Positions 1 to 64,000 of a DNA stretch of 64,000 nt are shown one piece after another. Below the pieces are notes generated by a model, which was given only the letters and a program-made list of their open reading frames with translations, searched no databases and was not told the origin of the DNA. Source of the DNA: a virus; the IMG/VR virus record IMGVR_UViG_3300009180_000022. One strand, written 5' to 3'. A program made the position numbers and the translations under genes. Within the stretch, counting starts at the first letter, position 1. Each line of letters opens with the position of its first letter.

Positions 1-1
1 T

Positions 2-3000
2 ACTCAATTAGGTGCTGGTAATGCGCTGTTAATTGAAGATGATACTTCAACTGACGTAACTCCTACTGTTATTGATACTAACGGTGTTTTAGTGCGTGGT
101 GCTACTTCAAAAGCAAGTCACTGGTCTGCAAGTGTAGCCGCGCCTGAATCGTTCTTCGTTGGTAATTCCGGTTCATCTATAGGTGTAGGTATTATTGGTC
201 ATGCTACAAACCCAGTTATTCTGCTTGCAAGAACTGCTAATTCTACACTAGGTGGTAGGGCTCTTATAGCTGATAGTGATAATATAGGCACTATAACGTT
301 TGCGGGTGATGCTAATACTGGAAGCAATTTTTCGATAGGTGCTCGTATTATAGGTAAAATTAACGGTACGGCAAATGACACTTCACTACCAGGATCATTA
401 GATTTTCAGGTTACTCCAGCAAATGCGTTAGTACCAACGTCGAGAATGACAATAAATGCTAACGATACAATTACGTTTTCATCTAATTCTAATCTTAAAT
501 TAGGTGTTAGTGTTTTAGGTAATACTCAGCTGGCAATAGGTAGTACAACTTCCAACGCCACTCTAACTCAAACATCGTTAAACATAGGTACATCAACAAG
601 TAATGTACAGATAAATTCAAGCAGCCTGACTGTTGGTAATACTTCTTCTGGTACTGTCAACGCGTTTGCTATTAACTTAGGCGCAAACGTAAATATTAGT
701 ACTAGTGGATTAAACATAGGCAATTCTACTGTCAATACTTTTATAACTGCATCGTCTATCAGCACAAACGGTACGCTTACAATCACCGGTAATACAACAG
801 CCGGGCAGATTAATGCTACGAGTATTAATGCCAATAACCTGTCGCTATCTGGTAACTTAACTGTATCAGGTTCAATTACCTATCTTAACTCGACTACATT
901 AAACATAGGTGATAATTTAATTACACTTAATGCCGATCTTACCAATGTAACTGCACCTACTGAAAATGCAGGTATTGAGGTTAACAGGGGTTCTGCTGCT
1001 AATACTAGTTTTTTCTGGGATGAGACTAACGCAAGATGGACAGCAGCCAATAATACCTATATTGCAGGTACATTAACGACAACTGGTAATACAGTTGCTG
1101 CTCAAATTAACGCAACGAGTATCAACGTCGGTGCTAACGTAACTTTAAATACCACAGCAATTAGTGTAGGTAATAGTACAGTAAATTCTGTAATTACAAG
1201 CACATCAATATCTGGCAATGGTGCCGGTATCCTTAACGTTAATGCAGCTACCGTTGGTTCTAATACTGCTAGTGATCTGAGAACCTATTCAGAGACTCAG
1301 GCCGCTAATGCATACTCAACTGGGCAAGCTAACTCGGCTAACGCCACTAACATTACTAGTGGTACACTTGCAACTGCAAGATTACCGGCTACAGTTAACG
1401 TTGCAACAGTCATTAATGTAGGTGCAAATGTAGGGTTAGGAACTAGTCAGCTTACTATTGGCAATACAACTGTTAATAGTTTTTTAAATGCAACCAATTT
1501 AAAGGTTAACACTACAACGATTAGTAGTAATGCTTTAACTATTTCTGGTGCAAATGCTACTGCAAACGCAACTATTCTATTGCAGCTTGATGGTGGTCAG
1601 GCCCAGGTTGAACTAGGTGGATCAGTTGGTGCATACATAGACTTTAAGACACCGTATGCTGATGATTATGATTATAGATTATCGGCAGGCGATACTGGTT
1701 TTACTATTACTGCTAAATCTTCGACTAATGCAGCGAATTCACTTTTTATTGTTGCTGACTCCGTATTTGTAAATTCAGCGTTCACTGTTGCTAACAACAC
1801 CGGTAATACCTTTATAATGAATGCTAACGGTGATGTTGGCATCAATACTACTGGAGGAGGCGCTGGTGTATCTGATCTTCTTCACATCAGAAAAGATTCA
1901 AACACCAATATTGGTATAGTAGTACAAAATAGAGTCGCAAACCTTTCGGCACAATCCAGTATTAAATTTATTACCGGTCAGTTTGATTTATCCGACTCAA
2001 GGTATTCAGAAATATCCGGATTTACTACAGCGGGCGGGGCATCCGGGTTACAATTCCGAACCGGTAATGGTGCTGCGCCTTCCAACAGAATTACAATTTT
2101 ACCTGCTGGTAATGTTGGTATCTCTAATACTGCACCTGACGCAGCGCTGGCCGTTACTGGTGCTGCAAACGTATCTGGTAATGTAATAATTGGGGGTACG
2201 TTAAGTACTTCCGGTAACACTGTTGCTGCTCAAATTAACGCTACAAGTATTAACGTCGGTGCAAACGTAATTATAAGCACATCCCAAATAAATGTAGGTA
2301 ATAGTACTGTTAATACAGTTATAACAAGTACAAGTATAACAGGAAATGGCGCAGGGCTTACAACAGTTAATGCAGCCACTGTTGGATCAAATACCGCAGG
2401 TGATCTGAGAACATATTCTGAAACCCAGGCATCAAATGCGTATACAACAGCTGTTGCTAATACATCGAACGCCACTAACATTACAAGCGGCACTCTTGCA
2501 ACTGCAAGGCTACCGTCTACAGTAAACGTTGCAACGGTTATAAACGTTGGTGCCAACGTTAATCTTGGTGTGACCGATCTAAGGATCGGCAATTCAACTA
2601 TTAATGCTGTAATAAGTTCGACTGCACTTACTCTTTCAACTAATACCGCCACCTTTGGTAATGCAGCATATATCGCAGCTAACGGTAATATATCTGTCGG
2701 AACTACTGCATCTAATTGGAAGCTTCTTGTAAACGGACCTACAGTAGCTAACGTTGCTAACTCACAATCACTTGTAGCAAGATTTACAGCAAATAATCAG
2801 AATAGTGATGCGTTAGAAATAACCAATACACGAGGAACGGATGGAGGAGTATCAGGAGATTGGACAACAGCCGGGTTTAGACTACAACAAAAAGTTGATG
2901 CAACCTGGATGGGTTACATGCAGTACAATGGAACTACGTCTGGATTAAATAATGGTGGTATTAGTTTTGGTACTGGTCAAAGCACATCTAACGCAATTTC

Positions 3001-3853
3001 TATTACCGAAAGATTGAGAATTACTGGGACTGGTAACATAGGTATTTCAAATACCGCACCTGACGCTACATTAAAGGTAACAGGTACGGCAAACGTCTCT
3101 GGAGCCGTAGTTATTGGCGGTACTACATCGATTGCAGGTAACACTACAATCGATGCGACTACCCTGACTACACGTGCAATTACTGCAAATGCAATTAATG
3201 TTACTGTAACGGTAGCAACGACCGGTCTAGACATGAATGGATCTGATATTGTAGACGTTAATAGGATTAATATTTCTGATCCTGGTCCGTATGAAGGTAT
3301 TTTAATTGATGGTGGTTCAGGCTGGGCTATATTTGAATCACCAAACAATCTTACAACTAACGGTTCAGGTAACCTGCAGTTTGTAGTTGCTAATACCCGT
3401 GTTGGAACGATCACAAGTACTGGCATTGACACCCCCTTTAATGTCACTGCTAACTTAGCTTTAAGTGTAATAGATACTAACGGGACTGCAACTGTTAACT
3501 CAACTGTAGTATCGGTGGGTTCTGTTGCTATTGGTGCATCTCTTCAAAAGTTTATTACATTTACACCACCTGATACTTCTAGCAACCAGATAGCAGATAC
3601 AATAGCTATTGCCACATACAGATCGGTTAGATATACAATACAGGTAACTGGTGGAGGATTCTATCAGAGTTCGGAAGTATCCTTAATTCACAATGGTACC
3701 ACGGTATACAAGACTGAGTACGGTATAAATAGTACAACAGCGACATGGAGTACATGTGATGCCGACATAAGCGGTGGAAATATGAGACTTCTAGTCACCC
3801 CATTATACGCAGGATCTGTATACAAAATATTTAGAACAGCAATACCAGTATAA
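2..3853 (+). CDS. Long tail-fibre-like virion protein, 5'-truncated by window edge
   Basis: Frame is open from position 2 (the GTG at 92 is not a real start); >1280 aa, very N/T/S/G/A-rich, recurring GNVGI..TAP fibre motifs, internal duplication, C-terminal YRSVRYTIQV..EYG..DISGGNMRLLVTP domain typical of T4-like virion proteins. Confidence 0.8.
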   Translation, partial: TQLGAGNALLIEDDTSTDVTPTVIDTNGVLVRGATSKASHWSASVAAPESFFVGNSGSSIGVGIIGHATNPVILLARTANSTLGGRALIADSDNIGTITFAGDANTGSNFSIGARIIGKINGTANDTSLPGSLDFQVTPANALVPTSRMTINANDTITFSSNSNLKLGVSVLGNTQLAIGSTTSNATLTQTSLNIGTSTSNVQINSSSLTVGNTSSGTVNAFAINLGANVNISTSGLNIGNSTVNTFITASSISTNGTLTITGNTTAGQINATSINANNLSLSGNLTVSGSITYLNSTTLNIGDNLITLNADLTNVTAPTENAGIEVNRGSAANTSFFWDETNARWTAANNTYIAGTLTTTGNTVAAQINATSINVGANVTLNTTAISVGNSTVNSVITSTSISGNGAGILNVNAATVGSNTASDLRTYSETQAANAYSTGQANSANATNITSGTLATARLPATVNVATVINVGANVGLGTSQLTIGNTTVNSFLNATNLKVNTTTISSNALTISGANATANATILLQLDGGQAQVELGGSVGAYIDFKTPYADDYDYRLSAGDTGFTITAKSSTNAANSLFIVADSVFVNSAFTVANNTGNTFIMNANGDVGINTTGGGAGVSDLLHIRKDSNTNIGIVVQNRVANLSAQSSIKFITGQFDLSDSRYSEISGFTTAGGASGLQFRTGNGAAPSNRITILPAGNVGISNTAPDAALAVTGAANVSGNVIIGGTLSTSGNTVAAQINATSINVGANVIISTSQINVGNSTVNTVITSTSITGNGAGLTTVNAATVGSNTAGDLRTYSETQASNAYTTAVANTSNATNITSGTLATARLPSTVNVATVINVGANVNLGVTDLRIGNSTINAVISSTALTLSTNTATFGNAAYIAANGNISVGTTASNWKLLVNGPTVANVANSQSLVARFTANNQNSDALEITNTRGTDGGVSGDWTTAGFRLQQKVDATWMGYMQYNGTTSGLNNGGISFGTGQSTSNAISITERLRITGTGNIGISNTAPDATLKVTGTANVSGAVVIGGTTSIAGNTTIDATTLTTRAITANAINVTVTVATTGLDMNGSDIVDVNRINISDPGPYEGILIDGGSGWAIFESPNNLTTNGSGNLQFVVANTRVGTITSTGIDTPFNVTANLALSVIDTNGTATVNSTVVSVGSVAIGASLQKFITFTPPDTSSNQIADTIAIATYRSVRYTIQVTGGGFYQSSEVSLIHNGTTVYKTEYGINSTTATWSTCDADISGGNMRLLVTPLYAGSVYKIFRTAIPV
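1067..2605 (+). repeat. Internal ~135-aa duplication in the fibre gene (copies ~1067-1477 and ~2195-2605)
   Basis: Both copies read GTL.T.GNTVAAQINATSINVGANV...GNGAG...VNAATVGSNTA.DLRTYSETQA.NAY...NATNITSGTLATARLP.TVNVATVINVGANV. Confidence 0.9.
3724..3731 (+). promoter_or_regulatory. T4-type late promoter TATAAATA upstream of the paralog triplet
   Basis: Exact gp55 consensus 155 bp before ATG 3887, inside the preceding CDS. Confidence 0.5.
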
Positions 3854-3886
3854 CAATTAATCGCCTTTAATAGAGAGTGAAATTAA

Positions 3887-5230
3887 ATGGCAACAATAAA
3901 ACCCTTCACGGTCAATAATGGCCTTGAAGTAAATAGCAATGCTAACGTAGCTACCTACGTTAGCGCATACGACTACTACCAGACGGCGGTGCTAGGTCCA
4001 ATCCAGCAGCCTTCATTTGCTGTTGATCTCGTTAATACTAATCGCCTTGATTCAAGAATCCTATTTACCCGGGCATCAAAGGCATCCTATGTTAACTCAC
4101 AGGGCGTAATAGCATATGCTGATATAAATGAGCCTAGGTTTGAAAGTAGATCTGAAAGTCCGTACTCACAGCTAGGTCTTTTAATAGAAGAGTCAAGAGC
4201 TAATAGACTTATATTCTCAGGGGAGTTGCATAGATATACCGGCAGCGGCGGTACTGCTGTTGCAAATACCAATATCACTGCGCCAGATGGTACGTTTACA
4301 GCAACTACATTTACTGAAAATACCGATACGAGTCACTATATACCTGTAAATTTTCACAGCACACCACCATCATTAGGTACGGTATTTACCGTTTCGGTAT
4401 TTGTGAAACCTAATGGAAGAACAAAATTTCAAATACAAACAGGCGGTGATAATTTAGTATGCCAGTTTTACCTAGACACTCTCACCTTTAATATTAGTAC
4501 GGCAATTGCAGGGTCAGCATCAATTACACCTTTTAATAACGGATGGTATAGATGTTCGGCATCATTTACAGCCGGTGCGGCATTAAACTCTATTCTTCTT
4601 ATTCTTTTAGATAATACACCTACTGGTAGTTACCAGGGTGATGAAGTCAGTGGGATGCACTTTTGGGGTGCTCAAAGTGAAAATGGAAGTTGGGCAACTT
4701 CATACATCCCAACTACAGACGTTTCAGCAACCCGTGCACTCGATGTTGCAAATGTACAAGATGGCGCTTTTAGAAATTTTTTCAATCAGTCCGCCGGAAC
4801 GTTATATGCTAAGTATATCAGATTAGTATCAGCAACCGGTGGTTTAACTGGTAGAGTGTTCAGCCTTACCGATGTTACTCGTTTAAATATAATGGAATTA
4901 TATATTAGTAGTATTATGGAGCCTGGCGGCCAGTTTGTATCGGAAGGGGTCGACCAGGCAAGTTATATAATAGGGGCTGTAGCAGCTAATACACTTATAA
5001 AATCTGCAATAACATACGGTATCAGTAACACAAACGTGTTCTATAATGCTGCATCTAATGGCACGTTAGGAGGTAATGCAACAAAGTTAGCTATAGATAT
5101 ACCTTTAGTAGATAGGGCTGATATTGGAAATAGAGATAGCTTAACCAGGCCGCTAAATGGTTACATACAGCAAATTAGATATTATCCTACCCGTCTATCT
5201 GATTCAGACTTGCAAGTACTAACAACATAA
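3887..5230 (+). CDS. Virion spike/fibre-associated protein with carbohydrate-binding/LamG-like domains, paralog 1
   Basis: FTRAS.A.Y...NEPRF...GLLIEE.R.N, TAPDG, GWYRC, WGAQ.E..ATSYIPT and LNG.I..I.YYP motifs shared with the next two ORFs. Confidence 0.65.
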   Translation: MATIKPFTVNNGLEVNSNANVATYVSAYDYYQTAVLGPIQQPSFAVDLVNTNRLDSRILFTRASKASYVNSQGVIAYADINEPRFESRSESPYSQLGLLIEESRANRLIFSGELHRYTGSGGTAVANTNITAPDGTFTATTFTENTDTSHYIPVNFHSTPPSLGTVFTVSVFVKPNGRTKFQIQTGGDNLVCQFYLDTLTFNISTAIAGSASITPFNNGWYRCSASFTAGAALNSILLILLDNTPTGSYQGDEVSGMHFWGAQSENGSWATSYIPTTDVSATRALDVANVQDGAFRNFFNQSAGTLYAKYIRLVSATGGLTGRVFSLTDVTRLNIMELYISSIMEPGGQFVSEGVDQASYIIGAVAANTLIKSAITYGISNTNVFYNAASNGTLGGNATKLAIDIPLVDRADIGNRDSLTRPLNGYIQQIRYYPTRLSDSDLQVLTT

Positions 5231-5231
5231 T

Positions 5232-6578
5232 ATGGCAACAGAAAACGATTTTATAACCCCTGCCGGACTTTATGTTTATGAGACCGCAAACGTGGTCGGA
5301 AATACAACGTCTTCAGACATGTATGCCGAAATTACTGAATCCTTATCTCAACCTAGTGTAATGTTTGATTTTTATAAATCAAAAAAACTGGATTCAAGAT
5401 TAGAATTTACAAGGGCAACTATCGGATCATATTACGATGCAGATGGTATTCTATCATACGCTGCAGTCAATGAACCTAGGTTTGATTATGACCCTGTGAC
5501 CGGTATATCGAAAGGTTTATTAATTGAAGAAGCAAGAACTAATTTACTAACTTACAGTGAACAATTTGATAATGCATCATGGTCCATAGGAGCAGCAACT
5601 ATTACCTCAAATGCTACTACTGCACCAGATGGAAGTTTTACTGCTGATTTATTTGTAGAAGATACAAACAACAATTCACATTCAATATCGCCTACAGTAA
5701 ATATTAACATAGGCACAAATTATACTTTCTCAGTATATGCCAGAGCAGGAACTCGTTCAGTTATTGAGTTAGCTGGGCTAGGTTTTTCTGCGCAAGGATA
5801 TACTGCTATTTTTGATCTTTCGACGGGATTAATGACAAGCAATATTGGCGGATTTGGTAAAATAATTAATGCCGGTAATGGTTGGTATAGATGCCAATTT
5901 GTTGTCACTGCATCTGGGGGTTCAACACCAGTAATTTATTTAAATAATGGTACATCATCTGTATATACTGGCGATGGCACATCTGGAATATACGTATGGG
6001 GCGCGCAACTCGAAGTTGGACCTTGCGCAACATCTTACATACCAACAATTGCATCTACTGTTACAAGATCTCAGGATGTAACATTTATAAAGGATGATAA
6101 CTTTAGTAGCTGGTATACTGCAAATTGTGTTGTTTATGTTGAGGTTAGTGGAACCAATGTTAGTACACCACCCTACCCGGTTATATTTCATTTAGATAAT
6201 GATGAGTCTACGAGTTTTATAGGATTGATTTACTATGGTGGTTCTCCAAACCTAGGCAATATTAGTGTAAGGACTAGTAACGGCATAACCTATAATGAAA
6301 ATGTAATTAGTTCCGGTACAGTTGTAAACGATACATTCTGCAAAATAGCTGTACTAATAAACAATCAACCTGGTAACACAAGCAATTACATAACTGGATA
6401 TGTTAACGGAGTAGGAACAACGTTTACTAACTCAGCGTTACCAACCGATATTACCAGGCTGCGCATTGGAACATATCGATACGATCAACAGCTTAACGGC
6501 CATATAAAGAAGATTGCTTTCTATCAACTTACAGGCACAAATGCAACTGCCAATAGCCTTATGGCAATGACCTTATAA
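5232..6578 (+). CDS. Virion spike/fibre-associated lectin-like protein, paralog 2
   Basis: Same motif series (FTRAT, NEPRFDYD, GLLIEEARTN, WGAQLE, TSYIPT, LNGHIKKI). Confidence 0.65.
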   Translation: MATENDFITPAGLYVYETANVVGNTTSSDMYAEITESLSQPSVMFDFYKSKKLDSRLEFTRATIGSYYDADGILSYAAVNEPRFDYDPVTGISKGLLIEEARTNLLTYSEQFDNASWSIGAATITSNATTAPDGSFTADLFVEDTNNNSHSISPTVNINIGTNYTFSVYARAGTRSVIELAGLGFSAQGYTAIFDLSTGLMTSNIGGFGKIINAGNGWYRCQFVVTASGGSTPVIYLNNGTSSVYTGDGTSGIYVWGAQLEVGPCATSYIPTIASTVTRSQDVTFIKDDNFSSWYTANCVVYVEVSGTNVSTPPYPVIFHLDNDESTSFIGLIYYGGSPNLGNISVRTSNGITYNENVISSGTVVNDTFCKIAVLINNQPGNTSNYITGYVNGVGTTFTNSALPTDITRLRIGTYRYDQQLNGHIKKIAFYQLTGTNATANSLMAMTL

Positions 6579-6584
6579 AAACAT

Positions 6585-7859
6585 ATGGCAACAAATCGAA
6601 ATTTTATTGTTAAGCAGGGTATACAGGTAGGCACGTCAGCCAATGTGATAGGCGATTTTACGTCTAACACTTACAGTTCTAATAAATACAATATAACCGG
6701 CAATCCATCGTTTGTTATGGATTTCTTAAAGTCACCGGTACTAGACTCCAGGGTAACATTTACTAGATCAAGTAAAGCAACCTATGTTAACCAACAAGGT
6801 ATTGTAACTACAGCCCAGGTCAATACTCCACGCTTTGAGTATGACTACGCTACAGGGGAGTTCCTTGGATTGTTGCTTGAACCGTCGGTAACTAACATTA
6901 TACAAAGCAGCTCAAATTACAATGATGTATCTACTGCTTGGAGCTATTACGGATCAGCATTTACAATACCTAACACTACGATTGCTCCTGACGGAACGAA
7001 TACAGCAAGTACCCTCCTTCAAGCCACAGATATAAGTACCGGCGGACATAACATTTATCAGATAGCTACTGTAGTAACTGGTAACTATTATGTGTTTAGT
7101 TTATGGGTGAAGAGTGCCGGTGCCACGACCATAACGATAAGAATAAGAGATAGTAATGCTGGTGACGCATCTACAGCAGTTACATTAACCAATAACTGGC
7201 AAAGAATATATGCTTCATACTTTATACCTACTACAGCAACAACATCTGGTACAAGGTTTATGATTGGTTTGGCTGATGGTGATGTTTATATTTGGGGCGC
7301 GCAGGTTGAAAGGGGCGGCAGACCAACATCTTATACTCCTACCGATAATGCAACAGTAGTACGTGCTTCTGATTATGCTTATGTCGCCGGTGACGGATTT
7401 AATAGTTTCTTCAACCAAACAGCCGGATCACTAATTGTATCTTACAGCATGCCCAAAGATAGCGTAGAATCCACCTTTAATTTAATTGCAGGGTTCTCTG
7501 ATGGGTCGTTCGCCAATTCAATTACCATTTACGAGCGTTCAATAGATGATACCAATCGATTAAGCTACAGATCCAATAATATTGTATCGTTTGATATAAC
7601 TAATAGTACTGCATACACATATAATAACAATACAAGTAAAGTTATATTAACCTATGGTGCTGGAAGCTATTCCTTATCAGTTGCTTCTAGCACTACGGTT
7701 ACTGGTACTGCAGCTATCTTGCCTAATATGACTATGCTAGGAATAGGTACTAACTATCACACTGGCGGTAGCCTTGATGCAATTAACGGACATATAAAGC
7801 GAGTTGCTTTTTATCCAAGACAGTTTTCTAGTAACGAGTTGACTTCCCTCATATCCTAA
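6585..7859 (+). CDS. Virion spike/fibre-associated lectin-like protein, paralog 3
   Basis: Same motif series (FTRSS, TPRFEYD, GLLLEPS.TN, WGAQVE, TSYTPT, INGHIKRVAFYP). Confidence 0.65.
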   Translation: MATNRNFIVKQGIQVGTSANVIGDFTSNTYSSNKYNITGNPSFVMDFLKSPVLDSRVTFTRSSKATYVNQQGIVTTAQVNTPRFEYDYATGEFLGLLLEPSVTNIIQSSSNYNDVSTAWSYYGSAFTIPNTTIAPDGTNTASTLLQATDISTGGHNIYQIATVVTGNYYVFSLWVKSAGATTITIRIRDSNAGDASTAVTLTNNWQRIYASYFIPTTATTSGTRFMIGLADGDVYIWGAQVERGGRPTSYTPTDNATVVRASDYAYVAGDGFNSFFNQTAGSLIVSYSMPKDSVESTFNLIAGFSDGSFANSITIYERSIDDTNRLSYRSNNIVSFDITNSTAYTYNNNTSKVILTYGAGSYSLSVASSTTVTGTAAILPNMTMLGIGTNYHTGGSLDAINGHIKRVAFYPRQFSSNELTSLIS

Positions 7860-7894
7860 CATGCTAAGTACTAACACTATAAACGGAGAAAATA

Positions 7895-8395
7895 ATGGCT
7901 TTTAGACTTACCGGTACCGAGCCGTATCAGGTACCCACAAATGCTGATTTAGGATCAATGGCGTATCAAGACGTCAATGGTGCTAGTATGGCTCAGGCAA
8001 ATATAGCCTACCTTTACGTTAATGGCGGAGATGCAACCAACGTACTTGCCTTAGATGATATTTCAGTCCGCTTTGATGGAGATGCAAGAACATTTACCCT
8101 ATCAATTGATAACTTTAATATTATTCCAGTAGCCCCAGAACAAATGCTAATTAGCATTGGTGGTATTATAGTTCAGCCTTTTATAAATACGGTAGATAAC
8201 GTTTATACACCAGTTACAGATAGCATTGGATTCAATAAAGGGTACGTGGTTAATAGCGATGGCACTATTACATTCTCTTTTGCACCTCAGCTAGGTATGG
8301 ATTTCGACGGAAGAATGCTTAACAATTCGCAAACTTACGCCACAAATAGATCTTACCCCTTTAAACCGCTTTCAATAGCATATTCAGATTATTAA
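7895..8395 (+). CDS. Putative virion structural protein
   Basis: GGAG RBS; QVPTNADLGSMAYQD and LDDIS..FDG..RTFTL..GGIIVQP motifs seen in T4-like virion proteins; structural context. Confidence 0.55.
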   Translation: MAFRLTGTEPYQVPTNADLGSMAYQDVNGASMAQANIAYLYVNGGDATNVLALDDISVRFDGDARTFTLSIDNFNIIPVAPEQMLISIGGIIVQPFINTVDNVYTPVTDSIGFNKGYVVNSDGTITFSFAPQLGMDFDGRMLNNSQTYATNRSYPFKPLSIAYSDY

Positions 8396-8407
8396 CGGAG
8401 AAAATAT

Positions 8408-11402
8408 ATGGCGCGTCGTGTCCTTTATGAAACTAATTATACCTTTACACCGTCTACAAAGACAATTGTAATCCAGCGTTTTATTCCTCGTGAGAGACTT
8501 GTTCTCATTACGAACGTAACAACTGGCATTCCAATCTTTAACTTCTCCGATTCGAGGTTAACAGCAACAAGCTATACTGCAACCTCTACTTCAACAGGTA
8601 CATCTGGTGGACAAGGTACTACAACCATTGTATTAGCGTATAATACAACCAGTATGCTTTCGACCCACAAACTTCAGATCATGATAGATGAAGTTACAGA
8701 GTTCATTGCACCCTCTGAGACGCTAATGGATCCTGTTGGTAAGCTACGTGTTTCCACACCTCAGTCGCTAATTGATACTGACTTTGAATACGGTCTACAG
8801 CCAACAAAGTGGGAAAACATTCAGCTAGTAAACAACAGAGCGTCTATCTTTACATCTCAAAATGCACCTAGAGCTGACATTACTAACATTCAGACTACTA
8901 GTGGATCGAGACTGGCATTTGCTAATTCAGTTTCTGCACCTGCGAATGGTTCTATCATACAGGTATTATTTACTTCATTAGAACCTGCCGAAGGTTATTT
9001 TGTTACTGAGCAATCAAACTCTACTGGATTCCAGTACTCGATGAAGCAGACAGCTAATACAACTGGTAGTATTTACATCACCAACCAGACCCAGGTATTT
9101 AACGGTAACCTATACTCTGGTGCAAATTTAAACATTACAACAATTAGTAATACCTCAACCGTAACTACAGTTAATACTGCCGGTCCTCACGGCCTGGTCA
9201 CTGGCAACTATATTATTTCTAGAAATTACACAGCAACAACTAACCCTCCGAACGGCACATTTGTGGTTAGATCAGTACCAGCTGCTAATTCCTTTATATT
9301 TGATGCTGTTGCAGCACCAACCGGGACTCTTGCAGCTGGTACCATAGTTCCAAGACCAGAAGGTAAGTTTTTACACAGACCATTCGACGGTGGAGTACAA
9401 TACAGCACTGGAAGTTCAGCCCATGGATATCAAGTTGCAAGACAAACTCGAAGATATTTCCGTTACCAATCTGGTAAAGGCATTCAAATGTCTACCAATG
9501 CTGTCTTTAAACCTGGATTTAACGTTGATCAAATTTCTAATTCAGGGGCAACAGTCACTGTTAGAACCAAACAACCTCATTATCTAAACACCGGAGTTTC
9601 TATTTCTGTGTCAGGATGTACACCAACAGCATATAATGGTACATTTACAGTACTTACCGTAATTGATAGCTATACATTTACCTATACTGCAGGCTCAACA
9701 CCAGGAGCATTAACAGCTGGTATTCCTTATGTTGTTGTAAACAGTTGGTCAAATGCTGGTGTTAGAATTGGTATGTTTGACTCACAAAACGGATTCTATT
9801 ATGAATTTGATGGTAGTACGTTGTATGCTGTGAGAAGAAATGCTACTGCACAGTTGTCAGGTACAGTTACTGTAGCATCCGGATCACAAAGTGTGACCGG
9901 TGTAAATACATATTTACCATTACAAGCTGCACCCGGTGATTTTATTGTTATAAGAGGGCAGACATACAGAATTGGAACTATTGCTTCAAATACATCCTTT
10001 ACTATCATACCTGAATATAGAGGTAGTAATATGGCCGGTGTATCGATTAGTAAGGTGCAGGAAACAAGGGTAGCTCAATCTGCCTGGAACATTGATTATA
10101 TGGATGGTACTGGTCCATCTGGATATACACTTGATCTAACTAAAACTCAAATGTTATACATGGATTATTCTTGGTATGGGGCCGGTAGTATTAGATACGG
10201 TTTCAAGGACATTAAAGGTGAGGTAGTTTATTGCCACCGCTACGTACACAATAACTCTCAAACCGAGGCATACATCAGATCAGGTAACTTACCAGCCAGG
10301 TATGAAACAAATACCCTTGGGGCTGTAACTAAATTAGGTGCATCTATTACAGGAACTGCTACAACACTGACTGTTGCTAGTACAACTGACTTCCCAACCA
10401 CTGGTAGTGTTTTAATCGCAGACCCTGCATCATTTGAGTATTGCACGTATACTGGTAAAACCTCTACTACATTTACCGGGCTTACAAGGGGCATTGCAGG
10501 GTCAGCCCTATCTACTATTGTAACTACAGCAGGTAGTGCAACTGTTACAGGAGCCGCACTCACAACGTCTGCCGTTCAGGTTGGTATGTTCGTATCAGGT
10601 ACCGGTATCCCAGAAGGTACATTTGTTATATCTGTAGCAACTGGTGTGTCAGCGGTTCTTTCTCAAGCAGCTACTGCTTCAGGTACAATCACCTTAACTA
10701 CATTTACAATGGGTGCTGCTAATGCCGCCCACACATTCTCTGCAACAGCACCGATTGGTATTTACGGTCATTCACCACAATTCTCACCATTAGTAAGCCA
10801 TTGGGGAACTTCGGTTATTATGGATGGTAGATTTGATGATGATAAGTCTTTCGTTTTTACTACCGGCATGACTAATGTATTAAGCGTTGACGCTGCGAAT
10901 ACTAATGCATTAGTTAGTCTTCGAATTGCACCTTCGGTTGACTCTGGTCTAACAGGTGTTCTAGGCATTAAGGAATTAGTTAACCGAATGCAACTTACAC
11001 TGCGTAAAGTATCTGTTCGTGCAAACGGCAACATGCTGGTTCAATTATACCTAAACGGTATTACATCTGGTTCTGCAACGTTTGGTCAGCCAACTGCAAA
11101 CCCATCAAGTCTGGCTCAAATTGCAACACATGCAGCTAATACAACTATATCTGGCGGTGAAGTTATTTACGCATTTTATACTGATCAAGGCGGCTCTGGT
11201 ACTTTTGGATCAACATCAGAAGACATTAACTTGATTCGTGATTTAGGTAACGGCATACTTGGTAGGAACAAATAATTTTGCTAATTCATCAGGTCAGGCT
11301 TACCCAGATGCACCAGATATTTTAACGGTAGTTGTTACAAATCTTGAAGGAACAGCAAGAACCGCTGCAACACGTATTGCATGGACGGAAGCACAAGCTT
11401 AA
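8408..11402 (+). CDS. Large virion structural protein; last 45 codons lie in the +1 frame (apparent 1-nt insertion near 11264)
   Basis: ORF 8408-11275 (GKLRVSTPQSLIDTDFEYGLQPTKWE, RQTRRYFRYQSGKG, YSWYGAG, SHWGTSVIMDGRFDDDK); the shifted frame continues GTNNFANSSGQAYPDAPDILTVVV...WTEAQA* to TAA 11400-11402, 6 nt before the next ATG. Confidence 0.7.
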
Positions 11403-11408
11403 TACAAA

Positions 11409-11906
11409 ATGCCATTACAAGAGCTTTTTATTGATAACGACGGATTAAGGGTAGGTAATAACCAGTTACAGACCCTCGATGGTAATGTAATAATTGGTAA
11501 TTCCTTAATTGTGGGTACTAATACATTCTCCATCCGTGTTTCTGCTAATGGGTTTATTGGTAATAACAGCACTGATACTGGTGGTTATAATCTTAACATG
11601 GTAGGTAATGCGGCAAATTATATTGCCGGTGACATTCAACTTGATAAGACTATAACACCTGACGGGACTAATAGCGATCAAACTATTGATAAAAATGCAG
11701 GGTCAATTAACTTTGAGACCGGTAACACGTCAGTGCTAGTTACAAATGCAAGAGTAACGGTAAACTCTATTATTGTTGCTACAGTTGCAACAAATGATTC
11801 AACTATGAAGTCGGTAGCGGCTGTTTCAGCTGCAGGGTCTTTCACGTTATACCCTAATGCAACACCTTCGGCTAATACCAGGGTTAACTTTCTTGTAATT
11901 AATTAA
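11409..11906 (+). CDS. Putative virion structural protein
   Basis: 165 aa, N/T-rich beta-type composition, between virion genes. Confidence 0.5.
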   Translation: MPLQELFIDNDGLRVGNNQLQTLDGNVIIGNSLIVGTNTFSIRVSANGFIGNNSTDTGGYNLNMVGNAANYIAGDIQLDKTITPDGTNSDQTIDKNAGSINFETGNTSVLVTNARVTVNSIIVATVATNDSTMKSVAAVSAAGSFTLYPNATPSANTRVNFLVIN

Positions 11907-11917
11907 TCGGAGACATA

Positions 11918-12661
11918 ATGGCAGTTCCAACTTCAAGAATCACCTTTAAAGAGTATTGCTTAAGAAAGCTAGGTAAGCCAGTCATTGAAATTAACGTAGA
12001 TGACGATCAGGTTGATGATCGTGTGGATGAGGCGTTAAAGTACTACTATGACTATCACTTTGATGGAACTGAAAAGCTTTACTATAAGCACCAAGTAACC
12101 GATACTAATAAGGCTAATAAGTTTATTACTTTACCAGATAACATTATTGGCGCAGTTAGAATATTCTCAATTGCTGACCCTTCTATCCGTTCAGATGATT
12201 TATTTAATATACGATATCAAATTGCATTAAACGATCTTTACTCCCTAACCTCTGTCAGCATGGTACCGTATTATATGGTTATGCAGAATCTTGCCACTAT
12301 TACAGAAATGCTGGTAGGAAAGCAACCCATAAGATATAACAGACACACCAATAAGTTATATGTAGATATGGATTGGAATTCTATTGCAACAGGTGAATTC
12401 TTGTTAGTTGAAGCATATGAAGTTATTGATCCAGATGTATATACAGATGCATGGGGCGATAGATGGCTTCAAGAATATGCTTCAGCAAAGATCAAATATC
12501 AATGGGGATCTAATCTTACCAAGTTTACCGGAATGACCTTACCTGGTGGAATTCAGTTTAACGGCGAAAAAATTCTTGATGATGCAAAGGCTGATATAGA
12601 AAAATTAGAAAAAGAAATGATATCCAGCTACAGCTTGCCTGTCAGTGATATGGTAGGATAA
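11918..12661 (+). CDS. gp13: Neck protein gp13
   Basis: YCLRKLGKPVIEINVDDDQV.DR.DEA...YHFDG, QWGSNL.KF.G..LPGG; first gene of the gp13-gp23 block. Confidence 0.92.
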   Translation: MAVPTSRITFKEYCLRKLGKPVIEINVDDDQVDDRVDEALKYYYDYHFDGTEKLYYKHQVTDTNKANKFITLPDNIIGAVRIFSIADPSIRSDDLFNIRYQIALNDLYSLTSVSMVPYYMVMQNLATITEMLVGKQPIRYNRHTNKLYVDMDWNSIATGEFLLVEAYEVIDPDVYTDAWGDRWLQEYASAKIKYQWGSNLTKFTGMTLPGGIQFNGEKILDDAKADIEKLEKEMISSYSLPVSDMVG

Positions 12662-12662
12662 T

Positions 12663-13403
12663 ATGGCGACATCAGTATTCTTCAATAATTTTCAAAGCAG
12701 CCAAGAGCAGTTTTTAATTGAAGATTTAGTTATTGAAAGTATCAAGATCTACGGGCACGATGTCTATTATATACCTCGTGTACGTATTGCTTATGATAAA
12801 ATTTATGGTGAAGACACCCTTTCGGAATTTATAGATTCTTATTTTGTTGAGATGTTCATTAAGAATGTGGATGGGTTTGATGGTGATGGAGACTTCATTT
12901 CTAAGTTTGGTCTAGAAATACGCGATAGAGTTACATTTACTATTGCTAGAAGAACATTTAATAATGAAATTGGTCTTAATAATAATGCAGTAAGACCGTT
13001 TGAAGGTGATCTTATATTCTTCCCGCTAAACAAAAAGATTTTTGAAATTAAATTTGTAGAGCATGAAGCTATCTTTTACCAGATGGGCGCACTTCAGACT
13101 TATGATCTTGTTTGTGAGTTGTTTGAATACAGTAGTGAAAGATTTAATACTGGTTTAGATTTTATTGATACCTTGTTTACTAATAACTATCTTACTGGTA
13201 AAAACTACTCTGAAGTTATTACTGATTATGCGTTTATAACAGAAGATTATAATCCATATCAAATAATTACTGAAGATGGATATAGAATTATACAAGAAGA
13301 TAGTTCTAATTCAGATCTAGGTGATAGTACGGAGCTTCAAACAGAAGCAGACGTGTTTATTGACTTTAGTGAATTAGATCCATTTGCCGAGGGTACGTAC
13401 TAA
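12663..13403 (+). CDS. gp14: Neck protein gp14
   Basis: ESIKIYGHDVYYIPR, SKFGLEIRD, RP.EGDLI.FP, FEIKFVE, CELFEYSSE. Confidence 0.92.
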   Translation: MATSVFFNNFQSSQEQFLIEDLVIESIKIYGHDVYYIPRVRIAYDKIYGEDTLSEFIDSYFVEMFIKNVDGFDGDGDFISKFGLEIRDRVTFTIARRTFNNEIGLNNNAVRPFEGDLIFFPLNKKIFEIKFVEHEAIFYQMGALQTYDLVCELFEYSSERFNTGLDFIDTLFTNNYLTGKNYSEVITDYAFITEDYNPYQIITEDGYRIIQEDSSNSDLGDSTELQTEADVFIDFSELDPFAEGTY

Positions 13404-14209
13404 TGTTAGGTCACGATTTTTATCATAAAACTCTCAGAAAATATGTTGCGTTATTTGGCACTATATTTAATGAAATCTATATTAATAGGGTCGATAATGA
13501 TGGTGCTAACGTCCAGACATTAAAGATTCCAGTTACTTACGGGCCAAAGACCAAAGGTCTATCACGGGTAGATAATGATCCTGCACTTAACAGACCTGCT
13601 CAAATATCATCACCCCTTATATCATTTGAGATGACAGGGATGAGGTATGCATCTGACAGAAAGCTTAACTCTAGAAGAATGCATGCAATTGATACTAATA
13701 CCCTCAATACCGAGCAACTAGACTACATCTATAATCCTGTACCATATGATATAGATTTTAGCATGTACATTCTTGTTAAGAATGCAGAAGATGGTACTAA
13801 AATTTTAGAGCAAATACTGCCGTTTTTCACCCCAGAGTGGACTCCTTCTGTTACTCTTATTAGTGAACCAGAAGTAAAAATGGACATACCACTAGTAATT
13901 CAAGGTGTAACATCAGAAGATACATATGAAGGTAGTGTAGATGAAAGAAGAACCATTATATGGACACTTACCTTCACTATGAAGGGATATTTGTTTGGTC
14001 CTCCTCGTAAATCAGAGACGATCAAGCTGGCAAATATTAATTTTTATACGGCCTATTCAAACACATCAGCACATGATAATGTTTCTATTTTACCTGGGCT
14101 CACATCAAATGGTCAACCGACTAACAATGCATCACTAACCATAGATAAGAGTATTATTAAGGCAACTGATGATTGGGATTATATCATAACTATTAATAAT
14201 GTAATATAA
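13403..14209 (+). CDS. gp15: Tail terminator/sheath stabiliser gp15
   Basis: FYH...RKYV..FG..FN, PVPY, ILEQILPFF.P, WTLTFTMKGYLFGP. Confidence 0.92.
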   Translation: MLGHDFYHKTLRKYVALFGTIFNEIYINRVDNDGANVQTLKIPVTYGPKTKGLSRVDNDPALNRPAQISSPLISFEMTGMRYASDRKLNSRRMHAIDTNTLNTEQLDYIYNPVPYDIDFSMYILVKNAEDGTKILEQILPFFTPEWTPSVTLISEPEVKMDIPLVIQGVTSEDTYEGSVDERRTIIWTLTFTMKGYLFGPPRKSETIKLANINFYTAYSNTSAHDNVSILPGLTSNGQPTNNASLTIDKSIIKATDDWDYIITINNVI

Positions 14210-14583
14210 TGAATGAAGAGATTAGCAAAGCCCTTGGACTCACACATATAGAAGTACCTACAGCAGACGTCCAGGAGATTCCTCAGATAGAATCAGATTA
14301 TGAATATGCTCGTGCTAACATGATTGAAATAATTCAAAAGGGTAATTCTGCATTAGATAACATTATCAGCGTGGCTAATATGTCACAAAATCCTCGCGCA
14401 TACGAAGTAGCCGCAAACCTTATTAAGAACATGGCTGAGATTAATAAGGACCTTCTTGACTTGACTAAAAAGAAAATGGATATATCTGGCGAGCTTGGGC
14501 ACCCAAAAACTATCAACAACAACTTATTTGTTGGTAGTACAGCTGAGCTTCAAAAGTTAATTAAAAATAATGGCAGCAACTGA
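14209..14583 (+). CDS. gp16: Terminase small subunit
   Basis: DYEYAR, PRAYEVA, NNLFVGSTAELQK; directly before large subunit. Confidence 0.9.
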   Translation: MNEEISKALGLTHIEVPTADVQEIPQIESDYEYARANMIEIIQKGNSALDNIISVANMSQNPRAYEVAANLIKNMAEINKDLLDLTKKKMDISGELGHPKTINNNLFVGSTAELQKLIKNNGSN

Positions 14584-16195
14584 CAATTATCAAGGCAATC
14601 GTAACCTTAAGAAAACTAACGTTGCGATAGCCTGGACCCAGGAACAAGTACAAGAATATTTAAAGTGTGCACGTAATCCTGTATACTTTATTACGACATA
14701 TGTAAAGATTGTTAACGTTGATCAAGGTTTAATTCCTTTTAACTTGTATGATTTTCAAAAGGATATGGTTGACCTATCAGTCGCCGAACGTTTCGTTATT
14801 TGTAAAATGCCTCGACAGGTTGGTAAGACTACCACAGTTGCTGCATTACTTCTTTGGTATATTTTATTTCATGAATCATACTCTGTTGCTCTCCTTGCAC
14901 ATAAGGAAGCCCAGGCTATTGAAATTCTATCTAGGGTTCAACTTGCTTATGAACACTTACCAAAATGGCTTCAGCAGGGTATTGTTGAATGGAATAAAAA
15001 GAGCGTTGAATTAGAAAACGGCTCAACCATTATAGCGTCTTCTACATCATCATCTGCTATTCGTGGAACATCTCAAAACCTGGTATACTTGGATGAGTTT
15101 GCGTTCGTTCCTAACAACTTACAAGAGCAGTTCTTTGCATCAGTTTATCCTACAATTTCTTCCGGTAAAACCACTAAGGTCCTAATAACATCTACTCCTA
15201 ACGGGCTTAATCAGTTCTATAGAATCTGGGCAAACTCGGAGAGAGGTCAAAATGACTATAAGCGATTTGATGTGCATTGGAGCAATGTACCAGGTCGTGA
15301 TGAAGAGTGGAAAAAAGAGACAATTAGAAATACATCTGAAGAACAATTCAGGGTTGAATTTGAATGCGAGTTTGTAGGTTCTACTGATACGTTAATATCA
15401 GCAGCTAAATTAAGCAAGCTAATATACCTTGATCCAACAAGGCAGACTGAGCATTTAAAGGTATATGAAGAACCGCAAAAGGATAAAATATACGCTATTG
15501 CAGTAGATACTGCCCGTGGGGGCGGGGCTGATTATTCAGCCTTTCAGGTAATGGATATTTCTAAGTCACCATACACCCAGGTTGCTAGATATCTTAACAA
15601 TACAGTCCCTGTAATGTTGTATCCTACTATAATTTATGAGACGGCAAGGTATTACAACAACGCCCTTATTCTAGTTGAAACTAACGATATTGGTGGTCAG
15701 GTTGCTGATATGCTTGCATACGATCTAGAATATGAGGGGGTTTTAAAAACTATAAGTAATCACAATAACACTGTAGAGATATCTGCAGGGTTTGCGGCAG
15801 GATCAAAATTAGGCATCCGTACAACTAAATCAACAAAGCGTGTTGGGTGTATGAACTTAAAGAACCTGATAGAGAGTGATAAGTTAATAATCAATGATTA
15901 TGAAACAATTGAAGAGTTGATGAGGTTTTCCTTTAATGGGGTATCTTATGTGGCTGAAGAAGGGCATGATGACCTAACAATGGGGCTTGTGCTTTTTGCT
16001 TGGCTTTCAACTCAAAATTATTTTAAAGAGATAAGCAATAGTGATGTTCGACGTGATCTGTTCACTGAGAATCTTAAAAGAATTGAAGAAGAAATGCTAC
16101 CATTTGGTATTATAGCTGATGGTAATGAACAAATATCAAAAATTGAAATTATAGATTTAGAGCGCATGTCATTTGATAGATGGATGTCTAGTTAA
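14570..16195 (+). CDS. gp17: Terminase large subunit
   Basis: Walker A PRQVGKTT, Walker B YLDEFAF, ITSTPNG, nuclease VDTARG and HDDL. Confidence 0.97.
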   Translation: MAATDNYQGNRNLKKTNVAIAWTQEQVQEYLKCARNPVYFITTYVKIVNVDQGLIPFNLYDFQKDMVDLSVAERFVICKMPRQVGKTTTVAALLLWYILFHESYSVALLAHKEAQAIEILSRVQLAYEHLPKWLQQGIVEWNKKSVELENGSTIIASSTSSSAIRGTSQNLVYLDEFAFVPNNLQEQFFASVYPTISSGKTTKVLITSTPNGLNQFYRIWANSERGQNDYKRFDVHWSNVPGRDEEWKKETIRNTSEEQFRVEFECEFVGSTDTLISAAKLSKLIYLDPTRQTEHLKVYEEPQKDKIYAIAVDTARGGGADYSAFQVMDISKSPYTQVARYLNNTVPVMLYPTIIYETARYYNNALILVETNDIGGQVADMLAYDLEYEGVLKTISNHNNTVEISAGFAAGSKLGIRTTKSTKRVGCMNLKNLIESDKLIINDYETIEELMRFSFNGVSYVAEEGHDDLTMGLVLFAWLSTQNYFKEISNSDVRRDLFTENLKRIEEEMLPFGIIADGNEQISKIEIIDLERMSFDRWMSS

Positions 16196-16210
16196 CGACT
16201 TTTCTGATTT

Positions 16211-16242
16211 TATAAATATCTTTAAGTTCTTAGTTATAAATA
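16211..16242 (+). promoter_or_regulatory. Tandem late promoters (TATAAATA at 16211 and 16235) before tail sheath
   Basis: Two exact T4 late consensus boxes in the intergenic gap, followed by GGAG RBS. Confidence 0.85.
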
Positions 16243-16264
16243 CAACCTCTGAAGGGAGAATCAT

Positions 16265-18388
16265 ATGCCATTTCAAGTAAGTCCAGGCGTAAATGTTTCT
16301 GAAATAGACCTGACTACCGTAGTCCCAGCAGTTTCAACAACCGAAGGCGCCATTGCTGGTGTGTTTCGTTGGGGACCAGTGAATACACGTGTTCTAGTTG
16401 ATTCTGAATCCACGCTAGTTAGCCGTTTCTGCAAACCAACCAATCACAACCCAGAAACCTTCTTTACTGCAGCTAACTTTTTAGCCTACGGTAATCAATT
16501 GTATGTTGTTCGTACTGCAGATACAACCGATGCAACAGGCGCCAACGGCGTTCTTTCCGCATACGGTAATGTAGCTGCTGTAACAACCAATACAAACCTT
16601 ATTGTTAAGAATGATGCACTAATCGATAGTAATACTGTTTCTGCTGCTATCACAGCAGAAACAGGTGTAAGGTACATTGCAAGATACCCAGGATCAATGG
16701 GTAACTCTTTAAAAGTCTCTGCCTGCGATACACCTAATGCCTTCTTTTCTTCAACTATTCTAGCTGATAACCAAGGTCCAAACACCTATAACGTTTCAGG
16801 GGTATTTACAGCTGTTGTTGCACAAAACGGTAATAATCAAGTACTTGTTCAAATTGCTAACGGTTCAGCTAATACTGTTGCCCAGGCACTTGTACGCCTT
16901 GATGTAGTTCGCTCTTTACTTAACGTTAATGATCTTATTGAACTTGGTAATTCAACAATTGGTACTCAACTGCTAAAAGTTTCTTCTATTGCAACTTCTG
17001 TATCTAATTCTACACATGCGTCTTTTATTATTAATTGTGCATCAAAGTACACACTGTCTAGTATAGGACTTACTACTGTTGCTAACGGCGCAACCCTTAG
17101 CCAAGGTAAATTAACCCGCTATTGGGAATATGCATTTAACGTAGATTCTGCTCCAGGAACTTCGGCATTTACAACCAACTTCGGTAATTCAGCTGCAATT
17201 GACGAGGTGCATGTGGTTGTTGCTGACGAAGGGGGTGAGTTTACAGGAGTACCAGGTACCGTGCTTGAAGTATATAAAGGTCTTTCAAGAGCAACGAATG
17301 CCAAAACTGATGATGGTACATCTAACTATATCAAAACTGTAATTAACCAAAATTCAGATTACGTATATTACGCAAATGATAGAGCAAGCGAGTTCTCAAA
17401 TCCCGCAGCCAATTTAGCTTCTTTAGCATTTACTGCGCCTTTAAGCCTGTCCTTTTCAGGCGGATTCGATGGATTAGATGAAGCAAACGTGTCGATTAAT
17501 ACTTTAACTGCCGGGTATGATATGTTTGTATCACCTGATGATGTAAGTGTTGCCTTAGTAATGCAGGGTAAGGCAAGGGATGGAGTAGCAAATACTCAAC
17601 TTGCTAACTACATTATTCAAAACATTTGCGAAGTAAGAAAAGATTGCGTAGCGTTTATTTCTCCATGTAAAACTGACGTTGTACTCAATGCTGGTCAAAC
17701 CGAAGCTTTAAATATGGTTGAATTTCGTAATGCTATTACTTCTTCTTCATACGGCTTCATCGATTCTGGATACAAGTATCAATACGACAAGTATAATGAT
17801 ATTTACCGCTATGTTCCTTTAAATGGAGACATGGCCGGGCTTTGCGTGCGTACTGATGAGACAAGAGATCCTTGGTTCTCACCTGCTGGATACAATAGAG
17901 GCATTATTAAGAATGTTGTTAAGCTTGCGTTCAATCCAAATAAAACTGCACGTGATGTGCTTTATAAGAATGGTATCAATCCAGTAGTTACATTCCCTGG
18001 ACAAGGAACACTCCTGTTTGGTGATAAGACTGCTCTTTCTAAGCCATCGGCATTCGATCGTATCAACGTTCGTCGTCTGTTTATCGTGCTTGAAAAAGCG
18101 ATTGCAACTGCTGCTAAGTATTCATTATTCGAATTCAACGATGACATTACACGTGCACAGTTCAAGAACTTAGTTGAACCGTTCCTACGAGATGTTCAAG
18201 GTCGCCGTGGCATTTACGACTTCAAGGTAATTTGTGACACCACAAACAATACTGGTGAGGTCATCGATAGAAATGAGTTTAGAGGTGATATCTATATTAA
18301 ACCAGCCAAGTCTATTAACTTTATACAACTGAACTTTATTGCAGTGAGATCGGGTATTGAATTCTCCGAAATCGTTGGACAGTTCTAA
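16265..18388 (+). CDS. gp18: Tail sheath protein
   Basis: SPGVNVSEIDLT, PWFSPAGYNRG, FDRINVRRLF, IKPAKSINFIQLNF. Confidence 0.97.
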   Translation: MPFQVSPGVNVSEIDLTTVVPAVSTTEGAIAGVFRWGPVNTRVLVDSESTLVSRFCKPTNHNPETFFTAANFLAYGNQLYVVRTADTTDATGANGVLSAYGNVAAVTTNTNLIVKNDALIDSNTVSAAITAETGVRYIARYPGSMGNSLKVSACDTPNAFFSSTILADNQGPNTYNVSGVFTAVVAQNGNNQVLVQIANGSANTVAQALVRLDVVRSLLNVNDLIELGNSTIGTQLLKVSSIATSVSNSTHASFIINCASKYTLSSIGLTTVANGATLSQGKLTRYWEYAFNVDSAPGTSAFTTNFGNSAAIDEVHVVVADEGGEFTGVPGTVLEVYKGLSRATNAKTDDGTSNYIKTVINQNSDYVYYANDRASEFSNPAANLASLAFTAPLSLSFSGGFDGLDEANVSINTLTAGYDMFVSPDDVSVALVMQGKARDGVANTQLANYIIQNICEVRKDCVAFISPCKTDVVLNAGQTEALNMVEFRNAITSSSYGFIDSGYKYQYDKYNDIYRYVPLNGDMAGLCVRTDETRDPWFSPAGYNRGIIKNVVKLAFNPNKTARDVLYKNGINPVVTFPGQGTLLFGDKTALSKPSAFDRINVRRLFIVLEKAIATAAKYSLFEFNDDITRAQFKNLVEPFLRDVQGRRGIYDFKVICDTTNNTGEVIDRNEFRGDIYIKPAKSINFIQLNFIAVRSGIEFSEIVGQF

Positions 18389-18415
18389 TAAATAACAAGA
18401 CAAGGAGAAACAGAC

Positions 18416-18967
18416 ATGGCATTTGATATAAATGAAATTAGAAGTCAGCTGACCTTGGGAGGGGCTAGAAATAGCCTTTTTCAAGTTATCATTCAAAATC
18501 CAGCGACTGGTGTTGCCGATATTAAATCACCTTTTATGGTTAAGACAGCTGCAATTCCTGCCTCAACTTTAGGTCTTATCGAAGTACCTTATTTTGGTCG
18601 TAAGATTAAACTAGCTGGAGATAGAACGTTCGGTGACTGGACAGTATCAGTAATTAACGATGAAGACTTTTTGATCCGTAATGCCCTTGAGCAATGGTCG
18701 AATCAAATTCAATCTTTTCAGACTAACCTAAGACAATTTGGTTCATCTAGCCCTTCGGCCTACAAGGCACAGGCTCAGGTTACCCAATTCTCTAAGACTG
18801 GTGTGCCCATCAGGACATACACGTTTAACGGTATATACCCATCTGAAATTTCACCTATCGAACTCGATTGGAACTCAACAGACTCTATTGAAGAGTTTCA
18901 AGTAACTTTCCAATACGACTGGTGGGAAGTAACCGGTGGAACTACAGGAAACGCCGGCGGAGCTTAA
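18416..18967 (+). CDS. gp19: Tail tube protein
   Basis: GGAR..LF, GRKIKLAGDRTF.DW, NDEDF, IEEFQVTFQYDWW. Confidence 0.95.
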   Translation: MAFDINEIRSQLTLGGARNSLFQVIIQNPATGVADIKSPFMVKTAAIPASTLGLIEVPYFGRKIKLAGDRTFGDWTVSVINDEDFLIRNALEQWSNQIQSFQTNLRQFGSSSPSAYKAQAQVTQFSKTGVPIRTYTFNGIYPSEISPIELDWNSTDSIEEFQVTFQYDWWEVTGGTTGNAGGA

Positions 18968-18974
18968 ATTGTGA

Positions 18975-19002
18975 GGCGGTGAGAGATCATCGCCATTTTA
19001 TT
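18975..19002 (+). terminator. Hairpin after gp19 (terminator-like or processing stem)
   Basis: GGCGGTGA-gaga-TCATCGCC followed by ATTTTATT. Confidence 0.55.
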
Positions 19003-19019
19003 CATTATAAGGATTTTAA

Positions 19020-20618
19020 ATGGCTCAGCTATTTGGTTTTGAGATACGCCGCAAGCAAGAACTTGTACAACAAGCAAACCCCAACATACAAACCTTCTCT
19101 CCAGAAGCCAAAGATGATGGGGCTGTCGTTGTTGCTGCAGGAGGCGCATACGGCACCTACGTTGATATGGAAGGATCGGCTCGATCAGAAGCCGATTTAA
19201 TCAACAAATATAGAGAAATAGCCCAGCATCCAGAAGTTGATCAAGCTATTGATGATATTGTAAATGAGGCAATTGTTTTTGAACCTGATGAAAAGGTTGT
19301 ACAGATTAATCTTGATGACGTAGAACTTTCAGCAGGCGTCAAGAAAACAATCACAACTGAGTTTGGTGAAATACTTGACATGCTTAGTTTTCAACAACAA
19401 CCCTATGATCTGTTTAGACGTTGGTATGTTGATGGTAGGTTGTATTATCATATCGTTATTGATACGAAGAATCCAGGGGAAGGGATTCAAGAATTAAGAT
19501 ACCTTGATCCGCGTAAGATACGCAAGATTAGGGAAGTCAAAAAGAAAAGAGATCCAGCAACATCTGCAACAGTTACTAAGACTGCAGGTGAATATTTTCT
19601 CTATAACGAGAAGGGACTCAACAATCAAAAAGCCGGCGCCGCATCTGCAATGGATGCCCAGAACACAACCGGTCTAAGAATTGCAAAAGATAGTATTGCC
19701 CACGTTACATCTGGATTGATGGATGTAAACAATACAATAGTACTTTCTTATGTACATAAGGCTATCAAGCCTTTAAATCAATTAAGAACACTAGAAGATG
19801 CTACTGTTATTTACAGAGTATCCCGTGCACCAGAAAGAAGGATCTTCTACATTGACGTAGGTAACCTTCCTAAGATGAAGGCCGAGCAATATCTCAGTGA
19901 CATCATGACTAAGTTTAAGAATAGACTTGTATATGATTCATCTACAGGTGAAATTAGAGACGATAGAAAATTCATGACTATGCTTGAGGACTTCTGGTTC
20001 CCAAGACGTGAAGGTGGTAAAGGTACAGAAGTTACTACGCTACCAGCTGGCCAGAACTTAGGGGAGATGTCCGATGTTGAATACTTCAAGAAGAAGTTAT
20101 ATCAATCGTTAAACGTTCCCACTTCAAGGTTCTCTTCCCAGGATGATCCTTTTGATATCGGTCGTTCTACTCAGGTATCGAGAGACGAGGTTAAGTTTGC
20201 CAAGTTCATTAATAGGCTGAGATTGCGTTTTTCTCAGCTGTTTTTAAAGTGTCTTGAGAAGCAGCTAATACTTAAAGGTATCACTACTTCGGCAGACTGG
20301 GAATCAATTTCTAAGAACATTAGATTTGACTTTGCAAAAGACAATTATTTCTCCGAGCTTAAAGAGACTGAAGTACTTACAGGCAGGCTAAATACCCTAA
20401 ACATGATTGAACCTTACGCCGGTAAGTATTATTCTCATACCTGGATTCGTAAGAATATACTTCGTCAGTCAGATGAAGATATTGAAGAAATGGATGAGCA
20501 GATTGAAGGGGAACAGGATGATGAAAAGTTTAACCCGCCTGTAGATGCGATTGGTAATCCAATGTCTCCAGGTCAAGGTATTCCTAATCCAAATCAGCCT
20601 AGTTCTGACGAACAATAA
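19020..20618 (+). CDS. gp20: Portal protein
   Basis: RRWYVDGR, IYRVSRAPERRIFYIDVGNLPK.KAEQY, EDFWFPRREGGKGTEVTTLP. Confidence 0.97.
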   Translation: MAQLFGFEIRRKQELVQQANPNIQTFSPEAKDDGAVVVAAGGAYGTYVDMEGSARSEADLINKYREIAQHPEVDQAIDDIVNEAIVFEPDEKVVQINLDDVELSAGVKKTITTEFGEILDMLSFQQQPYDLFRRWYVDGRLYYHIVIDTKNPGEGIQELRYLDPRKIRKIREVKKKRDPATSATVTKTAGEYFLYNEKGLNNQKAGAASAMDAQNTTGLRIAKDSIAHVTSGLMDVNNTIVLSYVHKAIKPLNQLRTLEDATVIYRVSRAPERRIFYIDVGNLPKMKAEQYLSDIMTKFKNRLVYDSSTGEIRDDRKFMTMLEDFWFPRREGGKGTEVTTLPAGQNLGEMSDVEYFKKKLYQSLNVPTSRFSSQDDPFDIGRSTQVSRDEVKFAKFINRLRLRFSQLFLKCLEKQLILKGITTSADWESISKNIRFDFAKDNYFSELKETEVLTGRLNTLNMIEPYAGKYYSHTWIRKNILRQSDEDIEEMDEQIEGEQDDEKFNPPVDAIGNPMSPGQGIPNPNQPSSDEQ

Positions 20619-20638
20619 ATAAAGAATGGAGTTATGCA

Positions 20639-20845
20639 ATGAGTGAATTTAGCGTACAAGATATGATAGGTAGCGTCTTAGAGAAGCAACCTGAACAGTT
20701 TAGAACAGCTTTCAACGACGTTATGGTCGATAAAATTGCAGCTGCCTTAGATATTAAAAAGCAAGAAGTAGCCCAGAATTATTTCACTACTTCCGAAGAA
20801 GAAACAGAACAAGAAACCGAGGAAGAAAATGGCGAAAACACTTAA
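20639..20845 (+). CDS. gp67: Prohead core protein gp67-like
   Basis: 68 aa, acidic tail, directly after portal. Confidence 0.65.
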   Translation: MSEFSVQDMIGSVLEKQPEQFRTAFNDVMVDKIAAALDIKKQEVAQNYFTTSEEETEQETEEENGENT

Positions 20846-21986
20846 TCAGGTAGTTGGGTATAGGCCTAAAGCAGGTGACGAACAAAAGTTCGTAGACAAG
20901 CATGTAATTGCTAGTAAAGAAGATCCTAACGGTAATGGTGACGATGTGTTCAAAGGATCTAAGGTTAAAGTTATGGATCGTATGAAACATCGCCACGGGT
21001 ACGATGTAGGTACCGATGATAAGGTGTATGAGGCAAGACTAGGTGAAGCAATTAATGATAACCTACATCCAGCTGGTGCTGCATTGCTAAAGCACATCAA
21101 ACCAGAACACCATAACAAATACAAAGAACATCTAACTACAGACGTTTTTAATGGTTCATACAAGGACCGTACTGATGTATTAAATGCAGCCAAAAAAGCA
21201 GGGCATTTAAAAGAAGATGCTGAGCAAATTGATGAGCTGTCAAAAACAACTCTTGGTTCTTATGCTAAGAAAGCATCGCGTGATGCAGTAATTACTCGTA
21301 AAATTGGTGCAGATTTTGAGCATCAAGGTAACCGAGCAAAAAGCCCAGGAATGAAAGCGGCAAGTAATGAAATGTCGCAAAAATATAAAGTAAAATCTTG
21401 GAAGCGCAGAGATGGCGTTGACAAAGCAGTTGATCGTTTGACCAAAGAAGAAGTTGAAGGCACAATACCTAAAACCGCAAGAGAAAAAGATTTGGCAGGC
21501 AAGCATGGACATCCTAACCGTATTACATTTGGAGATGTTTTAAAAGCCCGTGGTGTAAAGATGAAGAAAGAAGAAGTCGAGATGGTAACAGAGGGAGATG
21601 AAGCTCACGCACGTTTTCAACACTATCACAATGAATCGGCTAAGTTGCTAAAAAACATTCACTCTGGCCTTTCTAAGCACTACGATAATGTAACCAACAA
21701 AAAAGGTCACAACAATGGTGAAGCCCATTGGGGTCATGTCGGTGACATTAAAGACATTCATAGCAGCCTGCAAGACATACACGATAGAATTCTTCAAACT
21801 GGTGAGTATGCAAAGCCTCCAAAGCCAATCAAAGAAGAAGTAGAAGTTCATGAAGATATCGATACATCGTTGTTAAATCTATACGCAAACCTAGATGATG
21901 ACAATCGTATTTCAATGGTAAAGATGATCGACGAAGGCCGTAAAGATGAACTGTTAGAATTTGCAGTCGAGGCAGGTACTGAATAA
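20829..21986 (+). CDS. Prohead core/internal head protein (gp68 position)
   Basis: Between gp67 and gp21; charged, several L/I/V-x-E sites, EQIDELSKTTLGSYAKKA module. Confidence 0.55.
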   Translation: MAKTLNQVVGYRPKAGDEQKFVDKHVIASKEDPNGNGDDVFKGSKVKVMDRMKHRHGYDVGTDDKVYEARLGEAINDNLHPAGAALLKHIKPEHHNKYKEHLTTDVFNGSYKDRTDVLNAAKKAGHLKEDAEQIDELSKTTLGSYAKKASRDAVITRKIGADFEHQGNRAKSPGMKAASNEMSQKYKVKSWKRRDGVDKAVDRLTKEEVEGTIPKTAREKDLAGKHGHPNRITFGDVLKARGVKMKKEEVEMVTEGDEAHARFQHYHNESAKLLKNIHSGLSKHYDNVTNKKGHNNGEAHWGHVGDIKDIHSSLQDIHDRILQTGEYAKPPKPIKEEVEVHEDIDTSLLNLYANLDDDNRISMVKMIDEGRKDELLEFAVEAGTE

Positions 21987-22363
21987 TGGCTGCATATACT
22001 ATTGTAACAAACAAGATAGGCACCAGAGCGGTGCTTAGAATTAACGCAAATGTAAATATTTCCGTTAATACCTTATCCGTAGGTGCTAGTGAAATTGTAG
22101 GTGCCGCGACCCTTACATCCATTTATTATGCAAGTAACGATGCAACAACAGCCGCCTACTACAGAGGAAACACCGCCTCTGTAGATAGCGCTATACTCAG
22201 ATTAGTTCCTACTCATAACACATACTTAGATTTTGCTGGTAATGGAATTTCCCCTGATCAAGATCTAAGAACAGCAAATATTATTTTTGTTGTTAGTGGA
22301 GCTAATAACAGTAGTATTATTGCTGAGTTCCATAAAATTTCTAACGCTAACACGAATTACTAA
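21986..22363 (+). CDS. Hypothetical protein in head cluster
   Basis: 125-aa ORF abutting both neighbours. Confidence 0.6.
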   Translation: MAAYTIVTNKIGTRAVLRINANVNISVNTLSVGASEIVGAATLTSIYYASNDATTAAYYRGNTASVDSAILRLVPTHNTYLDFAGNGISPDQDLRTANIIFVVSGANNSSIIAEFHKISNANTNY

Positions 22364-22364
22364 A

Positions 22365-23015
22365 ATGAAACTAATAGCAGAATTACACGAAGATGTAAGC
22401 TACCTGGTCGAAGATGCAGGTAACGGCAAGAAGAGCTACTTCATTGAAGGAGTCTTCTTACAAGGTGATCTTAAGAACAGAAATGGTCGTGTATATCGTA
22501 CAGAGACTCTTGATAAAGAAGTAAATAGATATAACAAAGAATATGTGCTTGAGAATCGTGCTTTTGGTGAACTAGGTCATCCAGCTGGACCTACTCTAAA
22601 TTTAGAGAGAGTATCTCACATGATTAAATCCCTTGATCGCGATGGAAGTAATTTCATTGGTAAGGCTAAGATCATGGATACACCATATGGCAACATCGTA
22701 AAGAATCTAATGGATGAAGGCGCCAAACTAGGTGTTTCTTCTCGTGGTATGGGTTCGTTACAAATGAATAAAGAAGGTGTAATGGAAGTACAGGATGACT
22801 TCTATCTTGCAACTGCGGCTGATATTGTAGCTGATCCTTCTGCTCCTGATGCTTTTGTTAGAGGCATCATGGAAGGCGTTGAATGGGTCTGGGATTCGGG
22901 AGTACTTAAAGCGCAGAAGTTAGAAGAGATTAAGCAAGAAATAAAGCGCACTCCTTCTCGCCGCCTTGACGAAGCAAAGCTACAAGCATTTAAGAGTTTC
23001 TTAAATTCGCTGTAA
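22365..23015 (+). CDS. gp21: Prohead protease
   Basis: Start MKLIAE at 22365; NRNGRVY, GELGHP, GVSSRGMGSL, DIVADPSAPDAFV. Confidence 0.95.
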   Translation: MKLIAELHEDVSYLVEDAGNGKKSYFIEGVFLQGDLKNRNGRVYRTETLDKEVNRYNKEYVLENRAFGELGHPAGPTLNLERVSHMIKSLDRDGSNFIGKAKIMDTPYGNIVKNLMDEGAKLGVSSRGMGSLQMNKEGVMEVQDDFYLATAADIVADPSAPDAFVRGIMEGVEWVWDSGVLKAQKLEEIKQEIKRTPSRRLDEAKLQAFKSFLNSL

Positions 23016-23023
23016 TATAAATA
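23016..23023 (+). promoter_or_regulatory. Late promoter before gp22
   Basis: Exact TATAAATA, intergenic. Confidence 0.85.
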
Positions 23024-23050
23024 AAAGTACAATCCAAACAGGAGAACCCA

Positions 23051-24022
23051 ATGACCCTAAAATTAAATAAAAGAGATCTTCAAGAAAAGATGTCAGCAAC
23101 CGAGCCAGTAGGTGGTGGAGCAACAGGTGCATCTAATGCAGCTGACCCAACCGGAGTAAGAGCCAAAGCGCCAGGCAACTCAAAAATTCAAGGCGACCTT
23201 ACACCTGAAAAATGTGAAGGTGAGACTGAAGTAACAAATCCAGAAAACAATACCAAGCCAACCGGTGACAATTCAGCTAAAAACAAATCATCTGTCTCTA
23301 TGAAAGAAGACATGGCTATTATGTTTGATGGTGAAGATCTATCAGAAGAATTTAAAGAGAAAGCAACCACATTCTTTGAAGCTGCTGTTAATGCACGCCT
23401 ACAAGAAGAAGTTACACGTATTGAAGAAGAGTACAGCAATTCCCTAACAGAACAAGTTACAGAGATTGCTGAAGAACTATCTACCAAGCTTAACGATTAT
23501 CTAAACCACGTTGTTGAGTCATGGATGGAAGAGAACGAAGTCGCTATTGAGTCATCTCTACGTTCTGAAATCACAGAAGAATTCATCGAAGGTCTTAAGA
23601 ATCTGTGCGTTGAGCACTATATTGACCTTCCAGAAGAAAAAGTTAGTGTTGTAGAAGAGCTTGCACTTCAGGTTGAAGAACTAACTACCAAGCTTAACAC
23701 CTCTATTGATGCACAAATTGAACTAAAGAAACAAATTGATGAACAAGCAATGCAAATCGTATTCAGCGAAGTTTCTGAAGGTCTAGCTGATACACAAGCA
23801 GACAAGTTCAAGACTCTTGCCGAAGGTGTAGAGTTCAATGGTGTTGATGCATACAAGAAGAAACTTGAAGTAGTTAAAGAAAGTTACTTCACAGGTAAGA
23901 AGTCTCCTCAACTAATCGTTGAAGGTGAAATCGATTCTGCTGAGTATATTGAACCTACTGCTCCTGTAACTGGACCTGTTGCTAACTACGTTAGAGCAAT
24001 CTCTAGAACAGTCAAGAAATAA
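23051..24022 (+). CDS. gp22: Prohead scaffolding protein
   Basis: LSEEFKEKA.T.FEAAV, YLNHVVESWMEEN, KESYF; acidic coiled coil between gp21 and gp23. Confidence 0.92.
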   Translation: MTLKLNKRDLQEKMSATEPVGGGATGASNAADPTGVRAKAPGNSKIQGDLTPEKCEGETEVTNPENNTKPTGDNSAKNKSSVSMKEDMAIMFDGEDLSEEFKEKATTFFEAAVNARLQEEVTRIEEEYSNSLTEQVTEIAEELSTKLNDYLNHVVESWMEENEVAIESSLRSEITEEFIEGLKNLCVEHYIDLPEEKVSVVEELALQVEELTTKLNTSIDAQIELKKQIDEQAMQIVFSEVSEGLADTQADKFKTLAEGVEFNGVDAYKKKLEVVKESYFTGKKSPQLIVEGEIDSAEYIEPTAPVTGPVANYVRAISRTVKK

Positions 24023-24026
24023 TTTT

Positions 24027-24034
24027 TATAAATA
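24027..24034 (+). promoter_or_regulatory. Late promoter before gp23
   Basis: Exact TATAAATA, intergenic. Confidence 0.85.
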
Positions 24035-24073
24035 AACTTAACCCGATAAATTTTAAACGGAAGGAAAATAAAT

Positions 24074-25453
24074 ATGTACTTAAATGAAGAAATTCAAAAG
24101 AAGTGGCAACCAGTTCTTGAGCATCCTGATCTAGACGCGATCAAGGATCCGCACAAGCGTTCGGTTACTGCTATTATTCTAGAAAACACTGAAAAGGCTC
24201 TTCGCGAAAGCGGCGGTCGCGTTGGTGGTCAGTCTCTTCTTGAAGCTAACCAACCAGTTAACGCAATGCAAGGTTCTAGCTCTGCAGCTGGCGATGGCGC
24301 AGTTGACATTTTCGATCCTGTGCTTATCAGCCTGGTTCGTCGTTCGATGCCTAACCTAATTGCTTATGATGTTTGCGGCGTTCAGCCAATGACAGGTCCT
24401 ACAGGTCTTATCTTCGCAATGCGTGCTCGTTACAGCAACCAAGCTGGAACCGAAACATTCTACGGTGAAGTTAATACTGCATTCTCTTCTAGCCTGACTG
24501 GTGCTAACACCTTCGGTCTAAAGAATGCTGGTAACCTACCAGGTAATACAACTATTACTCTTGGTGCTGATATGGTTTCTAACGGACTATACAACACCGG
24601 AACTGGTATGTCTACATCGACAGCTGAATATCTTGGTTCTAACGCATCCTTAGTATTCCCACAAATGGCTTTCTCTATCGAGAAGGTTACTGTAACTGCT
24701 AAGTCTCGCGCGCTAAAAGCTGAGTACTCAATGGAACTTGCGCAAGACTTACGCGCTGTTCATGGACTAGATGCTGAAACAGAACTGTCTAACATTCTGT
24801 CTTCAGAAATTCTTGCTGAAATTAATCGTGAAGTTATCCGTACAATCAATATCACTGCTACTCGTGGTGCTACTGAGAATACTACTAACACCGGTATTTT
24901 CGACCTTGACACCGATTCTAACGGTCGTTGGTCAGTTGAGAAGTTCAAGGGTCTTATGTTCCAAGTGGAACGTGAAGCAAATCAAATTGCTAAGGGAACT
25001 CGTCGTGGTAAGGGTAACATCATTATCTGTTCTTCAGACGTTGCGTCTGCCCTACAGATGGCCGGTGTTCTTGACTACGCTCCTGCTCTAAATAGCAACA
25101 ACCTGAATGTTGATGATACTGGCAACACATTCGCCGGTGTTCTAAACGGACGTATCCGTGTATATGTTGATCCATATGCTGGTGGTCAAAATAGTGCTTC
25201 CGGTCAGTATCTGACTGTAGGTTACAAAGGTTCTAGCGCATTTGATGCTGGTCTGTTCTATTGCCCATATGTGCCTCTACAAATGGTTCGTGCGGTTGAT
25301 CAAGATACATTCCAACCAAAGATTGGTTTCAAAACTCGTTACGGTATGGTATCAAATCCATTCGCTGACGGTTCATCTGCAACCACTCAAGGTGCATTAA
25401 CTGCTGATACAAACGTTTACTATCGTCGTATCATTGTTGCAAACCTGATGTAA
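24074..25453 (+). CDS. gp23: Major capsid protein
   Basis: LVRRSMPNLIAYDVCGVQPMTGPTGLIFAMR, KSRALKAEYSMELAQDL, FQPKIGFKTRYG. Confidence 0.98.
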   Translation: MYLNEEIQKKWQPVLEHPDLDAIKDPHKRSVTAIILENTEKALRESGGRVGGQSLLEANQPVNAMQGSSSAAGDGAVDIFDPVLISLVRRSMPNLIAYDVCGVQPMTGPTGLIFAMRARYSNQAGTETFYGEVNTAFSSSLTGANTFGLKNAGNLPGNTTITLGADMVSNGLYNTGTGMSTSTAEYLGSNASLVFPQMAFSIEKVTVTAKSRALKAEYSMELAQDLRAVHGLDAETELSNILSSEILAEINREVIRTINITATRGATENTTNTGIFDLDTDSNGRWSVEKFKGLMFQVEREANQIAKGTRRGKGNIIICSSDVASALQMAGVLDYAPALNSNNLNVDDTGNTFAGVLNGRIRVYVDPYAGGQNSASGQYLTVGYKGSSAFDAGLFYCPYVPLQMVRAVDQDTFQPKIGFKTRYGMVSNPFADGSSATTQGALTADTNVYYRRIIVANLM

Positions 25454-25488
25454 TCTTAAGAATAATAATAATTACATTCTTGCAAACT

Positions 25489-25517
25489 TAAAAGGGCTCC
25501 GCAGAGCCCTTTTTTTA
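25489..25517 (+). terminator. Rho-independent terminator after gp23
   Basis: AAAGGGCTC-cgca-GAGCCCTTT then T run. Confidence 0.9.
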
Positions 25518-25565
25518 TGAGATAAATATATTTACTAACTAGTAAATAATGAGGTTATATAAAAT

Positions 25566-26084
25566 ATGTCAGCTACCGATAGATTACCATCAAACAAAAA
25601 CTTTCTTTCTCCTCTTGGGTTTAACTTCTCCATATACAAAACTCCCGGGCTGAATTATTTCGTTCAACAAGCAAGCATCCCTTCTATTACGATTGGCCGT
25701 GCCGAAGTAAACACACCATTCAATGTACTGAAGTATCCAGGTGATAAGGTAGATTATAGTGATCTGACTATTGTGTTTAGGGTAGATGAAGAGTTGCGTA
25801 ATTACATGGAGCTGTATACATGGCTTACAAGCATTACACGTAATGGAGGATTTACTGGATATAAGAGATTGACTGATGCTGCAGTCGGTGAGGGTGTTTT
25901 CTCTGATGCCGTTCTTACTGTAATGTCTAGCTCAAAGAACACCATTGCTCTTGTTAATTACATAAACCTTTATCCTACATCTCTATCTGAACTTACGTTT
26001 GATTCAAGAATGGAAGATGTGTCATACATTGAAGCTACAGTAAACTTTACGTATCAGTCATTCAATATCGAATACTTGATCTAA
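25566..26084 (+). CDS. gp3: Tail tube terminator/completion protein gp3
   Basis: NFLSP.GF.F, PGDKV.Y..L...F.VDE...NY.E...W, SDAVL, YPTSLS; position after gp23. Confidence 0.85.
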   Translation: MSATDRLPSNKNFLSPLGFNFSIYKTPGLNYFVQQASIPSITIGRAEVNTPFNVLKYPGDKVDYSDLTIVFRVDEELRNYMELYTWLTSITRNGGFTGYKRLTDAAVGEGVFSDAVLTVMSSSKNTIALVNYINLYPTSLSELTFDSRMEDVSYIEATVNFTYQSFNIEYLI

Positions 26085-26104
26085 GGCAGTACATACTATA
26101 CAAT
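26076..26104 (+). promoter_or_regulatory. Sigma70-like promoter before uvsY
   Basis: TTGATC-17 bp-TACAAT. Confidence 0.5.
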
Positions 26105-26133
26105 ACCTATGTGTTGATTGATAGGACTATATT

Positions 26134-26568
26134 ATGAAGATTGAAGAATTGCATCAGTTATGGGAGAAAGATGCCGGTATTGATCGTACTGAGTTAGGTG
26201 AGGAAAGCCTTCGCATTCCTCAATTGCATTCAAAGTATTATAAGCTATACTCTGAAGAACGTACTACTCTAAGAAAGTGGGAGGTAGAGTTCAAACGTCT
26301 ATATAGAGAAAAGCACGAATACTACAACGGCGTGTTGAGTGAAGAAGAACTACGGTCTAACGGGTGGGAGCCATTCTCACTTCGTGTGCTAAAAACAGAC
26401 ATCCCGATGTACCTCGAGGCAGATAAAGACATTTCAAGAGGCAAGTCACTTATTGCCGCCCAACAAGACAAGGTTGAGTTTATTGAATCAATTATCAAGT
26501 CACTGCCTTCTCGTGGTTATCAGATCAATGCCGCTATAAGCTGGGAAAAGTTTAAAGTCGGCGCATGA
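26134..26568 (+). CDS. uvsY: Recombination mediator UvsY
   Basis: IPQLHSKY, YLEAD, RGYQINAAISW.KF..G; precedes uvsW. Confidence 0.88.
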   Translation: MKIEELHQLWEKDAGIDRTELGEESLRIPQLHSKYYKLYSEERTTLRKWEVEFKRLYREKHEYYNGVLSEEELRSNGWEPFSLRVLKTDIPMYLEADKDISRGKSLIAAQQDKVEFIESIIKSLPSRGYQINAAISWEKFKVGA

Positions 26569-28040
26569 GTATTATAGTATTATCCCGCATAGATGACGTT
26601 TATATAAGAGTTCATTGCGATTCTGATGTCGCATATGAGCTAAGTGAGTACTTTACGTTTAACGTGCCTGGTGCTAAGTTCTCACCCAAGTATAAAAATA
26701 AGATGTGGGATGGTAAAATACGGCTATACAGCGTTATGACTAAAAGGCTGTATACTGGACTTAGACTGTACGTTGAGATATTTGCAAGGGAAAGGGGATA
26801 TGAGATAGAATACCCTAGCCCAAATGATTTTTGTGATCAAGAGTACTCCTTAGTAGAAGCATTCGAGGATGCAAATAAGTATATAAAGAAGCCTGATATT
26901 GAGGTAAGAGGTTACCAGGCTGAAGCTTTCGCCCATGGCATAAGAACGAGGAGAGCGTTACTTCTATCTCCAACAGCATCCGGTAAGTCATTAATGATAT
27001 TTGCACTGTGTATGCATCTACTCAAGAACGATCCATCTAGAAAAGTATTAGTTATTGTTCCTACAACATCTCTAGTACATCAAATGGCTACAGACTTCGG
27101 GGACTATATCCAGGATGATTGCGATAAGTTTTGTCATCGAATTCTAGCAGGCGCCGAAAAATCTACCTCTAAACCAATCGTCATATCGACTTGGCAGTCA
27201 ATCTATAAACAACCCAAAGCCTGGTTCAATCAATTTCATACAGCAATTGGTGATGAGGCCCATCTATTCAAAGCTAAAAGCCTTACCGATATCATGTGTA
27301 AGCTTACCAATTGCCCTAACAAGTTTGGGTTTACTGGTACACTAGATGGAACAGAGACTCATAAGTTAGTGCTCGAAGGACTGTTTGGCCCGGTTAAAAA
27401 AGTAACCACAACAGCCGAACTAATAGAGAACAAGACATTATCATCGTTCAAGATCAAAGCCTTAGTACTTAACTACAGTGATGATATTCGTAAGCAGATA
27501 TCAAAGGCAACATACCCCGATGAAGTTGACTTTATAACTAATAATCAATTCCGTACAAAGTTCATAACAAACTTGGCGCTATCTCTAAAGGGTAACACTC
27601 TAATATTATTCAGACATAAAGCACACGGACATGCAATTCATGATGTGCTTAAAGATAAGATGAACAATCGCGAGCTCTACTACGTGGATGGAGACGTAGA
27701 CGGTGCTATTAGAGAAGATATAAGAAAGGAAGTAGAGGGGGTGCAAGACGGTATTATAGTAGCCTCACTAGGTACTTTCTCAACAGGTATAAATATTAAG
27801 AACTTGCACAACGTTGTATTTGCAAGTCCTTCGAAATCAAGGATTAAGGTATTACAGTCTATTGGCCGAGGTCTTAGAAAATTAATCAGTAAGAACGTAT
27901 TTACACTTTATGACGTCGCTGACGACCTAAGCTGGAAGTCTAACAAGAATCATACTATACTACACTTTGTTGAGCGTATAAAAATGTACAACGAAGAAAA
28001 ATTTGATTATAAAATTTATAATGTTGAGCTAAGGAATTAA
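26565..28040 (+). CDS. uvsW: SF2 DNA helicase UvsW
   Basis: WDGKIRL, SPTASGKS, DEAH, GFTGT, QSIGRGLR. Confidence 0.95.
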   Translation: MSIIVLSRIDDVYIRVHCDSDVAYELSEYFTFNVPGAKFSPKYKNKMWDGKIRLYSVMTKRLYTGLRLYVEIFARERGYEIEYPSPNDFCDQEYSLVEAFEDANKYIKKPDIEVRGYQAEAFAHGIRTRRALLLSPTASGKSLMIFALCMHLLKNDPSRKVLVIVPTTSLVHQMATDFGDYIQDDCDKFCHRILAGAEKSTSKPIVISTWQSIYKQPKAWFNQFHTAIGDEAHLFKAKSLTDIMCKLTNCPNKFGFTGTLDGTETHKLVLEGLFGPVKKVTTTAELIENKTLSSFKIKALVLNYSDDIRKQISKATYPDEVDFITNNQFRTKFITNLALSLKGNTLILFRHKAHGHAIHDVLKDKMNNRELYYVDGDVDGAIREDIRKEVEGVQDGIIVASLGTFSTGINIKNLHNVVFASPSKSRIKVLQSIGRGLRKLISKNVFTLYDVADDLSWKSNKNHTILHFVERIKMYNEEKFDYKIYNVELRN

Positions 28041-28042
28041 TA

Positions 28043-28426
28043 ATGGTTACGGTGTGTAAGTTACAATCAGGTAGTGAAATAGTTGGTACTATAATTGAAT
28101 CAACATCAAAAAGTATAACTATCAATAATCCCTTGCAGATTATGTACATAAGAAGACTGAATGGTCCGCCATCAGTCACACTACAACGTTATGTACCCTT
28201 CACATCACAAGAAGACCTTACAATAAGCCGTACCCATATTGAAGTTATGTGTGAGCCGATCCAAGGCCTTGAGCAGTACTATGTTAATACGCTTAAATCA
28301 ATCCAAGAGCATGTTGATCCAAGTCTAGTAACTGATCTTATGGACGCCAATGAACCTAAGAAATTTGAACATGACAGCTATATTGCCATGCTTGAGCAAT
28401 TAATGTCAAAGAAGCCACTGAATTAA
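28043..28426 (+). CDS. Conserved hypothetical protein between uvsW and gp55
   Basis: KLQSGSEIVG N-terminus (Sm-like pattern), conserved position in T4-like phages. Confidence 0.6.
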   Translation: MVTVCKLQSGSEIVGTIIESTSKSITINNPLQIMYIRRLNGPPSVTLQRYVPFTSQEDLTISRTHIEVMCEPIQGLEQYYVNTLKSIQEHVDPSLVTDLMDANEPKKFEHDSYIAMLEQLMSKKPLN

Positions 28427-28433
28427 GGATATT

Positions 28434-29006
28434 ATGAGTGATAACCACTATGTTGACAATAAGAAGCTATTAGAATCGATAACAGAATATAGAAATTTAG
28501 TTATTGAGTCTAAAACAAACGGTACCGTTAAGCCAAGGATACCTGACTATATCGGCAGGTGTATGTTGCTTATTGCCCAGAGATTATCACATAAGCCTAA
28601 CTTCATTAATTACTCATACCGTGAGGAGATGATTAGTGATGGTATAGAGAACTGTATTAGTTATATCGATAACTTTGATCCTTCCAAGTCAAACAATCCA
28701 TTTGCGTACTTTACACAGATTATATATTTTGCATTCCTTCGAAGAATTCAGAAAGAAAAGAAGCAGTTGTATGTAAAGCATAAGATGCTTGAAAACTCAT
28801 TGTTAATGAATACACTTATTTCCCAAGGTGAGCACGATGATGGAGAATTTACTCCAGCCTACATTGATATGGAAAATGAGAATATGAGTGACTTCATTAA
28901 CAATTTCGAGGAAGGGCTTGATAAGAAGAAAAAGCTTCGTAAGAAAGGCTTAGAAAAGTTTCTCGAGGAAGATATAGTCGCTGATATAGAGGAAGATGAA
29001 CAATGA
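28434..29006 (+). CDS. gp55: Late transcription sigma factor
   Basis: HYVDNK, PNFINYSYREEMISDGIENC, NPFAYFTQIIYFAFLRRIQKEK. Confidence 0.95.
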   Translation: MSDNHYVDNKKLLESITEYRNLVIESKTNGTVKPRIPDYIGRCMLLIAQRLSHKPNFINYSYREEMISDGIENCISYIDNFDPSKSNNPFAYFTQIIYFAFLRRIQKEKKQLYVKHKMLENSLLMNTLISQGEHDDGEFTPAYIDMENENMSDFINNFEEGLDKKKKLRKKGLEKFLEEDIVADIEEDEQ

Positions 29007-30067
29007 AGGTTGCAATTCTTGGTGACACCCATTTCGGAGCGCGCGGTGATAGTGCCCACTTTCATAAACTGTTTAAAAGATTTTACGATGAGGTCTTTTT
29101 TCCCTACCTAAAAGCAAACAGTATAGAGTATGTAATTCAACTAGGTGATGTTTTTGATAGACGTAAATACATTAACTATCAAACGTTGAGTAGTGCAAGG
29201 GAGTATTTCTTTGAGCCGTTAAATAGAGACTTTAAAAGCTGGCTGCTTGTTGGTAATCATGATACCTACTACAAGAACACCAACGAAGTTAATTCACTCG
29301 ACCTGTTATTACAGCAATATGAAAATATTCATCAAGTGCATTCGGCATGTGAGCTTGGACTTGAAGGTACATCCATTCTATTAGTACCCTGGATTGCACC
29401 TGATAACCAGATTGAAATACTTAACGATATGCAAACGTCACGCTCCCAGATATGTATGGGTCACTTTGAGATAAGTGGATTTGAGATGCATAAGGGCGCT
29501 GTATGTGATACAGGGCTTAACCGCGATGTGTTTGATAAGTTTGATCTAGTTATATCAGGTCACTTTCACACTAGGAGTATCCGTAATAACATCACATACA
29601 CAGGCACTCCCTATCAAATGACCTGGGCAGACTTTGATGATCCAAAAGGATTTCACATATTAGACACTAACACCAGGGAGATGGAGTTTATACCTAACCC
29701 TAATGTTATGTTCCATAAGGTATGGTATGATGACTTGAACAAAAGCATGACTGACGTTATTGTAGATGACTACACCCTGTATAAAGACTCAATCGTAAAA
29801 GTAATTATTAAAAATAAAACTAATCCTTATTGGTTTGATTTGTTTATCGAGCGTTTAGAGAAGTCAGGCCTATTAGATCTACAGGTCGTAGAAGATCACC
29901 TTAACCTTAACTTAGAAGATGATTCTGATATAGTTAATGAGGCAGAAGATACACTTACTATTCTTAATAAGTTTGTTGATCAGCTGGAACTCAAAGTTGA
30001 TAAACTAAAACTGGAAAGCCTACTACGTAACCTATACAATGAAGCGTTATCAATGGAGATTGCGTGA
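29003..30067 (+). CDS. gp47: Recombination nuclease (Mre11-like)
   Basis: GDTHFG, LGDVFDRR, GNHD, SGHFH metallophosphoesterase motifs. Confidence 0.95.
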   Translation: MKVAILGDTHFGARGDSAHFHKLFKRFYDEVFFPYLKANSIEYVIQLGDVFDRRKYINYQTLSSAREYFFEPLNRDFKSWLLVGNHDTYYKNTNEVNSLDLLLQQYENIHQVHSACELGLEGTSILLVPWIAPDNQIEILNDMQTSRSQICMGHFEISGFEMHKGAVCDTGLNRDVFDKFDLVISGHFHTRSIRNNITYTGTPYQMTWADFDDPKGFHILDTNTREMEFIPNPNVMFHKVWYDDLNKSMTDVIVDDYTLYKDSIVKVIIKNKTNPYWFDLFIERLEKSGLLDLQVVEDHLNLNLEDDSDIVNEAEDTLTILNKFVDQLELKVDKLKLESLLRNLYNEALSMEIA

Positions 30068-31779
30068 TATTTTTTAAAACTATAAGATGGAAAAACTTTC
30101 TTAGTACTGGCAACACATTTACTGAGATTGACTTTACAAAACATAAGTCAACACTTATTATTGGTGAGAACGGCGCCGGTAAATCTACCCTACTGGATGC
30201 GTTGTGCTTTGCGCTCTACGGTAAGCCGTTTAGAAAGATTAATAAGCCTCAGTTGGTTAACTCCATTAATGGTAAGGCACTTGAGGTAGAAGTTGAATTT
30301 AGTATTGGTAAAAGAGAATATAAAGTAAGGCGTGGTATAAAGCCTGCTATCTTTGAAATCTATCAAGATGGCAAGGTAATTAACCAGGATGCTGAATCGC
30401 GAGACTATCAGGAGATGTTTGAGCGTAGCATTATTAAGCTAAGCCATAAATCGTTCTCTCAGATCGTCATCCTCGGTAGTGCAGCGTTTGTACCATTCAT
30501 GCAGTTGTCTGCAATGAACCGCAGAGAAGTCATTGAGGACTTACTGGATATACAGATATTCTCTACTATGAACACCCTACTCAAGGGCAAACTATCAACC
30601 AACAGGGATAACGCTATTAGTGCCGACTTCAATACAAAGAGTACTGGTGAGAAGATTGAACTGTATAAGAAGCATATTGAGTCATTAAAGCAGAACAATG
30701 AAGAGTTAGTCAATCAGAAAAAGGTAAAGGTTACCGAGCTTTCTACCAGCATTGAAAATACAAATAAAACGATTGAATTACTGCAAACTGAAATAGAGGG
30801 GTTGTCAAGTAGTATTAGTGATCAAGACAAAGTACGATCAAGGCTGGAAAAAATCCGAGATATATCAAGACAGGTTGACCTTCGGTTAGAGAAACTACGC
30901 AAAGAGACGCAATTCTTCACATCGCATGATGACTGCCCAACCTGCCGTCAAGGAATTGCACATGATCACAAGTCTTCTATTATTGAGAAAAGCAATAGTC
31001 AAATTACTGAGGTTGAAGCAGGTAAACAAAAAATCACAGAAGAACTGGATAGTATTAATACCAGACTTACAGACATCTCAAGTGTATCCACTACTATTTC
31101 TACTAAGAATAGAGAAGTGTCAGATTTACTAATACAGTGCCGTACATGGGCATCGTTCATTGAAGATATAAAGAAGGAGATAGAGGCGCTAAACACCTCT
31201 AATAAGCAAATAGAGTCTAATAATGAAGAGCTGAAAGAGTTGAAAGATCAACTTAAGACCTTGATTAATCAGAAGGAAACACTTATACTTGAGAAACAAG
31301 TGCTAGATGTTGCCAATACTCTACTTAAAGATTCAGGTATAAAGACAAAGATCATTAAGCAGTATGTTCCTATTATGAATAAATTAGTTAACAAGTATCT
31401 TGCATCGATGGATTTTTTTGTTAACTTTGAATTAAACGAGTCGTTTGAAGAAACAATCAAATCAAGGTTTAGGGATGCATTTAGCTATGAGTCGTTTAGT
31501 GAAGGTGAAAAGTCACGTATCGATTTAGCGTTGTTATTTACATGGCGTGCAGTAGCTAAGTTACGTAATAGTGCATCTACTAACTTGCTTATCTTGGATG
31601 AGGTGTTTGATAGCTCAATGGACGTGCAAGGGAGTGATGAACTGATGAAGATATTGCAAACCCTGGCTGGTGATACAAACGTATTTGTTATTAGTCATAA
31701 GACTGATCAGCTGGTAGATAAGTTTAATAATGTAATTAGATTTGAAAAACACAAGAACTTTTCAAGAATGTGTAATTAA
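30064..31779 (+). CDS. gp46: Recombination ATPase (Rad50-like)
   Basis: GENGAGKST, zinc hook CPTC, FSEGEK signature, LILDEVFD. Confidence 0.96.
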   Translation: MIFFKTIRWKNFLSTGNTFTEIDFTKHKSTLIIGENGAGKSTLLDALCFALYGKPFRKINKPQLVNSINGKALEVEVEFSIGKREYKVRRGIKPAIFEIYQDGKVINQDAESRDYQEMFERSIIKLSHKSFSQIVILGSAAFVPFMQLSAMNRREVIEDLLDIQIFSTMNTLLKGKLSTNRDNAISADFNTKSTGEKIELYKKHIESLKQNNEELVNQKKVKVTELSTSIENTNKTIELLQTEIEGLSSSISDQDKVRSRLEKIRDISRQVDLRLEKLRKETQFFTSHDDCPTCRQGIAHDHKSSIIEKSNSQITEVEAGKQKITEELDSINTRLTDISSVSTTISTKNREVSDLLIQCRTWASFIEDIKKEIEALNTSNKQIESNNEELKELKDQLKTLINQKETLILEKQVLDVANTLLKDSGIKTKIIKQYVPIMNKLVNKYLASMDFFVNFELNESFEETIKSRFRDAFSYESFSEGEKSRIDLALLFTWRAVAKLRNSASTNLLILDEVFDSSMDVQGSDELMKILQTLAGDTNVFVISHKTDQLVDKFNNVIRFEKHKNFSRMCN

Positions 31780-31791
31780 TAAAGGATTAAT

Positions 31792-32022
31792 ATGGCGACA
31801 TTTTTATCGGAATTTGTTGATGGTGGGCCTACATGTAGTAGAGATGATTGCATGATTCAAGATCAAGGTGGAACCTCTACTATGGCATACTTCCCACCCA
31901 TCTATAACAACAACAATGTTAATATCAATCCTGATATGAACACTCAAACCTATAACAGAAGATGCCTTGCATGTGGTAAGGCCTGGACGGAGACATGGCA
32001 AAATGGTTCTAAAATTAGTTGA
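31792..32022 (+). CDS. Hypothetical Cys-containing protein
   Basis: AAGGA RBS; C-x4-C and C-x2-C pairs. Confidence 0.55.
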   Translation: MATFLSEFVDGGPTCSRDDCMIQDQGGTSTMAYFPPIYNNNNVNINPDMNTQTYNRRCLACGKAWTETWQNGSKIS

Positions 32023-32521
32023 TCCTTCTAGTGCAATTCTTAGTGAAAAAGTTCCTACTTTTGACTTTAAGAACCCACCCGTTAACTCTATGGAACTAGC
32101 AAGAGACTTGCTAGAAACTCTTATTGATAGAAAGTGTATGGGGCTATCAGCTAATGAATGCGGTCTCCCTTATCGTGTGAGTGTATTTCGTACAGAGGAT
32201 CCACTTGTTATGTTTAATCCTCGCATCATTGATGAAACTACTGAACACATTATGCTTGAAGAAACCTGTGCATCAAACACAAACATGATTGTCAAGATCA
32301 AAAGACCAAAGATCGTTAAGGTTCGCTATCAAGACGCAACTGGTGAGTTTCATACAGAGAAGTTTATTGGCATAACAGCACGTGCGATCTTACACGAGCT
32401 TGACCATCTCAACGGAATCAACTATACTAGACGTGCGCACCCGGTACATCTATCGCGTGCACAAAACAAAAAGAAACATCTCGATAGACAAGTAGCACGT
32501 GAATTAAAGCTAGCTATATAA
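32003..32521 (+). CDS. def: Peptide deformylase-like protein (divergent motifs)
   Basis: GLSANECG, FNPRII, EETCAS, HELDHLNG correspond to the three PDF motifs. Confidence 0.85.
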   Translation: MVLKLVDPSSAILSEKVPTFDFKNPPVNSMELARDLLETLIDRKCMGLSANECGLPYRVSVFRTEDPLVMFNPRIIDETTEHIMLEETCASNTNMIVKIKRPKIVKVRYQDATGEFHTEKFIGITARAILHELDHLNGINYTRRAHPVHLSRAQNKKKHLDRQVARELKLAI

Positions 32522-32572
32522 TCTATCGCTGATAATGGCGAACGGGCCTTCCCGTATAACTAGGAGTTAGTA

Positions 32573-32749
32573 ATGTTTAAATTCAAAGAGGCTTTGACGC
32601 CCGATCCAACCCTGCATCGTAACATCAGCTTTGCCAAAAGCGCACTACGAATCTTTGCAGGTATCTTCCTTGCCATTGGTATTTACTCTATCGCAGGCCT
32701 TCTTGTGATCGCTGCTGAGGTGCTTGGAGTAGTAGAGGAGCTCGTTTAA
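32573..32749 (+). CDS. Small membrane protein (58 aa, absent from ORF track)
   Basis: TAGGAG RBS; MFKFKEALTPDPTLHRNISFAKSALRIFAGIFLAIGIYSIAGLLVIAAEVLGVVEELV; stop overlaps queE start. Confidence 0.7.
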   Translation: MFKFKEALTPDPTLHRNISFAKSALRIFAGIFLAIGIYSIAGLLVIAAEVLGVVEELV

Positions 32750-33600
32750 TGAGTCGCCTTAAGGTTTCCGAGCTATTTTATTCTATCCAGGGTGAGGGTA
32801 GATATATGGGAGTGCCAAGTGTATTCCTCCGTACATTTGGCTGTAATTTCACCTGTGACGGCTTTAATATGCCTCCTGGTGAAAAGAGCAATGAACGCAA
32901 TGTCATTGCAAATAATGCTGGTGAAATTAAAGTATACAAAGAACTACCTTTAGTATCAACAGGATGTGATTCATATGCGTCGTGGGATGTTAGGTTTAAG
33001 CATCTAAGTCCGATGCTTTCTATTGATGCCGTAGTTGATGGCATATTAGACATTCTTCCTCATAATGAATGGAAGGACGAACATCTAGTAATTACAGGTG
33101 GTGAGCCTTTACTAGGATGGCAACGTGCATATCCTGACTTGCTGTCTCATTCAAGAATGGATAACTTAAAAGAACTTACATTTGAGACTAATGGTACACA
33201 ACCTCTATCTGATGAGTTATATGAGTTTCTTAGTGAATGGACATTTGCACGGGTAGGTTATGATAACCTTACATTCTCGGTATCACCAAAGCTGTCGGCT
33301 TCTGGAGAAAGCTGGGATGATGCAATTAAACCAGAGATTGTAAGTAAGTATTCTGCTGTTGGTTATACCTATCTTAAATTTGTAATAAGCAACCTAGATC
33401 ACCTTATCGAGGCAGAGACTGCAGTAGAGGCATACCGTGATCACGGATTTGATGGACCAGTATACTTGATGCCTGTTGGTGGCACTAGTGAGGTATACAA
33501 TATGAATAACAGGCAAGTTGCCGAATACTCTATGGTTAAGGGTTGGAGATATAGCGATCGACTGCAAGTGCCGCTTTTTAAGAACGAATGGGGAACCTAA
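32749..33600 (+). CDS. queE: 7-carboxy-7-deazaguanine synthase (radical SAM)
   Basis: ELFYSIQGEG, VFLRTFGC, ITGGEPL, FETNGT, SVSPKL; adjacent queD/folE. Confidence 0.92.
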   Translation: MSRLKVSELFYSIQGEGRYMGVPSVFLRTFGCNFTCDGFNMPPGEKSNERNVIANNAGEIKVYKELPLVSTGCDSYASWDVRFKHLSPMLSIDAVVDGILDILPHNEWKDEHLVITGGEPLLGWQRAYPDLLSHSRMDNLKELTFETNGTQPLSDELYEFLSEWTFARVGYDNLTFSVSPKLSASGESWDDAIKPEIVSKYSAVGYTYLKFVISNLDHLIEAETAVEAYRDHGFDGPVYLMPVGGTSEVYNMNNRQVAEYSMVKGWRYSDRLQVPLFKNEWGT

Positions 33601-34079
33601 TGGCAAAGTTTATTTCAACAAAAACATACAATCAAATTGGACCAGTAGCATACAGGCAATGGCGCGCCGATAGTCACTGTAACCTTATCCATGGTTACGC
33701 GTTATCGTTTCACTTTGAGTTTGAATGTGATACATTAGATGCACGTAACTGGTGCATGGACTTTGGAGGATTAAAGCCTCTCAAGCAAAATCTAGAAGAT
33801 TGGTTCGATCATACATTGCTAGTTGCACAAGATGACCCAATGCGTGAGCACTTGCTTGCACTTGGTAAGTTAAAGCTGGCAAAGATTACAGAGGTCGAAA
33901 AGACTGGATGTGAAGGTATTTCTGATTTCTTGTATGAGTATATCAACACTATCTTCTTACCTCAGTATGGTAAGACAGAGGCCGAACGCATTTGGTGCTG
34001 CAAAGTACAAGTACGTGAGACGGATGCAAATATGGCCATGCGTGTTGGTCATCGTGAAGATAATGAATTTGTAGGATAA
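33600..34079 (+). CDS. queD: 6-carboxytetrahydropterin synthase
   Basis: C-x3-HGY, MDFG.LK, FDHT, V.ET T-fold motifs. Confidence 0.9.
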   Translation: MAKFISTKTYNQIGPVAYRQWRADSHCNLIHGYALSFHFEFECDTLDARNWCMDFGGLKPLKQNLEDWFDHTLLVAQDDPMREHLLALGKLKLAKITEVEKTGCEGISDFLYEYINTIFLPQYGKTEAERIWCCKVQVRETDANMAMRVGHREDNEFVG

Positions 34080-34081
34080 TT

Positions 34082-34777
34082 ATGACCGAGCGATATTTTT
34101 CTGATGTTATTCGTGAGAGGATGAATAAGGATGGTAAACGTTATTTTGCATGTGATAATATTTCTGAATATCTTGATGATCATGGACGAGATTTTCTCAT
34201 CACCGAACTGACTGAAAAGTTCAATGGAGTACTTGAGTCACTCCTGATCGATACAACGAATGATCCGAACAGTCAAGGTACAGGCAAGCGTCTGGCTAAG
34301 ATGTATGTTAATGAGATTATGTCTGGGCGTTATTATCCTGAACCAGCCTCTACTGCCTTCCCTAACGAAGGGAGTGAACGGTATACAGGTATGTTAGTTG
34401 TTCGTGCAGAACTTAAGTCAATGTGTAGTCATCATCACCAACCAGTTCGAGGTATTGCATACATCGGTATCATTCCTGGTAATAAGGTAATTGGACTTTC
34501 TAAGTATGCACGGGTTGCGCAATGGCATGCCCGCCGTGGGACACTACAGGAAGAATTATGCACCCATATTGCCAATTCAATTATGAATTCAACCGAGTCA
34601 CCTGATGTTGCTGTTTACATTGCTGCGCGTCATGGGTGCTGTGAAAATCGTGGATTGAACGCCCATTCGTCACTGACTCAAACAACCGTATTGCATGGCC
34701 AATTCCATCAAGCAGATGTAAAGAAAGAGTTCTTCGACAACATTACGCTACAGCAATCATACAATGAGAAAATTTAA
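34082..34777 (+). CDS. folE: GTP cyclohydrolase I
   Basis: SMCSHHHQP, IGLSKYAR, QEE, HGCC..RG. Confidence 0.95.
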   Translation: MTERYFSDVIRERMNKDGKRYFACDNISEYLDDHGRDFLITELTEKFNGVLESLLIDTTNDPNSQGTGKRLAKMYVNEIMSGRYYPEPASTAFPNEGSERYTGMLVVRAELKSMCSHHHQPVRGIAYIGIIPGNKVIGLSKYARVAQWHARRGTLQEELCTHIANSIMNSTESPDVAVYIAARHGCCENRGLNAHSSLTQTTVLHGQFHQADVKKEFFDNITLQQSYNEKI

Positions 34778-34780
34778 CGC

Positions 34781-34809
34781 TTGCATTAATTAACGGAGTC
34801 AGTTATAAT
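34781..34809 (+). promoter_or_regulatory. Sigma70-like early promoter inside the deazaguanine cluster
   Basis: TTGCAT-TAATTA...-TATAAT with 17-bp spacer; same TTAATTA core as the repeats at 49-55 kb. Confidence 0.7.
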
Positions 34810-34838
34810 TAACTATCTCTAACTTAATAGGTGTTATT

Positions 34839-35096
34839 ATGACTCAAGCAACTTCAAAGCCTCGTGTTAAGTCTGACGGTATCGGTGAAGATACTATGAA
34901 GACTTTATATGAGGTATTTAATACAGCAAATACTGATGATTATAAGTTGATGTGTTTAGAAGTGATTGGATGCTCGAATGCTAAACCAGCTACCAAGCAA
35001 AGGTTTAATGATCTTATTACTCAAAGCAATAGCAAGGCTACTATGCTGACCCGGGTTACTAATTTTTTCTTAGCAGGTGAAGGAAAAGGTGTATGA
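34839..35096 (+). CDS. Hypothetical protein
   Basis: 85-aa ORF behind promoter with AGGTG RBS. Confidence 0.6.
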   Translation: MTQATSKPRVKSDGIGEDTMKTLYEVFNTANTDDYKLMCLEVIGCSNAKPATKQRFNDLITQSNSKATMLTRVTNFFLAGEGKGV

Positions 35097-35506
35097 GCGA
35101 GATTAACGGTAAGATGTATTTGGCGCGTTTCACGAATAGGGAGACGCGAGAGATAGAGTTCTATAAGTTCGGTCATACTCATTCGTATGATGCAATGGAT
35201 CGATTTACATACGCCCCTGCGCAATACGAAAAGTGGAATATTAAGATTATGAAAACGGTCTACGGGCCGTTAGAACAGATGAAGGGCATTGAAGAGACCT
35301 TTAAAGCATTGTATCCAAAGAATCTATGGATCGATGAAAAGGTATCCGGTGTTACTGAAATTGTAAAGCTTGAGCAGCCTGCAATTGATCGTATAATTGG
35401 ATTGATGACTCAACTTAATGGTGTGTACTGGCGTCAACGTGAGCGCGAGAAAGCACAAGGTATTATTGACTATTTAAAGGTATTAGATGAAGAAGATCGC
35501 CCATGA
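35093..35506 (+). CDS. Hypothetical protein, possible GIY-YIG/T5orf172-like nuclease
   Basis: MYLARF...FYKFGHT...RF...EE.F...G.TE pattern. Confidence 0.4.
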   Translation: MSEINGKMYLARFTNRETREIEFYKFGHTHSYDAMDRFTYAPAQYEKWNIKIMKTVYGPLEQMKGIEETFKALYPKNLWIDEKVSGVTEIVKLEQPAIDRIIGLMTQLNGVYWRQREREKAQGIIDYLKVLDEEDRP

Positions 35507-36275
35507 AGCCCCTATTGGTATTTTTAGTCGTATACAGGAAGTAACCGATTATGATTATGCTCTAGTACATTTGTTTGAAGAGCGTGTGGACTATTGGGAA
35601 AAGTTTGTACGGGCTAAGAAGATGGGGCGTGAGATTATTCTTGATAACTCTATTTTTGAATTAGGAGAGGCATTTGAGAAGGATAAGTTCTGTCATTGGG
35701 TAGAGAAACTCCTTCCCACCTGGTATGTTATTCCTGATGCGCTTGAGGATGCTGAGCGTACGGTTAAGAATGTAAAAGATTGGCAGCATTTTGCTGGTTG
35801 TAAATCGATTGGTGTAGTGCAAGGCAAGACCTACGAAGAAGTGAAATGGTGTTATCAAGAGATCGAACCTCTAGTTGATAAAGTGGCTATCTCATTTGAC
35901 TATCATTTCTTTATTGATATTGACCTCAATGGGTTTTTGCCCACGAAGTATCATCACTTTATGTACGGGCGTGATGCGATGATTCATCGCCTCCTTTCTG
36001 ACGGGGTTATTAATGAGAATAAACCTCATCATCTACTTGGGTGTGGGTTGCCTCAGGAGTTTGAAAGTTATAGGGAATTAAATTGGATTGAAAGTATTGA
36101 TACATCTAACCCTGTAGTTGCAGCGATTAAAGGAATGACCTATAATGGACGCAAAGGCCTTGAAGATAAACCATCACAAAAGCTATTCACTATGCTGGAT
36201 AGTAAGCTTAGTTCCTACGAATTACAGCTGGTACTGTATAACATCGAGTGTTTTAGGGCAATTGTAAATGGCTAA
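35487..36275 (+). CDS. dpdA: TGT/DpdA-like deazaguanine transglycosylase (DpdA3-like)
   Basis: IILDNSIFE, IPD, GVVQG, HHLLG, SIDTS TGT-barrel motifs; embedded in que cluster. Confidence 0.75.
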   Translation: MKKIAHEAPIGIFSRIQEVTDYDYALVHLFEERVDYWEKFVRAKKMGREIILDNSIFELGEAFEKDKFCHWVEKLLPTWYVIPDALEDAERTVKNVKDWQHFAGCKSIGVVQGKTYEEVKWCYQEIEPLVDKVAISFDYHFFIDIDLNGFLPTKYHHFMYGRDAMIHRLLSDGVINENKPHHLLGCGLPQEFESYRELNWIESIDTSNPVVAAIKGMTYNGRKGLEDKPSQKLFTMLDSKLSSYELQLVLYNIECFRAIVNG

Positions 36276-36807
36276 AAAGTGGATTGCGTTGTATAGTCAG
36301 ACTGGGTCTGAGATTGCAGCTTTGTCTAAGGCGATTGATCGTAAGCCAGATATTCATCTGACAAATAACGTTGTGTTTACGGCTAATACTATTGTTAGTG
36401 GTACTATACTGAGGGCAAAGCATTCATGGATAGTTTCATACCTTGAAAATCAGGTAATATACGATCCAAAAGATACCATCATTACACTTCATGGATACTT
36501 ACGCATACTTCCAGTAAGTTTGTGCACCAAGTATACCATCTATAATGGGCATCCTGGAGCTATTGATCTATACCCTGAGTTGAAAGGTAAAGATCCACAG
36601 GTTAGAACGTGGGAGAACAAAGAACGATATAAGTTCATCGGTAGTGTGGTACATAAGGTAGTACCGGAAGTGGATGCAGGAGAGATCATTAAAAGTGTTC
36701 ATCTTTCTAATACATCTCAATCGATTGATGATACATTCTCAATGCTTAGGATGTGTTCACTTAGTGCATGGACATTTGCAATGAAGGAAATAGGAATATG
36801 CGAATAG
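36268..36807 (+). CDS. PurN-like formyltransferase (DpdN-like)
   Basis: SQTGS, GYLRIL, YNGHPG...P..KG, VH.V...VDAGEI: N10-formyl-THF formyltransferase motifs. Confidence 0.82.
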   Translation: MAKKWIALYSQTGSEIAALSKAIDRKPDIHLTNNVVFTANTIVSGTILRAKHSWIVSYLENQVIYDPKDTIITLHGYLRILPVSLCTKYTIYNGHPGAIDLYPELKGKDPQVRTWENKERYKFIGSVVHKVVPEVDAGEIIKSVHLSNTSQSIDDTFSMLRMCSLSAWTFAMKEIGICE

Positions 36808-37337
36808 GAATAACTGGTGCGCAGTCGGTAGGCAAGACTACTTTGCTTAATGCGTTACGTTCGGAAGATATGTTTAAAGATCTCGTCATATGTGATGAGG
36901 TTACGCGTAGGGTTAAGGGTTATGGTTTGCCAATTAATGAGGCTGGTAATGATATAACACAACGGCTTATAATGAACGAGCATGTGGTCAATGTATTTTT
37001 GTATGACAATATGATTACCGATCGTACAGTGCTAGACGGATTAGTTTATAGCAGCTATTTGCTCAAAAATCGTAAAGTTAGTATTGATACATTCAGGTAT
37101 GTGTATGATGTATACACTAAAGTAACACCCTATTATGATTATATTTTTTATATTGAGCCTGAGTTTGATATAGAAAATGACGGTACGCGTAGTGTGGATG
37201 TAGAGTTTAGGAATGAAATAGCTAGTCTGTTTGAGAGTTTAATATACCAGCATAAGATGGATGTTATTAGGATTGGTGGTTCAGTACGTAACCGCGTTAA
37301 TCAAATTATTGATATTATAGAAAAGGATAAAGAATGA
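36798..37337 (+). CDS. P-loop nucleotide kinase (NadR/AAA_28 or dNMP-kinase-like)
   Basis: IGITGAQSVGKTT, TDRTVLD, DGTR lid. Confidence 0.8.
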   Translation: MRIGITGAQSVGKTTLLNALRSEDMFKDLVICDEVTRRVKGYGLPINEAGNDITQRLIMNEHVVNVFLYDNMITDRTVLDGLVYSSYLLKNRKVSIDTFRYVYDVYTKVTPYYDYIFYIEPEFDIENDGTRSVDVEFRNEIASLFESLIYQHKMDVIRIGGSVRNRVNQIIDIIEKDKE

Positions 37338-38248
37338 GCGAAATCGAAGATATTGCAAGCGTTCACCTAGGTAAGGCAGGTGATGGTACGGTAGTTAAAC
37401 CTTATATTACACCTGATGAAGTAGATCCAGGATTGCTGGTATCTATTCCACGGTATCTTAATCGTACTGCGTATGGTATTGAGGAAGATAATCTGCCGTT
37501 TGCTGGGTATGATGTGTGGAATGCATATGAGTTTTCTACGCTATTAAAGAATGGATTTCCAATTTCTGGGCTAGTAAAGTTTGCATATCCAGCTGATTCT
37601 CCAAATATTGTAGAGAGTAAATCGGTTAAGCTTTACCTCAACTCATATAACATGGCCAGTGTTATTGATAACTGGGAAGATGTTTATATACTCGAGGATA
37701 AGATTACCGCCGATCTCGAGAAAGCTGTCGGGGCCCAGGTAAATGTTAACATCTTCCAGGGTGATCTGGATACTATTAGGCCAGTTGCAGGTGATTTTAC
37801 ATTGCTTGAGTCATACTGTAACATTCCTAATATGGAATTTAACAGCTACGAAGAATCATCAGATATTCTAGAAGTAGTTCCAAGTATTGGTCGTTACGAG
37901 CGTTGGCGTTCGCACTCACTCCGCTCCAATTGCCGGGTAACAAATCAACCGGACTGGGGTGATGTGTATGTTCATATTAAGGGTGAGCTTAGCGTGACAC
38001 CAGAATCACTTTTGAAGTATATCATTTCTATGAGAAAAGAGAATCACTTCCACGAAGAGATTTGCGAGTGTATCTATACCAGGCTTAATGCATTGCTTGC
38101 ACCAGATGAGCTGCTAGTTACATGCTTGTATACTCGTCGTGGAGGTATTGATATTAATCCCGTTCGTAGTAGCAATCCTTTCCTGATGTATCGTTATACG
38201 CCAATCATTGACGTTACTCAACCTAGTACAAAGACTGCCCGTCAATGA
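37334..38248 (+). CDS. queF: NADPH-dependent preQ0 reductase, bimodular type
   Basis: WNAYEFS, VESKSVKLYLNS, SNCRVTNQPDWG, FHEE, YTRRGGIDINP. Confidence 0.93.
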   Translation: MSEIEDIASVHLGKAGDGTVVKPYITPDEVDPGLLVSIPRYLNRTAYGIEEDNLPFAGYDVWNAYEFSTLLKNGFPISGLVKFAYPADSPNIVESKSVKLYLNSYNMASVIDNWEDVYILEDKITADLEKAVGAQVNVNIFQGDLDTIRPVAGDFTLLESYCNIPNMEFNSYEESSDILEVVPSIGRYERWRSHSLRSNCRVTNQPDWGDVYVHIKGELSVTPESLLKYIISMRKENHFHEEICECIYTRLNALLAPDELLVTCLYTRRGGIDINPVRSSNPFLMYRYTPIIDVTQPSTKTARQ

Positions 38249-38451
38249 TTGATAAAAATGTAGAGGCCATTCGTCAGTCATTACTCGAACGAATGGAAAA
38301 AGGATATAAGAAATACGGCACTACTACCGAACGTGTCGATATTGACCTGATGGGATGGTTGCAGCATTTACAGGAAGAACTGATGGATGCTGCAGTATAT
38401 GTTGAAAGGATTAAAGATGAACTTAGAACAAGCGCTAGCAAAACTACCTGA
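38245..38451 (+). CDS. Small all-alpha protein, possible MazG-like NTP pyrophosphatase
   Basis: G.KKYG, HLQEELMDAAVY (EExxD). Confidence 0.5.
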   Translation: MIDKNVEAIRQSLLERMEKGYKKYGTTTERVDIDLMGWLQHLQEELMDAAVYVERIKDELRTSASKTT

Positions 38452-39178
38452 TACAGATGCAAATGTTGTATCGGTATTGTCTGGAGGTCTTGATTCAACT
38501 ATTCTAACGTACATCTTAGTTAAGAAGTATGGTAAGGACCGAGTATTTGCTTTGACTTATGATTATGGACAGAAGCAGAGGCGTGAAATTGATATGGCTC
38601 GTGCAACCTGCATGTACATTGAAGTTAAACATAAGGTACTTGACTTGAGTATACTGGGTGATATTGTTAAAGATGTGTCAGCTAACATCAAAGGCACTGC
38701 TGTTGAGATGCCATCCATTAAGGATGTGCTTGGTGACCCACAACCAAAGACGTATGTACCTTTCCGTAATATGATCCTTAATTCGTTAGCATTCTCATTT
38801 GCTGAGTCGAATAAAGCAAGTCATGTGTTTACTGGATTACAGGTTCACGATCAGTATGGGTATTGGGATACGTCTCAACGCTTTGTTGATAGTATGAATA
38901 ACGTTGCTTCTCAAAACAGATCACATAAGGTATCCCTTGAGGCTCCATTTTCCGAACTATCAAAGTATGATGAGATTTTAATTGCCCAAGAGATGGGGGG
39001 CGTTGAATTAGATCTCACCCTCACATGCTATAATCCTGATGTTGATGGTCGTAGTTGTGGTAAGTGCCCATCGTGTAGTGAGCGTATTGCTAACTTTGCG
39101 AAAGCTGGCATTAAGGATCCAATTCCGTATAATGTAGAGATACCCTGGGATAAACTACTTGTAATGAATAACGATTAA
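38417..39178 (+). CDS. queC: 7-cyano-7-deazaguanine synthase
   Basis: SGGLDS, YGQ, YVPFRN, TCY...CGKCPSC. Confidence 0.95.
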   Translation: MNLEQALAKLPDTDANVVSVLSGGLDSTILTYILVKKYGKDRVFALTYDYGQKQRREIDMARATCMYIEVKHKVLDLSILGDIVKDVSANIKGTAVEMPSIKDVLGDPQPKTYVPFRNMILNSLAFSFAESNKASHVFTGLQVHDQYGYWDTSQRFVDSMNNVASQNRSHKVSLEAPFSELSKYDEILIAQEMGGVELDLTLTCYNPDVDGRSCGKCPSCSERIANFAKAGIKDPIPYNVEIPWDKLLVMNND

Positions 39179-39179
39179 T

Positions 39180-39827
39180 ATGTGCGCTATAGTTGGAAGC
39201 TTTGATAAAGATAAACTTATAGAATTAATTGAGTTAAATAGCTATCGTGGTAGTCATTCATACTCAATCTCTATTTACTCCAGGGACATGCTATTCTCTG
39301 TTAAAAAGGAGATTGGTAAGATTAATTATAATGACATCTTCTTGATCGAAGGTCAGTATGGTATTGTTCATATTCAGGCACCTACTACCGAGGCAAAAGA
39401 TGAAGTAAATATCCATCCTGCTAGGTTCAGGCTGTCAGATCGTTACTATAAATGGCCGGCGTTATGGCATAATGGAATCATTAAGTCTTCTCATGTAAAA
39501 AAGATGCAGGTTAAATACGGTATCGATACTGATTGGGATACTGAACTACTACTTCGTGCTTATATTGAAGAAGGCGCCCGCGGGCTATCAGAAATAGATG
39601 GGTCGTTTAGTTGTCTATACTATGATAGGGCCTGTTTATTTCTTTTTAGAAACGATATCAGCCCTATGTTCTATGATAAAGATCTTAACATATCATCTAC
39701 AATGTTTAAAGAAAGTATATCGACCCCGGCTAATAGGATTCTTAAGTTGGATCTTCAATCTAGGGCGCTATATAATATAGGTGAGTTTAAAACGGTAGAG
39801 AATCCTTATTTCTTTGCTGATGAATAA
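39180..39827 (+). CDS. Class II (Ntn) glutamine amidotransferase, stand-alone
   Basis: N-terminal MCAIVG (Cys1), RG, H..APT, HP, HNGII, DTE. Confidence 0.85.
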   Translation: MCAIVGSFDKDKLIELIELNSYRGSHSYSISIYSRDMLFSVKKEIGKINYNDIFLIEGQYGIVHIQAPTTEAKDEVNIHPARFRLSDRYYKWPALWHNGIIKSSHVKKMQVKYGIDTDWDTELLLRAYIEEGARGLSEIDGSFSCLYYDRACLFLFRNDISPMFYDKDLNISSTMFKESISTPANRILKLDLQSRALYNIGEFKTVENPYFFADE

Positions 39828-39845
39828 TTTGGAGATGATTACATA

Positions 39846-40346
39846 ATGAAGCATATTCTAGGACCTAACTCTAGGTCGTCCCTTACTGCTATCCGAGATG
39901 GAGATAGCCAGCCTAATGCAGTTGATCTAAGAGTCGATAAGATTTTTAAGATTAAAGAAGAACTGTTTGAAATATCTAACGAACATAAGAAGCATAGAGG
40001 TATTGATTATGAAATCAAACTCGACCCTGAAGGATACTTTGTCCTCCACCCTGGTAGTTACGAAGTCGTTATGGAGAACGTTATTAGTGTGGGAGAACGC
40101 GAAGCAGGTTGGGTCATTACCCGCAGCACTCTTAATCGTAACGGTCTCTTCCTTACATCTGGTCTTTACGATAGCGGCTATAATGGTGTTATGGCCGGCG
40201 TCCTTCACGTTACAATTACTACTGCTAGGATTAAGAAAGGTACGCGAATAGGACAATACTTAAACTTCGATGCAGAGTCATTGAGTTTATATGATGGTGA
40301 TTACGGAATTAACAAAACCCACGATAAAAAATATAGAACGGAGTAA
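39846..40346 (+). CDS. dCTP deaminase/dUTPase-family protein
   Basis: QPNAVDLR, TRSTLNRNG, SGLYDSGYNG, RIGQ. Confidence 0.82.
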   Translation: MKHILGPNSRSSLTAIRDGDSQPNAVDLRVDKIFKIKEELFEISNEHKKHRGIDYEIKLDPEGYFVLHPGSYEVVMENVISVGEREAGWVITRSTLNRNGLFLTSGLYDSGYNGVMAGVLHVTITTARIKKGTRIGQYLNFDAESLSLYDGDYGINKTHDKKYRTE

Positions 40347-40349
40347 ATT

Positions 40350-41201
40350 ATGAAAATTGAAGTTAAAATTGAAGACTTACAGAAGAAGAAACTATTTGTC
40401 GCCACGCCCATGTACGGTGGGCAGTGTGCAGGTATGTACGCCCGAAGCATGGCTGATCTATCGGCATTCTGTGCCAAGTATAACATCCCATTACAGTTAT
40501 ATTACCTTTTCAACGAGTCGTTGATTACTCGTGCACGTAACTATTGCTGTGATGAGTTTATGCGTTCAGATGCAACTCACCTTATGTTTATTGATAGTGA
40601 TATTGGATTTAATCCACAAGACGTTATTGCGTTAATGGCATTGATGACTGATGAGAGTGAGTATGATGTTATCGGTGGTCCATATCCTAAGAAGTGTATC
40701 TCCTGGGAAAAGATTAAGATGGCTGTTGATAAGGGTGTGGCCGATGAGGACCCAAATAACCTCGAGAAGTTCGTTGGTGATTATGTGTTTAATCCTAAAT
40801 CACAACAAAAAGAGATTCCACTAGGTGAACCAGTAGAAGTATTAGAGATTGGTACTGGCTTTATGATGGTTCGTAAGAATACATTTAACAAATATGCCGA
40901 AGCATACCCATACCAAAGCTACAAACCCGATCATGTACGTACTGAGCACTTCGATGGTAGTCGTGAGATTATGGCATACTTCGATTGCATTATTGATCCA
41001 GTAAGCAAGCGTTACCTGTCTGAGGATTATAACTTCTGCTATCATGTTCAAAAGATGGGATTGAAAGTATGGTTCTGCCCATGGATGCAACTACAGCACG
41101 TTGGTAGTTATATATTTGGCGGCAGCTTGGCAGACCTGGCAAGTATCGGTGCATCAGCAACAGCTGACCAAGGGCAACTTAATAAGAAGAAGGGTAAATA
41201 A
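40350..41201 (+). CDS. GT-A fold glycosyltransferase-like protein
   Basis: VATPMYGG, ESLITRARN, MFIDSD (DxD), GTGFMM, LSEDYNFC, HVG. Confidence 0.78.
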   Translation: MKIEVKIEDLQKKKLFVATPMYGGQCAGMYARSMADLSAFCAKYNIPLQLYYLFNESLITRARNYCCDEFMRSDATHLMFIDSDIGFNPQDVIALMALMTDESEYDVIGGPYPKKCISWEKIKMAVDKGVADEDPNNLEKFVGDYVFNPKSQQKEIPLGEPVEVLEIGTGFMMVRKNTFNKYAEAYPYQSYKPDHVRTEHFDGSREIMAYFDCIIDPVSKRYLSEDYNFCYHVQKMGLKVWFCPWMQLQHVGSYIFGGSLADLASIGASATADQGQLNKKKGK

Positions 41202-42103
41202 TGAGCGATATATTTTCGTATGATACTACGGCCGGTCTTAAAATTGAAGAGAACCCGCTTAAAGCACAATACCCCGATCAGACTGATAATGAGTATTGGA
41301 GCAAAGTACCTCAACTCTTTGAGCAAGAGTTTGAGGATAAAACTAAACTAGAGACGTTTAAATCTAATTGGATTGTCAACAGAGTACCATTGTACCTTTC
41401 AACATTCGGTCAGTTAGAAGAATCATATATTAAGGATACTCTCAGTCTTATTTTTAGACATGTACCTCCTTCAAGTCATGAGGATTTCTTAAGTCTTATG
41501 GTTGAGCCTCGTCGTGGACATACAGATAAATCTTATGCCGAAACTACTGTTTCATTCGATATTGACACTAATGGTAGTAAGCGAGTACTTAAAAATATTG
41601 GATATCTTCGAAGCATCCGCGTACATAATGTGCTTATGTTTGAATGTACTACTAGCAAGAAAATTAAAGATTATGATGTAATAGTAGAAATTGGTGGTGG
41701 TATAGGTGAGTTCGCTAAAATTGTTCGTGATACTGGTTTTGAAGGTGAGTATTATGGAGTAGATTTTCCTCCTATGTGCGAGATCAATCAATACTATAAT
41801 GAGTTTAACGAAAAGAACTTTTATGTGAATGATGCAATTGACCTACCTGACTTCGGTGATAAGAAAGTTCTTGTTATTGGTACATGGTCATTTAGTGAAG
41901 TACCTGTATTGTACAGGGAAGAAATTATTAGCAAGATTCCTGGATGTGATTGGCTTCTTACTATTCAAGCAAATGTGATGGGTATTGATAATCTGAATTA
42001 TTTCTGTAATGATTTTGGACCGCGCACTGGTAAGAGGAATCAAATCTATCATATTCAATTTCATCCATACCAAGGTGGTAACTTTTACTACTTTGTAACC
42101 TGA
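41201..42103 (+). CDS. SAM-dependent methyltransferase (sugar O-methyltransferase-like)
   Basis: VEIGGGIG motif I, acidic VD at end of strand 2, TWSFSE. Confidence 0.65.
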   Translation: MSDIFSYDTTAGLKIEENPLKAQYPDQTDNEYWSKVPQLFEQEFEDKTKLETFKSNWIVNRVPLYLSTFGQLEESYIKDTLSLIFRHVPPSSHEDFLSLMVEPRRGHTDKSYAETTVSFDIDTNGSKRVLKNIGYLRSIRVHNVLMFECTTSKKIKDYDVIVEIGGGIGEFAKIVRDTGFEGEYYGVDFPPMCEINQYYNEFNEKNFYVNDAIDLPDFGDKKVLVIGTWSFSEVPVLYREEIISKIPGCDWLLTIQANVMGIDNLNYFCNDFGPRTGKRNQIYHIQFHPYQGGNFYYFVT

Positions 42104-42119
42104 GCTCTTTTACTATATT

Positions 42120-42779
42120 ATGAAACTTGAAAACACAACCATTCAGATCTTGAAAAGCTTTTCAACGATAAATCCATCCTTGATGTTTAAGGCCGGGAGT
42201 ACATTAAGTACTTGTACTCCTTTAAAGACAGTATTTGCCAAGGCAACTATCACCGAGCAGATTCCAAATAGCTTTGCTATCTTTGATCTGTCTAAGTTCC
42301 TCGGGGTGCTTAGTTTGTTCAATGCACCAGAGATCAATATTGGTGATCGTAGTATGGAAATATCAGGCGGGCAGCATAAGGTAAATTATACCTTTGCCGA
42401 TCCTAAACTCATCGTCACTCCTAATGACAAAGAGATTAAGATGCCTGATTGTGAGATCAAATTTAGATTGACCTCTGATGATCTGTCTAAGGTTATGAAA
42501 GCACTCGGTGTGCTACAACTACCAGAGATCGCAGTAACAGGTGATGGAGTTAATATGCACCTGGCTGCTATTGACTCGAAGAATCCCTCTAGTGATACGT
42601 ATAAGATTCAACTAGGGAACACCTTGCTTGTCTATAAGATGATTTTCAAATCAGAAAACATTAAAATTATGGCTGGCGATTATGATGTTGAGATCTCTTC
42701 CCAAGGCGTTGCCTACTTCAAGGGTACTAATATTGAGTATTGGATTGCTACAGAGGCATCAAGTACATTTGAAAAGTGA
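42120..42779 (+). CDS. gp45: Sliding clamp
   Basis: LKSFSTINPS, FAIFDLSKFL, GDYDVEIS, YWIATE. Confidence 0.92.
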   Translation: MKLENTTIQILKSFSTINPSLMFKAGSTLSTCTPLKTVFAKATITEQIPNSFAIFDLSKFLGVLSLFNAPEINIGDRSMEISGGQHKVNYTFADPKLIVTPNDKEIKMPDCEIKFRLTSDDLSKVMKALGVLQLPEIAVTGDGVNMHLAAIDSKNPSSDTYKIQLGNTLLVYKMIFKSENIKIMAGDYDVEISSQGVAYFKGTNIEYWIATEASSTFEK

Positions 42780-42791
42780 TACTAAATTTAT

Positions 42792-43730
42792 ATGATGAAA
42801 CATTTCTTGTGGGTGGAGAAATACCGCCCTCAGACTATTGATGATGCTATTCTACCGGAGGACTTGAAGACTGTCTTTCAGAAGTTTGTGGATGATGGGT
42901 CAGTTCCTAACTTACTACTAACTGGCCGCGCCGGTATTGGTAAGACTACTGTTGCAAGAGCAATGCTTGAGCAACTTGAATGTGATTATATTGTCATCAA
43001 CGGCTCGATGAATGGTAATATCGATACACTTCGTAACGAGATAAGGACATTTGCCTCATCTGTATCTCTACAAGGCGGCCGTAAATATGTTATACTCGAC
43101 GAGGCCGACTACCTCAACCCAAATAGTACCCAGCCCGCTCTACGTAACTTTATGGAGGAGTTTAGTAGAAACTGTGGCTTCATTCTTACTTGTAATTTTA
43201 AGAATCGTATTATTGAACCTCTACATTCACGTTGTAGCGTTGTGGACTTTAAGGTCGAAGGTAAAGACAAATCAAAGATGGCTATGCAGTTCCTTCAAAG
43301 GACCTGTAACATCCTTGATAGCGAAGGTGTGGAGTACGATAAGAAGGTTCTAGCAGAGTTAATCATTAAGTATATACCTGATTGGAGGCGCGTTCTTAAT
43401 GAGCTTCAACGCTATAGTGCAGCAGGTAAAATTGATACTGGCATCCTGTCTAACTTTCATGATGATAATGTCAAGAACTTAATGAAGATGCTAAAGGAAA
43501 AGAACTTTACAGAGATGCGTAAATGGGTGGCTATAAATACTGATATGGATAATGCGGTGTTCTTTCGTAAGCTCTATGAGATTGCATCGGAATATGTTAC
43601 ACCAAATACCATTCCAGTATTAGTATTGAAGCTTGCTGACTATCAATACAAGGCTGCCTTTGTGGCTGATCATGAGATTAATACTGCTGCATGTCTTACC
43701 GAACTAATGGTTGATTGCGAATTCAAATAA
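42792..43730 (+). CDS. gp44: Clamp loader large subunit
   Basis: WVEKYRP, GRAGIGKTT, ILDEAD, HSRC. Confidence 0.96.
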   Translation: MMKHFLWVEKYRPQTIDDAILPEDLKTVFQKFVDDGSVPNLLLTGRAGIGKTTVARAMLEQLECDYIVINGSMNGNIDTLRNEIRTFASSVSLQGGRKYVILDEADYLNPNSTQPALRNFMEEFSRNCGFILTCNFKNRIIEPLHSRCSVVDFKVEGKDKSKMAMQFLQRTCNILDSEGVEYDKKVLAELIIKYIPDWRRVLNELQRYSAAGKIDTGILSNFHDDNVKNLMKMLKEKNFTEMRKWVAINTDMDNAVFFRKLYEIASEYVTPNTIPVLVLKLADYQYKAAFVADHEINTAACLTELMVDCEFK

Positions 43731-43737
43731 GACTATA

Positions 43738-44031
43738 ATGAATAACATTATCATCGGCATCCTAACCTGGATTAAGAATGACTACAAGTCTTACCCTCTC
43801 CGCTTTACTATTGAGCTCATTGCTTGGGCTATTAGTATATGTTGTTCTATCACGATGGCACTCACCGTTCCAACCCCTCCCCTCCTGGCTCTTTATCCTA
43901 TCTGGATTTTGGGCTGTGGTATGTACGCTTGGGCTGCTTATAGTCGTAAATCTTTTGGTATGTTGTTTAATTACACCTTACTTGTAACCATAGACTCAAT
44001 CGGTCTTATTAGGATGCTTATAAACTTATGA
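43738..44031 (+). CDS. Small three-helix membrane protein
   Basis: Three hydrophobic segments. Confidence 0.6.
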   Translation: MNNIIIGILTWIKNDYKSYPLRFTIELIAWAISICCSITMALTVPTPPLLALYPIWILGCGMYAWAAYSRKSFGMLFNYTLLVTIDSIGLIRMLINL

Positions 44032-44603
44032 AAACATTTTTAGAAATCGGCGCTTGTGACTTTGATAATCTAGATCCGCTGCTAGATTCAGGATGGCGTG
44101 GTATATTAGTAGAGCCAATACCCCTTTATGCTGAGTCACTCCGTAAAAAGGTATTAAAGTATCCTAATGCCATTGTAGAGCAGGTCGCTATTACAAGCAG
44201 GGATGGAACTATCTCTATGGATAGTATGGATGATATCTCGATTACTGGTGTAAATAAGTGGAAGCGTGGCATTAGTCATATATCTCAAACACCTGGAGTG
44301 TCAAAGTATAACTATACTTCAGGCTCTATTACTACCACTACAAACAGTAAAAAGCTAATGGTTGAGTGTATGACGCTTGACGGTTTAATTGACAAACATA
44401 AAATTGAAACAATCGATCTATTACAACTAGACGTTGAAGGTCATGAAATTGTTGTATTAACTAGTTACTCTTGGAAGATTAAGCCAACCATAATGAAGAT
44501 TGAACATAAATATGTCAATGATAATGATCTAGTTGCCTTACTCAACTCAAAAGGATATCATTGCTACTACGAAGCTAACGATATCTACGCTATTCTAAAA
44601 TGA
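44028..44603 (+). CDS. FkbM-family methyltransferase
   Basis: FLEIGA, GILVEP, TLD, IDLLQLDVEGHE. Confidence 0.85.
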   Translation: MKTFLEIGACDFDNLDPLLDSGWRGILVEPIPLYAESLRKKVLKYPNAIVEQVAITSRDGTISMDSMDDISITGVNKWKRGISHISQTPGVSKYNYTSGSITTTTNSKKLMVECMTLDGLIDKHKIETIDLLQLDVEGHEIVVLTSYSWKIKPTIMKIEHKYVNDNDLVALLNSKGYHCYYEANDIYAILK

Positions 44604-45034
44604 CCCCTTTTGACTATATTAACTCCATCTCCTTCAATAAGAACGATCTTATGGGAGGAACTGGGAACGATGAGTTAGCAGAGAAGGATTACCCAGCCTT
44701 CATAGTCAATAAAGGATTGTCATACTATATCGATACCATCTTACATTCTAATGAGATGAATCAACGGCCATCTACCGATAACAGACTTCAATATACCTAT
44801 CTCCTAAATAGTATTAGAGCTCATAAGCGATTTGCTAAATGGGCCAAGCGAGAAGATAGTAATGATCTGGATGCTGTTAAAGAATATTATGGCTATAACA
44901 ATGAAAAAGCCTTTCAAGCCCTGTCCTTACTATCATCTGAACAACTCAGCATGATAAAAGAACAATTACAAAAGGGCGGGTTAAATGAGCATAGTAGACA
45001 ACCTAATAGAGGTGAGGCTAAAAAAAGAGGATGA
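44600..45034 (+). CDS. gp62: Clamp loader small subunit
   Basis: PFDYINSI, Y.AFIVNKGLS, NEMN, KEYYGY. Confidence 0.9.
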   Translation: MTPFDYINSISFNKNDLMGGTGNDELAEKDYPAFIVNKGLSYYIDTILHSNEMNQRPSTDNRLQYTYLLNSIRAHKRFAKWAKREDSNDLDAVKEYYGYNNEKAFQALSLLSSEQLSMIKEQLQKGGLNEHSRQPNRGEAKKRG

Positions 45035-45380
45035 TTTCTTAAAGGTCAGGGAAACATTAACTCGGATTGGGGTTGCATCAAAGAAAGATCAGATGCTATA
45101 CCAATCATGTCACATATTACATAAACAGGGCAAATATTACATCGTCCACTTTAAAGAACTATTTCTATTAGATGGTAAGCCATCTAGTTTCGGCGAGGAT
45201 GATGTAGGAAGACGAAATACTATCACTAATTTACTAGCCGAGTGGGGACTCATTGAGATAGTAATCCCAGGTTCAACCAAAGATCCTGTTGCACTTCTAT
45301 CACAAATAAAAGTTCTTCCGTTTAAAGAGAAGGAACAGTGGAATTTAGTGACAAAATACAATATAGGACGTAAGATTTAA
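44985..45380 (+). CDS. regA: Translational repressor RegA
   Basis: DDFLKVRETLTRIGVAS, LYQSCHILHKQGKYYIVHFKELF.LDG. Confidence 0.96.
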   Translation: MSIVDNLIEVRLKKEDDFLKVRETLTRIGVASKKDQMLYQSCHILHKQGKYYIVHFKELFLLDGKPSSFGEDDVGRRNTITNLLAEWGLIEIVIPGSTKDPVALLSQIKVLPFKEKEQWNLVTKYNIGRKI

Positions 45381-45385
45381 TCTTT

Positions 45386-45411
45386 AGCCACCAATAGGTG
45401 GCTTTTTTTTT
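45386..45411 (+). terminator. Rho-independent terminator after regA
   Basis: AGCCACC-aata-GGTGGCT then T run. Confidence 0.9.
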
Positions 45412-45445
45412 GGTGTTTCGTTACAATGAACAGACTAGGAAAGGA

Positions 45446-45952
45446 ATGTTCATGCTTCAGTACTCGGATAAACTAATTAAATCTAATATTCATATGTCAG
45501 GTTACGCATATTATAATAAGGCGCTGCGTCCTAAATCTGATATCGTGGTCCTTATCATTCAGAAGACCCTTCCGGAGTTTATAAAGCTTCTTAATCTTCC
45601 AAAGGGCCTTGCGTTCAGGGTTGCTCCTATTAAAGCCAAGCGTACGCGAGGGGTATATGTTGTAGGTCAGCAGCTTGCTGAAATTGATCCTCGTCAGAGA
45701 GCAGAGGATGTTCTTACTACCCTTGCCCATGAACTGGTGCATGCCGAGCAATATTATGAAGGGCGCCTAAAGATAGAGTATCTCCGGGGGCATGGGCAGG
45801 TTCATATGTGGAATGGTGAGTTTATTACTAATAAAGGATCGACCTATCAGGCATATCGAGACCAGCCTTGGGAGAAGGAAGCGTTTGAGCGTCAAGTAAT
45901 ATTAGCTAAAGAGATAGGCAAGATACTAGATTCAAAATTATCCTCTACATAA
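45446..45952 (+). CDS. Zincin-like metallopeptidase
   Basis: LAHELVH (HExxH) and PWEKEA third-ligand motif. Confidence 0.75.
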   Translation: MFMLQYSDKLIKSNIHMSGYAYYNKALRPKSDIVVLIIQKTLPEFIKLLNLPKGLAFRVAPIKAKRTRGVYVVGQQLAEIDPRQRAEDVLTTLAHELVHAEQYYEGRLKIEYLRGHGQVHMWNGEFITNKGSTYQAYRDQPWEKEAFERQVILAKEIGKILDSKLSST

Positions 45953-45985
45953 ATAGTCGAAAGATTATTTACCCGAGGACTGATC

Positions 45986-47650
45986 ATGAATCCATATCAA
46001 GATATCAAATTAGACGAGGCGCGCATGAGCGCTGCTCAGCGATTAAGTAACGCATGGGATAAGCAGCGCGCCAAGAGCGATGCCAGCCTTCGTCGTACTC
46101 CAAGTAGTATTCCTAAAAAGGAAGAACCAAAGAAGGAAGTAGCTGAAGCAAAAGATCCAGGCGAATATGATCAAGAAGGCGATATGGCCAAGGGTCAATT
46201 ACGCACGATTATAGCCAATGCAAAGAGAGCACATGATATGCTCGATGATAATACTAACATGGCTGAATGGGTACAGAGTAAGATTACGCTTGCATCTGAT
46301 TACATTAGTTCTGTTGCTGACTATATGCAAAGTCAAATAGAAGAGGCATATGGTCCAGCAGCTACAGCCGCTATACAAAATAAAGAACCTTCTTATCATG
46401 TTGCCAATATGGATAGGAAAGATAAACAAAATCAACTTAATGTAGATAGGGAAAGATCGTTAGCCCGTCAACAGGTTGCTAGAGGTGAAGATCCAACGCT
46501 AACTCATGCAGGAAATGCAGCTCTTAAATCTCAAAATAAGACTAAATTAAAAGAAGAAACACTTTCAGAGTTAAACAAAGACACATTATACTCGTACAGA
46601 AGAAAAGCTGATAAAGATCTTGATAAGCAAGGAAACGAGCTCGATTCAAATGTTCGTCATGGAAAAGCTAAAGAAGCTAATAAGAACTCATTTAAGGTCA
46701 GTAAAAGAATGGCTGGTATTGATCGTGCTGAAACTCGTTTGAATAAAGAATCAGCAATCTGTTCCAATTGCCAAGCTGACCCATGCATCTGTGATGTCTC
46801 TCATGGATTCGTATCTGAAGCTGAATTAGATGAAGTATTTGCTGATCAAGGTTCAGGATCAACTGCTAAAGATAACGCAGAGTATATGAAAAGACGCAAC
46901 GCGGCTAAGAAGCCCAGTCATTTAACTCCAGGATGGATGCTTAAGAAGGATCCAGAACTAGGCGCCAAGGTCAAAGCAATGATTAAAATTGGCAAGGCAC
47001 GCGCAAAGTCTCATGGAGACATAAATGCCGGTAAGGATGTGAAGACTGATATTGAACTACACAATATGGTCGAACGTCTTATTGATATGCGAAATGAAGT
47101 TCCATTGACCATGGACAACTATGATGCAATTACAGGAAAGCTCAAAGAAAGTGCCGGTAACGGCGTTGGCGTTTTTAGCCATGAGTTGAGTAATATTAAC
47201 CGTGGTATGCAAGTGAAAAAGGCTCTCGATAAAGACCAATCTCTTGAAAAAAAGAGAATGGAACCCGTTCGACAATCTAGAGTTAATCCTGTTTCGGAAG
47301 AACAGATTAATGAATTGTCTAAAGACACATTGAAGTCTTATGTTGACAAGTTAATGGCGATGAAGAAGGAGCTATCAATAGTTCAAAAATCTCATACTAA
47401 GATGGAAAAGGATGTTGCTAAAGCAAAAGAAAAGGCCGATGCAGCACCATCCCAAGAAGATCACGATTCGGCTTTAAATCATTTTAAAACTCAGTATCTA
47501 AATGCCAAAAGAAACAAAGATGACCAAGGGGCCAACGATGCTGCCAGGGGCTATCATGATTATTCACACAAACTATCTAACATCTATCAAAGGAAGCTAA
47601 AGGGGCTGGCGATAGGTGAAGAAACTAACCCATATGGAAACTTAGTATGA
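45986..47650 (+). CDS. Modular charged protein, probable internal head protein
   Basis: CATAAATA late-like box upstream, GAGG RBS; two ELSK/ELNK-DTL.SY modules shared with 20829-21986; many L/I/V-x-E sites. Confidence 0.55.
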   Translation: MNPYQDIKLDEARMSAAQRLSNAWDKQRAKSDASLRRTPSSIPKKEEPKKEVAEAKDPGEYDQEGDMAKGQLRTIIANAKRAHDMLDDNTNMAEWVQSKITLASDYISSVADYMQSQIEEAYGPAATAAIQNKEPSYHVANMDRKDKQNQLNVDRERSLARQQVARGEDPTLTHAGNAALKSQNKTKLKEETLSELNKDTLYSYRRKADKDLDKQGNELDSNVRHGKAKEANKNSFKVSKRMAGIDRAETRLNKESAICSNCQADPCICDVSHGFVSEAELDEVFADQGSGSTAKDNAEYMKRRNAAKKPSHLTPGWMLKKDPELGAKVKAMIKIGKARAKSHGDINAGKDVKTDIELHNMVERLIDMRNEVPLTMDNYDAITGKLKESAGNGVGVFSHELSNINRGMQVKKALDKDQSLEKKRMEPVRQSRVNPVSEEQINELSKDTLKSYVDKLMAMKKELSIVQKSHTKMEKDVAKAKEKADAAPSQEDHDSALNHFKTQYLNAKRNKDDQGANDAARGYHDYSHKLSNIYQRKLKGLAIGEETNPYGNLV

Positions 47651-48075
47651 TATCGTTCATTGATTATCTTATTGAGGGTGATGGGCTGTGGGCTAATATT
47701 CATGCCAAGCGTGCCAGAATCAAGAATGGATCAGGCGAACGAATGAGGAAGCCTGGATCAAAGGGTGCTCCAGATAAACAAGATTTTAAAGATGCCCAGG
47801 AATCGGCTGCATGGACCAGGAAAGAAGGTCAATCTGATTCAGGGGGCCTAAACAAAAAGGGTATTGCCTCGTATAGGAGAGAGAACCCGGGATCAAAGTT
47901 ATCGATGGCAGTCACTACCAAGCCATCTAAACTAAAGGCTGGATCAAAGGCTGCGAATAGAAGGAAATCATTTTGTGCCAGGATGTCAGGGATGAAGAAA
48001 TCAAGGACGAGTGCAAAGACAGCCAACGATCCTGATTCACGTATTAATAAGGCACTAAGAAAATGGAACTGCTAA
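47647..48075 (+). CDS. Basic conserved phage protein, probable internal protein
   Basis: MISFIDYLIE leader; GLWANIHAKR and RRKSFCARM...SRINKALRKWNC blocks recurrent in T4-like phages. Confidence 0.55.
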   Translation: MISFIDYLIEGDGLWANIHAKRARIKNGSGERMRKPGSKGAPDKQDFKDAQESAAWTRKEGQSDSGGLNKKGIASYRRENPGSKLSMAVTTKPSKLKAGSKAANRRKSFCARMSGMKKSRTSAKTANDPDSRINKALRKWNC

Positions 48076-48257
48076 CATTTAAACAGTTCAATGAGAACTT
48101 CCAGGATGGGAGGCATCCAGAAGACAAAGGTGATATGGGCAGGTATGGCCTTAAAGGCAAATCGATCACCCAGTTAAAGAAGGTTAGAACATCTGATAGC
48201 GCATCACCAAGGGAGAAGCAACTGGCCCATTGGTTTATTAATATGCACAAGAAATGA
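48063..48257 (+). CDS. Small basic protein, probable internal protein
   Basis: MELLTFKQFNE leader then FQDGRHPEDKG. Confidence 0.5.
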   Translation: MELLTFKQFNENFQDGRHPEDKGDMGRYGLKGKSITQLKKVRTSDSASPREKQLAHWFINMHKK

Positions 48258-48312
48258 GCCTGGAAAGGTTTTAGAACACGTGTCTACGCCAAAGCCTCCT
48301 GGTTGCTTAATG

Positions 48313-48837
48313 TTACAAAAAGTGGTTAGACAATTCTAGTTCAGGATTGCGTCCCCAGATATATCCAGGAATCAGTTCCTTGCCTCGGCGTTCATGCCCG
48401 GTATATGGATCATAGCACCATTTCATTCCAACATTCCTTTTATGGCCCATGGCACGTAAAGAAATAATATTCTTTGTTGTGTTAGTATGAACATGACCGG
48501 TATGATTGCCCCTCTTACCCTTCTTGCCCTCACTAATACGTCGACGTTGATATTCAGATTTAGGAACCCCGGTCTTCTGTTCTGACCATAGTTTACGATG
48601 ATGGGCCTTCATATCATCGGTCCAATACTTCCATCCAAACTTCTTTTTAATATGACAGTCCATGATGACTGATTCTATATTATACTGCTTCTTGGTCTTT
48701 GTTATAACGGATGTTAGATTGGTTTGATCTTTAACATAGGTCAACACCTCACCCGCCATACCGTACTTGGCACGAAACTCCTTATCACTTCTATCATATA
48801 CGATGATACTATTTTGGTGCTGAATAAGTCTATGCAT
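48313..48837 (-). CDS. Basic protein with NUMOD3-like DNA-binding repeats (homing-endonuclease-related)
   Basis: PKSEYQRRRISEGKKG and HTNTTKNIIS repeats, IPGYIWGR end; no nuclease motif seen. Confidence 0.55.
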   Translation of the reverse strand: MHRLIQHQNSIIVYDRSDKEFRAKYGMAGEVLTYVKDQTNLTSVITKTKKQYNIESVIMDCHIKKKFGWKYWTDDMKAHHRKLWSEQKTGVPKSEYQRRRISEGKKGKRGNHTGHVHTNTTKNIISLRAMGHKRNVGMKWCYDPYTGHERRGKELIPGYIWGRNPELELSNHFL

Positions 48838-49027
48838 GGTTCTGATGGGGGCCTGTTATGTTATTAATACGTTGATTATCTATAAGAAAACATTCCTCAA
48901 GTAAATATATTACGTTTTTTGGGATGCAAGATAGTAAGGTAAACTTACTAAAAGGGGAAAGAGTTCAGAAAGCAGTGGATTTAATTACAAAGAATTCCTA
49001 TAATCAATCATCAACAGGAGAAAAGCG

Positions 49028-49306
49028 ATGTTTGTACGAGTAAAGGGTAAATTTTTGGATGGTTCGTCTCTTTGGTTCCCTCTGCCGGGGCTGACGAATG
49101 CTAGGGTGAAGGAACTTTTTGGAACTGGGCTCTCCCGCCAAGATCTCGAAAAGTACTCTGATTCGATCGTGATTCGTAGTGAAATGACGAACAATCTGTA
49201 TTCGCTGTACAAATGCTATGGAACGTGGAGGGTTGGCAAGATGGCCGGCGTCACGCCTATCCAGGCCGAATTCGATGCAAAAGAGTTGGGAAAGTTGTTG
49301 ACTTAA
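49028..49306 (+). CDS. Hypothetical early protein
   Basis: AGGAG RBS from repeat; stop inside next repeat. Confidence 0.7.
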   Translation: MFVRVKGKFLDGSSLWFPLPGLTNARVKELFGTGLSRQDLEKYSDSIVIRSEMTNNLYSLYKCYGTWRVGKMAGVTPIQAEFDAKELGKLLT

Positions 49307-49351
49307 TTACGCCGTTTGACTATAATTGGATATCAACAGAGGAAACAACGA

Positions 49352-50233
49352 ATGAGCAACATCACATTTGAAGACGGTAAGTACGTAGGTCGCATCGATG
49401 GTAAGGTCGTGGTTCGTAGCACTAGCAAGTACTATGTTCAGAAGCGTGTAGAGGGCGTTCCTTCTACCTCGTTTGTGGCACCGGTGGAGGCAACTCCCGC
49501 CGTTGAGTTCCCTATCAACCAGCGTTTCGAATTTGTGTTCGATCTGGTGACGATGGTGGCTACGGGTGCTACTGCATCGGCTATCATTACCGGTGAGGGC
49601 GGATTGGGCAAGACCCATACCGTGGTGCAGGCATTGCAGGCTGCCGGTCTTCGTGATATCTCTGAGGTGCCAGCTGGTGAGGTTGTGCCTCCTAAGTCGA
49701 CGTATCGCCTGGTGAAGGGCTTCTCTACTGCCAAGGGCCTGTATCGTATCTTGGCCGAGAATGCTAATTCGGTGATCGTGTTCGATGATTGCGATAGCGT
49801 TTTGAAAGATGATAATGCTTTGAACATCCTCAAGGGAGCTTTGGATACGTATGGCAAGCGCTTCATCTCCTGGAACTATTCGCGTGATGATGACGATATC
49901 CCTCGCTTCTTTCAATTCAAGGGTGGCATTGTTTTCATCTCCAACAAGACGCTTCCTTCGATCGATCAGGCTGTTCGTTCGCGTGCTATGTGCGTTGACC
50001 TGTCTATGACCCTGGATCAGAAGATTGAGCGTATGGCGATGATTATGCGTGAAGATAGCTTCATGCCCGAGGCATCGATGGAATGCAAGCAAGCATCGCT
50101 GGATTTAATTAACAGCCTTAAGGAGAAATCTAAAGAGGTGTCTATGCGTACGCTTATCAAGACGACGAAGATTGCAATGGCCGGACGTCCTAACTGGAAG
50201 TCTTTGGCCGAATACATGCTCCTTCAGGGTTGA
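49352..50233 (+). CDS. AAA+-type P-loop ATPase
   Basis: GEGGLGKT Walker A, IVFDDCD Walker B, FISN sensor, SR arginine finger. Confidence 0.85.
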   Translation: MSNITFEDGKYVGRIDGKVVVRSTSKYYVQKRVEGVPSTSFVAPVEATPAVEFPINQRFEFVFDLVTMVATGATASAIITGEGGLGKTHTVVQALQAAGLRDISEVPAGEVVPPKSTYRLVKGFSTAKGLYRILAENANSVIVFDDCDSVLKDDNALNILKGALDTYGKRFISWNYSRDDDDIPRFFQFKGGIVFISNKTLPSIDQAVRSRAMCVDLSMTLDQKIERMAMIMREDSFMPEASMECKQASLDLINSLKEKSKEVSMRTLIKTTKIAMAGRPNWKSLAEYMLLQG

Positions 50234-50282
50234 TTTAATTACGCCGTTTGACTATAATTGGATATCAACAGGAGAACACGAT

Positions 50283-50894
50283 ATGAGCCACACATTACAG
50301 CCTTATGACATCAACGAAATCGGTAGCTCTGGCTACGGCCGGATCACGGTAAAGATCCAGGGCTACTGGTCTAGCGATCCTATCACGCTGTATGTTCAGC
50401 GTAATAACTACGGATCTGATGAAGGTTGGAAGACGTCTCTATCTCATAGCTCCGGTGGGCGTGATTCAAAGGAAGTGGTTTCGGACATGGAAGCCGCACG
50501 CAACTTCGCCAGTGCCATGCTTACACTGGCTGATATTGGTGAGACGTTGATTGCCGAGCAAGGCGTGGCCCTTGAGGCTGCATATGAGGCTGAACGTGCC
50601 CGGCGCCTGGCGGTGGCCGAGGCGGAGAAGGCTGCCAAGGTTGCTGCGATTGAAGCCGACCCAGCCATTGGTCTGGCTGTTGCATCAGGCATTGTGGCGG
50701 AGATGGCGGCTGCAGCTGCTAACACGTATGCAGTGACTCGTGTGTTCCGTAAGCGTGGATCTGCGGTGACTTCCAATGTCGTGGCACGATGCAACTACAA
50801 GACCCGATTTGCGGTGAACGGATGCACAGTCTCTAAGAAGGAAGCCATCGAATACATCGCCTCCCACGCCGAATTGGTGGAACAAAAGAGTTGA
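50283..50894 (+). CDS. Hypothetical early protein
   Basis: ATG supplied by repeat RBS; Ala-rich helical middle. Confidence 0.7.
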   Translation: MSHTLQPYDINEIGSSGYGRITVKIQGYWSSDPITLYVQRNNYGSDEGWKTSLSHSSGGRDSKEVVSDMEAARNFASAMLTLADIGETLIAEQGVALEAAYEAERARRLAVAEAEKAAKVAAIEADPAIGLAVASGIVAEMAAAAANTYAVTRVFRKRGSAVTSNVVARCNYKTRFAVNGCTVSKKEAIEYIASHAELVEQKS

Positions 50895-50943
50895 TTTAAT
50901 TACGGGTGCCGACTATAATTGGATATCAACAGGAGAATACGAT

Positions 50944-51168
50944 ATGAACTTAGAAATCGGCACCCAGATCCAATACACATGCGCCCTCGGAACCCTGAAG
51001 GCTGTTGTCGCCGGCATCAAGATTGCCCCTACTGCAAGGAAGGGTTTTCTGAACACCTGGATCACCCTGGATCTGCCAGTACAGGAAGGCATTGAGCGTG
51101 CCCACAAGACTATGATCCCAGGTAACGATGGTGCCCTGAAGATGTTCAAGGTCGCGGTGATTGCATAA
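50944..51168 (+). CDS. Hypothetical early protein (SH3-like size and pattern)
   Basis: Repeat-derived RBS; 74 aa. Confidence 0.65.
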   Translation: MNLEIGTQIQYTCALGTLKAVVAGIKIAPTARKGFLNTWITLDLPVQEGIERAHKTMIPGNDGALKMFKVAVIA

Positions 51169-51231
51169 AAGGGTGGATTTAATTACGCCGTCTGACTATA
51201 ATAACGTATGTTCAGTAAGAAAGGTAACAAA

Positions 51232-51459
51232 ATGCAAGCACAAGTTGGATCTGTCGTGAAGACGTTTGATTTCCCTGGCCACACCGATTGCTACATGATC
51301 GGACTGGTAACCAAAGTGGAACAGGGTCTGCTGCATTTGAACACGATCAAGCGTGTGATGCAGGGCAAGGAACTGGCAGCACCTGCCACCTATCAGACTC
51401 CGGTACAGGGTGCCTCGTTCATGGATGCATCTTTCGAACGCGTGGTGGTGCTAGCATGA
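51232..51459 (+). CDS. Hypothetical early protein
   Basis: AAGG RBS after repeat promoter. Confidence 0.6.
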   Translation: MQAQVGSVVKTFDFPGHTDCYMIGLVTKVEQGLLHLNTIKRVMQGKELAAPATYQTPVQGASFMDASFERVVVLA

Positions 51460-51623
51460 GCATTATGAAGCACATCTATTCGCTGGTCCAGGAGCAGTAT
51501 TTGGATGGTGATGACGTCGACGACATCGCCTATGAGTTAGCCGAACGCCTGGACCTTGATCCAGAAGATGCCATGTCTATAGTGCTGCGGCTGGTAGAGG
51601 AGCTGAAAGAGGAGTTGATTTAA
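51456..51623 (+). CDS. Small very acidic protein
   Basis: ATGA overlap; 55 aa, D/E-rich; stop inside next repeat. Confidence 0.6.
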   Translation: MSIMKHIYSLVQEQYLDGDDVDDIAYELAERLDLDPEDAMSIVLRLVEELKEELI

Positions 51624-51667
51624 TTACGTGATTTTCCTATAATTGGATATCAACAGGAGAACACGAT

Positions 51668-51760
51668 ATGACACTCAAAGAATTCATCCAAGGCACTGCC
51701 GTAGGCATGCTGTTTGCTAGCCCCCTAATCATCGAACTTATCAAGGATCTCTGCAAATGA
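51668..51760 (+). CDS. 30-aa hydrophobic peptide
   Basis: MTLKEFIQGTAVGMLFASPLIIELIKDLCK behind repeat RBS; ATGA overlap with next ORF. Confidence 0.55.
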   Translation: MTLKEFIQGTAVGMLFASPLIIELIKDLCK

Positions 51761-51969
51761 ACACCGTAGCTTCTTACAACGCCTTTGCCCGTATGGCCAC
51801 TTCCCTGGAAATCATGGGTTACAGGGACCACAATGCTGTGATCTCCCCGACAGACGCCGGTCGTGATGCCTTCACCTCCATGGTATATGACCTGGACTAC
51901 ATGGGTCGGATCTCCCGTGAGGTCACCGAATACGAACTCTTCAACAGCCAGGAGTGCGAATTCGGTTGA
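51757..51969 (+). CDS. Hypothetical early protein
   Basis: ATGA-coupled; stop inside next repeat. Confidence 0.6.
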   Translation: MNTVASYNAFARMATSLEIMGYRDHNAVISPTDAGRDAFTSMVYDLDYMGRISREVTEYELFNSQECEFG

Positions 51970-52018
51970 TTTAATTTCCGGTTATTACTATAATTGGATA
52001 TCAACAGGAGAACACACT

Positions 52019-52222
52019 ATGACACACTACGGAATGTTTACTGATATGGGCAACAGCTTGATAGCCCGCGTTGTTCTGACAGCACGTCAGTTTGCACTCA
52101 GCGAGGCCTCTGTACGCGCCATGCTGGAGGCGATTGCAAAGGATGAGACGTATAGTGAGGCGACTGATACCGCCGTTCGCGAAAGTGTGCTGGCCGATCT
52201 CCGCTCGCCCCGTCAACTGTAA
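52019..52222 (+). CDS. Hypothetical early protein
   Basis: Repeat RBS; YGMFT..GN, EATDTAVRE. Confidence 0.65.
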   Translation: MTHYGMFTDMGNSLIARVVLTARQFALSEASVRAMLEAIAKDETYSEATDTAVRESVLADLRSPRQL

Positions 52223-52232
52223 GGAGCAACCT

Positions 52233-52409
52233 ATGAATAACCCTATCCCTCGCTGCGGCCTGTTTGCAACCCGTACCCTGGAGGCTATACAGGCCGATAT
52301 AGAAGGCCTTCCACCTACCCAGAAGGCACTGGTATACCAGTACGTGATGGCCACACTCAATGCATGTCATGCCATGGTGAAGGAAGAGATCGCCATGGAG
52401 TTGACTTAA
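52233..52409 (+). CDS. Hypothetical early protein
   Basis: AAGGAG RBS; stop inside next repeat. Confidence 0.6.
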   Translation: MNNPIPRCGLFATRTLEAIQADIEGLPPTQKALVYQYVMATLNACHAMVKEEIAMELT

Positions 52410-52459
52410 TTACGTAATCTGGTTATAATCACTTGTGGTTGTTAAAAAGGATACACACT

Positions 52460-52822
52460 ATGACTGACACTATGACACGCCTTGAGGAACTCCAATGCAT
52501 TTTCTGGGATATGTACAAAGACGCCTACGGTGTCCGTCCCCGTGGCATTGATACGTCCACCTGGGACGAGGCTACCTTTAACGCCGAGTTTGACTACCTG
52601 GTGGACTTGATTGGCAAGAACGAGCAGGCGCGCCAGATCGCCGAGCAAGAGGCCGCCCATGCCTTTGAGATGCGTGTGCAATCCATCATGGCGTGCGGGG
52701 CCAAGGATCGTGCCATGGCCCTACGTTGGATCCATGAGGCCGAAGGCTCTGACGGTGATGACGAGTACCTGTGCTATCTGGTTGGCCTGCCCTATCGTTA
52801 CTTTGCCAAGGAGGCTGTATGA
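52460..52822 (+). CDS. Conserved hypothetical phage protein
   Basis: WDMYKDAYGVRPR, GAKDR..ALRW, GLPY.YF. Confidence 0.7.
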   Translation: MTDTMTRLEELQCIFWDMYKDAYGVRPRGIDTSTWDEATFNAEFDYLVDLIGKNEQARQIAEQEAAHAFEMRVQSIMACGAKDRAMALRWIHEAEGSDGDDEYLCYLVGLPYRYFAKEAV

Positions 52823-52992
52823 CTGATCGTACTATGCGAGTGATCCCCAGCGTGGGTGAAGCAGGCTTGGACCCAGAAGCCAGTTCGGGCAACGGGCAGT
52901 TCTATGTCCGTCTCTACGATGGATCCTACGATATGTGTGGCTATGACACCATCGAAGAAGCCTGGGAAGAACTCATTGCCATTGCAGGTTGA
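52819..52992 (+). CDS. Hypothetical early protein
   Basis: GGAGG RBS, ATGA overlap, stop inside next repeat. Confidence 0.6.
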   Translation: MTDRTMRVIPSVGEAGLDPEASSGNGQFYVRLYDGSYDMCGYDTIEEAWEELIAIAG

Positions 52993-53045
52993 TTTAATTA
53001 CGGATATTGCTTATAATTGGACATCTAATCTACTAAGGAATCACA

Positions 53046-53414
53046 ATGAACTACTTTTTTAATGATACGCCCGTTACTGAGGCCGAATACAATAAGCTTA
53101 TCACCGAGGCGGTAGAGGCGGCCGAAGTCCTGGAGCATGCTAAGGCGGCTGCATTGGCTGTTGCCAAGGCCGAAAAGGAGGCTTTGCCTAAGAAGGTGGC
53201 AAAGGCCAAGGTTGTGAAGGCTCCTAAGGGTCCTAAGAAGATGGCAACCCCTGAGGTCAAGCTTGGTTCTAAGACCGATACCGCCCGTAACCTGATGCTT
53301 GGTGTTGGTGTAGAAAACAAGGCCGCATGCATTTTGGCTATCATGGAAGGTCTGGGAGTGACTAAGGGTAACGCCTCCTGCTACTACGCCAACGTGATGA
53401 AGAAGCTGGGATGA
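53046..53414 (+). CDS. Lys/Ala/Pro-rich putative DNA-binding protein
   Basis: KKVAKAKVVKAPKGPKK linker then a helical C-terminal domain. Confidence 0.55.
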   Translation: MNYFFNDTPVTEAEYNKLITEAVEAAEVLEHAKAAALAVAKAEKEALPKKVAKAKVVKAPKGPKKMATPEVKLGSKTDTARNLMLGVGVENKAACILAIMEGLGVTKGNASCYYANVMKKLG

Positions 53415-54035
53415 TGATGACCCCTGAAGACGTCTGGGACGAACTTGTGGCCATGTTCGGTGATCGCCTGCCGGATATGGACCACGAACCCATTCGCTTT
53501 GCCTACTACGTCAAACTGTACCTATACCAAAAAGGATTGAATAATGCTAACCCGTCCTAAAGAACACGAATATGTGAGTCATGTGGCTTATACGCGTGCC
53601 TTGGAAGAATACTGTGATGCACTAGAAAAGGAGAAAACCAATGGATGAAACACCGAATGCAGCTGCATTCGCCAATGCAGGCTACGCCATCTACAACCAT
53701 CCGAAACCTGTCGGATGCTGGGTGCTATACGAACAGGCGCCTGTTAAGACGTCATTCTCCATGTACTACAAGCCCACAGACGAACAGATCAAGAACACCG
53801 AGGAACTCCTTGGATGGACCTGGAATGATGCAGAATGACCGAACCCCGCCGTATCACCAAACCCGAACGTGTCTATGAATACATGCTGACTGGGGAATGG
53901 GCATATGCCGACTTCACCCAATGGCTTGGTGAATTCGTGGAGGCCTCTCAGGACAAGGCCTATCATGCCGGCCTGCAGTGTGGTATAGAGGTCGAAAAAG
54001 AACGGGTCTCCCAGGCGAAAAAACAGTTGACTTAA
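53411..54035 (+). other. Run of four overlapping small hypothetical ORFs (53411-53560, 53544-53648, 53641-53838, 53835-54035)
   Basis: Start/stop overlaps and RBS motifs; last stop inside next repeat. Confidence 0.55.
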
Positions 54036-54081
54036 TTACGTCATTCTCCTATAATTGGATATCAACAGGAGAAAACGACTT

Positions 54082-54312
54082 ATGACTAACTTGAATACCT
54101 ACGTAGACCGCATCAACAAATTCGCCCGCATCTTTGGCAAGCGCCAGCTGTCCTTGGCCATTGCCGCCGATCGTCAGACGATTGCCGAAGGCCTGGAAGG
54201 TGATCTGAGCCCCGAAAACCTAACCTGTGACGGTGAACTGTCTGCCGCCCAGGTCCGCCAGCGTGCCAAGTTCCTCAATGCATGCGTCAAAGAACTGGCG
54301 GCTCTGAAATGA
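54082..54312 (+). CDS. Conserved hypothetical phage protein
   Basis: Repeat RBS; DLSPENLTCDGELS. Confidence 0.65.
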   Translation: MTNLNTYVDRINKFARIFGKRQLSLAIAADRQTIAEGLEGDLSPENLTCDGELSAAQVRQRAKFLNACVKELAALK

Positions 54313-55053
54313 ACAAACGAATTAAAGAACTGGCCGAACAGGCTGGAATGATTATTGTTGACGATGAGTTTTCAACTTATGGAAAGTTTGCTGAAAAGTT
54401 CTCCGAGTTAGTAGCCACACATTGTGCTAATATCTGCCTAGAAATGGCAGCAAAGTGTGCAGGACTACCAGGTGACGGTGCTCTTGCCAAAGATTGTGCC
54501 TACTGGATTCTAGAAGATTTTGGAGTAAATAAATGAACGAACGAATTAAAGAACTATACGAGCAGAGTCTCACCCACACCACCGGCAAGGACCACGCTGG
54601 CAATCCTATGCTGGTTATTAAACAGAACCCTGAAAAGTTTGCCGAGTTGATTGTTCGGGAATGTCTCGAAGAATTGCGATATACGGTTCTTGATACACAG
54701 GAATTGCGTCGGGACAAAAGCACTGATTATCAAGTGGGTTGGGAAGATGGTATGTTTGATGCCGGTGAAACGATTAAGAACATTTTTGGAGTTGAAGAAT
54801 GAATCAACATCTAATAGATAAACTGCTACACAAGGCTGGTGCTCGCTTTGGTGCCGAGGGTATTGACTATTCTGGTTTTACGTCAAGCAAGTTCGCCCGG
54901 TTGATTGTTCAGGAATGTATCACTATTGTGGACGAGCAGAAAGAATGCTTACACGAAGAACAGAAATATTGGCATGATCGAGACTATGGATATGCGTTGG
55001 CAGTGGACGATGCCAGCAAGGGTATCAAACAATTTTTCGGAGTTGAAGAATGA
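54309..55053 (+). repeat. Three tandem paralogous small CDSs (54309-54536, 54533-54802, 54799-55053)
   Basis: MN.RIKEL-like start, KF(A/S).L(I/V)..C core, FGV(EE/NK) end; ATGA overlaps. Confidence 0.8.
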
Positions 55054-55142
55054 ACTTCTTCTGGGGATTCCTAGTGGGCTACATTGTTGGGGTGCTGTAT
55101 ATGTGTTACCGGTCTAATGAAGATCAGAGAAATAACAGTTGA
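55050..55142 (+). CDS. 30-aa single-TM peptide
   Basis: MNFFWGFLVGYIVGVLYMCYRSNEDQRNNS; ATGA overlap; stop inside repeat. Confidence 0.55.
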   Translation: MNFFWGFLVGYIVGVLYMCYRSNEDQRNNS

Positions 55143-55179
55143 CTTAATTACGCCGTTTGACTATAATAGGACATACAAA

Positions 55180-55304
55180 GGAAGAACGCACATACCGCCG
55201 GTCGTATCACACTGAGTAATCGGGGTGCCGGAGATAGTCTCATGGAGACTGAAGGGATGCTAGTGTATAACCTGTGCACGGGCCGATTGCTAGAGTGTGC
55301 TTCC
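55180..55304 (+). ncRNA. Candidate structured RNA or structured leader
   Basis: Follows a repeat promoter lacking the RBS half; nested complementary segments GGAAG/CTTCC, CACACT/AGTGTG, AGTAATCGG/CCGATTGCT, GTGC/GCAC, AGTCTC/GAGACT. Confidence 0.55.
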
Positions 55305-55335
55305 TGCGTATACCTATTTTTGTTTGGAGATTGTT

Positions 55336-55716
55336 ATGAGCTATATGCGTGATTATTGTGATGTGAGTGTGCTGAAGGGCAAGACTCTGGTTTCTTGCGT
55401 GTCGATCGATGACGTGATCACATTCACGACTTCTGACGGTGATGTATACAGAATGTACCATGGGCAAGACTGCTGCGAGTCGGTGTACATCGACGACATC
55501 GTTGGCGACTTGCAAGACTTGGTTGGTTCTGAGATCCTGATGGCAGAGGAAGTGGAAGGCGAAAGCCCTGCTGAATTTGATCCTAACGATTACGAATCAT
55601 ACACATGGACGTTCTACAAGTTTGCAACGATCAAGGGATATGTGGACATCCGTTGGTGCGGCTCGTCTAATGGGTACTACTCAGAGGGCGTTGACTTTTG
55701 TAAGATAGGAGATTAA
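55336..55716 (+). CDS. Conserved hypothetical acidic phage protein
   Basis: GGAG RBS; H.QDCCE.V, TWTFY, SNGYYSE. Confidence 0.7.
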   Translation: MSYMRDYCDVSVLKGKTLVSCVSIDDVITFTTSDGDVYRMYHGQDCCESVYIDDIVGDLQDLVGSEILMAEEVEGESPAEFDPNDYESYTWTFYKFATIKGYVDIRWCGSSNGYYSEGVDFCKIGD

Positions 55717-55717
55717 T

Positions 55718-56754
55718 ATGACTGAACTAGAAATATTGCAGGCGAAAGCTAAGGCGATCCTGGAAAGCTGTGCCCATTGGAAGTCGTGTCAGGACGGCTC
55801 CTATGAAATGGCCCTTCACTATGCAGGGTATGATGCATTGTGCAAGCAGATTTGGGAACACAAGAATGAACTGTTGTGATGATTACGGTAATTGTATCCA
55901 AGGCCCCGAATGCCCTATTCGTAAAGAAAAAGTACTGACCGACCCGTTTAAAGCATACGTAGTTAGCAACGCATCTGATACTATCATTATGGATCCAATC
56001 AACCGGGCTGAAAATCTTACTTTGCTTGAGTTAGTTTATGATGCCGGTTATAATCAAGGACGTGCATCAGTGATGCAGGAACAACTTAAACTACTGGAAA
56101 CAACATGACCGGAATACCTGCTGGACTAACGTTAGATTTTGAAACTGCTGACCGAATCACTCTCTTGAACCTTAAAGAGGCGTTGGATAATCTTGAAAAA
56201 GAAGTGCATAACCATCTTGAAAACAGCAAATGGATGCATCCAGAAGATTTGCAAGAAGCAACAGCGTATCTTATTCCTGCACTAAAGAGGTTGGTTAAGT
56301 ATTATGGTGGTTCATATGAATAGCCGTATCAAAGAACTTGCTGCTAAAGCCGGATTTATTTTCTGGGAAGATGAGTCATGGAGACCTGAAGGTCAACTCA
56401 TAGACTGGTCATCAGATTATGATAGCGCATTGGAGCACTTTGCCGAGTTACTTAAGGAAGAGTATGAAGTGTGATGTATGCGGACTTGATGATAAAAATG
56501 CCAAAGACTGGTCCCACGTCTGCGCCTCTGAAATAAAAACTGATGATCGTACATTAGTTAATTTGACCGATCGGGAGCTATACGAGGCAATATTGCTTCG
56601 CGGCTCAAAGCAAATATATGATGAGTTCCTATTCCAGAAAACCAGCCTGCAAGGCCGCGGAGAGGTGCAGTTGCGGCAATGGGCTAGAGATGCACGAGAT
56701 TTCTTTTATCATGAATTTGTGCGTAAGAATGAAAACGTAAAGGATAAACTATGA
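55718..56754 (+). other. Run of small hypothetical ORFs (55718-55879, 55866-56108, 56105-56323, 56316-56474, 56464-56754)
   Basis: Overlapping starts/stops; 56316-56474 is another MN.RIKEL...FAEL paralog. Confidence 0.55.
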
Positions 56755-57182
56755 ACGAAAAACTTGATAACGAACTATGTACCAAGTATCCAAAGCTATT
56801 TGTAAACAGGCATGCAGATATGAAAGTTACGGCTATGTGCTGGGGATTCTCATGCGGGGACGGATGGTATAATATTATCAACCACCTGTGTAGCAATATT
56901 CAGCATCACCTAGATTGGGTTAATAAAAAAGAAGTAAAGGTAGCCCAGGTAGAAGTAAGTCAGGTTAAAGAAAAGTTCGGCACCCTTCGGTTTTACTATA
57001 CTGGTGGTGATGATTATATTAACGGCATGGTGGCTATGGCTGAAAGTATGAGTTCAGTGACTTGTGAAGAATGCGGTGCACCTGGTAAGACCAGTCGTAG
57101 GGGGTGGCTGGTTACGTTGTGTGATGAGCATGCAGCTGCTCGGGAAGCCTCGCTTGCTGCCCATGTTGGTACTAATGTTTAA
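56751..57182 (+). CDS. Conserved hypothetical phage protein with C-terminal zinc-binding motif
   Basis: CGDGW, QVKEKFGTLRFY, CEECG...TLC..H. Confidence 0.7.
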   Translation: MNEKLDNELCTKYPKLFVNRHADMKVTAMCWGFSCGDGWYNIINHLCSNIQHHLDWVNKKEVKVAQVEVSQVKEKFGTLRFYYTGGDDYINGMVAMAESMSSVTCEECGAPGKTSRRGWLVTLCDEHAAAREASLAAHVGTNV

Positions 57183-57201
57183 TATTAAAGAAGGAAGTGT
57201 T

Positions 57202-57825
57202 ATGCCGTATTTAATTGCGTTTGGCGGGCTTATGACCATAGTATTGATAGTAGGGTTTATTTTAGCATATCCTATCATGCTGTTATGGAACGGATGCCTA
57301 GTTCCAGCTATTCCATCCATCCAGGAAATTGGATGGCTGCAGGCCTGGGGTATTCAAGTACTTTTTTCTGTCCTGTTCAAGACAACCGTGTCCACTAAAA
57401 AGGAAGACTGAAATGACTTTAGAGGAATACGTTGCTGAATTAACTTTTGCTGTTGACGCCAGACTGGTTGAAGAAACGAAAGACTGGTCTACTGAGAATA
57501 AAATGTATGTGTACTTGCACAACATCCAACTTAGCTTTATGTCGCTGTATATGGATCGGTTACTTGAGTCACAAGTACCAATTAAAGAATGAATACTTTA
57601 ATTAAATCTATCGCACTTCAATCCGGTGCCAGTCATAAACAGAATCTGGGTGTATATCAGTTTTACGAAAGTGAACTTGAGGTGTTTGTAAAGAGTATAG
57701 TTATGGAGTGCATTCATATTAGCAACACTATTGATGCTGCTTATGGAGCACCCTCTACTACCGGGCAAATGTTAAAAACACATTTTGATATTGATAAGCT
57801 ACCCACCAGGTACATAGAACCCTAA
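57202..57825 (+). other. Three small ORFs (57202-57411 membrane protein, 57413-57592, 57589-57825)
   Basis: RBS motifs and overlaps; first has two hydrophobic segments; last resembles the MN.RIKEL family. Confidence 0.55.
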
Positions 57826-58401
57826 CCTGCCCATTCCTGTTTCATTATCATTATCAGGAATACGTACATAATTAGGAAAAGGCGGCTTTTGATCTACTGA
57901 CCATATTGGCCAAAAATCATCATGCATTATTGGATCGGGGTTAGGTCGTAAATGCACCTCAATCACCTTACCACCAATGACTTCAATGTTAATATGGTTA
58001 GCCTCTACATTCATTAAAACATCAGGTACAGGGTAATGGTAAACCACCCTTGTCCAGCGTACAAAGTGTATAAGGTCTTCATGAACATTTTTACCTTCAA
58101 AAGTTGCATCTTGATACCATACATTATCCCTTCGAATGTAGTCAATTGTAATATGTTTTCCCTCGAAAACCTCACAATAAAATAATCCCGAATTAACCTT
58201 TTCACCTTTTTCAAAATATCTTATAACCGCGTCCCTACCCATACCTTTGAGGTTTGTTATTGGTCGTACTATCCATAAACCATTTTCTGGTATTTCGGTA
58301 TCCCCGCACCTGTAACCTAACGACTTGGAAAGTCGTAATTTATCGTATAGATGGCTGTCGTCTGGAAAAGCTTCGAATGCTTGTATGTCGGTTTTTATCA
58401 T
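57799..58401 (-). CDS. ATP-grasp-like conserved phage protein
   Basis: IVRPITNL.GMG, CEVFEG.H.TID, NIEVIGGKVIEVHLR.N pattern; TATAAATA directly upstream. Confidence 0.55.
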   Translation of the reverse strand: MIKTDIQAFEAFPDDSHLYDKLRLSKSLGYRCGDTEIPENGLWIVRPITNLKGMGRDAVIRYFEKGEKVNSGLFYCEVFEGKHITIDYIRRDNVWYQDATFEGKNVHEDLIHFVRWTRVVYHYPVPDVLMNVEANHINIEVIGGKVIEVHLRPNPDPIMHDDFWPIWSVDQKPPFPNYVRIPDNDNETGMGRLGFYVPGG

Positions 58402-58406
58402 TTAAG

Positions 58407-58447
58407 TATTTATAAGTGTTGCTTTAATTTTCATTTGTGACTATAAT
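58407..58447. promoter_or_regulatory. Back-to-back promoters: late TATAAATA on - (58407-58414) and sigma70-like TTGCTT-17-TATAAT on + (58419-58447)
   Basis: Both motifs read directly in the intergenic gap. Confidence 0.75.
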
Positions 58448-58532
58448 CAATCATGAGGTAAGGAATGCTATGCCAGGATTTAACAGTAAACGCCAGATGG
58501 TGAATGATAAATTTATTGAAGGAAATACTAAT

Positions 58533-59543
58533 ATGCGTAAGTTAGCTACAATTCGAACAATCGATGAACTGCGTCCTATTGAGGGTGCGGATGCAATCGA
58601 AGCTGCCGTTGTTGGTGGCTGGACCTGTGTGGTAAAGAAGGGTGAGTATAAAGTAGGTGACCGTGCTGTATACTGCGAGATTGATTCATGGATCCCTCAT
58701 GAGCTAGCATCATTCCTATCTAAGGGAAAAGAGCCTCGCGAGTTTGAAGGCATCAAAGGCGAACGCCTACGTACGGTTAAGTTACGCGGTCAGCTGTCTC
58801 AGGGTCTGTTGCTTAACCTGGATCAAGTTATTCCTCAAACCAATTCGTTTGTCGAAGGTGAAGATGTGTCTGAGCTGCTTGGAATTATCAAGTGGGAGAA
58901 GCCAATGAATGCTCAACTGGCTGGCATGGCTAAGGGCAATTTTCCTTCACTGATTCCTAAGACTGATCAAGAACGTGTCCAGAACCTGAAGAAGGAAATT
59001 GCTGACGCTACTGGCCTTTATTTTGAGGTATCAGAGAAGCTGGAAGGCTCTTCAATGACTGTATACCAGATCAAAGGTGAGTTTGGTGTTTGTTCTCGCA
59101 ACCTTGACCTTAAGGAAACAGAAGGCAATGCATTCTGGGCTACTGCCCGCCGCGATGATATTGAGGCAAAGATGAAGGTTGTAAATGAGCACTGGGACTT
59201 TGCAATTCAGGGTGAGTTGATTGGACCTGGAATTCAGGGCAATATTTACAAACTATCTCAGCCTATGTTCTGTGTATTTGATGTGTATGACATTCAAGAT
59301 GGATCTTACCTGGATCCAGATACTCGTCGTGCTTTGATTGCAAAAATGGATCTGAACCACGTACCTGTGCTTTTGATTGATAAAGACCTTGTAGTGGGTT
59401 CTGTTGAAGAAATTTTGCAGTGGGCCGAAGGTGCATCAAAACTAAACGAAAAGCAAGAGCGTGAAGGTATTGTGTTCAAAGAAGCTAACGGTGGAATGTC
59501 TTTCAAGGCAATCTCTAACAAGTATCTACTAGGAGAAAAATAA
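58533..59543 (+). CDS. RNA ligase (DRB0094/Rnl2-like family); alternative in-frame start at 58470
   Basis: MRKLATI, IEGADAIE, LRGQLSQGL, EKLEGSS motif I, QGELIG, FDVY, EGIV, FKAISN. Confidence 0.88.
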   Translation: MRKLATIRTIDELRPIEGADAIEAAVVGGWTCVVKKGEYKVGDRAVYCEIDSWIPHELASFLSKGKEPREFEGIKGERLRTVKLRGQLSQGLLLNLDQVIPQTNSFVEGEDVSELLGIIKWEKPMNAQLAGMAKGNFPSLIPKTDQERVQNLKKEIADATGLYFEVSEKLEGSSMTVYQIKGEFGVCSRNLDLKETEGNAFWATARRDDIEAKMKVVNEHWDFAIQGELIGPGIQGNIYKLSQPMFCVFDVYDIQDGSYLDPDTRRALIAKMDLNHVPVLLIDKDLVVGSVEEILQWAEGASKLNEKQEREGIVFKEANGGMSFKAISNKYLLGEK

Positions 59544-59833
59544 TGAATATTTCAAAGATTAAAACTAACGTGCGTGTATCAAGCATTGTTGCAATCGACC
59601 TGTCTGCCGATGAGTGGGGGCTGGATACTAAGCACACGCCTCGTGCAGTTATTGACAAGGTTGCAACCTTTCTAAACAAAAGGTTCAATCGTGGGTATAA
59701 CATTGGACTAACCGTATGTGAACTTGTGAGTTCCATGCATGAGCTAATGGATAGCTTTAAGATCTACGGTGCAAACCACCCTGAGCCTAACGAGGTGTTA
59801 AAGAACTTAATGTATAGCGTGTATAGAAAGTAA
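59543..59833 (+). CDS. Hypothetical protein
   Basis: AGGAG RBS, 96 aa. Confidence 0.6.
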   Translation: MNISKIKTNVRVSSIVAIDLSADEWGLDTKHTPRAVIDKVATFLNKRFNRGYNIGLTVCELVSSMHELMDSFKIYGANHPEPNEVLKNLMYSVYRK

Positions 59834-59836
59834 TCT

Positions 59837-61597
59837 TTATCCCCAGTAATTTCCAGCTGCGTAATGGCTATAATCATTTAATGACCCTGGGTAACTATTT
59901 TGGTTTACCGGATTCCGGGCGTAGGACCCATCTGTGGTGACATTATACAATGAACTTGTCTGCCCGCTTGAAGTAATATTTGTTCCATTTACTAAATCAG
60001 TCAATACATATGTGTAATAAGTTGACCAGGCTGGAAATGATTGTAAAACTTCCGTAAAATGAATCACTCCATCATAACCGGGTATGTATTCATATGCACT
60101 ACCTGCATCGTCCGTATTAGTTTGCCCTACTAATTCACGTAGACCGGCGTTAGTAGGTTGAGGTGTAAGAGAGTATAATTTATCTCTTTGAAATATAGTA
60201 CTATGACGGATCTGTGCTGTGGTAGCTCCTGTATGCGCGCACGGGAACGCGGTTATACTATTACCTTGCGAGTCAAAAGCGACTCTACCTCTCGATGGGT
60301 AAGCTGTATTGTCATCAAATAATGACATCCGCACATTGTTTGAGGCTCTATAGACATCTAAAGTTCGTAGACGCAACATGTTTCCATCTAAGTCAAATAT
60401 TGCAAGAGTACCTCTGGATGACGCAGACGTACCATTAACATACAAAACTCCCTCGGCTGAATTAAAAGTAATACCCGTGAAATCATTAGATAGAGTTGTA
60501 CCTCCAACAGCCAAAGATTTCGCCCACATTACTTCAGCCGATTCACCGTTTATTTTTACAATAAGCGCTTGTTGGTATCCTGAAGTCACTGATCGGAATC
60601 CACATGCGTATATGTTACCAGCAGAATCATATGTTACACTGTTAAACACGCCTTGACGCGTAGCACCGTCCGGCCAAGTAATAGATCTATACCAAATGCC
60701 ATTTCCATTTAAGTCCGAGACAATAACTAACGGGTTAGCATCTGTAGAGGGGTATTGAGAATACCCTACAGAAGCCATTCTAGTACCGGTATTATTAAAT
60801 GCTGTTTGGTATAATTTTTGTGTTTTACTGTCTGAGATTCCGCCAAAACCTAAAAAAACATTAGTAGTTAAATTAGAGTTTAACTTCCACAACATACCTT
60901 CATAACCTAGAGCACCATACCCCTGATACTGCGAGCCGGTTATATAAATCCCACCATCAGGACCTATTGCTATATGATCCGGCTGGTCTGGCTGTAAATT
61001 TGTAATCGTAAGTTCGCGGTGGTCTAATAAAATACCATCTGAAGATCTAATGACAAGTAGGTGCACCCAGGACCCAAAATGTTAATTAACCAATACATAT
61101 AATGTAGATTGATCACTGGATATAGCAATACTTTGACAGTAAGTACTATAAAGGTTTCCGGTCCCATATGTGCCTGGCGTTGCACCAGGCGTATAGTACT
61201 TATTCCAAACTATATTTGTTCCTGCTGCAGTAGTATTTATTTTTTGTATCACAGCGACAGAGCTCGAACTGGAGCTGGTAATAGCTCTATTATTAATATG
61301 TCCTACTGCGTAAATAGAATTTTGTGAGTTATCAACAACAAAACCCGCAGTAGTTAGGCTATGGTTGGCCGGTGTGCCGTTCAGTCTTATGTGTCTAGGC
61401 AATCCAGATCTTCCATACCCAGAACTCATTGATATTTGCGACCCGGCTGTAGTTGCACCGTTAACATAGCGAAAGTAGCTATTATTCATATTTCGCTCTA
61501 GATAAGAGTTGTTAGTTGCATTTAAGGCTATTAATCTGTACAGCAGTTCTCTGTTATATTGCCCAATACTGATTGCACCTGATGCTGGTAATGCCAT
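59837..61597 (-). pseudogene. Beta-propeller-like virion protein interrupted by one in-frame TAA (61082-61084)
   Basis: ORFs 61082-61597 and 59837-61066 are in the same frame, 5 codons apart (..YVLVN*HFGSWVHLLV..); MALPASGAIS N-terminus, D..GNIY..G / W.K repeats on both sides. Confidence 0.65.
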
Positions 61598-61621
61598 AAA
61601 ATTGTCCTTGTTGTTAACCTA

Positions 61622-61665
61622 TATTTATACGTCCAGTTGATTTCTTTTTAGTAACACAATACAAT
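61622..61665. promoter_or_regulatory. Back-to-back promoters: late TATAAATA on - (61622-61629) and TTGATT-17-TACAAT on + (61637-61665)
   Basis: Both motifs read directly in the intergenic gap. Confidence 0.7.
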
Positions 61666-61670
61666 ACCTT

Positions 61671-62150
61671 ATGCCTAACATTACTAAACCTATCCTTTAC
61701 ATGCTCATCGGGGTACCTGGTTCTGGAAAGAGCACCTGGATATCCAATCAGTTATGGACTTGCGAATGTGCATATGTATCAACTGACACCTACGTAGAAG
61801 AGTATGCCCGTATTGAACTTAAGACATACAGTGAAGTATTTGAATACTTTATGCCTACTGCTGTTAAGTTAATGTTGAATGATGTAGTTAAGGCTAGTAA
61901 AGCTGGTAAGGACATTATCTGGGATCAGACTAGTACAACCACTGCATCTCGAACGAAAAAGTTTCATATGTTACCGGAATATTATACAATTGCGGTGGTG
62001 TTTAGAACACCGGCCAGGGATGAGTTAGATGTTAGACTTAGTGGGCGCCTTGGCAAGCATATTCCTAAAAACGTTATTGATTCAATGATTGATAAATGGG
62101 AAGAGCCAACCCTGGAAGAAGGTTTTGATGAAATTTGGTATGCTGCTTAA
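61671..62150 (+). CDS. Polynucleotide-kinase-like P-loop protein (AAA_33)
   Basis: GVPGSGKST, STD, IIWDQT, R..R lid, EEGFDEI. Confidence 0.82.
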   Translation: MPNITKPILYMLIGVPGSGKSTWISNQLWTCECAYVSTDTYVEEYARIELKTYSEVFEYFMPTAVKLMLNDVVKASKAGKDIIWDQTSTTTASRTKKFHMLPEYYTIAVVFRTPARDELDVRLSGRLGKHIPKNVIDSMIDKWEEPTLEEGFDEIWYAA

Positions 62151-62167
62151 ATTATAGGAGATTTATT

Positions 62168-62536
62168 ATGCGTGAAAAACGTGAACGTATTATTAAGCCA
62201 TTTACCAACAAGTTTGGTCAAGTGATTGAACCAGGCATGTCTGTGTTTGTTGTTACCACTTGTACACACCAGACACATATTACTAAAGGTGAGTATGTTG
62301 GTTATATCGAGCGAGATGTGTATGGTAAGATGGAACCATTTGTGCAGGTGCTAGTTGAGTATGATAAAGCATATTATGTGTACAAAGACATACAGGAGCG
62401 TGTTAACTGGAAGACATTTAGCTCGAATCGTGATTGTGAATGGAGATCAGAGAAAGCTCATCGCATCACAACACTAAATTACAATCGCATCCTCCGTGCT
62501 GACTCTTCAGCAGAAGATCTTGTAGCAGTTGTATGA
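62168..62536 (+). CDS. Hypothetical protein
   Basis: AGGAG RBS before ATG 62168. Confidence 0.6.
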   Translation: MREKRERIIKPFTNKFGQVIEPGMSVFVVTTCTHQTHITKGEYVGYIERDVYGKMEPFVQVLVEYDKAYYVYKDIQERVNWKTFSSNRDCEWRSEKAHRITTLNYNRILRADSSAEDLVAVV

Positions 62537-62907
62537 GCCAGGTAGTCAATGCCATAATGGCAACAAAAGAGGATCGTCGCCGTCTAAAGCAAACAAAGCT
62601 GTTTCAGGATGTGTTCTCTGTTCGTGAGGATATTCAAACAGTATCTGCTGGTACAGAGATACAATATAGGATTGGCGTCACACTTGGCTCACAGTGCTGG
62701 GTTAGTGAGATGGAAAAACTCAAGAGTGATGATGCTCTTATCCATGCCATTGAACGTACTAAGCGTCAAGTAATTGAGGCTATCTTTGGTGAGTTCCGTG
62801 CTGACTTCCGAAACATTGAACGTGCTCTGTATGATAGCGATATCGAAACAGCTCGTGTGATGTTTCATGCTTTGGAAGATAGAATGTTTACGGTGACTCT
62901 TGACTGA
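62533..62907 (+). CDS. Hypothetical protein
   Basis: ATGA overlap, 124 aa. Confidence 0.6.
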   Translation: MSQVVNAIMATKEDRRRLKQTKLFQDVFSVREDIQTVSAGTEIQYRIGVTLGSQCWVSEMEKLKSDDALIHAIERTKRQVIEAIFGEFRADFRNIERALYDSDIETARVMFHALEDRMFTVTLD

Positions 62908-63145
62908 TTGGTTGTTTGTATTTGCATCTGTGTTTATGCTAGATGTTCTATATACGTATTATCTTAAAGCAGTACAAGACAGTAAGCCACTGACTGCAAG
63001 TGGTCTAGCGTCAATCGTTTACGTGTTGGCCTGTGTTGTCGTTATTAACTATACAACGGATAATTGGTTACTGATACCAGCAGCACTTGGTGCATTTTGT
63101 GGTACATACGTAGGTATAAGGATTAAAAAGAATGGTCAAACGTGA
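62900..63145 (+). CDS. Small membrane protein
   Basis: Three hydrophobic segments, GAFCGTYVG. Confidence 0.6.
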   Translation: MTDWLFVFASVFMLDVLYTYYLKAVQDSKPLTASGLASIVYVLACVVVINYTTDNWLLIPAALGAFCGTYVGIRIKKNGQT

Positions 63146-63317
63146 TATTGATACAGAAGAACAATGTAACCTATTCAATGAATGGACAAAGCTGACTGCT
63201 GACTTCTATGATAGGCAAAGACATCACAGTGGTGCTGTTGGTTATGATGAAATAGAATGGGAAGCATTCCAAGAAGGCTGGAACGCTGCCAAGAAGCACT
63301 TTGGAGTAGAGGGATGA
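63132..63317 (+). CDS. Hypothetical protein
   Basis: Overlapping neighbours; ends KHFGVEG. Confidence 0.5.
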   Translation: MVKRDIDTEEQCNLFNEWTKLTADFYDRQRHHSGAVGYDEIEWEAFQEGWNAAKKHFGVEG

Positions 63318-63541
63318 ATGAACAAGACATCGTTGAGCGATTGCGGATTCGTGCAGAGATTCGTAGACAGATCCCAGGCCGTAAGAGTGTACAGGAAGGC
63401 AAGTCTGATCGGATTGCTGACCTACTTGAGGAAGCTGCACACGAGATAGAAAGGCTCCAGAAAAAGATAGATACAATGACTCTATCACAAAAGGAGAATC
63501 CGGATGACCAATCCGACATATCGATCAATATTCGTAAGTGA
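63314..63541 (+). CDS. Conserved hypothetical phage protein
   Basis: RLRIRAEIRRQI..RKSVQEG..DRIADLLEEAA. Confidence 0.6.
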   Translation: MNEQDIVERLRIRAEIRRQIPGRKSVQEGKSDRIADLLEEAAHEIERLQKKIDTMTLSQKENPDDQSDISINIRK

Positions 63542-64000
63542 TGTTCACCTCGGAACAAAAGATAGTCAAGCAGACAAACTAAACAACTTCCTCAAGCACA
63601 ATACATGTGAGACTCTTTACCTCGTTGGAGATATCATAGATGCATGGAGAATACAGCAGAACAGATGGCGCTGGAAGCAGAGTCATACTAATGTTGTTCG
63701 ACGTGTTCTAGGCCACGCAAAACGTGGAACAAGAGTAGTTTATGTAGCAGGCAACCACGATGAGTTCCTACGCCCAATGATTCCATATGGGTTTACATTT
63801 GGTCTAGTGGAAATACATAACCAAATAGAACACATTGGTGCTGATGGAAAGCATTACCTCGTTGTGCATGGTGATATGTTTGACGGTATTACCAGACTCG
63901 CACCATGGCTGGGATTCCTTGGTGATCGTGCATATGATTTAATACTTACCCTTAATAGCAAGTTCAACTGGGTACGTCATAAGTTTGGATTTGGATACTG
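63504..64000 (+). CDS. Calcineurin-like metallophosphoesterase (LpxH/YbbF-like), 3'-truncated; absent from ORF track
   Basis: AGGAG RBS; SDVHLG, LVGDIID, GNHDE, VHGD. Confidence 0.85.
   Translation, partial: MTNPTYRSIFVSDVHLGTKDSQADKLNNFLKHNTCETLYLVGDIIDAWRIQQNRWRWKQSHTNVVRRVLGHAKRGTRVVYVAGNHDEFLRPMIPYGFTFGLVEIHNQIEHIGADGKHYLVVHGDMFDGITRLAPWLGFLGDRAYDLILTLNSKFNWVRHKFGFGY

Follow-up and report, generated by a model that had tools for sequence, protein, structure and literature searches.

A predicted complete DpdA3/DpdN-type 7-deazaguanine DNA modification system, with a conserved kinase-like gene, in an uncultured T4-like phage

The closest described system is that of Flavobacterium phage immuto_2-6A (immuto below), whose DNA contains 345,000 fdPreQ1 (formylated preQ1) per 10^6 nt, with no dG and no dPreQ1, and resists cutting at G-containing restriction sites (PMC10516641). 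In the published model, base exchange and formylation would both take place on finished DNA, the alternative being that they act on nucleotides ahead of replication. The activity of immuto DpdN is called "predicted" or "potential", and DpdA3 activity was not reconstituted in E. coli, where plasmids remained unmodified (Cui et al.; PMC10516641). The transglycosylases of Campylobacter phage CP220 (100% dADG) and Cellulophaga phage phiST (100% dDG) belong to the same DpdA3 subfamily. In the Vibrio Schizotequatrovirus group, VH7D and nt-1, relatives of phi-Grn1, carry tested DpdA2 enzymes; modification in this group (measured in phi-Grn1 and phi-ST2) is at trace level, <0.1% of nucleotides, whereas it is complete in the characterised DpdA3 phages.

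The window considered here, a stretch of 64,000 nt from IMG/VR virus record IMGVR_UViG_3300009180_000022, has a T4-like backbone. On the left flank are gp47 (29003-30067) and a gp46-like Rad50/SbcC recombination nuclease subunit (30064..31779; Pfam AAA_23, SMC_N and Rad50 zinc hook; ~50% identical to its counterparts in DLP_6, Melnitz and cyanomyophages), and on the right the gp45 sliding clamp (42120..42779; PF09116 at 3.1e-13, and PF02916). The interval between gp46 and gp45 holds a gap-free array of deazaguanine genes on the + strand, as are all features given below and both gp46 and gp45, in the order QueE, QueD, FolE, orf85, orf137, DpdA-like, PurN-like, P-loop kinase-like, QueF, orf68, QueC, Cys1 amidotransferase, and a dCTP-deaminase/dUTPase-like gene. 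The first-pass annotation had placed queE, queD, folE, queC, queF, a TGT/DpdA-like gene and a PurN-like gene here, and all seven are indeed present and intact; orf85, orf137, orf68, and the kinase-like, amidotransferase and dUTPase-like genes are additions to its list. Two further genes before gp45, encoding a GT-A-like protein (40350-41201; 70% identical to its Stenotrophomonas phage DLP_6 counterpart, with further homologs in Sinorhizobium, Pelagibacter and Synechococcus phages) and a NanM-like methyltransferase-like protein (41201-42103; TIGR04371, 1.5e-9), are T4-like backbone or accessory genes outside the deazaguanine module. It was confirmed that this uncultured T4-like phage encodes every gene known to be necessary for replacing guanine with formylated preQ1 in DNA.

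Relatives both close (96% DpdA identity) and more distant have the same gene order, so the arrangement is conserved rather than accidental. In IMG/VR, 69 DpdA3 loci extend far enough downstream to be judged; DpdN is present in 68 of them and QueF in all 69. The central DpdA3–(DpdN)–P-loop–QueF genes are a conserved module, in the same order as in immuto, and the DpdA3 family is abundant: metagenomes contain >4000 homologs, and IMG/VR at least 558.

All enzymes of the preQ1 route are encoded, each with its motifs. QueE, the radical-SAM 7-carboxy-7-deazaguanine synthase (32749..33600), is recognized by five NCBIfam QueE models at ~1e-13; its cluster cysteines (C32, C36 and C73) and GGE, ETNG and SPK motifs align with those of phage QueE proteins, with a 36-residue insert separating the second cysteine from the third. 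The CPH4 synthase QueD (33588..34079; PF01242, 3.6e-15) probably starts at M5, position 33600, and its relatives are 159 aa long. FolE, GTP cyclohydrolase I (34082..34777; PF01227, 1.7e-37), has the CSHHH and HGCC motifs. QueF (37334..38248) is a bimodular NADPH-dependent preQ0 reductase, making preQ1 (QueF_N 6.9e-31, QueF 5e-18, TIGR03138 7.6e-71), which keeps the ESKSVKLY motif and Cys200 and is 49% identical to immuto QueF. The preQ0 synthase QueC (38387..39178; PF06508, 5.2e-53), with a probable start at M11 (38417), has intact SGGLDS and C-terminal Cys4 motifs and is 59-63% identical to QueC of Vibrio Schizotequatrovirus-like phages.

Three small ORFs are interspersed with these genes. 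The position of orf85 (34839..35096) is conserved in relatives, and family searches with it gave no match. The next, orf137 (35093..35506), is likewise conserved in relatives and overlaps the dpdA start; a Pfam search gave no match, and a protein-atlas feature search returned T5orf172 clusters (0.94-0.95), so that a T5orf172/GIY-YIG-like identity is a lead only. The third, orf68 (38245..38451), is a conserved small phage protein found in the QueF–QueC slot of 41 related loci. Its matches are limited to PHROG families of unknown function and its atlas neighbours to unnamed viral clusters; with no Pfam match, a MazG-like assignment was unsupported.

The DpdA-like protein (35487..36275, 262 aa) is a DpdA3-type guanine transglycosylase. 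Its best phage-database match is the annotated DpdA3 of immuto (52% identity, E 1e-77), and it is 37% identical to DpdA3 of CP220. A profile built from it and its relatives finds all three experimentally characterised DpdA3 phages (immuto 1e-122, CP220 5e-69, phiST 1.3e-14) and gives no match in phi-Grn1. The first-pass annotation had asked whether this gene groups instead with tRNA-acting TGTs; it does not, as Pfam and NCBIfam searches gave no match of any kind, including PF01702 (TGT), a model that equally fails on all three reference DpdA3 phages. The TIM-barrel fold is nonetheless shared with TGT: in an AF2 model with pLDDT 95, the top Foldseek matches are all TGT structures (probability 1.0, TMq 0.6-0.69), while no significant sequence match to TGTs was found in Pfam or the PDB. 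The invariant D53 (LDNS) and D205 (DTSNP) lie in motifs resembling the catalytic D102-S103 and D280 regions of TGT, a correspondence made by eye. TGTs are ~370-390 aa long, and the shorter DpdA3 is without the CxCxxC...H motif of their zinc subdomain.

The next gene (36268..36807) encodes a predicted DpdN-type preQ1/dPreQ1 N-formyltransferase of the PurN superfamily (PF00551, 1.4e-5). The Asn-His-Asp triad of PurN is kept: N93, H95 and D136 are invariant across 32 homologs and, in alignments with PDB chains, fall on the catalytic motifs of PurN. It occupies the syntenic slot of immuto DpdN (YP_010114479.1), which it matches at E 9e-30. The identity between these two is only 38%, and this counts against the predicted product.

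Taken together, the cluster is best read as a complete DpdA3/DpdN-type 7-deazaguanine DNA modification system (probability roughly 0.7), and as predicted from sequence the complete deazaguanine pathway proposed in the first-pass annotation is supported. Its statement that a DpdA3, QueF and DpdN set yields fdPreQ1 in a Flavobacterium phage is correct (immuto, PMC10516641), and the prediction of fdPreQ1 in this phage's DNA is well founded, because immuto DNA was reported to have all of its G replaced by fdPreQ1. GTP would be converted to 7-carboxy-7-deazaguanine by FolE, QueD and QueE, and QueC would form preQ0 with ammonia probably supplied from glutamine by the adjacent Cys1 amidotransferase. 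QueF would reduce preQ0 to preQ1; DpdA3, a minimal TGT-fold transglycosylase, would swap guanine for the 7-deazaguanine; and DpdN would add a formyl group to the 7-aminomethyl nitrogen, drawing on a folate that, as in PurN, would be 10-formyl-tetrahydrofolate. The product, near-complete replacement and an anti-restriction role are carried over from the published immuto data and would apply here by analogy. How far replacement would go is extrapolated from the three characterised DpdA3 phages.

The published model leaves one conserved gene unexplained. This encodes a P-loop nucleoside/nucleotide-kinase-like protein (36798..37337; AAA_28, NadR-RNK, dNK and TMPK-like; PF13521, 4e-15), the ORF opening at 36768 and homologs beginning at M11 (36798). 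Its AF2 model (pLDDT 95) finds deoxynucleoside kinases, TMPK and NadR in Foldseek, and its profile finds NadR (2.8e-6), dNK (2.7e-5) and dGK (5.6e-5) in the PDB; the P-loop, a DR motif, Gln55 and Arg131 are invariant. A homolog adjoins DpdA3 in immuto (36% identity) and lies directly downstream of it in CP220 (33% identity, E 1e-26). Every one of 64 IMG/VR kinase loci has DpdA3 upstream, and 61 of 69 DpdA3 loci have the kinase; a PRTase is seen in 24 loci. Its phage-database distribution follows DpdA3 (Campylobacter and immuto phages, plus distant Streptomyces homologs), and no homolog was found there in QueC-carrying Escherichia, Mycobacterium, Pseudomonas or Vibrio phages. Natural fusions (DpdN with kinase, kinase with dUTPase, and kinase with GNAT) occur inside 7-deazaguanine clusters.

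The kinase fold, the adjacency in CP220 and the fusions reopen the question of whether full replacement is achieved in the nucleotide pool or on finished DNA. In the former case the product would be the same, made before replication: a dNTP pyrophosphatase-type enzyme (here DCD/dUTPase-like; elsewhere dUTPase, HD or MazG) would drain dGTP to dGMP, DpdA3 would act on deoxyguanosine, as nucleotide or nucleoside, to swap its base, DpdN would formylate the product, the P-loop kinase would phosphorylate the modified nucleoside or nucleotide, and the phage polymerase would incorporate the triphosphate. This has a substantial chance of being right, somewhat short of even. Where complete base replacement is known (hmC, hmU, Z), the altered base is made ahead of replication, while all characterised TGT and DpdA enzymes act on polynucleotides and no TGT-fold enzyme is known to exchange bases on mononucleotides. 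The tie between kinase and DpdA3 extends to CP220, fully modified without QueF, and the phiST cluster has a MazG gene and CP220 an HD-P-loop gene beside DpdA3; against this, the kinase is missing from phiST and from 8 of the 69 DpdA3 loci, and it could instead recycle guanine to GTP with the PRTase, work alongside DpdA3 as an ATPase, or serve NAD salvage. The dCTP-deaminase/dUTPase-superfamily (DCD-like) gene (39846..40346; PF22769, 5.6e-13) follows the amidotransferase gene in 46 related loci, but it is missing from one relative (L002) and a homolog in Rhizobium phage RHph_I1_18 has the same backbone position, so that its membership in the deazaguanine module is uncertain, which also weighs against the pool route. 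In favour of that route, plasmids in E. coli were left unmodified by DpdA3, and ADG nucleoside is cited from the cytoplasm of CP220-infected cells (Cui et al.).

It is unlikely that modification stops at dPreQ1 or is partial, with the formyltransferase-like gene serving an auxiliary purine or folate role or formylating some other amine. DpdN activity is a prediction even for immuto, PurN-like auxiliary genes occur in cyanophages (phrog_9240), and in 21 of the 64 loci that carry the kinase, DpdA3, kinase and QueF occur without any acyltransferase, so the module functions without one. The protein scores poorly as a true PurN, however (TIGR00639, 1.4e-7, 31 bits where the cut-off is 150), and in the phage database it matches immuto DpdN proteins only. 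Its gene stands in the dpdA3–kinase slot in 68 of 69 relatives, and in one locus (L015) it is fused to the kinase; immuto DNA, moreover, had fdPreQ1 and zero dPreQ1.

The stand-alone class-II (Ntn, Cys1) glutamine amidotransferase (Gat, 39180..39827; GATase_6, 5.7e-9) starts 1 nt past queC and has the N-terminus MCAIVG, with the Cys1 nucleophile. Its homologs always lie directly 3' of QueC in Vibrio nt-1-, KVP40- and VH7D-like phages, and it probably feeds ammonia to QueC. With a Gat beside QueC, a competing branch to G+ is conceivable, which counts against fdPreQ1 as the product. If the pair acted like the fused Gat-QueC, which in phage 9g and archaea is associated with the making of G+, it would convert preQ0 to the archaeosine base and the DNA would contain dG+, alone or mixed with fdPreQ1. 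This appears improbable. In phi-Grn1, whose gene following QueC is 34% identical to Gat, the same QueF-QueC-Gat arrangement with split QueC and Gat occurs in a phage in whose DNA no dG+ was measured, and dPreQ1 and mdPreQ1 were detected, which argues that Gat is not diverting preQ0 to archaeosine; G+ in nt-1 has been attributed to ArcS2, and at least 24 related loci keep intact QueF and DpdN alongside Gat. That the cluster consists of auxiliary metabolic genes boosting host queuosine-tRNA synthesis, with the phage DNA unmodified, is very improbable, as the transglycosylase is a DpdA3 with orthologs in phages with fully modified DNA, and QueA, QueG and QueH were not found in the cluster by Pfam searches.

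With the DpdA3/DpdN-type system as the preferred reading, the locus can be compared with the closest known ones. The Vibrio Schizotequatrovirus group is T4-like, as is the window, and has a homologous QueF-QueC-Gat segment (QueC 59%, Gat 34%). Its published transglycosylase is DpdA2, however, with no homolog of the window DpdA3 found in phi-Grn1 and no P-loop kinase homolog found in the phage database for the Vibrio DpdA2/QueF/DpdM phages, and its preQ1 is methylated by DpdM where formylation is predicted here. The pathways of CP220 and phiST end earlier, with no QueF or DpdN and with other bases; CP220 has an additional HD and P-loop gene upstream of DpdA3, and phiST has the MazG-like gene in place of the kinase. 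T4 dCTPase, dCMP hydroxymethylase and gp1 kinase jointly supply hydroxymethyl-dCTP. This supply line (gp56, gp42 and gp1, the last a dNMP kinase) is a functional analogy only: the T4-like window also encodes dUTPase-superfamily, base-altering and nucleotide-kinase-fold enzymes together, but the chemistry and protein families differ. Immuto has the same enzyme set and central gene order, the P-loop gene being annotated as a "thymidylate kinase", and gives the best database matches for DpdA3, DpdN, the P-loop protein and QueF. The backbones differ, T4-like (gp46, gp45, gp44) in the window and with a family-A polymerase and GroES/GroEL in the immuto stretch, which also has a phosphoribosyltransferase and no QueC in the part examined, where the window has QueC and the stand-alone Gat of Vibrio Schizotequatrovirus-like type; orf137, orf68 and the DCD-like gene are further additions relative to immuto. 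The system itself is thus already known from one Flavobacterium phage, and what goes beyond the prior model is the conserved nucleotide-kinase-like gene.

The interval 32749–40346 is set in a T4-like replication and recombination module, with gp47 (29003–30067, + strand) and gp46 (30064–31779, + strand) to its left and gp45 (42120–42779, + strand) and gp44 (42792–43730) to its right. The ORF map, family matches and motifs all confirm the 7-deazaguanine gene array that the first-pass annotation had placed between gp46 and gp45. Every ORF from gp46 to gp45 is on the + strand and abuts or overlaps its neighbor, and internal transcription units were not supported by a scan for consensus sites, where promoter-like sequences were rarer than in shuffled DNA and terminator-like ones about as frequent as chance predicts. 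A megablast search of the 7.6-kb region against 50,697 phage records found no match. The gp46 of the window is ~50% identical to those of its best cultured relatives (Stenotrophomonas phage DLP_6, the Methylophilales phage Melnitz, and cyanomyophages), and by these comparisons the phage is placed in an uncultured lineage without a close cultured relative.

The genes for preQ0 and preQ1 synthesis are readily recognized. QueE (32749–33600, + strand) is recognized by five NCBIfam QueE models (about 1e-13), with the match split in two by a 36-residue insert located after the second cluster cysteine and before the third. Residues C32, C36, and C73 and the GGE, ETNG, and SPK motifs are kept in an alignment with QueE from Flavobacterium phage immuto_2-6A (immuto below), Cellulophaga phage phiST, and three metagenomic phages. 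QueD, FolE, QueF, and QueC all pass their Pfam thresholds. QueF is bimodular, with QueF_N and QueF domains (PF14819, 6.9e-31; PF14489, 5e-18), the motif ESKSVKLY from residue 94, and the catalytic Cys200 within SNCRVTNQPDW; against TIGR03138 it scores 238.9 bits, under the equivalog cut-off of 293. QueC has both SGGLDS and the C-terminal cysteine cluster.

The transglycosylase-like protein encoded at 35487–36275 is best assigned, from its sequence relationships, to DpdA3, the subfamily defined for the immuto and CP220 type of enzyme (Cui et al., 2023; PMC10516641), apart from other DpdA subfamilies and from the tRNA-guanine transglycosylases (TGTs). In tblastn searches it is 52% identical to its immuto counterpart (E 1e-77) and 37% identical to that of Campylobacter phage CP220 (E 8e-41); 22 phage records were matched in all, none of them from a known DpdA1 or DpdA2 phage. 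A profile built from it and its relatives finds immuto (1e-122), CP220 (5e-69), and phiST (1.3e-14), and has no match in Vibrio phage phi-Grn1, a relative of the phages VH7D and nt-1 with their tested DpdA2 enzymes. Grouping with tRNA-acting TGTs, which the first-pass annotation had named as a result that would count against its reading, was not found: the ORF has no Pfam or NCBIfam match, and PF01702 is silent even at E 10. PF01702 likewise has no match in the three reference DpdA3 phages, compared to matches in 14 of 14 control genomes. No zinc-binding CxCxxC motif was found in the 262-aa sequence, and searches of PDB sequences gave nothing significant (the best TGT was at E 1.2). The predicted fold, however, is that of a TGT. 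For the AlphaFold model (36 homologs, pLDDT 95.1), the top 50 Foldseek matches in the PDB are all bacterial, eukaryotic, or archaeal (archaeosine) TGTs, at probability 1.0. D53 (in LDNS) and D205 (in DTSNP) are invariant across the 36 homologs and, by motif resemblance, would be the counterparts of TGT D102 and D280. As expected of a DpdA, the gene is encoded together with those for synthesis of the 7-deazaguanine base.

The formyltransferase at 36268–36807 belongs to the DpdN group of PF00551. Against the phage database (50,697 records) it matched four immuto records and no others, with 38% identity over 97% of its length (E 9e-30) to YP_010114479.1, the immuto protein that was named DpdN by Cui et al. 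(2023). In the window it is accompanied by the FolE-to-QueF genes, and its location between DpdA3 and QueF recurs in 68 of 69 related loci. The residues N93-G-H95-P and D136 are invariant in 32 homologs and fall on the PurN catalytic motifs (NxHP and Asp) in profile alignments with chains 3kcq and 5cjj; against the model for true PurN equivalogs the protein reaches only 31 bits, with a cut-off of 150. The activity of DpdN is still a predicted one in the literature, and reconstitution of DpdA3 in E. coli was unsuccessful (Cui et al., 2023).

The best-supported reading of the locus is that fdPreQ1 replaces most or all of the G in the DNA of this phage. The gene set is orthologous to that of immuto and has the same central order, and in immuto DNA there are 345,000 fdPreQ1 per 10^6 nucleotides, with dG and dPreQ1 not found (Cui et al., 2023). 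Complete replacement of dG is documented for CP220, phiST, and immuto alone, and immuto resists restriction enzymes whose recognition sites contain G (Cui et al., 2023). The fdPreQ1 interpretation of the first-pass annotation is thus supported on homology. The cluster is a mosaic, since QueC is most like those of Vibrio phages (59–63% identity) while DpdA3, DpdN, the neighboring kinase-like protein, and QueF are closest to immuto. Hitherto known from one cultured Flavobacterium phage genus, the system is now placed in a T4-like lineage. Genomes of this kind are expected to withstand many restriction enzymes, and probably also the G-reading chemistries used in sequencing and cloning, and may therefore be under-sampled.

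A stand-alone class-II glutamine amidotransferase, Gat (39180–39827, + strand; N-terminus MCAIVG; class-II GATase models matched), follows QueC. A competing archaeosine branch beside the fdPreQ1 route was considered, as Gat domains fused to QueC are linked to archaeosine formation, but in the window the two are separate ORFs, QueC first, 1 nt apart. Homologs with 34–42% identity occupy the same post-QueC slot in 49 Vibrio phage records (nt-1, VH7D, and ValKK3 type), and another does so in Pseudomonas phage pf16. The order in phi-Grn1 is QueF-QueC-Gat, with a Gat 34% identical to that of the window (E 8e-36), and its DNA was measured to contain dPreQ1 and mdPreQ1, with dG+ absent (Cui et al., 2023). 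Because this split pair goes without dG+, the window Gat is favored, by analogy, as a glutaminase that would supply ammonia to QueC.

Several adjoining genes have less certain connections to the module. The DCD-like ORF (dCTP-deaminase/dUTPase superfamily by family match; 39846–40346, + strand) follows Gat in 46 related loci, but is absent from one relative (L002), and a Rhizobium T4-like phage has a homolog at the same pre-gp45 position; it is a possible member of the deazaguanine module. The glycosyltransferase (GT)-like and methyltransferase-like genes at 40350–42103 were rejected as base-tailoring enzymes. The GT-A-like gene (40350–41201) is 70% identical to one in DLP_6, with further homologs in Sinorhizobium, Pelagibacter, and Synechococcus T4-like phages, and given this spread it and the methyltransferase-like gene after it were taken as backbone or accessory genes. 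A MazG-like identity for orf68 was not supported, as it has no Pfam match, only PHROG families of unknown function, and unnamed atlas neighbors. A small ORF overlapping the start of dpdA3, orf137 (35093–35506), is kept in relatives; a language-model feature search gave a weak T5orf172/GIY-YIG-like lead, and it may encode a nuclease or DNA-binding protein tied to the modification system.

Some features of the surroundings can be recorded separately. A peptide deformylase gene (31967–32521; PF01327, 2e-28) lies just upstream of this cluster, whose predicted product is a formamide, and one is likewise found directly before QueD in Rhizobium phage RHph_I1_18; it is probably just one of the usual auxiliary genes that marine T4-like phages carry. 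Close relatives (96% DpdA identity) have an FkbM-type methyltransferase gene (PF05050) between gp46 and orf76 (L012:5612–6304) which the window lacks at 31779–31792, although it has another at 44028–44603. Between 48000 and 56000, the G+C content of the window rises from ~0.39 to 0.50–0.51 and there are many short ORFs. Further on are an RNA ligase (PF09414 plus an OB-fold domain, 58437–59543) and a separate AAA_33 kinase-like gene (61671–62150), which could be an RNA-repair pair.

The main addition to the known system is a conserved module centered on a P-loop kinase. The kinase ORF lies between DpdN and QueF; it opens at 36768, and its homologs start at M11, giving 36798–37337. It matches AAA_28, and its profile finds in the PDB the ribosylnicotinamide-kinase domain of NadR (2.8e-6), deoxynucleoside kinase (2.7e-5), deoxyguanosine kinase (5.6e-5), and thymidylate kinase (7.3e-5). 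Foldseek matches to the predicted structure (pLDDT 95.1) include deoxyadenosine/deoxycytidine kinases, thymidylate kinases, and NadR as the best superposed, all at probability 1.0. Invariant residues are G7, G12, K13, R37, Q55, R76, D80, and R131, covering the P-loop, a DR motif, and a LID arginine. By modeled fold and profile, the protein is assigned to the deoxynucleoside/nucleoside-monophosphate kinase superfamily. The word "kinase" does not occur in the 2023 paper describing the system.

The distribution of this gene follows that of DpdA3 closely. Immuto has a homolog in the same slot, annotated as thymidylate kinase. In CP220, where all G is replaced by dADG (Cui et al., 2023) and there is neither QueF nor DpdN, a homolog (33% identity, E 1e-26) is immediately downstream of DpdA3, with an HD plus P-loop gene immediately upstream. 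Within the phage database the family is confined to Campylobacter and immuto phages, apart from Streptomyces phage proteins, which were set aside as distant paralogs (~26% identity, no deazaguanine context); it is absent there from the QueC-bearing Escherichia, Mycobacterium, Pseudomonas, and Vibrio phages. The profile also has no match in phiST, whose cluster includes a MazG-like pyrophosphatase. The best 80 of at least 558 IMG/VR loci with DpdA3 relatives were taken as an anchored set, and of the 69 with at least 2.5 kb downstream all have QueF, 68 have DpdN, and 61 have the kinase. When the kinase is the anchor, every one of the 64 loci with room for it has DpdA3 upstream, and 70 of 71 have QueF downstream. 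Of the 64, 42 also encode DpdN, 21 lack any acyltransferase, and one has a GNAT acetyltransferase. The two sets of counts are not independent, because they share contigs and favor close relatives.

Gene fusions also connect the kinase with tailoring and nucleotide enzymes. The kinase is joined to DpdN in one protein (P0281, L015:8001–9044), to a dUTPase in another (P0255, L018:8001–8990), and to GNAT in three (P0372, P0290, and P0303; loci L016 and L017). All of these are inside FolE/QueD/QueE/QueC/QueF clusters with differing polymerase backbones; those in L015 and L018 are of PolB and DnaE types, and DpdA3 is directly upstream in both. No DpdA3-kinase fusion was seen among 150 representatives of the kinase family. 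One member (P0310, 451 aa) has a 280-residue C-terminal extension with no Pfam match and an HxH...H...D pattern like that of metal-dependent amidohydrolases. Overall, a gene with a nucleotide-kinase fold is a near-obligate neighbor of DpdA3, at times fused to a tailoring enzyme or a dUTPase.

The wider family is abundant and common in environmental viromes, with 4185 DpdA3-like and 2389 DpdN-like proteins in a collection of 5.8 billion, besides the IMG/VR relatives. Contigs with 96% DpdA identity to the window have the whole gp47-to-gp44 array in the same order, and the records ERR3761234 and ERZ27263703 include contigs nearly identical to it. Other loci suggest different products. The 21 kinase loci with DpdA3, kinase, and QueF but no formyltransferase (e.g., L142–L165; L142:5193–7500) are predicted to specify unformylated dPreQ1 DNA, possibly with full replacement. 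Where a GNAT acetyltransferase is in the DpdN slot, either as a kinase fusion or as a neighboring gene (L016:8001–8999, L017:3719–4717, L141:5534–6600), the arrangement suggests an N-acetyl-preQ1 DNA base, as yet undescribed.

The kinase bears on whether G is replaced before or after replication. In the published model the bases are exchanged on DNA after replication, a view argued from the fact that each modified phage has a DpdA (Cui et al., 2023); a literature search found no later paper on the DpdA3 mechanism. A different reading, with a probability of perhaps 0.4, is that DpdA3 systems with complete replacement, including that of the window, are not purely post-replicative. The 7-deazaguanine would be installed on a deoxyguanosine nucleotide or nucleoside. 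After tailoring and phosphorylation, the product would be built into DNA by the polymerase, with dGTP being drained meanwhile. DpdA3 and its dedicated kinase would form the core, with an optional formyl- or acetyltransferase between them. As a general rule, bases that are fully replaced (hmC, hmU, and the Z base) are exchanged in the nucleotide pool, and this reading would agree with that. A gene of dNTP pyrophosphatase type (dUTPase/DCD, HD, or MazG) is often found near the core. The close association of DpdA3 with a protein of small-molecule kinase fold, which can be fused to the acyltransferase or a dUTPase and is missing from QueC-bearing phages with partial modification, fits better with one or more steps taking place on nucleosides or nucleotides. 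Against a route through the pool, all characterized TGT and DpdA enzymes act on polynucleotides, and the kinase may have other roles.

Of the other roles, recycling of the released guanine to GTP is possible. Many related clusters (24 loci, among them L028–L032, L038, L040, and L045; also L001:5843–6238) and immuto have a small phosphoribosyltransferase gene between QueE and QueD. This gene, which the window lacks, could serve in such recycling or in making a ribonucleotide of 7-deazaguanine. The kinase might also be an ATPase partner of DpdA3, like bacterial DpdB; a complex prediction for the two gave no support (score 0.00), which was counted neither for nor against partnership. A part in NAD salvage for the supply of QueF is a further possibility.

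The kinase-centered module opens the timing of replacement, before or after replication, to experiment, and offers a handle on how a transglycosylase system attains 100% replacement. If the nucleotide-pool reading is correct, DpdA3 would be the first TGT-fold enzyme working on mononucleotides, and the system as a whole would parallel, for guanine, the hydroxymethylcytosine route of T4 and the Z-base route of phage S-2L.

Follow-up and report, generated by a model that had tools for sequence, protein, structure and literature searches.

Gene content of the array

The window (the whole stretch of DNA analysed, 64,000 nucleotides of IMG/VR record IMGVR_UViG_3300009180_000022) belongs to a divergent, uncultured, freshwater T4-like myovirus, with T4-type PHROG matches to a major head protein, tail sheath, terminase, gp46-like protein, and RNA ligase, a capsid protein whose best match was 69%, and an encoded gp46/gp47-like SbcCD. 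Downstream of a minus-strand gene at 48313-48837 the coding direction switches, and a series of plus-strand cassettes follows, each headed by a copy of a repeated element and holding 1, 1, 1, 1, 2, 2, 2, 2, 5, or 5 genes per unit between repeats. Cassettes 1-2 (49028-50233) contain a 92 AA gene (49028-49306) and an AAA-type ATPase (49352-50233; 293 AA, phrog_1250, like T4-type nrdC.10), which were the only array genes holding the same position in all relatives. Cassettes 3-7 (50283-52409) consist of small ORFans (50283-50894, 50944-51168, 51232-51459, 51456-51623, 51668-51760, 51757-51969, 52019-52222, and 52233-52409), and for most of these genes homologues were absent from the sister arrays. 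Cassette 8 (52460-52992) holds g11 (52460-52822, phrog_21968) and g12 (52819-52992), all of these cassettes and the following ones being on the plus strand.

Cassettes 9-10 (53046-55142) span ten genes in two units with ATGA-type overlaps at the joints: 53046-53414, 53411-53560, 53544-53648, 53641-53838, and 53835-54035 in the first, and 54082-54312, three paralogues (54309-54536, 54533-54802, and 54799-55053), and 55050-55142 in the second. Apart from the AAA gene, the array genes (21 of 22) encode only 30-203 AA, and among the 15 that were scanned the AAA gene and g11 alone gave family matches above threshold. They are probably host-takeover genes, a class that is understood less well than any other part of phage genomes. 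GC3 of the array genes was very high (0.56 versus 0.32).

Structure of the repeated element

Eleven copies of T(T/G)GAYTTAATTAC-N10-TATAAT were found within 48976-55167, all on the plus strand and all within 6.2 kb of the 64-kb window. Allowing up to one mismatch, TTGAYTTAATTAC occurred 11 times in the window, in every case inside these 6.2 kb; with up to two mismatches there were 21 matches versus 6.8 ± 2.5 in shuffled sequences, and none of 100 shuffles reached 21. Beyond the eleven there are a weak twelfth copy (56026) and an outlier (58419). The promoter form T(T/G)GAYT-17-TATAAT, with its 17-nt spacer, was present in 11 of 11 copies, and the nine TTGAYT copies matched 10-11 of the 12 sigma-70 consensus positions. 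At the 3' end, ten of the 11 copies lead through a Shine-Dalgarno sequence (SD) of AGGAG or AAGG type to an ATG at offset 52-59, and the leader TGGATATCAACAG(G)AG is common to seven.

With positions starting at the -35 hexamer, copy 1 (48976-49027) is the first after the strand switch and reads TGGATT-17-TATAAT with an AGGAG leader before the ATG at 49028. Copy 2 (49298-49351; TTGACT-17-TATAAT) gives promoter and SD to the AAA gene and has an exact run of 37 nt in common with copy 3 (50230-50282). These are followed by copy 4 (50891-50943), copy 5 (51174-51231), which is a TGGATT variant with the distinct leader AACGTATGTTCAGTAAGAAAGGTA, copy 6 (51615-51667), copy 7 (51966-52018), which is a TTAATTTC variant, copy 8 (52401-52459), with its own leader, copy 9 (52989-53045), and copy 10 (54027-54081). 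Copy 11 (55139-55167) has the promoter half only, and 3' of it a non-coding leader of about 168 nt precedes a DUF7448 gene (55336-55716). Exact runs between copies reached 37 nt, leader included; a leader of 24-35 nt was identical in seven copies, the otherwise variable 10-nt spacer between the TTAATTAC box and the -10 was identical in three, and the 24-nt string TTAATTACGCCGTTTGACTATAAT was identical at 49298, 50230, and 55139.

T4 early promoters depend on host sigma-70, are conserved at further positions outside the -35 and -10 hexamers, and cluster in regions of early non-essential genes. Their consensus, TTTACW-N17-TAYWAT (cited in PMC4122927), differs from that of the window, TTGAYT-N17-TATAAT accompanied by the TTAATTAC box and the shared leader.

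Stop codons within the element

In nine of ten cases the gene upstream of a copy stops inside it. Four use the TAA of TTGAYTTAA at offset +6 (49304-49306, where Leu-Thr-TAA ends gene 49028-49306; 51621-51623, gene 51456-51623; 52407-52409, gene 52233-52409; and 54033-54035, gene 53835-54035), and five use the TGA of TTGA at offset +1 (50231-50233, the end of the AAA gene; 50892-50894, gene 50283-50894; 51967-51969, gene 51757-51969; 52990-52992, gene 52819-52992; and 55140-55142, the end of the 30 AA gene 55050-55142). The exception, gene 50944-51168, has its stop at offset -8 and ends 5 nt 5' of copy 5, which lacks the TGA because the sequence there is TGGATT. An earlier note on this DNA had reported the 11-copy array, the stops within it, the identical string in three copies, and the supply of -35, -10, and SD-ATG to units of 1-5 genes, and when recomputed all of these were recovered at the same coordinates.

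Whether the overlap exceeds chance, which the earlier note had proposed as a check, received a divided answer. Two of the three frames of the element consensus carry a stop; the remaining frame has none along the entire element and continues into the reading frame of the next ATG, at offset 53. The use of these consensus stops by 9/10 genes is not significant by itself (P = 0.10), while the placement of 10/10 genes in the two stop-bearing frames gave P = 0.017. The real signal of the layout is the missing intergenic spacer, which measures at most 5 nt before every copy and 6-50 nt in relatives.

Probable loss of the stem-loop

Promoter-early stem-loops (PeSLs) combine a sigma-70 early promoter, a stem-loop, and an SD, are clustered among the ORFans of T4-type phages, and form cassettes that recombine into mini-circles (PMC2839356, PMC4122927). 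They had been invoked by the earlier note as a precedent, and the precedent is real and apt (PMC2839356, PMC4122927), although the defining stem-loop is absent from the array copies. Folds of the upstream region, the promoter, and the whole element were at shuffle level in 8/11 copies, with no stable stem-loop at the array copies; no terminator-like site was found at any of the 11 copies or between units, and the AT-rich region 5' of the -35 that holds the upstream stop in PeSLs was likewise not found at the array copies.

A structure of another kind could be read into the conserved positions outside the hexamers: GTTGAT..AATTA on the left and TAATT..ATCAAC on the right can pair around the promoter, giving a dyad operator or hairpin. 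Either a regulator or a recombinase would bind it, or it would function as RNA structure when transcripts read through. A bulged hairpin of this type was the predicted minimum-energy fold in 6/11 copies, and 76% of cells paired across 49 copies from eight genomes. We consider this very improbable, since the fold energies did not differ from those of sequences with shuffled dinucleotides (z near 0 for most copies), pairing was 76.0% compared with 75.0% in column-shuffled controls with no excess covariation, the C/T variation in TTGAYT had no compensating partner, and the right arm was entirely missing in copies with other leaders.

In sister lineages, by contrast with the window, a conserved stem-loop (GTAACTA-N4-TAGTTAC) lies between stop codon and -35, in the order stop, GTAACTA-N4-TAGTTAC, AAAATAACAG, -35. 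In more distant arrays the promoters are of the TTGACA type and the spacer holds hairpins, the mean spacer MFE being -3.9 kcal/mol there versus -0.14 kcal/mol in the window. The AAA protein ends in ...QG in both lineages, with GGT|TGA running into the -35 in the window and GGTTAA followed by 46 nt in the sister genome G001. Because sister lineages keep the stem-loop between stop and -35, the stop-in-promoter layout most likely arose via loss of the stem-loop spacer, and the outgroups suggest that this spacer was lost from every copy of the window's lineage. Based on these comparisons, we concluded that the array elements are a local, stripped-down form of the already described PeSLs, minus the stem-loop half.

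As in RB49 and phi1 (Arbiol et al. 2010, PMC2839356), the promoter comes close to the sigma-70 ideal, has a spacer of 17 nt, and leads into SD and ATG, and the elements lie densely between small ORFans of a T4-type hyperplastic region. In those coliphages indels and replacements between relatives go along with the elements, and homologous recombination by phage machinery was proposed as the mechanism; among the window's relatives the evidence for such an association is mixed. Unlike those PeSLs, the window's 11 copies have neither stem-loop nor terminator, place the stop inside the -35 region and not in an AT-rich intergenic stretch, carry the conserved TTAATTAC box, and show much higher copy-to-copy identity, with the long exact runs extending through the leader. 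The PeSLs of the Vibrio phages nt-1 and KVP40 and of PST and T4 (Comeau et al. 2014, PMC4122927) likewise have lineage-specific promoter and flanking motifs and consecutive ORFs each after an element, and their stem-loop lies just 5' of the promoter, as in the window's sister lineages. 'Degraded' or half PeSLs were also described in those phages (PMC4122927), whereas in the window all copies lack the stem-loop and not merely some degraded ones.

Variation among relatives

Gene order and content were not fixed among relatives at ~70% identity, a point in favour of the earlier note, which had named fixed order and content, along with a lack of repeat-junction recombinants, as evidence against its idea; these relatives had few genes in common with the window and a different order. 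The shared families, on the same strand throughout, ran 3, 5, 16, 4, 11, 9 in the window, 3, 4, 16, 5 in G001, 9, 3, 4, 5 in G002, and 3, 11, 4, 5 in L039. The only close relative (96% identity), however, was collinear across all ten shared repeats, with no rearrangement at any of them, and six indels fell in the 9 kb just downstream of the array, where such repeats are rare. Recombination at the repeats, also claimed previously, is supported by one clean repeat-to-repeat indel, a 201-bp cassette of G001 lying exactly between two identical repeats and missing from three sister genomes, but not by several other indels between relatives, which end at SD-ATG microhomologies and not in the promoter; in three of the better resolved ones these sites were inside cassettes.

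Copy 7 differed from that of the 96% relative at 8 positions and copy 9 by twelve differences, including a 5-nt gap. Between the window and G003, differences were concentrated in three copies and absent from six, a patchy divergence that exceeds only modestly a background that is itself patchy (0 differences in 26% of ordinary 55-nt windows and at least 8 in 4.8%). At position 51174, G003 carries a copy of the 49298 type, and together with the three identical spacers and the patchy divergence this hints at exchange among copies. The promoter-plus-leader variant of copy 5 recurs in sister phages, but the genes behind it there are unrelated to the one in the window, suggesting promoter swapping. 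The g11-g12 cassette had 75-84% nucleotide identity to about 95 other viral contigs, where it lies inside other promoter arrays; the homology covers 52444-52988 only, i.e., one cassette, and stays at ~80% identity even where the capsid proteins of the phages share only 36-38%, a pattern that points to cassette exchange between phages.

These data can also be read without any role for the repeats in recombination. The copies would then be promoters only, kept alike by selection for a strong sigma-70 promoter and leader and possibly a factor-binding box, while genes turn over via the general short-homology or illegitimate recombination of T4-type hyperplastic regions, with the repeats as bystanders. 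The collinear 96% relative with its indels away from repeats and the indel ends at SD-ATG agree with this, as does the conservation of the TTWATTWC (TTAATTAC) box across lineages whose AAA proteins are ~66-70% identical, which a bound factor might explain. In distant arrays, too, stops frequently overlap the -35, with about a third at the TGA of TTGACA, an outcome that compaction by itself would produce. We nevertheless regard it as rather unlikely, because positions with no known promoter role (the 10-nt spacer and the leader) are identical between copies, the G001 cassette is cleanly bounded, one promoter-plus-leader variant precedes unrelated genes, and the stem-loop is gone from every copy in the window's lineage. 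Furthermore, PeSL recombination was experimentally shown in RB49 and phi1 (PMC2839356).

The array also resembles integron cassette arrays, being a tandem, one-orientation series of unrelated small genes with a repeated junction and a content that varies among relatives, and a dedicated site-specific recombinase might insert and excise cassettes at the repeats. This is extremely improbable in our estimation. Integron cassettes are mostly promoterless, whereas every junction in the window is a promoter plus ribosome-binding site, and the junctions are not attC-like imperfect palindromes with covariation. Exchange apparently occurs at variable points via homology or microhomology, the indel ends being scattered over promoter, leader, and internal SD sites as homologous recombination gives. 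The earlier note's view that no dedicated integrase is involved agrees with our Pfam search (three scans, cut-offs 0.01 or 0.001), which gave no match to an integrase, resolvase, or other recombinase family among about 30 of the window's ORFs, including the array genes as far as 52822 and most of the large ORFs on either side of the array. Integrases are not known from T4-type phages.

Proposed function and implications

We think it probable that PeSL-derived modules without a stem-loop head the early units, serve homologous recombination, and drive cassette turnover, the array as part of this explanation being the early (immediate-early) hyperplastic region of a T4-like myovirus. The same composite module would stand at the head of each transcription unit and run from the last one to three codons of the preceding gene and its stop, which overlap the -35 hexamer TTGAYT, through the clade-specific TTAATTAC box, the variable 10-nt spacer, the -10 hexamer TATAAT, and a shared leader of ~24 nt with an AGGAG SD to the ATG of the next gene. 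Judging from its consensus match and 17-nt spacer, it is expected to be used by host RNA polymerase as soon as the phage has infected, and because there is no terminator between units, read-through would be expected, with transcription adding up downstream. The module would descend locally from PeSL elements, and as a result of spacer loss in every copy, ORFs would run right up to the -35 and end at a TGA or TAA already in the consensus, in two frames.

The long exact runs and the universal -35, -10, and SD-ATG microhomologies would be the recombination substrates, as the comparisons with relatives suggest, acted on by the phage's own homologous machinery, with no need for a dedicated recombinase; the window does encode the gp46/gp47-like SbcCD. 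The predicted evolutionary outcome is that cassettes are gained, lost, reordered, and exchanged with other phages and that promoters are swapped. The capture, excision, and reordering of genes by this particular array, as proposed in the earlier note, is only plausible, because the stem-loop is missing, the 96% relative is collinear, and indels end at SD-ATG.

PeSLs have so far been described in a few cultured coliphages and vibriophages (PMC2839356, PMC4122927), and more than 100 metagenomic contigs, considered along with the window, show that dense promoter-cassette arrays are general in an uncultured freshwater T4-like branch. The composite element can shed the terminator half and merge with the stop codon of the gene before it while the array persists, which makes its role as promoter and region of homology separable from the insulation that the stem-loop is proposed to provide. 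A natural comparison on repeat-driven shuffling is offered by arrays that have the stem-loop and arrays that lack it, by one cassette in very different phages, and by one clean repeat-bounded indel.

A bolder reading, which we hold to be doubtful, is that in this freshwater T4-like clade the module acts as a universal stop-promoter-RBS adapter. An ORF of any kind, once flanked by two adapters, would then have correct termination, transcription, and translation, and the adapters, along with the universal -35, -10, and SD microhomologies, would allow cassettes to be exchanged through an integrase-free network within the genome and between distant phages. If true, such adapters would have a role like that of integrons, with the g11-g12 cassette, which exceeds 80% identity between phages whose capsid proteins share 37%, as an example, and the high GC3 of the array genes might be a footprint of GC-biased recombination and not of codon selection.

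Array and its relatives

PHROG matches identified the phage as T4-type through its major head protein, tail sheath, large terminase, gp46-like SbcC protein and RNA ligase. Among cultured phages, its capsid protein was most similar to that of Stenotrophomonas phage DLP_6 (69%), followed by those of Methylophilales, Pelagibacter and cyanobacterial T4-likes. A megablast search of the array (48976-55167, + strand) against 50,697 phage records returned no near-identical match, and Rfam and tRNA scans of the entire window gave no matches. The array begins at a strand switch beside a gene on the - strand (48313-48837) and contains 22 genes, 21 of which encode 30-203 residues, while the largest (49352-50233) encodes a 293-AA AAA ATPase (phrog_1250, like T4-type nrdC.10). 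Among the array genes scanned, only the AAA ATPase and g11 (52460-52822; phrog_21968) had family matches above threshold. This gene profile is that of an early, hyperplastic region.

Relatives were gathered by motif and protein scans and compared at four levels: a 96% relative (G003, IMG/VR contig 3300020042_010954); a sister group (G001, G002, L034, and L036) with AAA proteins ~70% identical to that of the window; the loci L038/L039 and L040, with AAA proteins 66-67% identical; and many more distant freshwater contigs, with AAA proteins ~50% identical. Used alone as an IMG/VR query, the AAA protein recovered the 96% relative as the sole contig, and no relative of the 203-AA gene at 50283-50894 was found beyond that same contig.

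Third codon positions had a GC content of 0.56 across the 22 genes of the array, against 0.32 across 16 genes elsewhere in the phage; first positions followed (0.56 versus 0.47) and second positions were equal. Exceptions within the array were the paralogues at 54309-55053 (0.30-0.43) and the gene at 53544-53648. Differences in codon usage between early and late phage genes have already been published (PMC5683454), but the third-position split here is striking in size and may reflect matching to host tRNAs, a foreign origin, or biased gene conversion. A recent foreign origin of a GC-rich island was rejected because the conserved AAA gene is GC-rich and the sister arrays are likewise GC-richer than their own flanks.

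The small paralogue family at 54309-55053, with a further member at 56304-56474, has an MNxRIKEL... N-terminus, a ...FGVEE C-terminus, and head-to-tail overlaps. Its copy number varies from relative to relative; gene calls that recognised only two of the window copies gave as many as eight in G001 and three in G003. With the exception of the 54309-55053 paralogues, genes of different cassettes are unrelated, and tandem duplication of one ancestral cassette was therefore rejected as the origin of the array.

Repeat element and gene ends

The eleven repeat copies described in the earlier note are real, with T(T/G)GAYTTAATTAC-N10-TATAAT on the + strand as their common form. A search of the 64-kb window for the 13-mer with up to one mismatch gave 11 matches, all on a single strand and inside 6.2 kb; with up to two, it gave 21, versus 6.8 +/- 2.5 in shuffled sequences. 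In the promoter scan, the nine TTGAYT copies agreed with the consensus at 10-11 of 12 positions, with TTGACT or TTGATT separated from TATAAT by a 17-nt spacer. In 10 of the 11 copies there follows a leader with an AGGAG-type Shine-Dalgarno (SD) sequence and an ATG at offset 52-59; the leader TGGATATCAACAG(G)AG is common to seven copies, and the longest exact runs between copies are 37 nt. Copy 11 (55139) is followed instead by a ~168-nt non-coding leader and then the DUF7448 gene. The promoter copy preceding this non-coding stretch (55168-55335) is the last of the array and the best; the stretch itself is ~97% conserved in the 96% relative and had no Rfam match at gathering score. Weaker outlier copies of the promoter family occur at 56026 and 58419, the latter (58419-58447, TTGCTTTAATTTTC...TATAAT) overlapping the GTG annotated as start codon for the RNA ligase gene (58437-59543).

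The ORF ends given in the earlier note were all correct, and stop offsets were taken from explicit gene calls. Five array genes stop at the TGA of TTGA (offset +1) and four at the TAA of TTGAYTTAA (offset +6), so that for these four the -35 hexamer also encodes the final two residues, Leu-Thr or Leu-Ile. The one exception stops 5 nt upstream of the copy at 51174, which lacks the TGA because its sequence is TGGATT. The module consensus has stops in two of three frames; the third is open throughout and continues into the frame of the following ATG (offset 53). As a test of chance, the use of a module stop by nine of ten genes was not significant taken alone (P = 0.10); the placement of all ten genes in the two stop-bearing frames gave P = 0.017. 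A stronger statement than stop usage is that the gap between coding sequence and -35 is at most 5 nt in every unit. The 55-nt modules account for about 10% of the array.

Probable loss of the stem-loop

Dense consensus-promoter arrays were present in all of these relatives, with a lineage-specific flavour: TTGACTTTATTAC in the sister group, with AAAATAACAG 5' of it; GTTAC-TTGCATTAATTTCC in L038/39; and TTGACA-N17-TATAAT with the leader TACACACACTAGGAGC in the distant group. TTGCTT promoter variants are present in the sister arrays too. In the sister group the stop of the upstream gene lies 6-50 nt 5' of the -35, and the spacer so formed holds a conserved hairpin, GTAACTA-N4-TAGTTAC. In L038/39 the hairpin directly adjoins the -35, and in the distant group hairpins lie in many of the -35/-10 spacers (e.g. 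GGCCC-GAAA-GGGCC), which have a mean MFE of -3.9 kcal/mol, with 35% at or below -4, compared with a mean of -0.14 kcal/mol for the spacers of the window copies. The published promoter-early stem-loop (PeSL) cassette of T4-type phages combines a sigma-70 promoter and an SD with a stem-loop that may lie 5' of the promoter boxes, between them or overlapping them (PMC2839356; PMC4122927), and the elements of the sister group, L038/39, and the distant group are PeSLs as published.

The window elements differ from these in missing the defining stem-loop. Three placements were tried (5' of the -35, between the hexamers, and around the promoter) and none was supported: no terminator-like site was found at any of the 11 copies, fold energies of most copies were the same as those of shuffles, and GTAACTA-N4-TAGTTAC occurred in the window at chance level only. 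For 6 of the 11 copies, structure prediction gave a promoter-enclosing dyad (GTTGAT..AATTA / TAATT..ATCAAC), but its energy equalled that of shuffles. In a set of 49 copies drawn from eight genomes, the dyad paired at 76.0% versus 75.0% in a column-shuffled control, without excess covariation; we therefore regarded it as a side effect of the conserved boxes.

The end of the AAA gene illustrates the difference. Its protein terminates in ...QG in both genomes, the window reading CAGGGT|TGATTTAATTAC and G001 reading CAGGGTTAA, 46 nt including the hairpin, and then CAG-TTGACT. Because the stem-loop is kept in the three other sublineages, the simplest reading would be loss of the spacer from all copies in the window lineage. 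In distant arrays, overlap of -35 and stop is also frequent, with about one third at the TGA of TTGACA, and in some the coding sequence crosses the -35 and reaches the spacer, g12 in the locus L074 being an example. The stop-in-promoter layout is thus an end point of compaction in the clade and no unique device, and the window is its most regular form. We concluded that the window elements are predicted early promoters with a common leader, probably descended from PeSLs.

Gene order and recombination

The recombination-driven capture, excision and reordering of early genes proposed in the earlier note is the published PeSL model, for which comparative support here is real but incomplete. The array is collinear with that of the 96% relative from 48785 to 54331 (235 substitutions, one 5-nt gap), and six indels separate the two within the following 9 kb, where repeats are rare. 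In the sister group and L039, shared families are differently ordered. Homologues were found there for only 8 of the 22 array genes. The 92-AA gene at 49028-49306, with a homologue in the sister group only, and the AAA gene hold a constant position wherever present, while the remaining six families keep their strand and change their order: F3, F5, F16, F4, F11, F9 in the window; F3, F4, F16, F5 in G001; F9, F3, F4, F5 in G002 and L036; and F3, F11, F4, F5 in L039.

One event has repeats at both ends. G001 carries a 201-bp unit made up of a repeat and a hydrophobic ORF of 48 AA, with identical module copies precisely at its two borders; the unit is missing from G002, L034, and L036, and this is the footprint expected of direct-repeat recombination. 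The ORF (5617-5763 of locus L031 in G001) ends at a TAA within the AAATAACAG extension of the repeat that follows it, without a stem-loop, a window-type layout within a sister genome.

Further events begin in the leader or SD of a module and finish at an internal SD-ATG, or show SD-ATG microhomology at both ends. In three sister genomes, but not in G001, F6 and F3 are separated by a block of F9, F17 and a promoter; and window 55339-55708, and with it the DUF7448 gene, is missing from the 96% relative, with the junction at a repeated GGAGATTnnTATGA. The promoter-plus-leader variant TATAAT-AACGTATGTTCAGTAAGAAAGGTA heads unrelated genes, F20 in the window and F15 in the sisters. The unit of exchange appears not to be strictly repeat-to-repeat, because single genes too move at SD-ATG junctions. 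Pfam scans of ~30 window ORFs gave no recombinase family, and nothing in them points to a dedicated recombinase. In T4, small (<50 bp) patches of homology are said to suffice, as cited in PMC2839356, and in principle such patches together with the phage's own gp46/47-like recombination genes would be enough for shuffling.

Exchange among repeat copies was also considered. The variable spacer is identical in three copies and one base off in a fourth, and the copy at the 51174 position in the 96% relative is of the 49298 type, from which that of the window differs at three positions. Module differences between these two genomes concentrate in three copies (3-4, 8 and 12 differences), with none in six, and fall at 14 per 100 positions in the 10-nt spacer versus 3 per 190 in the conserved boxes. 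Among ordinary 55-nt windows, however, 26% had no differences and 4.8% had eight or more. Gene conversion as deduced from patchy divergence was not accepted, its signal being modest against a background that is patchy too, and the evidence for copy exchange is therefore suggestive only.

Further differences from the 96% relative were noted. Just downstream of the array, 446 nt (55870-56316) are replaced by 23 nt, and in place of the three-paralogue block at 54331-55028 the relative has 1258 nt of other paralogues. At 58511, 59543 and 62510-62881 the two genomes also differ in length: segments of 144 nt and ~1 kb are additional in the relative, as are 371 nt in the window. The ORFs at 59837-61066 and 61082-61597 (- strand) are a single 596-AA ORF in the relative, so that either the window copy was split or that of the relative was fused.

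Spread of the g11-g12 cassette

Relatives of g11 numbered 95 in IMG/VR, nearly always 60-80 nt behind a consensus promoter within a dense array, with differing neighbours (g12, DUF7448, g10 or the AAA gene on either side). Nucleotide homology to the window, at 75-84% in ~95 viral contigs, was limited to 52444-52988, which is one cassette, g11 and g12 (52819-52992), from just 5' of the ATG to the next -35; the promoter and leader before g11 came in each lineage's own version. In two of the g11 contigs (221 kb and 192 kb) the capsid proteins were only 36-38% identical to that of the window. Set against the 75-84% of the cassette, this divergence indicates that g11-g12 has moved between very different phages, as a horizontally spread single early cassette.
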